Assembly: GCF_947568905.1 (NCBI RefSeq)
Contig: NC_079169.1
Location: 75,516,001 to 75,580,000 of the forward strand
Source: Ostrea edulis
Lineage: Eukaryota
Reading direction: 5' to 3'
DNA: 64,000 bases
Shown here: in pieces, positions 1-64,000 of the stretch
How positions within the stretch are numbered: position 1 is the first letter of the stretch
How the letters are laid out: each line of letters begins with the position of its first letter
The notes under the pieces: model-generated
Told to the model about the DNA's origin: nothing
What the model saw: only the letters and a program-made list of their open reading frames with translations
The model's database searches: none
Position numbers and translations under genes: made by a program

Positions 1-12485: not shown

Positions 12486-15400
12486 GTTTTTTCTCCATTG
12501 ATTTCATATTTCGCATGTGGCTTTGTTATTAAGAGATGAAGAACCCTAATATTGATTTGAAAGTCAAGGTCACAATGGGACTTCATAGGAAGAGCTTGAA
12601 GACACTCATTGTGAGGGAATATGCCTCACCTCACAAAGCTCATGTTTTAATGGCTGCACTTGCCTATAGAACTCAGTTTGAATCAAAAGGAGTTTTAAGG
12701 CAAGACGCATTTATTCACTGCTCTGTTGTTGTGAGAGAAGTTGTGGCCCAAACTCATTCAATTGAAGGCTTACACTCATTCCTCAGTCATTGTGAAAGGA
12801 GGTTCTGCAGAAAAATCCCAGAGTTATGGTATGAACAAACCCAACATAGACCGGGTACTCTAGTTAGCACTGCTACAGGTCAGTGGCCGATATCAATATC
12901 AACTGTTATCACCTACACACTCTTGCCGGACACTCTGAGATGACCTCCACATTTAATCTCAGTAAAATTTGATAATACTCAAGATTTAAGGTCAAGTTCC
13001 AAGATGTAACAGGATCCAATATTTATTTAATATTTTTTTAAAATAAACTTTGAATGAAAGTCTTAAGAAAAATTTGTGAAGCATATCTTTATTGTACATT
13101 TTAAAGTTGGTGTCTGTGTGCTTATTTTAGAGCAATGACCTTTTTGCAATTGAAATTCAATATTTAGCTAATTCAAATATGCATTTGTTATGATTAGCAG
13201 GATTAAATCTCCTTAATAAATGTATTAAAATATAAAGTAAAATAATTTAACAAAAATGAAATTCATAAAGATATTCATAACATCTTTAAGTATCAATTGT
13301 GACCTTTTTGCACTTAAGTTTTAATAATATTTTTGTCTTAATACTCTAAAATTTTCAAATTCTTCAAAAGTTTTTCAGAAACTCATAAAATCAACATCTT
13401 AATCTCCTAATTTAAAATAAATGAAATTGAGGGTCCAATGTTGACCCTGCAAGTGCAATTCAAAGATGATATTTTATATTTAAAGGCTTATGTACACCTA
13501 TCAAAAATATTCACCTAGTAAGCCCTTCTTCAAAACATGAAAACCCCCATTTACTTATCAGTTAATGAAATGCCTAAAATTCTCGGTATGAATCTTAGAA
13601 GATTATAGTTTATCTTCAATGTCAACATGGTATGAATCTTAAAAAGATTATAGTTTGTCTTCAATGTTAACATTACAATCAAGTAGGAAGCACTTTGAAA
13701 GGGTAAATTGTATAGAAATCTGAGTTTTCATCCTTTTCATCTGAAAACCATTCACAAAATACAGTCCCTTTTAGATAGTGTGCGTAAACCAGACATAAGA
13801 TAAATTATATATATATTTACTGGCTGTAATAGCATAGCAGAAATTAGGATGCTGACTTCACAACTTGGAGGCTTGACCTCAATTTTCATGGTATTATAAT
13901 ATAATTACTTAACTATTTTGAGTTGTACAAAGAAATGCCCCATAACTAAAGGAGTGACAAGTTATTTCCACAGCCTTCTAACAATAAACATGATGCATCA
14001 ATCTTGGTGCCTAAGAACATTTACCATAGATATTGACTGTTCCTACACCAAGTACCTAGTACGTATTAAAAGCGAAAATCACATGTCTTTCAGATATGAC
14101 CTTGAAAACGGAGATCAAGTGTCATGGTAGGCATTTGTACGATAAAGAATTCTCACTGCTATGGCCCCGATCACCATGCTTAGATAAATCTGTGACACTT
14201 CACCTACAGCCGGTGATCAGCTCTATATGAGTGGAAAAATTTTCAAATGTAAAACAACAGAAAAACACAGATGCTTATTATGTGTACCAATCATTTGACA
14301 GTTTACAGATGAGTCACTATGTACATTGTACAGTAAGAGGTTTTGAAGCAGGTCTATTCCTCCATGTAGACCAAACTTGCTTGGATTATATCTTCAGAGA
14401 TGCATACTCCTGTGATACACTACATTGATAATATTAAGTACTAATTGCATTGTTCATTGTTTTAAGGATTTATTTCAATTTGGATTCTGACTTTCCTCTT
14501 TTTATGATGATGGCAGTTGTTGTAATATGTGTACTGACAACACATGAGTTGCAAATGACATTTTCAGAAGTAAAGGAATATATAAGATAATAATATGTAT
14601 ATGAATTGTTTCAGCCATTCAACAGATTTTGAAGTTCACAGAAACTGGTTAGCAATAACATTCAGCAGACCTCTAGAACAGTGGTACTATGAGGTAAATA
14701 TCACTATTGCCATTTATACACAGTACATTTATGTTGAAGTTTTTGTTTTGATTCACAATTTCATGGTTCAGCCAAACAGAAATCCCTGTTTGTACAATTT
14801 TGAGTACAGAAATACCATATCTCTGCTTGTATTTTTAGTTTTAAATTAGTAAAAAAAAAATTATGAATTTACACTGACTTTGCTTAAATCCCAACTTTAT
14901 ACGACACAAAGAGGTTGTCAGAATAAAACAAAACCATTCATATAAAGTGTAATGTCAGTTTTTAAACCAATAATGATGAAATGAATTTGCTACACCTAAG
15001 GTTGGTCTGTGTCTAGTTTGGTTGTTCTTGACAATGAACGTTCCAAATAAATACCTTTTTTTTTTAAAATGAGCTAAAGAGTGCAGAAAGCTATGCAACC
15101 TTTTGTCTATTTTGATTTTAGTAGCAGGAAAATAATGTGAAGGAAAAAATGTTTAATTAGATTCATAATTACATTCCATGGATAGTACATTTATGTTTTC
15201 AGAAAACATCAGAATGGACCTTGGATTATCCCCCTTTCTTTGCATGGTTTGAGTATTTCCTTGCAAAAGTGGCTTACTATTTTGACAAGGACATGTTGAG
15301 GTTGGAGAATCTGAATTATGCAAGTGAGGCCACTGTCCTTTTTCAGCGACTTTCTGTTATAGTAACAGATTTTATCCTGGTGCTAGCTGTCAACAAGTAA

Positions 15401-18400
15401 GAAAATGATGGATGTGAAGTGTTCAAGATGTCTAATGATGTATACTTTGTCTATTGCCAAGATTCTTATACCTCTCATCTAATAATGTAAACTTTGCTTA
15501 AAGCCAAGATACTTCTATCACTTGTTCAGAGGTTTATGTTATACAAATTCAGTTGACTTAAAAACAATTCCTGAACTTCATAGAATTTGGTTTATGAATA
15601 TGATTTATACTTAACATTTTTATGGGGTCATTCATTTATGAATATAATTTGTACTCAGCATTTTTTATGCCCGTTAGATCAAAGAACGGGGGCATATTGT
15701 TTTTGTTCTTGTGACCCAGACCTTGGGGTTTAACCCAAATTTCAAAAATTTGACCTTGCTCACAACTTTGGAATGGAAAGTGTTAGGGCTCTCATATTTC
15801 ATTTGATCATTCCTTGTGATGTGGCCTTTCTTGTGTTACCAAATTTTTTACCTTGTGACCTTGGAGTTTGGTCTACTTTTAAGAAAAATGAATGTAGGTA
15901 ATATCTCCTGAGCTATTTTGTATATAATTTCCTTTTGACAAGACCTTTCATATGTTTCTTTGTTGCCATCAGTAGCATAGTGTTTCACAAACATAAATAT
16001 AAAATTAGACATGGGATTCCATTAAGATTATCACCAAATTTCCACAACATAGTTGTCAGTTCTGCATTACTATTATTTATATTGAATAGATACACAAGTC
16101 ATTTAATAGAATGGTATTCATAAACCTAATTTGTTTACATTATCAACCATGTTTATAGTGTGTACATAAACCTAATTTGTTTACATTATTAACCATGTTT
16201 ATAGTGTGTACATAAACCTAATTTGTTTACATTATCAACCATGTTTATAGTGTGTACATAAACCTAATTTGTTTACATTATTAACCATGTTTATAGTGTG
16301 TACATAAACCTAATTTGTTTACATTATTGACCATGTTTATAGTGTGTACATAAACCTAATTTGTTTACATTATTAACCATGTTTATAGGGTGTGGACATA
16401 AACCTAATTTGTTTACATTATTAACCATGTTTATAGTGTGTGTACATAAACCTAATTTGTTTACATTATTAACCATGTTTATAGTGTGTGGACATAAACC
16501 TAATTTTTTTACATTATTAACCATGTTTATAGTGTGTACATAAACCTAATTTGTTTACATTATTAACCATGTTTATAGTGTGTGGACATAAACCTAATTT
16601 GTTTACATTATTGACCATGTTTATAGTGTGTACATAAACCTAATTTGTTTACATTATTAACCATGTTTATAGTGTGTGGACATAAACCTAATTTGTTTAC
16701 ATTATTGACCATGTTTATAGTGTGTACATCAACCTAATTTGTTTACATTATTGACCATGTTTATAGTGTGTACATAAACCTAATTTGTTTACATTATTAA
16801 CCATGTTTATAGTGTGTGTACATAAACCTAATTTGTTTACATTATTGACCATGTTTATAGTGTGTACATAAACCTAATTTGTTTACATTATTAACCATGT
16901 TTATAGTGTGTGGACATAAACCTAATTTGTTTACATTATTAACCATGTTTATAATGTATGCTTCTGTTTTAGGTTCTGTAATTTTATGAAAAGTTCATGG
17001 ACCGAATCCAAATCATCTGATAGCAGCGTGTACTCCAACAAAGCCTTGGTTCTGTCGATTCTCATTTTGTGTAACTTTGGGCTGTTGATAGTGGATCATA
17101 TCCTTTTACTTGTGTACAAGATTAAAATCGTGTGTGAATAACACATATTGTGACTCTTCTTCTAAGTCAAATGAGTAGTGACTTGTTTGCCAATCACCCG
17201 GTTTATGACTGTATAACGGAGGTCCTGTGTCATGGAAGGCATTTGCACAATAAAGAACCCCCACTATTACAACCATAGGCACCATGCGCAAGTCAAAATT
17301 TGTGGCACTTCACCGAAACCTGGTTACGTCTCCGTGTGGGTGAAAATTGTCAAATGGGATGAAAACACTACCAAAAAAAAGTTAATTTCATTCAATCCTT
17401 GTATTTGAGTCAGAAAATATGTGTACAGTGTTGTTTGATGGCTAAAACAGGCACCATCCTGTTGATGTAGTCTATAACCTTTCCAAGATTTATCTACTTT
17501 TTAGCTCTTCAGTAGTATTAACTGCTGTCATGAAGAAAAAAGAAACTTTTTTAAAAACACAAGTATTTTTACAAAGACGGTTGACGAGACAGCTTGATTG
17601 AAAGCAATTCCATGTGTGTATAGTTGTTTTTTTTGGTTTTTTTGTTGTTTTTTTTTATTTATTAATTTTTTATTTTACAAATATTGACATAAGACAGAAG
17701 AACATTTGCCATTTTTTTCTAACCACTTTCACACACTTCCATACTCACACTCATACATTTGTTGGTAAGTGCTTGCATTTTTAATATAATTGTAAGAGAA
17801 AAATGATAACAATACAGAGCTCGAGTAAATAGATAAAAGTACATGTGGCTTCAAAAGTAGGGGGAAAAAAACATTGCTTGAAATAGCAAAATTATGGGTT
17901 TTTTTATGTTGTCAAAAAGTGTTTTCCATACATGCCAGGTATTTTCAAATTTTTGTATTTCTTGTGTATTGTTTTTAAATAAATGTCCACACCGACCTTA
18001 ACATCATTACATATTCACTTTCAATACAATGGCTTCATGTTTGGAATCCTTATATGGTCAATGACATGCATGTTACAGGTAAGGACATTTTTTTAGAATT
18101 CTTTCTTTTGCTTTGACATGTTTTAAATTTGTGTGTATATTCATACAGAGGCTCTTCCTGTATTACTTAGTTTAGATGCTCATAACTAATGATAGTACAG
18201 AACCCCCAAAATGCAGAAGAATTTTATTATGGATGATAGAATGAAGATGCTTTGTAGAATCAGGTCATTTGGGCAGCCATTTGGTTTGCAGTGTTGCTGA
18301 ACTTCAAACACATATACCTTTACATTGCTCCTGCCTACTTCATCTATCTGCTGAGACATTACTGCTTTAAATCAAACGGTAAGTCATGCGGAGGCCTGAT

Positions 18401-21311
18401 GCTGACACATAATTAATTTTTAAAAACGGTAATTTATAGTACCAGTGTGCGTTAATTTTGTGTCATTGTACTTGTTATTTACTACCCATGGATATAGCAT
18501 CCCCCCATTTTGATTGTTTTTGAATCAATAATAACATTTAGCAAGTACCTTATTCGTATTCAATTATTATTGTTTGTGTTTATTTTAGATGGAAGTTTCC
18601 AGCGGTCATCATTTTCACCATTTCGTCTCATTTCTCTGGGTCTTGTTGTCATTTATGTGTTTGCATTATCTTTTGGACCATTTCTGTATTTAGTAAGTTC
18701 AATACATATTTACTCATCTCTCACACTATCATTATTATCCACAAAATTTATTGCAATTTTTTTCATTTAATAAAATAGACTAATAAAATTTGCCCAGTGG
18801 TACATATGTATCTCTCATTATTTCCCATGTAAAGATTTCTTGGCAAATCGAAATTATCCTGAATGTTTCCTTTTTATATAGAAACAGGTGCCACAGGTTT
18901 TGTCTCGGTTATTTCCCTTCAAGAGAGGGCTGTGCCATGCCTACTGGGCTCCCAACTTTTGGGCTTTGTATAACTTTGTTGACAAAGTTTTAACAATGAT
19001 AGGTGAGAAATCTTTATAATGATGAACAAATAGTTTTTTGTTAAAAGCTTAATTTCTCAACTCCAGTGACTGCACTGATTTAATGCATTGTGATTATTTA
19101 AAACAGGATCTAGATTACATTTTACAACCGGTGCCCCTTCTGCAGTGATGACAGGGGGATTGGTTCAAGAATTCCATCATGTTGTGTTGCCATCTGTTCC
19201 CCCTGTTGCTACTCTTATAGCAACACTTCTTTCTATTGTGGTTTGTAGTCTAGTTTTTATAAAATGTTGATACATGAAATATGACACATATGGGCTTGAA
19301 AATTAGAATATTTGGAAAAATGATTTGTTTATGGTGTATCATTTTGGATGAAATTCTCATCATTGACAAAGTTTTTCAGGATTTTTACTAAAATTGTGAA
19401 CTTTTCATATTGCAGCCAGTCATGTATCATATGTGGGTTACTTCAAAAGGACCAGAAAGTTTTGTCAGAGCAACTGTCCTGTGTGCTTTTGGATCATACT
19501 TGTTTGGCTGGCATGTTCATGAAAAAGCCATCCTCCTCATCATTTTACCATTATGGTATATATATAATTCACTTCCTCTGTATCTTTTTTTTTTACATTT
19601 AGATTTATTAAAAACCTTCAATTATGAAACACTATCATTTTCAATGCAAGATTTTCCTTCTATCCAATTTATTCATGATTTCATAATCCATATGTACATG
19701 TTTGTATTTCTAGTTTGTTGGTGTTCAACAAAAAAGAAGATGCCTCCATTTTTCTGATCCTCTCTACAACAGGACACTATTCTCTTTTTCCGTTGCTATT
19801 CACACAAGCTGGTATGTTTGCTTTTGTGTATTTTTTCAAGTCGTATTCATTTGTGACACATGTGCCTATGACTTCATATTTCTCTAAGATAAGTTATGCA
19901 TAAGCAATTGTTTATTTTCCTTTACATTTTTATGGGTAGTTTGGAGACAGATCTACAGCTACATGCATGCTCATGCGTTCTCTTTCAAAAGGATAGGTTC
20001 AAAACCACTACAACTTTCTGTTTTTAGACTTGGGGGGGGGGGGGGGGGGGGTAGCACAGGCACATGTTTCTGTAAATAATATTATGGCATCTGTGTACTA
20101 AGAATTAACGCTTATTCTTAATAGCAAATAGACATCGTAAATTTATTTAAAGAAACAAGTGCCTGTGGGGGAGAGGCAGTATTTTATTATTTACAGCTTA
20201 ATCATTAACACATTCATGCTCTTCATTTCAGAAACCATGACCAAAATTGTCTTGATGTTAACGTATTCTGTGTGTGCATTTTCTAGTCTTGGATATATTT
20301 ACAAGTGAGTTTTTTAAAGATACCTGACATTGAATATTTCAATATTAAGTACTGTAGAATCATTTAAAGTCGTGGGGGCCAATTTTCGTGGATTACTGAA
20401 TTTTTACGGGTTCATGGGGACGTAATTTCGTGGATTTATATATTTGTAAGATTCTTGTATACTACATGTAGTTGTCTTTATTCGTTGAGGATGTAAATTC
20501 GTGGGTGAGGGGTACCCACGAATTCCACGAAAATTGAGCCACCACGAATTCTAATGATTCCACAGTATTCCAAAGTCACAACACATAATTAGGGCCCCAC
20601 ATGAAATGCAGTAGCCTTATAGAAATAACACTGTCTATCCATCTGTCAACGCTTTACTGTGATACATACAGATTTTGTACAGATATATTTTAAAATGAGA
20701 GAAAGAAACTTATAGATTTTGGTGGTCATATAACATTTATCATGACACAATAATGCAAAAACAGTTTTCAGGGTAGCAATTTAAAATTTTATACAGAAGG
20801 AGTTGACCATAAGAGAAAGACACCTTTTAATTAGGGCCCTGCATTGAAAATAGTGGCAGCCCTATAGCAATCACATTGTCTATCTGTCCATCATCATACT
20901 TGTTGTGACAAGATATCTAGAATAGTATACAATATAAAGCTTTTGTATTTTATTTTCAGTTATATATGTTCTTAGCTAGTGCTAATATTAAATGTGTTGT
21001 AATATTTTTGGACAACATGATATTTAATTACAATGTTTATAAACAAGAACAATATAATTTTTTCTATTTTTAGTTCTTGTTGGAATTGGAAGTCCCTGCC
21101 TCTTCTGAATTCACTGGAATCTGTATATATTATAGGACTTATTCCATTGGAACTATGGAACAGTGCAATATTTCCTTTATTTAACATTTCCAAAAAATTT
21201 CCATTTTTACCTTTAATGTTAATTTCCGTGTATTGTTCTGTGGGAGTAATTTACTCATGGGTCAAGTTTTACAAGATAACTTTACTGGACACAAAAATGA
21301 AATCTCAATAA
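8864..21311 (+). CDS. ALG8: Dolichyl-P-Glc:Glc1Man9GlcNAc2-PP-dolichol alpha-1,3-glucosyltransferase, 13 coding exons, 519 aa
   Basis: Exons: 8864-8928, 14615-14693, 15203-15396, 16973-17097, 18011-18078, 18258-18378, 18589-18692, 18882-19002, 19107-19240, 19416-19555, 19714-19811, 20232-20304, 21074-21311. Total 1560 nt in one open frame. Family motifs: [72 protein letters not shown]. All introns are GT-AG except intron 4 (AT-AC). Confidence 0.97.
9377..9835. mobile_element. MITE with long TIRs and a 5-bp target duplication (hAT-like CAGG termini)
   Basis: CAGGTTGGGAACACTTCCCCTATAGCGAGATATTCTCGCTAAAACGCGATTATCCCTC is inverted at the right end. TTTAT lies at 9372-9376 and 9836-9840. Located in ALG8 intron 1. 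Confidence 0.8.
10062..10304 (-). mobile_element. RTE-clade LINE reverse transcriptase C-terminal fragment
   Basis: The minus strand reads [77 protein letters not shown], with RLRWxGHV and GRxxxTW motifs. Flanked by a 24-bp direct repeat. Confidence 0.75.
11700..12481 (+). mobile_element. HINE/Helentron-like element carrying about three 165-170-bp HindIII-type satellite units
   Basis: Starts TTTTAGCTCACCTGAGC...GCTCAAGTGAGC, then a CGTCCGTCTGT microsatellite. Units recur near 11956, 12121 and 12292. Ends GTGAGCGATGTGGCCCATGGGCCTCTTGTT. Confidence 0.75.
16119..16952. repeat. Minisatellite, 18 units of 46-48 bp, in ALG8 intron 3
   Basis: Unit CATAAACCTAATTTGTTTACATTATTAACCATGTTTATAGTGTGTA. 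I counted 18 AACCTAAT cores. The array ends about 20 nt before the exon-4 acceptor. Confidence 0.97.
17098..18010 (+). other. U12-type (minor spliceosome) AT-AC intron of ALG8
   Basis: 5' site ATATCCTTTT at 17098, branch point CCTTAAC at 17996-18002, terminal AC at 18009-18010. Removing it restores [11 protein letters not shown]. Confidence 0.93.
20352..20565. mobile_element. Tc1/mariner-type MITE
   Basis: TA|CTGTAGAATCATT ... AATGATTCCACAG|TA, i.e. TIRs with TA flanks. Confidence 0.75.
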
Positions 21312-21312
21312 A
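21307..21312 (+). promoter_or_regulatory. Candidate polyadenylation signal overlapping the ALG8 stop codon
   Basis: AATAAA at 21307-21312 contains the TAA stop (21309-21311), with T-rich sequence downstream. Whether it is used is not demonstrated. Confidence 0.3.
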
Positions 21313-21469
21313 TATGTTTTGAAAAAATTACTTCAGTTATTTTCAATGCAGTGGAATAGGGTGCTATACTAGTTTAATGCAATGATGCAAGAGAGTGGGT
21401 GGGTGAATGAATGTTAGTGCTGGGTACCAGTATAATCTACATCATCACTGGTACCATTCCCATGTTCAG

Positions 21470-21960
21470 AATCCTAAAACTAAGTGATTTGATCATTGGT
21501 ACATCAAATACAACAGGAATTAATGAGGCTCACTTAACTTCTGTTGTGAAAGTTTCCAAAGTACTTTGTGATGCTCCAGACGAAATTTTGGAGTACAGGC
21601 ATAAATAGAGTTACAGACCAATGCAGACCAAATGCAATCATACTCCACTCTCTAACAAATGATGTAAAATCAATGAAGGCGGACTCATTTGTTGACAAAT
21701 TGTATGACATAGCTTGCAAACGCATCTACCAGAAATGTCCTTGTGGCATAGCCTGCCCTTTTAACACCAAGCATAGACAGCAAAGAATTCACAACTAAGC
21801 TCAGCTGATCAAGCAGAAATAACTGCATTTCAGCTGTTTTGGTAGACCACAGCAACATATTCTTGCTTGGTTACCTGACAAATTGATGTGGTCCTTCTTA
21901 AAAAGAGAGGATCATCCATTCTTGCTGACAATGTTAGATGTCCTATTCATACTGTTTCAA
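21470..21960 (+). pseudogene. Decayed SGNH/GDSL-esterase-like ORF (LINE ORF1-type)
   Basis: Frameshifted pieces LIIGTSNTTGINE (block I-like), PNAIILHSLTNDVK (block III-like), VLVDHSNI and KRGSSILADNVR occur in colinear order. Confidence 0.45.
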
Positions 21961-22148
21961 TGTTCCCATGATGTCACTTAGCAAGAGCAGATCTAAGGAA
22001 AGATAGGCAAGAAACAATACCATTGTTTCATGTAACCCTGTTGAAAAGATTGCTGATTCTGAAAACTCATGGCACATCTAATAGATCCAATCATTTCCCA
22101 ACAGATGCTTTGGCTACTGCATAAAATGTAAGAGTTCTGGGAACCAGG

Positions 22149-23282
22149 TTTTTAGCCTACCTGATCCAAAAGCTCAAGTGAGCTTTTCTGACTGCCTGTT
22201 GTCTGACCGTCTGTCTGTAAACTTTTTACATTTTCGACTTCTTCTCCAGAACCACTGGGCCAATTATAACCAAACTTGGCCAAAAGCATCCTTGGGTGAA
22301 GGGCGTTCAAGTTTGTACAAATGAAGGGTCATACCCCCTTCAAAGGGGAGATAATCGTAAAATAGGGTGGGGTCATTTAAAAATCTTCTCAAGAATCACT
22401 AGGCCAGAAGAGCTGACATTTACATGAAAGTATCCTTACATAATGCAGATTCATGTTTGTTAAAATCATGGCCCCTGGGGGTATGATGGGGCCACAATAG
22501 GGGATCAAAATTTTACATACAAATACATGTATATATGGAAAATCTTTAAAAATCTTCTTCTCAAGAACCACTGAGCCAGAAAAGCTGATATTTACATGAA
22601 AGCTTCTTGATATAGTGCAGATTTAAGTTTCTTAAAATCATGGCTCCCTGGGGAAGTATGGGACCACAATAGGGGATCAAAGTTTTACATACTTATATAT
22701 AGGGAAAATCTTGAAATATCTTCTCAAGAACCACCGAGCAAGAAAAGCTATATTTTATTTACATGAAAGCTTCCTGACATAGTGCAAATTCAAGTTTGTT
22801 AAACTCATGACCCCAGGGGCTAAGATGAGGCCACAATAGGGGATCAAAGGTTTACATACCATTAAATAGATTTAAAAAAAAATCTTTTTAAGAACAATAG
22901 GGCCAAAGAAGTTTACATTTGCACGAAAGCTTCCTGCCATAGTGCAGATTCAAGTTTGTAAAAATCATGGTTCGGGGGGGAGGGGGGGGGATGATGGGGC
23001 CACAGTAGGGGATCAAAGTTTTTACTTACAAATGTATATGGAAAATCATTAAAAAACTTCTGATGAAGAATCACTGGGCCAGAAAAGTTTACATTTACAT
23101 GAAAGCTTTCTGACATAGTGCAGATTCAAGTTTAATAAAAAAATTCATGGCCCCCAGGAGTAGGTTAGGGCCACAATAGGGATCAAAGTTTTATAAGCAG
23201 ATATATATATATATATAGGGAAAATCTTTAGATATGAGCCAAGGTGACTCAGGTGAGCGATGTGGCGCATGGGCCTCTTGTT
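22149..23282 (+). mobile_element. HINE-like element with about five 165-175-bp satellite units
   Basis: Same termini and unit (CCACTGAGCCAGAAAAGCTG...GGGGCCACAATAGGGGATCAAAG) as 11700-12481. Confidence 0.75.
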
Positions 23283-23621
23283 GTAGAAAAAAGTCATTTT
23301 CAACCCCCATTTGGTCCATGATTTCCCCCAAAAATTGATAATTGGATACTGTGTAAAATGTAAGAGGAGTTCTGAGAACCAGAGGGGGGGGGGGGGGGGG
23401 GGGGGGGTCGTAAAAACATTGATTTTATTTAACCCCCACTTAGCACCCAGGATGAAAATGAAAATTCCAAATATTACACATCTACAGGACACCATCAATC
23501 ATCTTGCAAAAGATTGACTGACTACAGTGTAAATTTGTAAACTGTAAGAAGTTCTTGGAGCCAGGCTGGTTTTCTTCCCCGAACTGGATCCCAGGGTGAA
23601 AATGAAAATTCTGACACCATA

Positions 23622-24335
23622 CGAGGGCTGTTCAATAGGTAATGTGTATTGTACCAAAGCGCAATAACGCTTTGCACGATTTCATGGATGATGCTACTCT
23701 TGAATAGCTTTGTTCAACCTTCAGCTCCACATAGTTTTAAACTTATAGTAAAATCAATAGAGCCAGTCATTGACCACTGTTGTAAAAATGGTTGGGAAAC
23801 GGGTTGAGAATATTGAAGAAATTAGAGCTTATACAAAACTCGGTCATTCGGTAATGCAGATGATTTTTACTGAATTGGGGGAGGTTCATGGATCTGATAA
23901 GGTATCTTATGAGACAGCTCGTAGGTGGAGAACGAAATTTCTGACTGGCACAGAGTCCGTCAAAGATGCAGCAAAATCTAGCCGACCTGTGGCTGTAACA
24001 GGCAAGGCAAAAGTCAGGAAAATAATTGAAAGTGATGGCAGATATATGATTCGTGATATTGCCAAAGCTGTTGGCATATCACTATCGCGAGTGCATTTTA
24101 TTTTGAAGCGTATTTTGAAAGTACGAAATATTTCTGCAAGATGGATACTACATTTATTGACAGATGACCGAAAACGGGTACGAGTACAAACCGCTAAGCA
24201 ATTGCTCAAAATGTTTCCCAAATTCAATCAAAGACAATTTGCAAACATTGTTACTGGTGACGAAATATAGGTTCACTATTTCAGTAAGAAAAATTGGACA
24301 TAAAATATGGCTAACTAAACACGGTAGAAGGCATG
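23622..24335 (+). mobile_element. 5' half of a second mariner family, truncated
   Basis: TA|CGAGGGCTGTTCAATA left end. The ORF MVGKRVENIEEIRAY...SARWILHLL...NIVTGDEI* covers the HTH region and the first catalytic D. It is cut off by the TIR element at 24338, and no right TIR is present. Confidence 0.88.
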
Positions 24336-24337
24336 TA

Positions 24338-25091
24338 TGGAGCGCCAAATTAACATAAACTTAAATAATTGAAGATATCTTCAATTCAATTATTGCTCTC
24401 TTTAATTGAATTAATGCGCGCATTAAATCAATTATTGCTCTCATCAAATGAATTAATGAGCGCTTCAATTCAATTATTGCTCTCATCAATTGAGTTAATG
24501 CGCGCATCAATTGAATTAATGAGAGCAATAATTGATTTAATGCGCGCATTAATTCAATTATTGCTCTCTTCAATTCAATTGATGCGCGCATTAATTCAAT
24601 TAATGAGAGCAATAATAGATTTGATGCGCGCATTGATTCAATTATTGCTCTCTTCAATTCATTTGATGAGAGCATCAATTTAGTAGAAATATTGCTCGCA
24701 ATAATTAATTTAGAGCTCGGTATAAATAATTTGATGATCTCTTTAATTCAATTGAAGATATCTTTAAATCATTTTCAATGCTTTTATATAAGGAATTAAT
24801 GCTCGCATCGATTCTTTTCAATTGAATTGTAGCCCGCATCAATTCAATTGTTGATATCATTAATTCATTTGAAGAGATCATTAATTCAATTAAAGCGCGC
24901 ATCAAATCAGCTGAAGAATTAATGCTCTCATCAATTCAATTAATGCGCGCAATAAATCAGAATTGAAGATATCATTAATTATTTGAAGAGATCTTTCATT
25001 CAATTGTTGCGCGCATCAAATGAATTGATGATATCTTCAAATAATTGATGATATCTTCAATTATTTGAGTTTATGTTAATTTGGCGCTCCA
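24338..25091 (-). mobile_element. Non-autonomous TIR element built from 21-bp repeats (copy 1, internally deleted, opposite orientation)
   Basis: TA|TGGAGCGCCAAATTAACATAAAC ... GTTTATGTTAATTTGGCGCTCCA|TA. Confidence 0.9.
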
Positions 25092-25094
25092 TAG

Positions 25095-25480
25095 AGGCAA
25101 GCCACTGACAAACAAGTTGATGGCACAGGAGTTTCAACAGTCTCGATTGAAGTCAGCATTTCGCAAATTATAGTCGTTATAACGATCTATTTCGTTAATA
25201 CAACCTATCATTGGGTCAAATGCTGTCTGACGTGTTTCATACCGATTGTTAGGCCGTTCTTGGCACACTGATTTTGACTACGAATAACTCCGTTTACCTG
25301 ATCAGGATATACATGTAGGGCTCACGGCGGGTGTGACCGGTCGACAGGGGATGCTTATTCATCCTAGGCACCTGAGCCCACCCCTGGTGTGTCCAGGGGT
25401 CTGTGTTTGCCCAACTATCTATTTTGTATTGCTTGTGGGAGTTATGAGATTGATCACATTTTATTATCTTCGCCTTTCAT
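25095..25480 (+). mobile_element. 3' end of a Penelope-like retroelement (RT thumb region plus 3' UTR)
   Basis: Reads GKPLTNKLMAQEFQQSRLKSAFRK...YNLSLGQMLSDVFHTDC*, followed by a UTR matching 6121-6346. The family call is from recalled similarity. Confidence 0.7.
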
Positions 25481-25516
25481 ATAGTACAATTAAATGAACA
25501 TGCAATCACAAAACTA

Positions 25517-26517
25517 GGAGCGCCAAATTGACATAAACTCAGATAACTGAAGATATCTTCAATTATGTGAAGATATCATCAATTCATTTGATGCGCGCAA
25601 CAATTGAATTAAAGATTTCTTCAAATAATTAATGATATCTTCAATTCTGAATTATTGCGCGCATTAATTGAATTGATGAGAGCATTAATTCTTCAGTTGA
25701 ATTGATGCGCGCTTTAATTGATTTAATGATCTCTTCAAATGAATTGATGATATCAACAATTGAATTGATGCACGCAACAATTCAATTGAAGAGAGCAATA
25801 ATTGATATAATGCGCGCATTAATTCATTTGATGAGAGCAATAATGGATTTAATGCGCATTAATTCAATCATTGCTCTCTTCAATTGAATTAATGATATCT
25901 TTAATTCATTTGAAGAGAGCAATAATTCTTTTAGAGAGAGCAACTATATAATTAAAGATATCTTCAATTCAACATATCCATAATTGAATTAATGATATCT
26001 TTAATTGAATTGTTGCTCTTTTTAAAAGAATTTGTGCGCGAATTAATTCCTTATACAAAAGCATTGTAAATGATTTAAAGATATCTTCAATTGAATTAAA
26101 GAGATCATCAAATTATTTATAACGAGCTCTAAATTAATTATTGCGAGCAATATTTCTACTAAATTGATGCTCTCATCAAATGAAAGGAAGAGAGCAATAA
26201 TTGAATTAATGCGCGCATCAAATCTATTAATGTTCTCATTAATTGAATTAATGCGCGCATCAATTGAATTGAAGAGAGCAATAATTGAATTAATGCACGC
26301 ATTAAATAAATTATTGCTCTCATTAATTCAATTGATGCGCGCATTAATTTGATGGAAGCAATAATTGAATTGAAGCGCGCATTAATTCATTTGATGAGAG
26401 CAATAATTGATTTAATGCGCGTATTAATTCAATTAAAGAGAGCAATAATTGAATTGATGATATCTTCAAATAATTGAAGATATCTTCAATCTGAGTTTAT
26501 GTTAATTTGGCGCTCCA
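25517..26517 (+). mobile_element. Non-autonomous TIR element built from 21-bp repeats (copy 2)
   Basis: Same TIRs as copy 1, with TA flanks. An additional CAAAAC direct repeat lies outside both ends. Confidence 0.9.
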
Positions 26518-27150
26518 TACAAAACAGCTCGTATATTGCAACTTCTCACATGCCATTTTTTCTAAGTGCCGCATAATGTACATTGTACGTTCTGGGTACA
26601 TGTATTTCGTATTCCGGTCGATTACATGTATTTTAGAAAGTATTTAAGAAATATTTAAGTGATGCCAACTTTGATAAAAGACTCAAAGAAAGCATTTAGG
26701 TCCTCTGCTAAGAATTCTTTAAATATCTATGCTAAAATCTCTCTTTAGATGCTTCTATAAAATTAATAAATGACATTTTGATGTTTAAGAATGAAAAATA
26801 TATTTCAAATTGATTGACCATTCTATAATTGTCAGTTATCAGGACATCATAACCACAGGCACCTGAAGTATGGATATTACTATATACGGTATACCGGTAG
26901 AAGGCCAATCTCTAAAGCTAATTACTAAAAGCGTGAAATGATTACATAAATTGAAAGAGGGATGAGATAGACAGGGAATTCACACATTTCAGAGAAATTA
27001 TTGCCACCAAAAAAAATATCATAAAAGGTGTAGTAATATCCATTCTTCGGGTGCCTGTGATCATAACCCTCAAACATCAGGACATTATGATACCCATGTA
27101 TTTTACGAATCCCCCCCCCCCCCAATGTTGAGATTGAGTATATCAAATCA

Positions 27151-28226
27151 AACAAGACACCCATGGACCACATCGTTCACCTGATTCACCTTGGCCCTTA
27201 TTTAAAGATTTTCCCTATATATATATATTTGCATGTAAAACGTTGATCCCTATTGTGGCCCAAACCAACCCCCGGGGGCCATGATTTTTACAAACTTGAA
27301 TCTACACTGTGTCATGAAGCTTCCATGTAAAGTTTGTAAACGCACAGGGGCTAATCCTGTTTTGGGCCCAAACTCTGTGATACCATAAATATATTCATGA
27401 TATCACAGAGTTCTGACCCAAAACGGGCTAAGCCCCTGTATGTAAACATGCACTTTTCTGGCCCAGTGGTTCTTGAGAAGAAGATTTTTAAAGATTTGAC
27501 CCCCTATTTGGGGAGGGGGGGGGGGCTTGATTTTAACAAATTTTTGTGTAAATGTAAACTTTCCTTAAGCCCAATGGTTCTTGAGGAGAAGATTTTAAAC
27601 GATTATTCTCCCTATATATTTGTATGTAAAACTTTGATCCCCTTATTGTGGCCCCAATTTTTAACCTACCCCCGAGGGCTATGATTTTAACCATCTTGAA
27701 TTTGCATTATTTCAGGAAGCTTTCATGTAAATGTAAACTATTCTGGCCCAGTAGTTCTAATGAGAAAAAGATTTTTCCTATATAGTTGTACATGTATGTA
27801 TGTAAGACTTTCTTCCCCTATCATTGCCCCATCCTACCCCTGTGGCCATGATTTTAACAACCTTGAATCTGCACTATGTCAGGAAGCTGTCATGTAAATT
27901 TGTACTTTCCCCTATTGTGGTTCCAACCTACCCCCGGGGTTATGGTTTTAACAAACTTGAATCTGTACTATTTCATGTAAATTTCAGCTCTTCTGGCCCA
28001 GTGGTTCTTGAGAAGAAGATTTTTAAATGATCCCACCCTGTTTTTGCGACTACCTCCCCTTTGAAGTGGGCATGACCCTTGTTTTAAACAAATTTGAAAG
28101 CCGTTCACCCAAGGATGCTTTTTGCCAAGTTTGGTTGATATTAGCCAAGTGGTTCTGGGGAAGTTGCGAAAATGTGAAAAGTTTACAGACGGACGACGGG
28201 TGATCAGAAAAGCTCACTTGAACTGA
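27151..28226 (-). mobile_element. HINE-like element with satellite units, reverse orientation
   Basis: Reverse complement of the termini and units of 11700-12481. Confidence 0.7.
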
Positions 28227-28265
28227 AATATATACATGTACATGTATATATAGCCGTAAAAGATA

Positions 28266-29487
28266 TTTATACCCGCACTTTCTAAAGAAAGTTCAAGTAT
28301 ATTATCCGTCCGTCTGTCACACTTTCTTCTTCCTCAAACTGCTCTTTTATTTCAAGTGGTAACCAATTGATCTTTTGGAATATGATAGATGGTGTACTGT
28401 AGATATATGATAAGGTTTTAGAATATTCAATTTTACCATGGGGGCAAAACGGGGGTAAAAAAAATGACGTTTTTTCAACAAAAACCTGGTTCCCAGAACT
28501 CCTCCCACATTTCAAGCAGTAGCCCAATCATCTTTTGGAAGATGATTGGTTGGGTCCTGTAGATGTGCAATAAGGTTTCGGAATTTTCATTTTCACCCTA
28601 GGGGCCAAATGGGGGTCGAAAATGATGCTTTTTAACACAACCCTGGTTCCCAGGACTCCTCTTACAATTTACACAGTATCCTAATAATCATTTGGAAAAT
28701 GATTGCTGGTGTCCTGTAGATGTGCAATAAGGTTTTGGAATTTTCATTTTCACCCTAGGGATCAAATAGGGGTCGAAAAATTACAATTTTGTACAAAGAA
28801 ACCCTGGTTCCCAGAACTCCTCTTACATTTTACACAGTAGCCTAATAATCTTTTGGAAGATGCTTGCTGGTGTCCTGTAGATGTGCAATAAGGTTTTGGA
28901 ATCTTCATTTTCACCCCTGGAGTCAGATGAGGGTCGAAAAATGACGTGGTTTCTTTTGCACATAAGAACCCTGGTTCCCAGAACTCCTCTTACATTTTAG
29001 GCAGTATCCTAATAATCTTTAGGGAGATGGTTGCTGGTGTCCTGTAGATGCACATTAGGGTTTCGGAATTTTTATTTTTGCCCTGGGGGCCAAGTGGGGG
29101 TAGAAAAATGACGATTTTGTACCAAAAAAAACCTTGTTCCCAGAACTCCTCTTACATTTTAAGCAGTATCCTAATAATCTTTTGGATGATTATTGCTGGT
29201 GTTCTGTAGATGTGCAATAAGGTTTTGGAATTTTTATTTTCACCCCTGGGGTCAAATGATCGAGGGTTGAAAAATGACATTTTTGCAAAAGAACACTCAG
29301 GTCCCCAGAACTCTTTTTACGTTTTAAGCAGTATCCTAATAATCTTTAGGAAATTGGTTGCTGGTGTTCTGTAGATGCGTAATAAGGTTTTGGAATTTTT
29401 ATTTTTGCCCTGGGGGCCAAATGGGGGTCGAAAATGATGCTTTTTGTACAAAAAACCTTGGTTCCCAGAACTCCTCTTACAATTTAT
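28266..29487 (+). repeat. Array of about seven 157-167-bp units behind a GTCC-microsatellite head (HINE-like element with a different satellite core)
   Basis: CCCAG(A/G)ACTCC recurs near 28491, 28648, 28809, 28976, 29138, 29304 and 29464. The head contains TATCCGTCCGTCTGTCAC. Antisense partial copies lie at about 23285-23620. Confidence 0.8.
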
Positions 29488-29755
29488 GCATTAATTAATT
29501 ATAAAATAACGATTGTGTCTTCTTTGCCAGTAACATTAATATGACGAAGAGTATATTTAAAGGCAAACACTTGTGTGTGGGTATTACTGTCTTATGATAG
29601 CATCTAGTTGTGTATGTTGACTTTCTTACGACTAGGTCTTTTCTGGTACGAGTTAACCATGCACGAGTTTTCAAGGTACGCATTGACGAAATATCTAAGA
29701 TGCAGTGATAGTGGACAGTGATTTTTTTAAAAGGAAAACAACAACGGTTATAATA

Positions 29756-30529
29756 ATGGCTACTGTGTCGAGTTTGTTGAAGTCGATAAATGCAGTTGGA
29801 AGAAAATGCTTCTTCTTTCAGCAAAATTTCAGATTTGTATCTATGTTGTCGTCAAGCCAAGTCACGATGGCGAAACATTCAGTTGTAGCATGGAGAAAAT
29901 TCGGATCCAAGGGACCGTTGCATCAGACACCTGTGCCGTCTGAAGCAGACAAAGCAATTGTAAATTATTTAAAAAGTGAAATCGAAAGCGAGATGGAAGC
30001 AGATATACACAACGTGAAAACATATTTCTCTGATTGGAAAATCGTAAAGGCAGGCACAGAAATCACAATGACCAAAAACTTCCAATCAGAGATCATCACA
30101 GTATTATTCAATGTTAATGACTCTTTAGAGGATAATTACGATGAATCCGAAGATGATAAATTTGATGGTCCCCCAATGTCTTCACGACCATCATTCATGG
30201 TGGAAATAGCAAAACCGAGTGGAATGAAAATGATGATAGAATGTGACTGCATACCAGACCAAGAGCCACTAGAACGTTTTGATGGGACAAGGGGGAATGA
30301 TGTGTTTGTGATCACCAGTGTTCAAGTATATAAAGGTGAACGTTTGCCAAAAAACTATGTGTGCCAAGAATTTGATTCGGTGCTCTATGACAAACTTACA
30401 AATGTCCTACAAGAAAGGAAGATTGACAACAAGTTTGTAGAGGAACTGGTTGAGTTTAGTACAGATTATGAGCACCAGCAATATGTTGATTTCTTACAGA
30501 AAATGAAATCCCATATGAGTGAAAACTGA
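29756..30529 (+). CDS. C1QBP: Intronless C1QBP/p32/gC1qR (Mam33 mitochondrial glycoprotein family) paralog A, 257 aa
   Basis: Uninterrupted ORF with a basic, acid-free N-terminal presequence, then DKAIVNYLKSEIE, ITVLFNVN, PSFMVEIAK and LYDKLTNVLQERKIDNKFVEELVEFSTDYEHQQYVDFL, matching the p32 fold motifs. The symbol denotes family; orthology is untested. Confidence 0.9.
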   Translation: MATVSSLLKSINAVGRKCFFFQQNFRFVSMLSSSQVTMAKHSVVAWRKFGSKGPLHQTPVPSEADKAIVNYLKSEIESEMEADIHNVKTYFSDWKIVKAGTEITMTKNFQSEIITVLFNVNDSLEDNYDESEDDKFDGPPMSSRPSFMVEIAKPSGMKMMIECDCIPDQEPLERFDGTRGNDVFVITSVQVYKGERLPKNYVCQEFDSVLYDKLTNVLQERKIDNKFVEELVEFSTDYEHQQYVDFLQKMKSHMSEN

Positions 30530-33500
30530 ACTTTATTAACCTGACATTTATTACAGTAATGTAGTACAGTTTATGGAATATTATGTTATCATGTAATATG
30601 TATCATTGTCTGTTTCTGATCACCAAATTAATTCAGAGTCATACCAAAGGTCCAATGGACATCATCAATTGTGAATGTAAATTGTGACCAAATATCCACT
30701 TTATGAAAGTCTTAAACAATCTAATGAAATGTTCCCTGTGTATCAAAACAAAAGGAATTTAATAAGTATGTTAGACTATGACCTACTTTTGTTAGTTGGT
30801 CCTATCAATGGCTATTGATTCAATAAAGATGTTGATTTTACCTGATGAAATTTCCTGTGACTATTTCAAGACCATGGGAATGGCTGTAATATAGTGTTAC
30901 TGTAAAAGTATGAAGATGGATTGAAAGTGTGCTTGTAACTATGTGAACATGATCATATTCTTGGTCCAAATCTTTTTAGTTTTGATAAGGTTCACATGAC
31001 TTGGTTAAATTTATAATCACAGACACTAAATGAGTTACTGAGTGAAGCAGAGGTTTAAATGTACTGAGTACATAATAGTACTTTCAACTTTCTCAGACAC
31101 CAGCTTCTTCAAACAATGTATCTATACCCAAAGGCGGATCCAGCGCTGGCGACCCCACACTTTATTTCAAGTGTTTCTTTAGACCTGTGAGACTGTAACC
31201 CTCTGTTCTGAAATTTATGGATCCGAAACTAATTGCACATGGTATTTAATCAACTTCAGATATGTACTTTGTGCTTACTCACCCCCCTTCCAACTTTTAA
31301 AACTTTGTATCAGTCAAGCCGAAAGCCTACTTCAAAGGGGAGGCGAATTTTATTTATTTGTGGTAACTTTCACAGGGGCCTAAGATATCATTTTTAATGA
31401 TTATAATTAAAAGAGTTTTCGGTTATGAAATATTTTTCGGTGGGTTTCGTTTCGGTAGATTTCGTTTCGCACTTACAGGTACCCAATGCTACATCCATAA
31501 AAATATGCCTAAATTATGTTGTTGTTTTTTTTTTTACGACTGATGTTGCAAAATTATAACGACATCACTTAATTTAATGGAAATACCAATTTTTATAAAA
31601 ATATAAAACAAAGAAAATTTACCAAATGTATCTTTTCTTCTGAATTTGTTAAATTTGCTAAAAATATGCGATTAAAGGAAAAGATTGATGTTTCGCTATA
31701 TAAATGTTCATAATTCTGATAAAAATAACAGACACATATTTTGAAACCTGGATAGCTCTTTGTTATAATAAACAACGAAAGTAACGTATGTTTCTTATTT
31801 TTCCTTTCATTACTATAAACACATTTCTATTCAAAAATGGAAAGAAACATATTTGCACATTTCTAACGATCAGTTTACAATAATAATTTAAAGAAAATGT
31901 TTTATTTCCCAACATATTGATTAAATGTGTTTTTGTTGCTCATTTTGGAATACCTTTCCACAGAAACTGTTAGCATAATCCATCACGCGGTGTTATGAAT
32001 GAATATTTAACGTGAATCTTTTAATAAAAACATTTTTTCATGGTATAGCTCTTGTATGTTCTAAAACATTTTTTCATAGTAGTTCTTCTGTATTTCTGCT
32101 CTCCTAAGAACTATTTCTGAAAGAAATGATATAAAAACAATTGGAATGCTAGTAATCCTAATTGTTCGCGAACAATTAAAGGACTTTCCACCTTTTCATT
32201 GTTTTTTCCTGACAATTTTTATCTTCATTACTTCTTCACTTTTATCGCCTACATTATGTAACTGTACAACGCCTAAATCCTTAAATAAAAAAACCCACAA
32301 AAAAACCCCACACACAACAGTTCCGGTCACCTATCGCGATGAATGCTGCTCAACTTGCATCATTGCGACAGACTCTCTACCACAATACCAGACTTACTAG
32401 CTCTTCTCAGCTTTGGGAATTTCCTGGCTGACAGCAGTGGGAAAAAATCCACCACATTTCCATTAAAATCTATCAGTTGTGGATATTTTTAAAAGGGGTC
32501 AAAGTTTAGAGTTGTAATTCATAATTTCGAAACCAATTCAGAAGTCCATACTCGCCCATATGCTATTTCAATGCTATCTGAAGCAAGAAAGAGAGTATAA
32601 AAAGTGCCATTTTCTGGTCTTTTTGGATGACCTTGGCATTTGACCTTGACCTATTTTTCAAGGTCAATGTCACCCAATCCGTTCCAGTGGGTTCCGTCTC
32701 TCTACGACTATTACTTTAGGAGTCGTAAATTTCTGACGTAGAAATCGTAAAACATAAGGGGTAATAACTTCCGTAAAGGGTCATCGAATTCTTTTGTTTA
32801 ATGCCCATATCAATTCGACTAAGTCACATCTATGTTTTAAAAAAGGTTTGATGCTCCTATCATTCACGGTTTTCAAGATGAATCGATAACAAGGGTTTCT
32901 TGCGTAAAGTCCTATAAGTTCGGTAGGGGTCAAAGTTCAAGTACGCAGGGTGAAATCTGAGCATCTTTCAAGATGTCGAATATGATGGTCTACATTAGTT
33001 TTCGATAAGTCTTGAGGCGTAAAAAATTTTTGGCGGAAGAAAATAATAAGAAACAGAACAATATCAATAGGACTTTCCACAGAAAGGTGGAAAGCCCTAA
33101 TTATACGTAATGGAATTTCTGGTAACATGCATTTCTGAATTTCTCTACAAGATTGCATAGGACAATCATCAGAGATTAATCAATTCATTTCTAAGATATA
33201 TTATGAAAAGATGCTGAATTCTGGCAAATTGATAAACGTAGAGTAGCATAGTTACATGTATCATAAATAAGACAGTAGCAGAGAAAAACATGGTCTAAAT
33301 TTCTTGGAGAGGATATCTGTATATACCAGTGAATATAGGAACAACAACACATTTGTTTGTTCATAACATAGTTGATATTCAACAAACATTTCATTCATGA
33401 TGATATTTTGTCAATGTGTAGTTTAATATTTAATGTCTAATCAAGAATTTGATACATACGTTACTTTGAGTGCCTAAAAATTCTTGACGAATTCTTTAAA

Positions 33501-33735
33501 AAAAAGTTCTAACTCCTTAATTAATCGTGGGAGAAGGCGACAGGGGTTGATCATCGGCTAAGTTTTACATTTCCACGACAATACTGTTTTTTTAAGGGAG
33601 GGGTAGGGATTCGACCTCTGCATGTAAAAATAACCAACATTGCATGAAATGATAAAATGGGAGAGACGTACCATTGTTGCTACGTGCCAGATAATGACTG
33701 TTGTGCTCATTTGAGTAATTGCAGTGCAAGAAGTT

Positions 33736-34741
33736 TGGAGCGCCAAATTAACATAAACTCAAATAATTGAAGATATCTTCAATTATTTGAAGATATCATC
33801 AATTCATTTGATGCGCGCAACAATTGAATTAAAGATCTCTTCAAATAATTAATGATATCTTCAATTCTGAATTATTGCTCGCATTAATTGAATTCATGAT
33901 AGCATTAATTCTTCAACTGATTTAATGATCTCTTCAAATGAATTAATGATATCAACAATTGAATTGATGCGCGCTACAATTCAATTGAAGAGAGCAATAA
34001 TTGATATAATGCGCACATTAAATCAATTGATGAGAGCAATAATTGAATTGATGCGCGCATTAATTCATTTGATGAGAGCAATAAGTGATTTCATGCGCGC
34101 ATTAATTAAATTAAATTAATTGAATTAATGATATCTTTAATTCTTTTGAAGAGAGCAATAATTCTTTTAGAAAGAGCAACTATATAATTAAAGATATCTT
34201 TAATTCAACATATCCACAATTGAATTAATGATCTCTTTAATTGAATTGTTGCTCTCTTTAAAAGAATTGATGCGTACACTAATTCCTTATACAAAAGCAT
34301 TGTAAATGATTTAAAGATATCTTCAATTGAATTAAAGAGATCATCAAATTATTTAAATCGAGCTCTAAATTAATTATTGCGAGCAATATTTCTACTAAAT
34401 TGACGCTCTCATCAAATGAATTGAAGAGAGCAATAATTGAATTAATGCGCGCATCAAATCTATTATTGCTCTCATCAATTGAATTGAAGAGAGCATTAAT
34501 ATTGAATTAATGCGCGCATTAAATCAATTATTGCTCTCATTAATTCAATTGATGCGCGCATTAATTCAATTGATGAGAGCAATAATTGAATTGAAGCGCG
34601 CATTAATTCATTTGATGAGAGCAATAATTGATTTAATGCGCGCATTAATTCAATTAAAGAGAGCAACAATTGAATTGATGATATCTTCAAATAATTAAAG
34701 ATATCTTCAATTATTTGAGTTTATGTTAATTTGGCGCTCCA
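33736..34741 (+). mobile_element. Non-autonomous TIR element built from 21-bp repeats (copy 3)
   Basis: Same TIRs, flanked by TT (left) and TA (right). An additional AAGAAG direct repeat lies outside both ends. Confidence 0.9.
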
Positions 34742-35588
34742 TAAAGAAGAGCTGTGAGTTGACTTACACTCAAAATTTAATTTTCAAAAGATTGCATCAC
34801 ACGCGGAAAATTTATTTCAACAGAAATATTACACTAGAGATACCAATTCGAGATGATTAACATGTACTGTTTATTGGCACAGGTCTAATATACATTTAGC
34901 AACAAATAGTTTTGTTCAGCGTAAAATGATAAATTATAATAATGTCAACATATATGCGTTTGTTGCACATGTAATTTCGGGCAAATCCTAGGGTGGATCC
35001 AGAGCTGGGTTTAAGAATTATATTCAATTTTAACGAACTTTTGAGTCAAAATGATATGAAAGGTGGATACTTACATGTATTTACTTGCATCATTCAAATT
35101 TATCAACACCACTTTCTAGGATAAATAAGACGAAACACTAGGCTAGTGGTATAATGCGCAACCTAATGATCCTCTGTGGGTCCAAATTGATAGACAATTT
35201 AAAATTGAAAAAGAAGAGCTAGGAACTGCTCAGAATGCAGGATTTTGCGCCATTTACCGTTGAGCTCCTGGACCTTTGATGCATGATGATGATCACCTAT
35301 TCTACATTAAATCAGCTTTGAAATAAGTTTCTATTGAACAAAGCATCAATGTTTATATGTACACCCCCACCCTTTTTGTATTTTTGAATAAGTTTTAGCT
35401 GGCAATTAATTACAATCAGATATAGTAAATTTTCTATCTATTCCTTTAAAACAACACCGCAATATTGCAATGTGCTGCTCGCACTCTGTAATCATATGAT
35501 CGGGTTCGGCATACAAAAGCACGTTCACATGTTGCAGTGATACTGTGATTAACCTTTCCTGGAGTTTTCATTTATAAAAGTGACGAAC

Positions 35589-36377
35589 ATGTCTTCATTA
35601 CTAATGAAATCTTTCTTGAGCAGTGCTCAGAAATCGAGACGATCCCTCAGCACAGTTGCTTCATTTAAAAGATTGTTGTCACCTGCTAATTATCACAAAA
35701 CCGAGATAGCAGGTGGTGTGTCCATATCGAGGAAATTCGGGTACAATCCTTGCCAGACGAGGTGGCTCTACACGGAGACGGACCAGGACATGTCTCAGCA
35801 TATCGCTAAGGAAATTGAGAATGAGAAAAAATCTGCTATCAGCAAGGCATCTGATTACTTCAAAGATTGGAAAATTACACCAGATGGATGCGAAATATCG
35901 ATGTCCAGGAAAGAGGGAAACGAATCAATAACAATAGAATTCAATGTTAACAATGCCACTGACTTAGTCGATGAAGGGTCATCAGATTTCAACGTCGAGG
36001 AAACAAATGAAATGCCACAAATGATCTGCAGGCCACCATTCATTGTAGAGATTGGTAAACCAAGTGGCACGAAGATCCGAATTTCTTGTCAGTTTGTCAG
36101 CGAACTAGAGGCAGACGATGGCGATGAGCAAGACGTCAGGGATAAATTTGAAATTGTACAGTTTAGTGTAACCAAAGGGGATATCTTGCCATCAACATAT
36201 GTTTGCAGTGGAGAAACAATGGATGGAGAAATGTATGAAAAGTTGATGGACATGTTGGATGAACGCAAAATAGACAATGAATTTGCAAAAGAGTTGATAG
36301 ATATTGGCACCAGATATGAGCATAAAGAGTACATCAAGTTCCTATCCACATTTAAGGCTTTTGTGGATGAAAAATGA
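35589..36377 (+). CDS. C1QBP: Intronless C1QBP/p32 (Mam33 family) paralog B, 262 aa
   Basis: Uninterrupted ORF with the presequence MSSLLMKSFLSSAQKSRRSLS, then ITIEFNVNN, PPFIVEIGK and MYEKLMDMLDERKIDNEFAKELIDIGTRYEHKEYIKFL. The symbol denotes family; orthology is untested. Confidence 0.9.
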   Translation: MSSLLMKSFLSSAQKSRRSLSTVASFKRLLSPANYHKTEIAGGVSISRKFGYNPCQTRWLYTETDQDMSQHIAKEIENEKKSAISKASDYFKDWKITPDGCEISMSRKEGNESITIEFNVNNATDLVDEGSSDFNVEETNEMPQMICRPPFIVEIGKPSGTKIRISCQFVSELEADDGDEQDVRDKFEIVQFSVTKGDILPSTYVCSGETMDGEMYEKLMDMLDERKIDNEFAKELIDIGTRYEHKEYIKFLSTFKAFVDEK

Positions 36378-36616
36378 CAGTGTAAAACTTTGTCACAGTA
36401 GGCAAATAATATGATTAACATTAGAATAGTAGATTAATCAGTGTTTTAAGATTGCTACTACATGTATCAATTAAAAAGAGAGCTGTGGAATGTTTCTACC
36501 CAAATTAATCTGGACTTCATTCCAAACAACTTTCTAACATGTCATCTTCACAAATGTTTGAATCTGGATTAAATATGGACAAAATTTGCAAACATCATGG
36601 TGTATAAATATTTATT

Positions 36617-36932
36617 ATTTTACGTCCTGTCAAGAATTTTTCACTCACATTGAGACATCACCAGCTGTAGGTGAAGTACCATGTGCGTAGCGCTCAGGGC
36701 CAGAGCAGTGAGGGTTTTTTATCATGCCAATTACTGCCACGGCATGGGACCTCTGTTTTTAAGGTCATATCTGAAATACCAACGATTCTCATTTCTAAAT
36801 GCCGAGCGTTTGGCAAAGGAACAATCACTACAAATGTTAATGTCTTAGGTTTGACAAGGCCATGGCATGAACAGGGCTCAAACTCATGACTTCCCAGTTA
36901 CAAAGCAAACACTCTACCACTGAGCTACTGCG
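36617..36932 (-). mobile_element. tRNA-headed SINE
   Basis: The minus strand begins GTAGCTCAGTGGTAGAG...GAGTTTGAGCCC and carries the shared SINE core and tail. Confidence 0.7.
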
Positions 36933-37368
36933 ACCGGTCATGGTGTAAGAATAGATATGGGGCTCACTGGCAGAATTTTGCATAAATTTGTAAACCAGAC
37001 AGGGTATGTCATTGGTCCTGTGTGTGCATTTTTTTAAATGTATGTTTCTCTGTAGACTATTTACCAAAAAAAGTTTCAGGACATAGGTTTGATGACTGCA
37101 TAACGGTCATAACCCGAATATTTGGAGCAGTCTGTTGATTAGGAAAGTTGCAGACAAAGGAAGATTAACAAGCATTGTGATTTCTTCAAGCACTTTCATT
37201 TCTTGTTTAACAAGAGCTTCATAGAAGAGCATCCACAACAGGGCATATTGTAAAATAGCATCCCTTTAAGAATTTTAGGAATTGTGGGAATTTCAATTCG
37301 AATGACCTTGACCTTTTATATTTAACATTGAAGACCATATATGAACTATCTTGCCCTACTCAGGTGTA

Positions 37369-38441
37369 TGGAGCTCCAAATTAACATAAACTCAAATAAT
37401 TGAAGATATCTTCAATAATTTGAAGATATCATCAATTCATTTGATGCGCGCAACAATTGAATTAAAGATCTCTTCAAATAATTAATGATATCTTCAATTC
37501 TGAATTATTGCTCGCATTAATTGAATTATGATAGCATTTTAAATTCTTCAGCTGAATTGATGCGTGCTTTAATTGAATTAATGATCTCTTTAAATGAATT
37601 AATGATATCAACTATTGAATTGATGCACGCTACTATTCAATTGAAGAGAGCAATAATTGATATAATGCGCGCATTAAATCAATTGATGAGAGCAATAATT
37701 GAATTGATGTGTGCATTAATTGATTTGATGAGAGCAATAATTGATTTAATGCGTGCATTCAATTATTGCTTTCTTCAATTGAATTAATGATATCTTTAAT
37801 TCTTTTGAAGAGAGCAATAATTCTTTTAGAGAGAGCAACTATATAATTAAAGATATCTTCAATTCAACATATCCACAATTGAATTAATGATATCTTTAAT
37901 TGAATTGTTGCTCTCTTTAAAAGAATTGATGCGCGCATTAATTCCTTGTACAAAAGCATTGTAAATGATTTAAAGATATCTTCAATTGAATTAAAGAGAT
38001 CATGAAATTATTTATACCGAGCTCTAAATTAATTATTGCGAGCAATATTTCTACTAAATTGATGCTCTCATCAAATGAATTGAAGAGAGCAATAATTGAA
38101 TTAATGCGCGCATCAAATCTATTATTGCTCTCATTAATTGAATTAATGCGTGCATCAAATCTATTATTGCTCTCATTAACTGAATTAATGCGCGCATCAA
38201 TTGAATTGAAGAGAGCAATAATTGAATTAATGCGCGCATGAAATCAATTATTGCTCTCATTAATTCAATTGATGCGTGCATTAACTCAATTGATGAGAGC
38301 AATAATTGAATTGAAGCATGCATTAATTCATTTGATGAGAGCAATAATTGATTTAATGCGTGCATTAATTCAATTAAAGAGAGCAATAATTGAATTGATG
38401 ATATCTTCAATTATTTAAGTTTATGTTAATTTGGCACTCCA
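37369..38441 (+). mobile_element. Non-autonomous TIR element built from 21-bp repeats (copy 4)
   Basis: TA|TGGAGCTCCAAATTAACATAAACTC ... TTTATGTTAATTTGGCACTCCA|TA. Confidence 0.9.
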
Positions 38442-41114
38442 TAGTCATTTGCCAACAATTTGATAACTTGATGATATTCAGAAGTAAAGAAGATTTTCCC
38501 CCCAAGATATAATACATTTTCAATACATTATGACCGACTTAATTAGCCCCACCTTGTAATCTCAACATAGGGGTCATAAATTTCAGTTTTTGTAAGGTAC
38601 ATTGCTTATTACATGTACAATCATGCCAATAGGTTGACTGCTTGAAGTCCAGGAGTAAAGAAGAAGAGTTTACAAGATAACATAAACCACATCCCTTAGA
38701 TCCCAGGAAGGCAGTTACTAGGAAATTTACAAGTTTTGTTCCCCATGACTCATAAATTGGTTGAAAGTGGTTCAGCCGGTCCAGAAGTTTAAAATATTCA
38801 AAAGTTTATGCATATAGGAGAAAACCAGATAGCAATACTTGGGTGACCTAAGAATCATGTCTGGGTTGTAACTTTGCTCGATGTTTTGAAATTTTCAGAT
38901 GTGGGAGAGGGTAGGGTGTATGCAACTTTGCTTAAAGTGACTTCAAACTTGTGTACATTTCCTGTATATGCCCATGTCACGATCTTGAATTATGGCTTCT
39001 GATGCCAAGGTCAATCTTACTTGGCTAGGAAGTGTTCAAGTCATGGCTACACTTCTAACAAATTTAAACTCTTATTGATGAGTGACTGAGATGTCTAAAT
39101 CAAGGACAGCCTACAACATCCACTGATGACAAACTTTGGTCCAACACTTTAGATATTAGTTAAGGTTATAGGTTACAGTATGTTGTCAACAATAATATAT
39201 AATCAAACGTGCGAGTCAATATTGTCAACAATTATATAGAATAAAACGTGCGAGTTGATGTTGACATTTTTATTAAAAATAAGATCAAGTTAAAGTTTTT
39301 GTAAGTTAAAGTTTTTGTATGGTTTATACAATATAATGCATAGCAAAAGTGTATACAAAATACATACTAAATTCTCACATGTTTATACAAAATACATACT
39401 CAATTCTGAAATCATGTTCCCTTGGTTTTGAACTCTGACACTTGAATACATGCAGTAAGCGAGCATCTAGAAAAGCACACTTAATCACCTCTCTATAAAA
39501 TATATATTGTGTAAAAAGGAAACAAAATTTTACGACAAGTGGTAATACATTGTGTGTTGATGCACGTGCCAACATTAAATCCAAATTCTCACATCATACT
39601 ATCCAAGATTCATTTTAAGGGGAAATGATGACAGCTGCCAATGAAATTCACATTAAACACCATTTAAAGGCATTATCTTGACCATATAACGTGATGTATG
39701 AATAAAAGTACTTGTGTCAATTACACACTACTTTGAATGTTACAATGTAAAAGAAAATGAAAAACATGGTTACTTGCAAACACACTTATGATGAATTTAC
39801 ACTTACAGCAAAGTGATTTTCACTCCCTTTAAGATATATTGTGAACTTACAAGATTACATTTAAACTGAATCAAAATTGTTCATCCCCAGCACCTTGCTA
39901 TAAGTGTGTTTTACTGTACAAGTACAAGTCTTGCTGTTAAAACAGGTGAATATTGCAGAGGGATTACAACTGCATGTATCCATATGATAAAATTATTCAC
40001 TGAACATCCTTGATAAAGACACACACACACAAATTGATATGAAAAATGTGATAGTATAAATATGAATTTCTCTATGTTTTTATTCGTTTTGATATTTTTC
40101 ATTTATCGTTTTGCTAAATACAATCTTAAAATTCAATTTACCGAAAGTTCAATTGCGCATCTGGATTGAGTTGGCTGAGTAAAGTTTTATTTCTGTTATT
40201 TCATTGATTCTTTGATTTCATTGGTCATTTCATATTTCTTTATCCAATAATAGTCTTTCAGTATATGTATAAATCTACCGCACTTACCTATGTAGTTAGA
40301 GCAGTAATACGTTTTGAAGAGTTACAACCAGCTGATATCTTCCGCATCTTATGGTATGTTATTTCTATATTTAAGTATGCTTCACTTCCATATAAAGAGC
40401 TGATATACGTAATTATTTTGATTGCAAGTTATTTACTTTATTGTAATTTTGCTTTCAAAGTCGTAATGATTATATGAGTCTGTAAGATCTTAATCTAAAT
40501 TATTTACAGAACATATGTACACATTTTTATAAAGTATAGTATGCTTCTAAAACGTTTAATACTGTGGGTACAATTTACAATTGTCATGTTTCAATTATGT
40601 TTTTCTTTCTTGATTTGTAATATTATTTATCTGTTATTGTAGGTCAATGCCTTTATTTTCTACTGAATAAATTTATAAAACCAACATCTGCCTTCCTGCT
40701 CAGTTACACATAGTACAGTAGTTTTCAATGCCTGTAGGTACAAAAACATGTTTGGAATTGCACGCACTTTCATCACTAAAAGAAAAACTGTGCCAGATCT
40801 CCGACAATAAAATCAAAAACCTATTAACAAAATGTACGCTAATATAAATCTACATTGTCAGTCTCCAGAAGCATTGGGATAATGATAACATAAAGTGATG
40901 AATACTGAAGCACTAGAACATGTCACAGGATTGACCTATTTTACATCTGTGAGCACAAGGATTTCATACACACCTTTCACACTGCCTCACCAAATCTGTA
41001 TCAACATTTGTTCAATACATTTCTTGCAGTTGTTTGCTCAATTGAATTGTTTGTATATTAACAAAAAAATATTAAATCTATATGTATGATAAAAATTATT
41101 ATTGTGCATGTTTA

Positions 41115-44100
41115 TCATCTATCACGTTTATAAATTTTCTTTGCAAATGTCAGAAATACAGATTCCGGCAAACTTCCTCTGTGGTTTTCTATCAGTGCAA
41201 TCAATTCTTTGTAGCTTTCTTCTTCATATTCATGATACAAGTCTTTTAGTTCCAATTCTCTATATAAATCTTTCACTCTTTGGACTTTCTTTGGATTCGT
41301 GTCTGCATAATTTTCCTGAGGGGAAAAAAACCACCAAGATAAAACGTTTGGTAGAATATGATATGTTTTTGTTAAAAACAAATGTCTCCTCAGATCCCCA
41401 ATTGAAAATGCTCCAAATTACACCCTCCTCCTCTTAATGTACTGCATGGTATGGAGGAGAAAGCATGAACAGAAACATAGACATTTATGAAATGCACTTT
41501 ATACATAAAGGAAAAAGATGGAGATAAGCTTCAAATTTGATGTGAACAATGTCATTATTGTATATGATGCAAAAATAATGACTGTTATGCTGAAGTACAG
41601 TAGGAAAGTGAACATGAAAAAAAGGTATAAAACACTCCTCTTTGATCCACTGTAAATTGTAGGGAAATATTAGATCCCTGGATTAGAACAATATGAACAT
41701 TATTAAATGATAATAAAGTATTGTAAAAAAATTCAAGGCTATCCGATAAGCCATATAGGAGAAGTGTTCACAAGCTATTTTACATCCTCAATCCCTCTTA
41801 GATCCACTATAACTTTTAGGAAAATAATTGAATTCTCGCATCTTCATGATATCTACAAAGTATATCAGATAAGCCATATAGGAAAAGTGTTCACAAGCTA
41901 TCATACATTCTTCGCCCCTCTTAAATTCACTATAATAACTTTTAGGAAAATAATTGAATCCTCACGTCTTGACAATATGCACATCTACAAACACAGGGTT
42001 TTGACACAATCTGAGCAAACTGGTGTATATATATATGTAGTCTATATCCTATTATATATACCAGTTTGCTTAGATTGTGTCAAAACCCTGGGTCTACAAA
42101 TCGCAATGAAGCAACCTACAAAGTTTCAAGTCTATCTGATAAGCCATATAGGAGGAGAAGCATTCACAAGATTTTGTGACACGCGGATGGACAGAAAGTA
42201 CAAAAACAATACGTCTCCCCCTGGGGAAGGGGAGACATAAATATTTGTACCAGTAAGGGCTACTGTAGTTTCATATAAGGTGGTCATGATACCAAAGCAC
42301 AAAGATCTTTATCATTTCCATGACACAATCAATACAATACATGTACAAGTATGTACTGCAGCAATCAAAATATTAAGATGTGCTGATAAAGTGCATGCAA
42401 CTATTTCATCACTTTGAAAATGAATCTGATTTAGACCACAGAATAATGATTGAACCACATTCAACATACCTCTAAAAGACGTCTCTGTGATGGGGTGGAT
42501 TTTTTCAGTGCTTGTATCACTAACCAGCTACACTTATTTTCTGAAATATCTGTGCCAATTTTCCCTATCACCACTGGATCTCCATAGCAATCCAAAAAGT
42601 CATCCTGAGAATAAAACATGCATCATCAGTACTGTTCCCGAGCCCTGTATACCACATACTACAAGATATTTGTTTGAATTTAATACATGCACATTGTATC
42701 TAACCAGCAATGTGTTAACTTAGAAATATGAATTATTATTGTTGTCACTTCTTTAAAAACATCCAGATAATGATTAGTAATGAATGTTAATATATGTACA
42801 TTTACAAAGATATAGTCAAACTTCTTTATACTGACCAGCTTCTTGACTGAAGAAAATGGCTGGTTTAGAGAGGTGGCTGGAGCGTTAAGAATTCAGTAAA
42901 TTGCTGATGAATTGTGCATAGGGTGCATTGTTAGTGACATAATATATACATGTAATTGGTGTTGCAGTTTTATTAAATTAATGCTCATCTTATTACAATG
43001 TTTATCATTTATCGGTATTCTCTTAAAGTAAATGATATGTTATGCAAGCAATATACTGCAACATATTCATTTTAATGCCAGGTTGAATGCAATATTCAAC
43101 ACTTTTATATTCAATTATCTGTTGACTGCAAGGGCAAGCGAATTGTTGAATGGTGGTTTACATCACTATGTCTGGATTTATTGACATACATGTTTCATCA
43201 GATCTATCTAAAACTGTGATTCTACAGGCATTCCATAATTTAATGCGCATGAATAGGAAAATGATTAAAAAATGCAAAGTATAACTTTATCTATTTTATG
43301 CTTCTAAATAAACTGTGACCATAGAAGCCGTGAACCTTTTATCAACACGTATCCATGGCTACTGATCATGTTTTTTTATCCTCGATTGGCTTGGCTTCTT
43401 GCATGATAGGTAAGCTGGTTTTGTGAGGGAATATTTCTAATGTTCGTTAGTGGTAAATGTACAAAAAGTCGCTAATATCCATTTTGAAGGGGTAGCCAGC
43501 ATTAACTGGGCTGATTTTGAGGAGGGGACCCAGTTTTCAAGGGTGTGCTTGAGGAAAGTTTTATAGTGTACCTGAATTTGGAAATATCTGCCCATATGTA
43601 GTAAGATATGTTGTGCTCTTTCATGAGAGTCTTCATCTGTTATTCCACTCTGTTGAAAATAATTCAGATAATGTGAATAAATTGCAAATCAGGATGTGGT
43701 ATAAAAAATTCCTTAAAGACAAAAATGAGAGGCCCATGGGCCACATCGCTAACCTGAGTCACCTAGGCCCTGCCATTGTTCAGCTGTTGTGATTTCTAAT
43801 GATTATTTTTTTATCAATCTTTATTCCCATGAAAAATTTTGACCCATATTGTTGTGCCAACCTAGCCCCAAAGGATCACAACATAACTGAAAATGAATGC
43901 CTCAACACCAATATGATGAACATGATCTTGCTGTTCTGGATACGACCAAGGTCACAAAGTCATAGGTCATGATATGATATGTAGACCTTGCCTTAAGTCC
44001 TGTGGGGATCCAGGTTAGAATAGGTCCTCAGTACCTCCTTGCTTGTCATAAGAGGTGACTAAATGGGGCAGTCCTTCGAATGAGACTGCAAAAACCGAGG

Positions 44101-47100
44101 CCCCATGTCACAGCAGGTGTGGCACGATAAAGATCCCTCCCTGCTCAAAGTCCATAAGCGCAGCACATAGGCCTAAATTTTACAGCCCTTTACAGGGTTT
44201 GAAATTAACTTTTTCAAGCACTAGTCTGTACGGACTAGTGACTATTGATGTTTACTAGTCCGCAAAGCATTTCACTAGTCCGTCCAATATATCATATTTA
44301 ATAAATGATCTTCATTTTATTCAATAGTATTCAATAAAGCCAAACACATCACAGTTCCGGCAATTCAGTTTATGACACCTACAGAAGAAAAAAGACAACC
44401 ATACTTTATTTTGTATTCAAGATCTTCAGAAACATACAGTAACCTCTTGAGTTAATCCTTTTATAAATGTCCATAAGTGCGTTCGAGATCAACATTCCCG
44501 TTGTTTTCGTGCTCAGTTCTTAGAGTCACAGGAGTTCGAAATTTTAGCAATAAAGTCAATACAATTCACTCGATTGACCAAACGAGCTATAGTGTTACAA
44601 ACTCCTGTGTTAGAGTCGCGAATGATGAGATGTGCGCACAAGAGTGCATGTTCTTCGACCACACTACTTGCAGTTCTTGCACCTCGAATCCGTTCTCGTG
44701 ATGTGTACTCGGCATTCGGAAACAGCAGGAATTTGTGCTCATGCGAAGAATGGTGGTCTCGAACGCACTCCATGTGTTTGGAAGATCAGGAGTCATTGTC
44801 ACGCAAACACTTAACCATGCTGTTAATCGACCATAAGTTCAAACATCTAAGAGACTCAGGCAAATCTTAACCAATTCAAGATTGATTTCCGGATTTTCAC
44901 TAGTCCGTACGGACTAGTGCTATAGAGAGTTTACTAGTCCAACACATTTTTTTACTAGTCTCGGACTTACGGACATGAGGTAATTTCGAACCCTGCTTTA
45001 CCGGCAATGGTGACATCTCCATATAAGTGAAAAATTCTCGAGCGGGATGTAAAACAATATACAACCAACCAACCAACATACAGAATATGAAAGCTCCAAC
45101 TTAAAAAGTTTATGAGATATTCATTAGGTCAGGTTTTTAAAGAAAGTAGGTCAAGGTCACAAGATCAAATACGATTATATCAGAAAGTCTTGTCAAAAAG
45201 AATCTATATACAAAATATGAAGTAAAAGTTTCTGTCATAAGAAATCAATATAAAAAACATGAAAGATCTACCTTGAATAGTTCAGGAGATATTGAATAGA
45301 TCAAATTTAAAAAAAAATAGATCAACCTCTAATTCAAACTCCAAGGTCAAAAGATGAAACACCATTGTGTACAAGGTCTTGCCATAAAGAATCTATATAC
45401 AAAATATGAAAGCACCACCTAAAATAGTTCTTGATATATTCAATATGTTATTTTTTCTTAATGGTAGGTCAAACTCAAAGTTCAAGGTCAAAGATCATGA
45501 TATGAAATGAAAGGTCTTGCCATAAGAAATATAGAAAGATCTGCCTTAAATAGTTCAGGACATATTGGATAGGTCAGACTTTTATTAAACGTAGGTCAAA
45601 CTTCCAGCTCAAAGTCACAAGATCACAATCCATTGCATCACATGTAAGGTATTTCTGTAAAGAATGTATATACCGAATATGAAAGCCCTAGATTAAATAG
45701 TTCAAGAGATATTTTTGAACTTTTTCCTATATAATATATCAGCATATAACACTTTGATCTCCTATTGTGGCCCCAACCTACCCTGGGGACCATCAACTGC
45801 ACAAACTTGGATCTACTTTATGTCAGAAAGCTTTCATGTAATTTTCAACTTTCCTGGCCCAGTGGTTCTTGAGAAGATTTTTAAATGATCCCACCCTATT
45901 TTTGCATTTTCGTGATTATTTCCCCCTTGGAGAGGGGTGTTGCCCTTCATTTGAACAAATTTGAACCCCCTTAACCTAAGGATGCTTTTGCCAAGTTTGG
46001 TTCAAATTGGCCTAGTGGTTCTGGAGAAGAAGTAAATAATGTGAAAATTTTACAAATGGAAGAAAAGCTCAAGCTTTCAGCTCAGGTGAGCTAAAAATGG
46101 AAAAAAGAAAATTTTCAGTTCAAATTGTGTCCATGCCCCTTTAAAGTTGCTTGTTTTTTGGGGAAGGATGAAAACTATGGAAGTATTGGGTAATTTTCAT
46201 AATTGACAAAACTGATTAATCAGATATTACCTCATTCTTATTTTCTTTTTGTATTTCCCCATAATACAAACAGTCTAGGCATTTATTTCTTTATATCTCT
46301 ATTTTAGGATTGAACTTATTTTTTTCTATAAATAATAGAGGTTTATATATCAAGTTGAAAGGTTAGCACTTTTATTAAGAAATGAAGGACATTGCAACAG
46401 TAAAGGTTTCTAACTAAAGTAAATATTATTATCTATTTTAAATCTGATACATGTATCATTCATTTCATTAAAGAATCCTTGAACAGTAACAATGAATGAA
46501 TGCTTATTATAGTATTCCATACCATATACATAGCTATCGCCACAGGTAGGTAGAAGGAATAATATCCTGTTTTCCACTTGACAATGGTGTTGTATCGGTC
46601 CTCTGTGAAATCGGTGAAATCTACCTTACCACCAGAGGGAGCTGTGATCATGTCTAGACACTGACCCCTAACTGTCTGCATGGTTGTCTAGAACACAGAA
46701 AACATTATCATGTATTAATATATAGTTACATGTCTGTCTTCAGACACCTGTTCAGAGATTTCTGTTTTTATTTTCGTCTCTGTCCATGTCAACCTGTGTC
46801 ACTCTAAATAATGATGCAATTTTTACCTCTCTTGCACATCGTCGCAAACCACGGGTTATAGAAATGAAACAATAACCGTGGCATGCAACGATGTCTCTTG
46901 CAGGAGTTTTGTCCCTTTATTTGAAATTTAATGTTACATGTATATGGAGGGTAACTGTATGATTTGTTTCTTTTATTCATATGAAGGTAAGAAAGTATGT
47001 CACAGCTTGATGATGGCTGATACTGGCACCACCTTCAGTAAAGTTCTACAACTCATACAGAAGTTTATGACAGGGGCATTATGTACTTGTTTTATTGCAT

Positions 47101-50100
47101 GATTAAATAATTCCAAGCTTTCGGGTTGGTTGAAATCCAATAAATGAGAAAAAATAGAACAATTTATCATACCTCTACTGATTTTTCTCTATATAAAAGT
47201 AATGCGATAAAATCGTCGTCCTTTCCCCTGAAAATGCACTACGGTATTTCCCCAATCTGATGACTACTTTCTGTAAAATCAGTGCAACTACCTGGGACTA
47301 CTCTCTCATTGATATTTTTTTTTTGACAATCAAATTGCTTGGTAGACAGTACTACTATAAATCATATGTACAGGTATTTTAAAAGTTGAATACCAAACTT
47401 CGTTGTTTTTAATCATCAACCAGGAAATTAAGTGCTCCAGGAAATACAACTTTTGCTCACAATAGAAAACTATAAAGTAGCTTTCCATGAAATTATATAT
47501 TAACAAAACTATATTCATTTTTGACAAATCTACAAAATTTGATGCCCATGAAAATGGATAAAAATACAGTATCCATTTAAGGATTTTGATCTCTATCTCC
47601 CATTCACACATGTACAAGTGAGTTACAGAAATCAGAGGTGGCAGTCACCATATGCTTACCTACAGATTCAATGGACAGGGAAACAATGAACATCACCAAT
47701 GCTTACCTCATGAAACAGGTCTACAATGCTAATGTAGTAAGGTTTGTCCTTGCAGTATTTACGCAGGATATGGTAGACGCAGGACTCCAAGTAGAAGGCA
47801 TCATTCACAGCCACTATGCCTACTTCCTCCTACAATGAACAATCACGGCATTTCATCACTTCTACCCAATATACCGTGGAATCATTGGTCATCTTCCACA
47901 TATTCCTAGGCGTCTCTGTCCTAAACATTTGAAACCTCTTTGAAATTAATACAAACTATTATTATGATGTTTCAAAGTACTTCAACTATATCCACAAATT
48001 CAAATCCAAATGAAAGTGTAAAATCTTCGCAATTCGTGAGAATTGGCACAGAAATTATCAAATTCATATCAAGTCTAATATAAAAATTACTTAAATTTCA
48101 AATGTATATGATCCATTTGATAGCTTTGTCCTAATTAAGGCCTGTTTCATAGCCCTGTTCTGGGGTCTGAATGAACTCTTGACTCAAAGAACTGTAATGA
48201 ATCACAATTAGCTCACCCTAGTGTTCAATGACTGGCAATACATGTACTTTAGTTGGGACTTGGCTTGGATTTCTCAAAAGAAACTTTATAGTCGAAACTT
48301 GGACTTAAGTCTGAGATTCTACTCAAATTTTGACTGCTCAAATAAAAGAAAACCCAAACTTAAGTTTGAGATTTTTTTGTTGAGAAATCCAAGCCACATC
48401 AAAATTACTAGTATTAAGCTGAACTATTCATACATGTATTACATTATAAAATGTTTTTGGAGTATCAGTGTACTATTAAAGCATTTGATAGAGTTCATGA
48501 CATGAAAATCATCTTTTACATTTCATTTCCCCTTAGCCAATCAATACGTCAGTTTCGAGATACGAACTCTTCTGTATAGGAGGTGCATTTAGTGGAACTT
48601 TGAACGCCTAAGTGGGACAGAGTGGATATACAGCCAACGAGGAAGACGATGAAATGTATTAAAAGCGGCTTCTCTTTAAATATGTAAATGTGGGAAATAC
48701 TAAATACTATCGAAAGAAATGTTTTACCGAAGTGGAAACATACAAACAATGTCATATTTGCAAGAAATGTCTTGGATATGGTACTTATGACCAGCGAAAC
48801 AACGTGATAGGATAAGAATTCTATGTATTTAATTACTCTCTAAATATTTATCTCTTACTTAGTTTGTGTATCAGTCGAATTCGGGTTTTCAAACAGCGTA
48901 TGAGAAACTTACTGAGTACATTCACTTACGCTATGATGAATATCTGTCCCACTCCCGCGTGTAAACAAATTCTTTCGCGCCTTACTATGTACGAGAGTTC
49001 TCCAAAGGGAAATAACTCGGACGTATCTCGAAACCGGCGTATTAATGAATAGCTTTAAATTTTAATAACCACATTTTCATCATATTCAAATTACCAGGGT
49101 ATCAAATCCATATCATACTGTATTAGTTACATTTATGATTACTCCATGAAAAATTTAAAAGACACACTCTTCAAATTTTTGTGACAAGCTGTAAATTATT
49201 GCACTGTAATGAGATTCAGATTTAAGTTTCTTTGGAGGAGGAGAAGAAAGAACGCTAACTTATAGTGGCACTAAAATATGAAAAACTTTATGTACCTATT
49301 GTCAAACACAGATCAAGTGCTAAATCATGATTACATCAAATAGTGCATCAGATTCAATCGTGTAAAATTTTTATTACAGGAAATTAAGTACACAGATGGC
49401 ACTCATTTTTCTTCAAATTAAAATATTGCAATTTATACTGCAGTACAATTTGAATACTGTATAGCGGGATATTTCCGCCAGGGTGATAAATTTGGCTTAT
49501 TTTACCGGTTAGATAGCTTTCTGCCAAATATGCACCCAATTGCGACTTCAGTATTTGCAAGAGAGACAACTTCTTTGACCGCTAAATTTTATTCCACTAA
49601 AATGTCACAGGGTGACAAATACGTATTTTAACTATCAAATGTTATATGCATTTTATTTATTTCAGATTGTTCAATACACTTTTATTCATTCACCTGTTTA
49701 CTAATTCATTCATGCATTGCCATCGTATTCGTGTTGTGTTCTTGTGTACGTGGTGTCATGTGATTGTTTTGTGAATAGTGTTTTGCTGAGTTGGGTATTT
49801 GTAGAATGAGCTTTTATTAGTAGTTGCAGAACAAGTTTTTTTAGGGAGTGGTAGTAGTGTACGTATGTGTGTGAGCTTGTATAAAAGGATGAGCACGGAT
49901 TAATTTAAAGACTTACAAGATTGACTTTAACACAGTACATCAGGGTGAATCTAACTATCAAAACCACTTGATATTCTTAATGATAAATTCCAAAATACAT
50001 GCAAAGTTATTTTCTCTATTGTACAAACTATTTCTGTATATTATTTACGAAATTTTATGCATTAACTGCGGAAAATAGGCAACCTGTATTAAGAGACCAC

Positions 50101-53100
50101 CTCTCATACGTGACCTTTTTTTTCATTCTCCGTTGGACGGTCTCTTAATACAGATTTGACTGTACATGTACTACGCCAGGGCCCCAATCTACAAATAAAA
50201 TCCAATCCTATGATCTGCTCACCTAGAACGATACCTTGTGTAGTGATTTGCATGTAATGAGTGGAACAAAGGATCTCATTTAAATCGTGTTCACTAACTA
50301 CCAAATTAGAGGTACTATGCTTTTACCCTTCTATACCAACAAGGCTTTCCTCTTCTTGTCACAGAGCTGTCCATAACATCATCTGCCACAAGGAAAAAGG
50401 CCTGCAGCTGAAATTATTCAGACATATAAAGGTCAATTCATCTTAAACACATAAAAAAACTTCCTGCAAACTTCACAATTTACAGTATTAATGTAATATA
50501 TTTAGCATGTACGATATTTGACAAAAATTGATTTTTTAACAAGTTAGTGTAGATTTGATTTAGTGCTTTCTAAATGTGTTACATATGTATATAAAAATCT
50601 ATATGCACAATTAAGACAGCTAGACAAGTACTTGACTTAACGGTAGCTGCTTTCCCTAAAAAGTGCTACATAGAATACACGGCCAAATGTAACACATTTA
50701 CAGTATCATATCACCTCCATCTCACTCAGCTCATCATGGTGGACAAATAGAATCCTTCATTATTTACTCGTGTGGGATAGGGAAATTCCAATGAGGGCAT
50801 GAGGATCCTAGACAGCGAATCTTGTTCCAGAGATGGAATTTCCCTATCCCACAGGAGTAAATAATGAAGGATTATTTTTCTCACATTTTACACATCAACA
50901 TGATAAACATACTCATATTTTGGGACTCTGATACATGTAATATCATTCCAAATTTCATCTTACATCGCACATACTGCAGCTTACAAAGCAAATATGGAAT
51001 AAAAAATAAGAAAAAAAAAGAAAAATGGATACTAGTATCATACCAATATTCAAAACATATTGATGAAACACACTGTATCCTTGAGCATGGTCAACTTCAA
51101 TAATGACATTGATCTTTATCATTCACATGTTTGACCTTGACCAAAAAACCCTCGGCTCAAAAGTCAAGACCATGGTTATGATGTGGACAAAGACACAGAC
51201 GAAGACATATAATATCCTTAGTCTTCAATCTTGGGGGCATAAAAATGCATGTACCACAACCTTGAATAGAAAAGCCACAAGATGACACCAGGGTACTTGT
51301 TTCGATGCAGTTTACCCATCATCCAATATCATAAAAACAGTCACTAAATGAAATCAGTGCAAACACATTGATTCAAACCTGCATTATAGCAATACAAGCT
51401 GTAACTGAAGGCAAATAAATTGAAAAATAAAAGAAGAAATATTTAACATATTTGTGATTGAATATATATATAACTTCATAGAATCAGAGTAAATCTGAAG
51501 CAATAGATCCGTCAAATCAGCAGGAAAATGTCAATTCATGAATCATTGTCATCCTGTCAGTAATTCCTTAGCTGCAATAATGTAGTCCTCTCAGATTTTT
51601 TGGGGGGAGGGGGGGGGGGGGGGGGGAGAAAACGTCAGAATAAAAAAAATCGGATAGGGCTACATTATTGCAGCTAGTAATTCCTGCTCATAATCTCCGA
51701 TGTACATTGACCTCGGAGGTCACCAGTTCAAAAAAAAAGAAACAAAATAGAGACAATGAACATGTGTCAGATTTGTAAACAATTTAACATGCCAATTTTA
51801 TAGAAAATTCACTATCAAAATTTAATTTACATATTACATGTGTCACATTTGTGTGAATATAACTTTCTTACACTTATAGTACTTCTCGTCATTCATGAAA
51901 CGATATTTTTACACAAATGTCACGTGTAGCTACTCATGTCAGTTTCTGTCTTTGTATACAACCTCCGCCTTAGCAACCCGATTATGTTGGGCAATCATCG
52001 TTTCCATGCCCATGTATGTGATGCAATGGCAGTTTATACAAAACGCTCATTGCCCTCAAACAATATTCCCTTGTTCATTTTGCTGATTTTTTCTTCAGAT
52101 CTTGGGGATTATATTAGTTATACTAATAGGTGTTATTTGGTGCCTAATTGGATAGTTGAAAAATACCATCAGTTACAGCTTGTATTGCTTTAAACCCTCT
52201 TAGTATGTACAAGAAAGTTTGAAAAATGTTAAAACAGGTGTTATTTTAACATTAGTAACCATGTTCCCATGTACATATAACATAGATCAGTGAAGAATTC
52301 CTGTAGGTTTTATACTTTCATTCCAACAGCTAATTAGCCAATATGGCATTAAACAGATCGGGTTGGTGATTTGGCTACAAGTTATATTGTAAGAATATCT
52401 AAACACTTAACAACTAGCCCTGTCAAGGAAAGGGGAAACTGAAAAATGTTAATTGTTAGTAACAAGATTAAAGGTGAAAATAGTGTTACTCTGTAATCTT
52501 ATAAAGTCACTCAATGATTCAATTCTTACCCATTCTACACACCATCCCAAAATTCTGGCAATTTTCTCTTCCTCCTCTGAAATGGTCTCTTTCAGGCATT
52601 TGAGTGACACAATTACTGAGAGTCCTCTATTCTTCTTTCCATGAGGAACATTATACTCTGAAACCTACAACACAACATTATACTCTGAAACCTACGATAC
52701 AACATTATACTCTGAAACCTAAAACACAACATTATACTCTGAAACCTACAATACAACATTATACTCTGAAACCTACAATACAACATTATACTCTGAAACC
52801 TAAAACACAACATTATACTCTGAAACCTACAATACAACATTATACTCTGAAACCTACAATACAACATTATACTCTGAAACCTACAATACAACATTATACT
52901 CTGAAACCTAAAACACAACATTATACTCCGAAACCTACAACACAACATTATACTCCGAAACCTACAATACAACTTTTTAAAAACAATTCGCAAATCATAG
53001 CAAAACAAAGAAAGGTCACCAGCTTCTATATGAAATCAATTCAGCAATAAAACATGAGTAAAATAATCCCTTCCAATATATTCAGTGCAAAATGCAGTTC

Positions 53101-54734
53101 TGAAAATTAACTCCCAATCATTCAACTAAAAGGAGGCCCATGGGTTACATCGCTCACCCGAGTCACCTTGGCCCTACTGTTGTTCAGCTGTTGTGATTTT
53201 TAAAAGATTTTTTGATCAATCTTTATTACCATGAATATTTTTACCCCATATTGTGGCCTCAACCTAGCCCCGAAGAATCACAACATAACTGAAAATGAAT
53301 TCACATAACACAGAGATGCCTGAACACCAATACGACTAACATGATCTTGCTGCTCTGGATAAGACCAAGGTCACAAGGTCATAGACCATGATTTCATATA
53401 AGTCCCGTAGGGATCCGCGTTAGAATAGGTCCTCAGTACCTCCTTGCTTGTCGTAAGAGGTGACTAAATGGGGTGGTCCTTTGGATGAGACCGCAAAAAC
53501 CGAAGTCTCCTGTCACAGCAGGTGTGGCACAATAAAGATCCCTCCCTGCTCAATGGCCATAAGCCCCGAGCATAGGCCTAAATTTTGCAGCCCTTCACTG
53601 GCAGTGGTGACGTTTCCATATGAGTGAAATATTCTCAAGAAGGACGTTAAACAATATTCAATCAAGCAATCTTGCCATAAGAAATCTATATACAAAATAT
53701 GAAAGCTCAATCTCAAATAGTTCAGGAAATATTGAATAAGTCAAAGATTTTAAAAAGTAGGTCAAACTCCAAAGTCACAAGGTCAAACTTCATGAAATGA
53801 TAAGGTCTTGCCATAAAGAATCTATAGATACAAAATCTGAAAATCCTACCTTAAATATTTAGGAGATATTGAATATGTCAGGGTTTCTTTGAAAAGTAGG
53901 TCAAACTCCAAGGTTAAAAAATCAAACATCATAATGTACAAGGTCTTGCCACAAAGATTCTATATATATAAATAAAAGCCCCACCTAAATTATTTTTTAA
54001 TATATTTGATAGGTTGTTTTCTTACAAGTAGGTCAAAATCCAACCTAAAGGTCAAAGGTCATGATATGGAATGAAAGGTCTTGCCACAAGAAATATACAT
54101 ACAAGATCTGAAAGATCTACCTCGAACAATTCAGGACATATCAAATTGGTCAGATTTTTTATCAGAAGTGGTTAAAATTTTCATATCAAGGTCACAAGAT
54201 CAAACATCATTGCATTACATGAAAGGTCTTTCCATAAAGAATAAATATAAAAAATATAAAAGCCCTAGCTTTAATACTTCAAGAGATATTTTTAAAGTTT
54301 CCTTCAATATATCAGCATAATTATAACAGTTTGCTCCCCAATTGTGGCCCCACCCTACCTCCAGAGACCATAATTTGCACAAACTTGAATCTACTCCATG
54401 TCAGGAAGTTTTCATGTAAATTTTCACTTTTCTTGCCAATGATTTTTGAGAAGATTTTTAAAGGTTTTCCCTCTTATATACTCGCATGTAAAACTTTGAT
54501 CCCCTATCATGACTCAACCTTACCCCTGCGAGTCATGATTTGAACAAACTTGAATCTGCATTATATCAGGAAACCTGCAAGTAAATTTGAACTTTTCGGG
54601 CCTAGTTGTTCTTGAGAAGATTTTTAAATGACCCCATCCTATTTTTGTATTTTCATGATTATTTCCCCTTTGAAGGGGCATGGTCATTCATTTGAACAAA
54701 CTTAAATCCCTTAAACCCGAGGATGTTTTTGGCC

Positions 54735-54776
<42 letters not shown>

Positions 54777-55157
54777 AAAAATGTGAAAAGTTTACAGACA
54801 GACGGATAGACAATAGACAAATGGTGATCATAATAGATCATTTGAGCTTTCAGCTCAGGTGAGCTTATAAAAATGACATCAAAAACAAAACCATGGCAAC
54901 AACATTGATATCAACACAGACTTGCAGGAGTAATTTGATTTCTGGAGATGGTCACAGAAAAGTAAATGATGTGTGTAGAGTGTCTGAGCAGAACATGTGA
55001 ATTGTTTTTATACCTCTTTGAACCAATCCAGTACTTTCTGTAACTGTTTTTCTTTCAAGCATCCATCATTTAAACATTCAACCAACTCTGGGAAAAGCCT
55101 GTCAAACTCTCCCAATTCATCCAATTTAGCTTTTTTGGAAGCTGGGTTGTGGTTCAT
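41115..55157 (-). CDS. FDPS: Farnesyl diphosphate synthase, 8 coding exons, 353 aa
   Basis: Exons (minus strand): 55157-55014, 52664-52530, 50407-50327, 47829-47707, 46687-46523, 43649-43572, 42604-42470, 41315-41115. Total 1062 nt; all introns are GT-AG and phase 0. Motifs: [18 protein letters not shown] (FARM with two aromatic chain-length residues), [30 protein letters not shown] (SARM), GKIGTDI, KIYKR. Confidence 0.97.
41710..42241 (+). mobile_element. Helitron/HINE-like element with three GATAAGCCATATAGGA repeats and a 3' hairpin
   Basis: Repeats near 41745, 41867 and 42138. Ends AAAAACAATACGTCTCCCCCTGGGGAAGGGGAGACATAA. Confidence 0.5.
43997..45077 (+). mobile_element. Deu-domain-like SINE with a non-tRNA head, interrupted by a DNA element
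   Basis: 43997-44192 plus 44996-45077 rejoin into the same SINE seen intact at 53402 and 60901. Confidence 0.85.
44193..44995. mobile_element. Non-autonomous hAT-like element with a 5-bp target duplication
   Basis: TIRs CAGGGTTTGAAATTA / TAATTTCGAACCCTG, subterminal ACTAGTCCG-like repeats, and CTTTA at 44188-44192 and 44996-45000. Confidence 0.85.
50750..50874. mobile_element. Short palindromic MITE
   Basis: AATCCTTCATTATTTACTCGTGTGGGATAGGGAAATTCCA is inverted to TGGAATTTCCCTATCCCACAGGAGTAAATAATGAAGGATT. Confidence 0.6.
52647..52973 (-). repeat. 12 x 27-bp tandem repeat of the FDPS intron-1/exon-2 junction
   Basis: Minus-strand unit GT(A/G)T(T/C)(G/T)TAG|GTTTC(A/G)GAGTATAATGTT. Acceptor positions run from 52961 to 52664, a distance of 297 nt = 11 x 27. 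Confidence 0.97.
53123..54868 (-). mobile_element. Composite HINE-like element with a nested SINE
   Basis: Colinear with 43720-46096. Located in FDPS intron 1. Confidence 0.7.
53402..53670 (+). mobile_element. Deu-domain-like SINE with a non-tRNA head
   Basis: GTCCCGTAGGGATCC...GGTCCTTTGGATGAGACCGCAAAAACCG...CCATATGAGTGAAATATTCTC, ending in a CAAT tail. Confidence 0.85.
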
Positions 55158-57759
55158 GCTGACTGCTGTCCCTAAAACTAAAAGGAAACTAACATTTTGA
55201 TTATGATACCGGTACATGAATAAAACTAACACCGGGGGGGGGGGGGGGGGGGGGGGGGTGTTAAAATTGAGATCAATTTTCTAATTGTCCATGGATCTAA
55301 CATAAAGGAACATAAGTGTACAAGGACAGATTGAGATAATTAATAGAGCAAATATAATTCTTGAGAGGAAAAACACATATTTGTATGCAAGTGGATCCAG
55401 TAAATTTTGAAAGGGAGATCAACATGTAGGTGTTTGGGGATTGTCTTGTCTTTGGAGCCCAACAGAGGCTTAGTGCTGCCCCACTCCAGAAAGTTCATGA
55501 AACACAGCTTAAGCTAGAAACAGTTTTCAAGGTAAAATCACAAATATTTGACTAAAATGTTCCTGTCAGATAATGTTTCCATAGAAGTTTAAGGGTGGGT
55601 GGGGGAATTTCCAAAAGCTGGTAATTCATTCAGTATCACAGTAAACAAGAGTGCAGATGAAACTTTTCGACTAGTTGGTGAAGTCCAGGGGCACAGCCAC
55701 CAGAAGCTGTTGGATCCAACAAATCATGATGGAAGGATCCAGCAGGGTGGATGGTGGTCTGGAAATTTGCCTTGTAATTGGTTTTTCAATAGACCAAAGG
55801 TTATAGTGCTTCCGAGATTTCCCTTCCCCCCAAGATCCCTTTATATAAATCAATGTATTACTTTATAAATCTCTGTTTAAAACCATTCATAATAAGAGCA
55901 CAATATGTACAATTAAATTAAAGCATGCAATATATCATTTATGTCCTTACACTTCTTTGACGCAGTCTTCGAAATTAGCCACTGGCCTGAAGATCAACTC
56001 CAGTAAAATTGGGGTTGAGCTTATGAAAATACTAGTACAGCTGTCCATATACAAGACCATCAGGCCTGTGTTCTTCATCAATATCACTGACCTTCTGTTA
56101 AATCATATTACCATATACTAAGATGGAATAATGACTGTTAATCAAAATCATAATAAAGATATTTCTATCACACTTAACTGATTTTGATTTGATCCCTTTT
56201 AAATGTGGTCTAATATACTCTCTTCAACATTCTTTAAAATATGAGAAAAACAATTCTTTGTGTTTGATTTTGGCCAGTAAATTTCCTTTTCGTTTAGTAC
56301 AGATCATCTAGAGGCATAAATGGCCATTGTTCAAAATAGTTTTCCCTCCCTCAAGACTGTTGATGACCACCACTGGGGGTCAGAAGATCCAAGTTTTACA
56401 CATTTGTACAATGTATTAGAAAACCTTAGCTAGTAAAAACAACAGTCCCCTGGTATCTTATTATGCAAGTGTTTAATATAAGTGTTATAAATTTATAGGG
56501 ATCTATGCCTTATCCCTGCAAAGTTGCTCAACCCCTTCCTCAAATGCAACCCAAGTATTTTCTTACTTGTTTAATTAATTACAGAAAACATTTCTAAGGT
56601 TTTTAGAATTTCTTCAATATGCATTCTTTTATGAAATTTTTTATGCAATCTGTGCTGTGTGGTTAAAACAGTGGAGTAATCGAAAAAGTTTCAAATATAT
56701 GCATATTTTCATTCATCCTACTTATAAACAGAGAACCCTAGAGAACTTTAGAAAACCCTGGATATTTTTAATTATTACAAGTGTGTAGACTGTTTGACTA
56801 TATAAATTATTGATGACAGCAAATATATTAATCAAAGTCACAAATTTCCATCCATCTATAACGCCTTGTATTCAGTTTATCAAAGATATGCAATTTCTCT
56901 TCACTTTTTAATTTTCGTAATTTTCTATATTCATATAAATAATTAAATATATATAATCATGATCAGTTGAACATCGCAATTTGTCAAAAAGCTAAATTTT
57001 CGTATGTCCAATTTAAACAAATTTCACAACTAATTCTGGAAAATATGAATTATCACAGTACTTTGAGTTCTTTATATCACAGTTGTCGAAAACTGTTGGT
57101 CCTGTTGGCAAGGCCTGTAAAAAATTCCCTCGATCGATAACTTGCTAGAAAATGTCAGTCCATATAACCGTTTGAAAATATCGGGTGTGATCCGATTATT
57201 TTAGAGCTTCGGTTCGGGATGGGCAAGTGGAAATCACTCAAAAAACATTGCCGCACACCCAATCAAATTTGTGAAAGGTTCTCTACCCAGGAAGAAAAGA
57301 CTGGTCATGGTAGCTCAGTGGTAAAGCATTTGCTTCATAACTGGAAGGTCGTGAGCAAACTTCCACCAGAGTTCGTTTGCTCACAAACCAAACTCTTCCA
57401 CTTAGGCATTATGGGATAGCGATTTCTGAGGCCGCGTATACTGTGACGTCACTGTAGAATGACGAAAAAACATAACGTCAAACGTAAACAACTTTCAAAA
57501 CAAGAACGTAAACATCAAGTTCATTACTTTACACAATAATTTGAACAGAGTCTCCATACTTTATAATGATCTTTTGATCATTTTTTGTTTAAAATAAAAT
57601 CCATACTTTTATATTTATGCTCTTAATATCAATATCTTCAAACTTTTAACTGCGAACTACTTCTTTAGTGTTATTTGCCTGCGTGATAATCGCGGACTCA
57701 CAATATACAAATCTGTATATTGTGCTGCGTCACATAGGAGAGGTCTATTCGTAGGTGAC

Positions 57760-58047
57760 GTAATGAGGCCTCGACGGGGAGTTTGGGTCGTGAGTTCAAG
57801 TTCTGCTCGTGCCATGGCCACGTCAGATAAAAGATAAATATATCCTCGCCAAATGCTCAGCATTTAGCAGCGAGTCACAGTCTTTCAGATATGACCTCCA
57901 ATGTCGCGGCAGGTTTTAACACGTTAAAGAACCCTCACTACTACTACATTGAGTCAGAGTACAAAGCATAGATCTAAATTTGTGGTATTTCACCTACAGC
58001 TGGTGACGTCTCAATATGAGGGGAAAATTCCTGATGGGACATAAAAT
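57760..58047 (+). mobile_element. Degenerate tRNA-headed SINE
   Basis: B-box-like GTGAGTTCAAG and the shared tail TGGTGACGTCTCAATATGAG. Boundaries are approximate. Confidence 0.5.
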
Positions 58048-58621
58048 AAAGAACTTGGCAAGTAAAGAAAAAAATGCTGAACCTGGACCACTTAAAAAAT
58101 TATGAAGACTTCCATGGTGTTTATGAGTTCCAAGATGGCTGGAAAACTGACCGTATTTGGCTGGATATAAGTGGGAGATGCATTGCTGTTAAAATAAAAA
58201 CAGTTTGGTGGAGTTCATTTTTCTTTGTTCTTTCTATGCAATACAGGGCACATGTATCTGGTCTGAAAAAACTTTGTCCGGTCTGACAGAACCTTTAACT
58301 CTGTCAGATCAAATGTCTGACAGTGATTCAAAAATTTTGACAACTCTGTAAATTAATTAGATCAGGATTAACAAGATCACAAAATTTAACGAGCAACGAA
58401 GAAGAGCATTTTTCTCCAATAAAATCGGTTATAGATGGATGAAAATTGGTTTGATTTATAATTTGCACTTGCTATCATTAATAACCAAGGTAGTCAAACA
58501 GTTTACATACTTGTAATAATTACACATGTATTCATTAAAAGATAGAATTCTCCTTACAGACATGGACAGGCATAATTACATAAAACATATTTTATTTTCC
58601 AATCAAGGGCCCTCAAGGGGC

Positions 58622-59457
58622 GGTAGCAGGTCGTTCCGTCCCACAGTCGGTCCGTCCCTAGTCGGTCCGTCCCATGGTCGATTCAGCCCATTTTACTTAG
58701 TCGATCCGGCCCCTCCAATTTTTTTTATCAAAGATATAATAAATGAATAATTACTTAAGACAAAGGGACGTTTTTGCATATATATTGCAGTTAGTTATCA
58801 AAATTAGATAACTGGCGATGGTGTTTAGTAGATTTATAGCACAGACTGCCCAGTAGGGCCCCTGCTATTAGATAACTGCCGAAGTTAGACGTGTAAATAA
58901 AATTGTTTATTCAGGATTTATAATTTTTGTTTGAAGTGCGATGGTTATGAAAATGTGTGCTCATTAACTATTGTAGATACATCGTTATTTAAATATGTAT
59001 AGCAATCAATGTAAATGTGTGTCCCCTGTCCACTGATCATTGTGAAAACACCTGAGTGCAAACAGTTTTATAACTGCATTGTTGTGCAACCTTTGATAAT
59101 TAATTACGAGCTTACAGTAACCTAATTATTCTTTGTATTGAAAATGAAGCCCTTTTTATCGAATATTGTGATGTGTATAATGATCTTTGAAAAAGCTGTC
59201 AAATATCAAAACAGCGTATCATTGTCATCCTACCTGATGACAGAAGATATCAGCGGAACACACACCATAAAGATAAAATACGCAAATGAATTAAACCAAT
59301 TCAGTACTGTAAATAGCTTGGAAAAAAGTAATTATTTTTTCTGGGCCGGATCGACTAGGGGACGTATTAACTATCGGACGGGTAGTCTAGGGACGGATCG
59401 GTAATGGGACGAATCGACTAAGGGACGGATTGATAATGGGACGGAACGTCTAGAAAG
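58622..59457. mobile_element. MITE with inverted subterminal GTCCGTCCC repeat clusters
   Basis: CGTTCCGTCCCA is inverted to TGGGACGGAACG. A CTCAAGGGGC direct repeat lies at 58612-58621 and 59458-59467. Confidence 0.6.
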
Positions 59458-60900
59458 CTCAAGGGGCAACATGAAAATATATACAAGTAAAGAAAAAAGT
59501 GATTACATAACACAGTTACATGCAAATACAGTGTCACATATCGTTCAAAATAAATTTTCCAGTTATACATCCTGGATGTTAATCTCAGCGAGATTCGTCA
59601 ATTCTAGATATTTAGACCGACGCTTCTTATGGGAGATGTCCAGCCTTGACGAATCTCGCGGAGATTACCTGAATGTATGCTATGCAGCTCATGCCTGTCC
59701 ACTTCTCGATGAGAATCTCAAGAAATGGGTAGACAAGAACCAAAAGGCCGCATGATTCCACAGTTTTAGGGAAACAGCATTGAATATACTTCATAGTTTG
59801 AGAGGATTTATGGCACCATAAATCAGTAGATTAAATCTTAATTTAATAACGTTAGATCTATCGCACATTTATAGCCTATTAGGCCTAATATCTAGGCCTA
59901 CCACACTGTACCAGGTACTGTAGGCATTTTGTCATATTGGGTATTAGAAAAATAGTACGAAAATTTGTTACAAAACCTCGATCAATTTAACTACATAAAT
60001 TCACAAATTTCGAATTAACTTTTAGTATAACATATGCATCATTGCATTCAACACACGTGCAAACGTATGGCCTTCTCTTGAGAAAATTCGAACTACGATT
60101 ACGAACGTCCTCCTAAATTGCAATGACAAACGTTACAGTCAAAGTAGATCTGAGTCTACATGTTTAAATAAAACAATTACTTATTCTTGCTAAAAATTTC
60201 AGTAGCAATTGCTATCCAGACATGACTCTTTCAGCATAAGCTCAGCATACCAGGATTTTTAATCAAGAGTGACCTACCCTTGAGTAGAAAATGACTTAAA
60301 TCAAAGTACTGATAGTACTAATAGACAGTGGCGTTGGATTCATTTTGTAATAATAATTCAGTAATGGTAAAACAAAATAAATCAGTATTTCCTTCCTGTC
60401 GGGATTCCCAGTCGTTAGAATTTATAAAGATCCATACGCACAATCGGATTCGCAGTCGTTAGAATTTATCAAGATCCATACGCACAATGTTCACAACTGT
60501 ATCGCATTATACGAGGAAATGATATTTCATTATAACAGGTAAAAATATCAAAGGCAACACATTGGAAATACAAATATTATATATACAACTCTCAATAATC
60601 AAATTTATCCCTTTAAGATAAATACAGTTATTGAGAATGACTAGTTTGACAAACTTGTATATTCTGCAGTGCAATTCAATTTTTCCGGAACAATGCGGTC
60701 CTTTCTTGACACCAGATTTAGTCAATAAATAGTCCTAACACGAGCATGCGCTCTCGACCTTTTCATTTTCATCCTTGTGCAAATGCAGACGAATTCAATA
60801 CTCTTAATAACATACAGACAGTATTAACAGACAAACCTTATCCTACAGTTCCCAATAACATACGGTCTGATGACCTTATTTAGAGATAGGCCTTATGTAT

Positions 60901-61163
60901 GTCCCGTGGGATCCGGGTTAGAATAGGTCCTCAGTACCACTTTCTTGTCGTAAAAGGCGACTAAATAGGACGGTCATTCGGAAGAGACCGCAAAAACCAC
61001 GGTCCCATATCACAGCAGGTGTGACAAGATAAAGATCCCTCCCTGTACAATTGAAGGCCGAGCATAGGACAAAATTTTGCAGCCCCTTACCGGCAATGGT
61101 GACATCTCCATACGAGCGAAAGATTCTCGATGTTAAACAATATACATGTACAACCAACCAACC
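60901..61163 (+). mobile_element. Deu-domain-like SINE with a non-tRNA head
   Basis: Same 5' end (GTCCCGTGGGATCCGGGTTAGAATAGGTCCTCAGTACC), core and CAAC tail as the copies at 43997 and 53402. Confidence 0.85.
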
Positions 61164-62263
61164 GTACACACCTTATTAACATACAGACCTTATTAATAAC
61201 TCCCAACAGTGTGGAATGAATGGTGTGTAGAAATTTATTCATCTTCAGGAGAAACCACATTTACCAAAAGAGGGGTGGGGTGGGGTGGGGGTTTCTCCAT
61301 AAGGCATGCATTTTGTTTTAGAATAGTCTAACAATAGAGATAATTTATGATGTAAGAAATCATACATTCTCTGAGCCACATTAGACGACAGATCCCTACT
61401 AATAAATTTTATTTAAAGTGTTACACACAATATTGAAGTTAAACTATCCATTAATACATAATTTACTTCTGGCATCTAAAAAAATTCCATTAAAATACAA
61501 TCAATACTAGTTTGCTTGATGTTCGAATTAGTCTGTTGTAATAATGACGCGATTAATCAAAGGAATGGTTTCCATTGAACAGAATCAGCATCGGAACAGT
61601 TTATAGATTTTAATTTCCCAGAGTTAAAGAAGCATTCGACATGTTGCAATTTATCAGAATCCCAACGATTTGTCTTCAAAACATATGTACCTTTCATGTA
61701 AATGAAGTGTAATAAAACCATCATAATTATATACCTGTACCTACCTTATACTGAAATTTTAACCAACACAATAATGCATCTAATTTGAAATTTTAAAAAA
61801 TACAAACATAAGATTTTGTGAAAGGATTATTTTATTGGAAATTTGCGAGTAAGTAATTAATTAAAATGAAAATGGAAACATTACCAAATGATTGATCGGG
61901 CATAATGTTACGATTAATAATTGATTGCTTAACCTACTGCTCCCCTGAGATGACATCTCAAGGTGTGAGGTTCTACCTGACGATTGCTTAATCTGAGTTG
62001 TATTTGATTTGAAACTGTGGATACAAATTTCTAAGCTGCAGCACTGCCTGGTCTCCTGTACCACACGTAGGCAGATAATCTGGATACAAGAAACTTTTAA
62101 TTCTAATGATAAATTTGCATTGAGGAAATTGATTTAAAAGGTAGATCTTGCAAGATATACGTAAGCATGGTCCAATTACCGTTTAATTTGTGCTAAAATA
62201 ATTCGTTTTGAAATGTACAACAGACTATACCTTGGAGCCATGCTGTATTGTGTATAAGGCAAT

Positions 62264-63708
62264 ATGATGTCAACTCTGATACACCCAAAAGAAACAGGGG
62301 GAGAAAGTAAGAGTGAACAATCAGCTGATGGTCGGAATACCTCAGACTCGGAAGATGGAGATGTCGGAAAAAGAAATAAATCCCTCCGCAAACTTTGGTG
62401 GGAATTTCTATCTGAGACGACCTGTCATGGCTTCGGAAGAGTAACCATAATACAAAGAAATAGGATACGGGGGTAGGTATGCTTCGTTGATAATTTCTGA
62501 TTCGTAAATTCGCATTGAATGAATCTTAATTCTGTCGAATTCACGCTGATATCCAATGTCGCGGAGAGTATACTCCCCATGTGGCATTCATACTAGAGTG
62601 ACTTATGTTCCTTTAAAAATAATTCAGAGTGTATTTGCAATCTGTGTACATGCTTGGTATTTTGGAATTAGTATTTTTACAATTTCATAATTTCAAGAAT
62701 TTGTGAATTCCATACCCGACTGTGAACAAGAGGTAACATTTATTGAAGTCACTATCTGATTCATGTGCATGGTTTGCATTGTGATGTCACGTGACATTCA
62801 TAATCTAATGGGGTGCTTTTTGTAAAGAAAATTTCATGGGATGAATTTACAGTTTAGAATAGTTTAAGCTCTTATATGCATTCACAAATGACAAGGCTTG
62901 CCAATACATCATCCACAAACCACTCTCAACATTTAATTAGCGATAGCCAACCATCAAATCTCTAAGACGGTAATCATAGTTTTATTATTTCCTATATATC
63001 TAAAAAAAAAAATAAAAAATCGACCTTGAGCTTAAATAATTACCTAATATATTTTGCGGAATGTCCTTGATTGTACATGTATTCAAATTAAATGTTCTGA
63101 ATTCCCGGACATGTCGAACTTTGCAATACATGCTAAATGATCCTTATTTTTTTCCTTCACACAGACTTCTTTGGATATCCTTCCTGTTAACTTCGATGAC
63201 GTTTGTCGCTGTGTGTTTGGTACAGGAATTTCAGAGTTACTTTTCGTATCCATTTACTAGTAAATCTTTCCTAGAAACTTTCGAAAGAATGCCATTTCCT
63301 GCCGTAACCATCTGCAACATGGGCTCCAAGAATCGGTCAAAATCCTCCAAATCCCAGAAGGACGCAGACTATTGGTTGTCGGTCTCGAGTGTTGCTGTTT
63401 TTGCCACCAAAAAGGTGGACTGGAATGATTCTTATTACAGAGAAAACGGATATTTTGAACCAAATAGTTTGGAAAAGGAATTGAATATCAGCATGGATGT
63501 TTCCAAGTTCATTTTGTTCAGTACCTTTGATTTTATGACTGAATTAGTATTCAAACCCACTCTGACGTCATTAGGGATCTGCCACACGTGGAATGGGGAC
63601 GGGAACGTGACGACGAAGATGACCGGCTCTCTGTACAATTTGCGTGTAATGCTGGACATACACAGGGATCTGTACGAATTTGGTTTAACAGCCACAACTG
63701 GTGTCAAG
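62264..63708 (+). CDS. DEG/ENaC (ASIC/FaNaC superfamily) sodium channel subunit, first two coding exons; gene continues off the right edge
   Basis: Exon 62264-62472 (phase-2 donor GG|GTAGG) joins exon 63165-63708 (acceptor CACACAG|, donor AAG|GTCATA). It shows the pre-TM1 EFLSETTCHG motif, hydrophobic TM1, FPAVTICN, LGICHTWN and GVK. Confidence 0.9.
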
Positions 63709-63943
63709 GTCATATTTCTAGATAGAGCTATGAAATATTTGATAGTGTGTATAAAATGTTATTTTTGTAACTCTTTCGTTAAAGCAGGTGGGGTTTCCCC
63801 CCGACTTTGTCTGATCGTCTTAATTCACACTTTGGCTTCCTGTCGAAATGGATCTCTTAGAATAGTTACTATGCATGTATACCAATTGGAAGTTTGTAAT
63901 TCATACATTATCAACTGAGCTAAAGTAATGTTGGTTTGTTTAT

Positions 63944-64000
63944 ACAACTCAACAGTATGACAAACGGGATGATTTCAGCTTCTCCATCGTCAACTTCTCA
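63944..64000 (+). mobile_element. Start of a 5'-truncated Penelope-like RT fragment
   Basis: Reads TTQQYDKRDDFSFSIVNFS, the YDKRDDF motif of this RT class. Cut by the window edge. Confidence 0.65.

What the first reader, a model, noticed from the sequence alone, without database searches (positions are those of the whole stretch)
29756..36377. Tandem pair of intact, intronless, highly divergent C1QBP/p32 genes
Two complete single-exon ORFs with mitochondrial-type presequences lie 5 kb apart on the same strand. By eye they share only about 35-40% of residues in the best block, yet neither has a stop or frameshift, which implies long purifying selection. Human C1QBP is single-copy and multi-exon. 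The pattern suggests an old retroposition followed by tandem duplication and specialisation. Two hypotheses: germline or sperm-specific mitochondrial paralogs, as is common for nuclear-encoded mitochondrial retrogenes, or diversification of gC1q receptors alongside the known bivalve C1q-domain expansion. As p32 is a trimer, heterotrimers are also possible.
Basis: partly seen in the sequence, partly recalled or inferred. Interest (0 to 1): 0.75.

Follow-up and report, generated by a model that had tools for sequence, protein, structure and literature searches.

The report
Three intronless oyster p32 genes
True oysters appear to have lost the usual six-exon gene for the mitochondrial protein p32/C1QBP and carry instead three old, intron-free copies (two are this tandem pair, both transcribed), a clean but ordinary-in-kind case of a processed gene copy replacing its parent and then duplicating.

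Summary
Window 29756-30529 (A, 257 aa) and 35589-36377 (B, 262 aa) are intact same-strand ORFs 5.06 kb apart. Both are clear MAM33/p32 members and are 39% identical.

A third intronless copy (C) lies on another chromosome, nested in an intron of a PP2A-type phosphatase gene. Four whole-genome searches found no intron-bearing parent. Scallop, pearl oyster and a gastropod have multi-exon genes (six coding exons mapped in scallop), so the intronless state is derived.

A, B and C each have orthologs in Saccostrea and Crassostrea/Magallana. The A-B tandem, with ALG6/8 upstream, is conserved in Saccostrea echinata. The triplication therefore predates the split of those oyster genera.

All three are under purifying selection: dN/dS is about 0.26-0.40 for A, 0.11-0.19 for B and 0.08-0.15 for C. 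RNA-like runs cover A and B but not the unique DNA between them, and one run shows B only.

Best reading: retrogene replacement followed by duplication, with A the fastest-evolving and possibly more restricted copy. The germline, immune and heterotrimer ideas remain untested. This is a new member of a known kind, of moderate interest. The scan has no earlier C1QBP note on other DNA.

The parts
29756..30529 (+). Copy A: single-exon MAM33/p32 gene, 257 aa plus stop. It is the fastest-evolving of the three oyster paralogs.
   Evidence: ORF. Pfam PF02330 at 67.9 bits. AlphaFold model matches human p32 1P32 with target TM 0.88 and rmsd 2.4. Orthologs are S. echinata (61% identical) and a C. virginica cluster (49%). 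dN/dS is 0.26-0.40. The identical protein sits on 13 contigs from different runs.
29552..29561 (+). TATA-like TATATTTAAA, 28 nt upstream of the shared 5' end (29580) of the contigs that carry A. Putative core promoter.
   Evidence: Sequence read directly. All five contigs aligned (of the 13 that carry A) start at 29580. That point is 90 nt beyond the nearest repeat array, which ends at 29490. Promoter function is inferred.
29580..30850 (+). Copy A transcript, unspliced. The 5' end lies between 29580 and 29691. The main 3' end is about 30845-30850, after AATAAA at 30822-30827. A minor or longer form runs to about 31108.
   Evidence: Logan contigs span 29580-31108 colinear with the genome. The contig of the RNA-like run X7 spans about 29691-30850 at depth 31.6, followed by a weak 2.7x contig. 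The hexamer was read directly.
31110..35415 (.). Spacer between A and B. It is mostly dispersed repeats, including 42/84-bp arrays at 33936-34680, with short unique stretches.
   Evidence: Repeat bins have a depth of thousands in DNA run X8. The unique bins sampled (31600-31999, 33400-33599) have zero depth, and 33200-33399 near zero (0.32), in RNA-like run X7, but single-copy contigs at about 4x depth from X8 lie on unique stretches at 33328-33703. TRF arrays.
35589..36377 (+). Copy B: single-exon MAM33/p32 gene, 262 aa plus stop. It scored highest against the Mya and Argopecten C1QBP queries; copy C scored highest against the Pinctada query.
   Evidence: ORF. Pfam PF02330 at 63.2 bits. Orthologs are 68-73% identical in Saccostrea, Crassostrea and Magallana, and NCBI names them C1QBP, mitochondrial(-like). 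It is the best own-genome match to the Mya and Argopecten queries. dN/dS is 0.11-0.19.
35559..36590 (+). Copy B transcript, unspliced. Contigs start at 35531-35559.
   Evidence: X7 contig of 1032 nt starts at 35559 at depth 57.7, and the X1 contig starts at 35531. Logan contig L021 spans 35416-36658 colinear with the genome. The hexamer was read directly. Only positions up to 35999 were laid, so the 3' end is inferred.
14616..21266 (+). Multi-exon ALG6/ALG8-family glycosyltransferase gene upstream of A. It anchors the synteny shared with Saccostrea echinata.
   Evidence: Exon-by-exon PF03155 matches at C6:75530616-75537266. The same family lies upstream of the S. echinata pair. The last exons align at 81-93% DNA identity.
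28370..29490 (.). 161-bp satellite array (6.9 copies) directly upstream of A's putative promoter.
   Evidence: TRF.

Best explanation
A and B are two of the three p32/C1QBP (MAM33-family) genes of true oysters. All three are intronless, intact and old.

The likeliest history is as follows. In the oyster stem lineage, a processed mRNA copy of the ancestral six-exon C1QBP gene was reinserted into the genome. One or more further insertions or duplications followed. One copy (C) landed inside an intron of a PP2A-type phosphatase gene. Another duplicated in tandem to give A and B. The intron-bearing parent was then lost (retrogene replacement, leaving 'orphan' retrogenes).

Each product keeps a basic N-terminal presequence and an acidic p32 fold. 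The inferred function is that of p32/Mam33: an acidic mitochondrial-matrix protein, trimeric in the solved human structure, that supports mitochondrial translation and OXPHOS. The ancestral job is inferred to be divided among three paralogs. A is the most derived and possibly more restricted in expression.

Shown: gene structures, copy number, orthology, conserved synteny, purifying selection, the fold of A, and transcription of A and B in RNA-like runs. Inferred: retroposition as the mechanism, the order of events, mitochondrial location, trimer formation and division of labour.
For: - Family and fold: Pfam MAM33 for both copies. The family profile hits human p32 1P32 at E = 2e-41. The model of A matches 1P32 with target TM 0.88. 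Each clade keeps 32-35 of the 43 most conserved family columns.
- Copy number: exactly three loci, all without stops, were found with the Pfam HMM and with the Mya, Pinctada and Argopecten proteins at E <= 10.
- Outgroups are multi-exon: Argopecten has 6 coding exons, and Pinctada and Batillaria genes span 5-12 kb.
- Tree: clades A, B and C each have 100/100 support and contain Ostrea-type, Saccostrea and Crassostrea/Magallana members. Oyster monophyly has 89/80 support and (A,B) has 87/71.
- Synteny: ALG6/8, then A, then B, with the same strand and spacing in S. echinata, where both genes are single-exon.
- Nesting of C: it sits on the same strand between exons carrying GDIHGQ / GDFVDRG / GNHE / HGG upstream and SDPEDV / RAHQ downstream, in both the own genome and S. 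cucullata.
- Selection: dN/dS is 0.26-0.40 for A, 0.11-0.19 for B and 0.08-0.15 for C. Against a closely related species, A shows 10 synonymous and 7 non-synonymous changes.
- Expression: X7 and X1 cover A (depths 31.6 and 89.7) and B (57.7 and 85.5) but not the unique spacer, whereas DNA run X8 covers everything at roughly 2-7x. Contig ends fall 17-23 nt after AATAAA or ATTAAA.
Against: - No poly(A) remnant or target-site duplication is visible after either gene. This is expected at this age, but it leaves retroposition inferred from intron absence, parent absence and C's nested position.
- Oyster monophyly (89/80) and the (A,B) pairing (87/71) are only moderately supported. An unnamed clade (P0037, P0064, P0069) groups weakly beside the oysters, and its gene structure is unknown.
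- dS is about 1-2, close to saturation, so the dN/dS values are rough.
- The run types are coded '?' or 'RNA?'. I call them RNA only from the coverage contrast and the contig ends.
- Six-frame searches could miss a very divergent parent split into short exons.
- Mitochondrial targeting and trimer formation were not tested.
Confidence: 0.75

Rival explanations
1. In-situ intron loss. The A/B locus would be the ancestral C1QBP locus, and it lost all five introns by recombination with a cDNA. It then duplicated in tandem, and only C is a dispersed retrocopy.
For: All tools show only that introns are absent, not how they went. A and B lie between ordinary genes rather than inside a host gene. Another follow-up in this scan (s1-287421; not checked by me) reports large-scale loss of neighbouring introns in this genome.
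Against: The one called neighbour of the Argopecten gene within 10 kb is a SET-domain gene. No listed SET-domain match lies within 1.6 Mb of copy C or within about 10 Mb of the A/B locus. No ALG6/8 gene was called within 10 kb of the Argopecten gene. This is a weak test with a single neighbour.
Confidence: 0.2
2. A is a tissue-restricted (for example germline) neofunctionalised paralog, while B and C keep the housekeeping role.
For: On the tree, A's branches within its clade are about twice as long as those of B and C, and its dN/dS is 2-3 times higher. Run X21 holds B at depth 7-12 but essentially no A. A was not listed for X21 or X22.
Against: A is assembled full length in at least 13 runs from two run-accession series. 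Its depth is similar to B's in X7 and X1. It keeps 32 of the 43 conserved family positions. The tissue of every run is unknown.
Confidence: 0.25
3. The paralogs diversified as gC1q receptors, in step with the bivalve expansion of C1q-domain proteins.
For: There is no direct evidence here. From established knowledge, p32 binds C1q globular heads in mammals, and crustacean gC1qR acts in antiviral defence (PMC12645952, listed; only its abstract as printed there was read).
Against: All three keep long presequence-like N-termini. They evolve under purifying rather than diversifying selection at the whole-gene level. Three copies is a small number beside hundreds of C1qDC genes. No paper on oyster C1QBP was found.
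Confidence: 0.1
4. One of the two copies is a decaying or unexpressed pseudogene that is open only by chance.
For: None was found.
Against: Open frames of 257 and 262 codons are conserved across several oyster genera, with dN/dS well below 1. The A protein is identical across 13 runs. Both copies are covered in RNA-like runs.
Confidence: 0.02

Closest known systems
Human C1QBP / p32 / gC1qR / HABP1 (PDB 1P32, 6SZW)
   Same: Same Pfam family. The model of A superposes on 1P32 (target TM 0.88, about 30% identity). The layout is shared: an N-terminal helix, an antiparallel sheet and two C-terminal helices. Both have an acidic mature domain and a long basic presequence.
   Different: From general knowledge, the human gene is single-copy with six exons. 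Oysters have three copies with no introns and no six-exon gene. C1q binding and trimer formation were not tested here.
Yeast Mam33 (PDB 3QV0) and trypanosomatid/algal p22/p32-like mitoribosome-associated proteins
   Same: Same fold family; they were recovered by both the profile search and the fold search. Their role in mitochondrial translation and ribosome assembly is the function I infer for the oyster proteins.
   Different: Only 15-22% identity. The oyster proteins are clearly of the animal C1QBP type.
Retrogene replacement / 'orphan' retrogenes (amphioxus SYCP1, PMC5803294; human orphan retrogenes, PMC3548309)
   Same: A single-exon copy survives while the multi-exon parent is gone. Outgroups keep the multi-exon gene.
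   Different: Here the replacement is followed by, or combined with, amplification to three long-lived paralogs. These include a tandem pair and a copy nested in a host-gene intron. I read only the titles and abstracts of these papers, as listed.
Canonical mollusc C1QBP (Argopecten, Pinctada imbricata, Mya arenaria, Dreissena polymorpha, Patella, Haliotis, Batillaria)
   Same: Orthologous family, 26-41% identical to the oyster copies, with the same length and domain layout.
   Different: Those genes are multi-exon and span 5-12 kb. In the tree they are separated from the oyster clades by long stems of 0.55-1.1 substitutions per site.

Membership tests
MAM33 / p32 / C1QBP family (PF02330) | Sequence match to the family profile above the curated cut-off, over the full domain | tested here: met
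   A scores 67.9 bits and B 63.2 bits against a cut-off of 21.9, covering profile positions 1-211 and 3-212 of 212. The profile of oyster sequences hits 1P32 at E = 2.3e-41.
MAM33 / p32 / C1QBP family (PF02330) | p32 fold: N-terminal helix, multi-stranded antiparallel sheet, two C-terminal helices | tested here: met
   The model of A has pLDDT of 90 or more for 147 residues and pTM 0.71. Foldseek's top hits are 6SZW and 1P32, at E = 5e-17 to 3e-16 with target TM 0.85-0.88. B was not modelled.
MAM33 / p32 / C1QBP family (PF02330) | Strongly acidic mature protein | tested here: met
   Mature-region pI is 4.46 for A, 4.40 for B and 4.21 for C.
MAM33 / p32 / C1QBP family (PF02330) | Cleavable mitochondrial presequence and matrix location | tested here: inconclusive
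   The 61-64 N-terminal residues have 8-11 K/R and 0-1 D/E, and are disordered in the model. No targeting predictor or localisation experiment was available.
MAM33 / p32 / C1QBP family (PF02330) | Doughnut-shaped trimer | tested here: inconclusive
   Only an A+B pair was submitted. It scored 0.30 against a mark of 0.34, giving no verdict. Homotrimers were not modelled.
MAM33 / p32 / C1QBP family (PF02330) | Binding of C1q globular heads (the gC1qR activity) | not testable with these tools
   This needs binding assays.
Functional retrogene (processed copy), orphaned | No introns in the CDS where orthologs in outgroups have conserved introns | tested here: met
   A, B and C are single ORFs. Argopecten has 6 coding exons, and Pinctada and Batillaria are multi-exon with similar exon sizes.
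Functional retrogene (processed copy), orphaned | Parent gene absent from the genome | tested here: met
   Four six-frame whole-genome searches found only the three intronless loci. The limit of the test is that very divergent short exons could be missed.
Functional retrogene (processed copy), orphaned | Poly(A) tract remnant and target-site duplications | tested here: not met
   No A-run follows the 3' ends of A or B. Target-site duplications were not searched for. Loss of these marks is expected for an event older than the split of the sampled oyster genera.
Functional retrogene (processed copy), orphaned | Insertion at a new locus unrelated to the parent | tested here: inconclusive
   C is nested in a phosphatase intron in two genera, which fits an insertion. 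For A/B there is only a one-neighbour synteny test, and it was negative.
Functional retrogene (processed copy), orphaned | Transcribed and under purifying selection | tested here: met
   Coverage contrast in X7 and X1, with contig ends at poly(A) signals. dN/dS is 0.08-0.40. The run types themselves are not on record.

The most novel reading that the evidence does not exclude
Oysters have split the several roles of the normally single-copy p32 among three ancient retrogene-derived paralogs. Those roles include mitochondrial translation and OXPHOS support versus extra-mitochondrial, immune or germline roles. On this reading A, the fast-evolving copy, would be a specialised form that is tissue-restricted or co-assembles with B into mixed trimers. 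Oysters would then be a natural separation-of-function system for p32.
Probability: 0.2. Interest if true: 0.55.

Novelty: new member of a known kind. Interest (0 to 1): 0.35.

Why it matters
p32/C1QBP is a much-studied, multifunctional protein. From general knowledge it is encoded by a single gene in well-studied animals, and its mitochondrial and cell-surface roles are hard to separate. A lineage that discarded the canonical gene and has kept three divergent intronless paralogs across the oyster genera sampled here is a natural experiment in dividing those roles. It is also a clean, datable example of retrogene replacement in molluscs, where such events are little documented.

For genome annotation, the result flags two faulty gene models. 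The S. echinata A model is truncated. A Magallana gigas UniRef entry (P0010), named a Ser/Thr phosphatase domain protein although it carries a MAM33 domain and matches copy C, may merge copy C with its host phosphatase; that last point is my inference.

The kind of event is well known, and the genes are already present in public oyster annotations as 'C1QBP-like'.

Tried and rejected
- Heteromer test: an A+B pair of mature domains scored 0.29-0.30 against a mark of 0.34. This gives no verdict and is not evidence either way.
- Synteny test for the origin of the loci: the only neighbour called beside the Argopecten gene is a SET-domain gene, and no listed SET match in the own genome lies within 1.6 Mb of copy C or about 10 Mb of the A/B locus. 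The test is too weak to decide.
- Look-ups of the Mya (P0024) and Dreissena (P0023) genes for exon structure found nothing on record. The exact 262-aa B protein is also not on record.
- Identifying the unnamed clade nearest the oysters (P0037, P0064, P0069) failed. There were no names in the cluster look-up, and the Atlas search returned only generic MAM33 clusters.
- Paper searches for oyster or bivalve C1QBP/gC1qR and for the run accessions found nothing specific.
- Pfam on single phosphatase exons gave only one weak Metallophos hit (one search was a frame slip). PDB sequence searches and the visible motifs settled the family instead.
- The listed differences between B and the related species were truncated by the tool (4 of 8 shown), so no ratio was computed for B from them.
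- A pseudogene or chance ORF is rejected on conservation, dN/dS and coverage.

Full report
**Observation.** The window holds two uninterrupted + strand ORFs at the stated coordinates. A runs from ATG 29756 to the stop at 30529 (257 aa). B runs from ATG 35589 to the stop at 36377 (262 aa). They are 5,059 bases apart.

Both match Pfam MAM33 (PF02330) across the whole 212-position profile, at 67.9 and 63.2 bits against a cut-off of 21.9. They are 39% identical over 219 residues, E = 5e-46. Each begins with 61 residues rich in K/R/S/T and almost free of D/E (pI 10.7-11.8), followed by an acidic domain of pI about 4.4. The 'mitochondrial-type presequence' rests on composition only.

**Which genome.** The window is chromosome-scale contig C6 of an 895-Mb, 52-contig assembly. 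The nearest named proteins are from Saccostrea, then Crassostrea/Magallana. In the tree the window's copies pair with Saccostrea in clades A and B, and both sit apart from the Crassostrea/Magallana members. I infer a true oyster of the Ostrea type. The species name was not given, and this is an inference.

**A third copy and no parent.** A six-frame search of the whole genome with the Pfam model found exactly three loci, all without stops. They are A, B and a third (C) on contig C2 at 12,222,215-12,222,991, minus strand, 258 aa. Searches with the canonical C1QBP proteins of Mya arenaria, Pinctada imbricata and Argopecten at E <= 10 returned the same three loci and nothing else. No intron-bearing parent or exon relic was detected. 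The caveat is that such searches match exon by exon and could miss very divergent short exons.

**The intronless state is derived.**
- In Argopecten the gene spans 5.2 kb, with six coding exons of about 68/46/27/41/28/49 residues.
- In Pinctada imbricata it spans 11.9 kb.
- In the gastropod Batillaria it spans 5.2 kb.
- Exon sizes are similar where mapped.
- Dreissena and Mya entries carry isoform labels.
- From general knowledge, human C1QBP also has six exons.

**Age and orthology.** Each paralog has its own orthologs. For A these are S. echinata (61%) and a C. virginica cluster (49%). For B they are S. echinata, S. cucullata, M. gigas and C. virginica (68-73%). For C they are S. cucullata (72%) and Crassostrea clusters (64-65%).

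A maximum-likelihood tree of 44 sequences gives 100/100 support for each of the clades A, B and C. Within A and B the window's copy groups with Saccostrea, apart from Crassostrea/Magallana. Within C the deep branching is unresolved. Oyster monophyly has 89/80 support and an (A,B) pairing 87/71. In the exhaustive representative search the three oyster clusters score 395, 377 and 323 bits. The next proteins, from other molluscs, drop to about 205 bits.

In S. echinata the A and B orthologs lie in the same order and on the same strand, 5.2 kb apart. Both are single-exon, with an ALG6/8-family gene upstream. The same gene lies at window 14616-21266. DNA alignment shows colinear matches at the ALG exons, a repeat array, and the A and B coding sequences. 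The triplication and the tandem arrangement therefore predate the split of the oyster genera sampled here. Within the limits of the tree, they postdate the split from pearl oysters and scallops.

**Copy C is nested.** In both S. cucullata and the window's genome, C lies on the same strand between short blocks of 86-100% amino-acid identity. These blocks carry the PPP-phosphatase motifs GDIHGQ, GDFVDRG, LRGNHE and HGG upstream, and SDPEDV...RG and RAHQ downstream. They match PP2A-type catalytic subunits in the PDB. From memory of the human sequence they look most like PPP6C.

An intronless gene sitting in an intron of a conserved housekeeping gene is what an insertion would leave. This is the most direct hint of retroposition in the data. 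It may also explain why a M. gigas UniRef entry with a MAM33 domain, matching copy C at 64% identity, is named as a Ser/Thr phosphatase domain protein. That the entry is a merged gene model is my inference.

**Selection.**

| Copy | Compared with | dN | dS | dN/dS |
|---|---|---|---|---|
| A | S. echinata | about 0.29 | about 1 | 0.26-0.40 |
| B | S. echinata | about 0.145 | about 1 | 0.11-0.19 |
| C | S. cucullata | about 0.16 | 1-2 | 0.08-0.15 |

dS is near saturation, so they are rough.

An independent closer comparison uses the differences shown by a related species' contig over A's CDS from 30000 to 30526. It gives 10 synonymous and 7 non-synonymous changes. With roughly three times as many non-synonymous as synonymous sites, a rough rule of thumb rather than a computed count, this again points to purifying selection.

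On the tree A's branches within its clade are about twice as long as B's or C's. All three clades keep 32-35 of the 43 columns that are at least 80% conserved in non-oyster homologs. The A protein is identical on 13 contigs from different runs.

**Transcription.** Four runs were laid on window 30000-35999.
- X8 behaves as genomic DNA. It gives roughly 2-7x depth on the genes and lays single-copy contigs at about 4x on unique spacer stretches.
- X7 comes from the same sample as a large DNA run. It gives 31.6 on A and 57.7 on B, and zero or near zero in the unique spacer bins.
- X1 is a related species, with 3.8% divergence on A and 1.7% on B. It gives 89.7 on A and 85.5 on B, and zero in most unique spacer bins (2.45 in one, 33400-33599).
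- X21 gives 7-12 on B and essentially nothing on A.

X7's A contig ends at about 30845-30850, which is 18-23 nt after AATAAA (30822-30827). Its B contig length implies an end near 36590, 17 nt after ATTAAA (36568-36573).

Thirteen contigs of 1529-1531 nt carry A, and all five that were aligned start at 29580. That point is 28 nt downstream of TATATTTAAA and 90 nt beyond the nearest repeat. All contigs are colinear with the genome, so no UTR intron is seen.

The run types are not on record. 'RNA' is my reading of the coverage contrast and the contig ends.

**Fold.** A profile of the oyster sequences hits human p32 (1P32) at E = 2.3e-41 over the whole mature domain. An AlphaFold model of A, the most divergent copy, has 147 residues at pLDDT of 90 or more and a disordered N-terminus (residues 1-47). 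It has the helix, sheet and two-helix layout. It matches 6SZW and 1P32 with target TM 0.85-0.88. Leishmania, Chlamydomonas and Trypanosoma mitoribosome-associated p32-like proteins and yeast Mam33 follow.

**Interpretation.** The best-supported account is retrogene replacement in the oyster stem lineage, with amplification to three copies. At least one processed copy was inserted, C is a clear insertion into a phosphatase intron, and A and B arose by tandem duplication. The six-exon parent was lost.

The order of events cannot be resolved. It is also open whether C came from the parent's mRNA or from a retrocopy's mRNA. In-situ intron loss at the A/B locus is not excluded, because the single-neighbour synteny test was negative but weak.

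Functionally, I infer acidic mitochondrial-matrix p32/Mam33-type proteins, trimeric like the solved human protein. B and C are the conservative copies. A is the faster-evolving and possibly more restricted copy.

The heteromer prediction gave no verdict.

**Comparison and novelty.** Retrogene replacement and 'orphan' retrogenes are established concepts (PMC5803294 and PMC3548309, seen). The three oyster genes are already in NCBI annotations as 'C1QBP, mitochondrial(-like)'. I found no paper describing the triplet, its intronless state or the loss of the parent. Another note of this scan reports a comparable intronless survivor, MOCS1A, in true oysters (s1-301881). I did not check it.

I rate this a new member of a known kind. 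It is a solid and tidy comparative-genomic result of moderate interest, not the surprise that the first score implied.

Noticed in passing
G000:C2:12222215-12222991 (-); L031:1260-9937: The third intronless C1QBP copy (C) is nested, on the same strand, in an intron of a PP2A-subfamily (PPP6C-like) phosphatase gene. It lies between the HGG exon and the SDPEDV exon. The nesting is conserved in Saccostrea cucullata (L029).
   Followed up: yes
L004:9866-10651 (Saccostrea echinata): The public gene model for the A ortholog (216 aa, LOC133190085) starts at an internal Met. The ORF continues 45 codons upstream to MSNLCKS..., which adds a presequence homologous to that of A.
   Followed up: partly
window 24381-24680, 26162-26460, 33936-34114, 34405-34680, 37590-37822, 38053-38400: Arrays of a 21/42/84-bp AT-rich unit containing GCGCGC flank both A and B. 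Over the 33.6-34.8 kb arrays the DNA run shows depths of tens of thousands, so this is a very abundant dispersed element. No link to the duplication was shown.
   Followed up: no
window 11944-12431 and 22384-23214: Arrays of a 171-172-bp satellite lie on either side of the ALG6/8 gene. Related arrays occupy the corresponding interval in S. echinata (L004:2385-2674 and 5039-6481) at 65-74% identity.
   Followed up: no
window 28370-29490: A 161-bp (328-bp higher-order) satellite of 6.9 copies ends 90 bp before A's putative transcription start.
   Followed up: no
window 16119-16957: A 46/94-bp tandem array of about 18 copies at 94-96% identity lies between matched exons of the ALG6/8 gene.
   Followed up: no
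window 63061-63918: A long open exon encodes the N-terminal half of an amiloride-sensitive (DEG/ENaC, PF00858) channel at E = 3e-24. It runs towards the window's end.
   Followed up: partly
window 23770-24270: An ORF with weak winged-helix and Mos1-transposase HTH matches, probably a mariner-type transposon remnant.
   Followed up: no
window 52647-52973: A 27-bp unit in 12 copies at 94% identity, open in both strands' frames. It is the subject of another first-stage note (s1-287500) and was not examined here.
   Followed up: no
window 29595-29705: If transcription starts at 29580, A's 5' UTR carries three upstream ATGs. Those at 29595 and 29700 open very short ORFs. The frame at 29659 was not read.
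   Followed up: no
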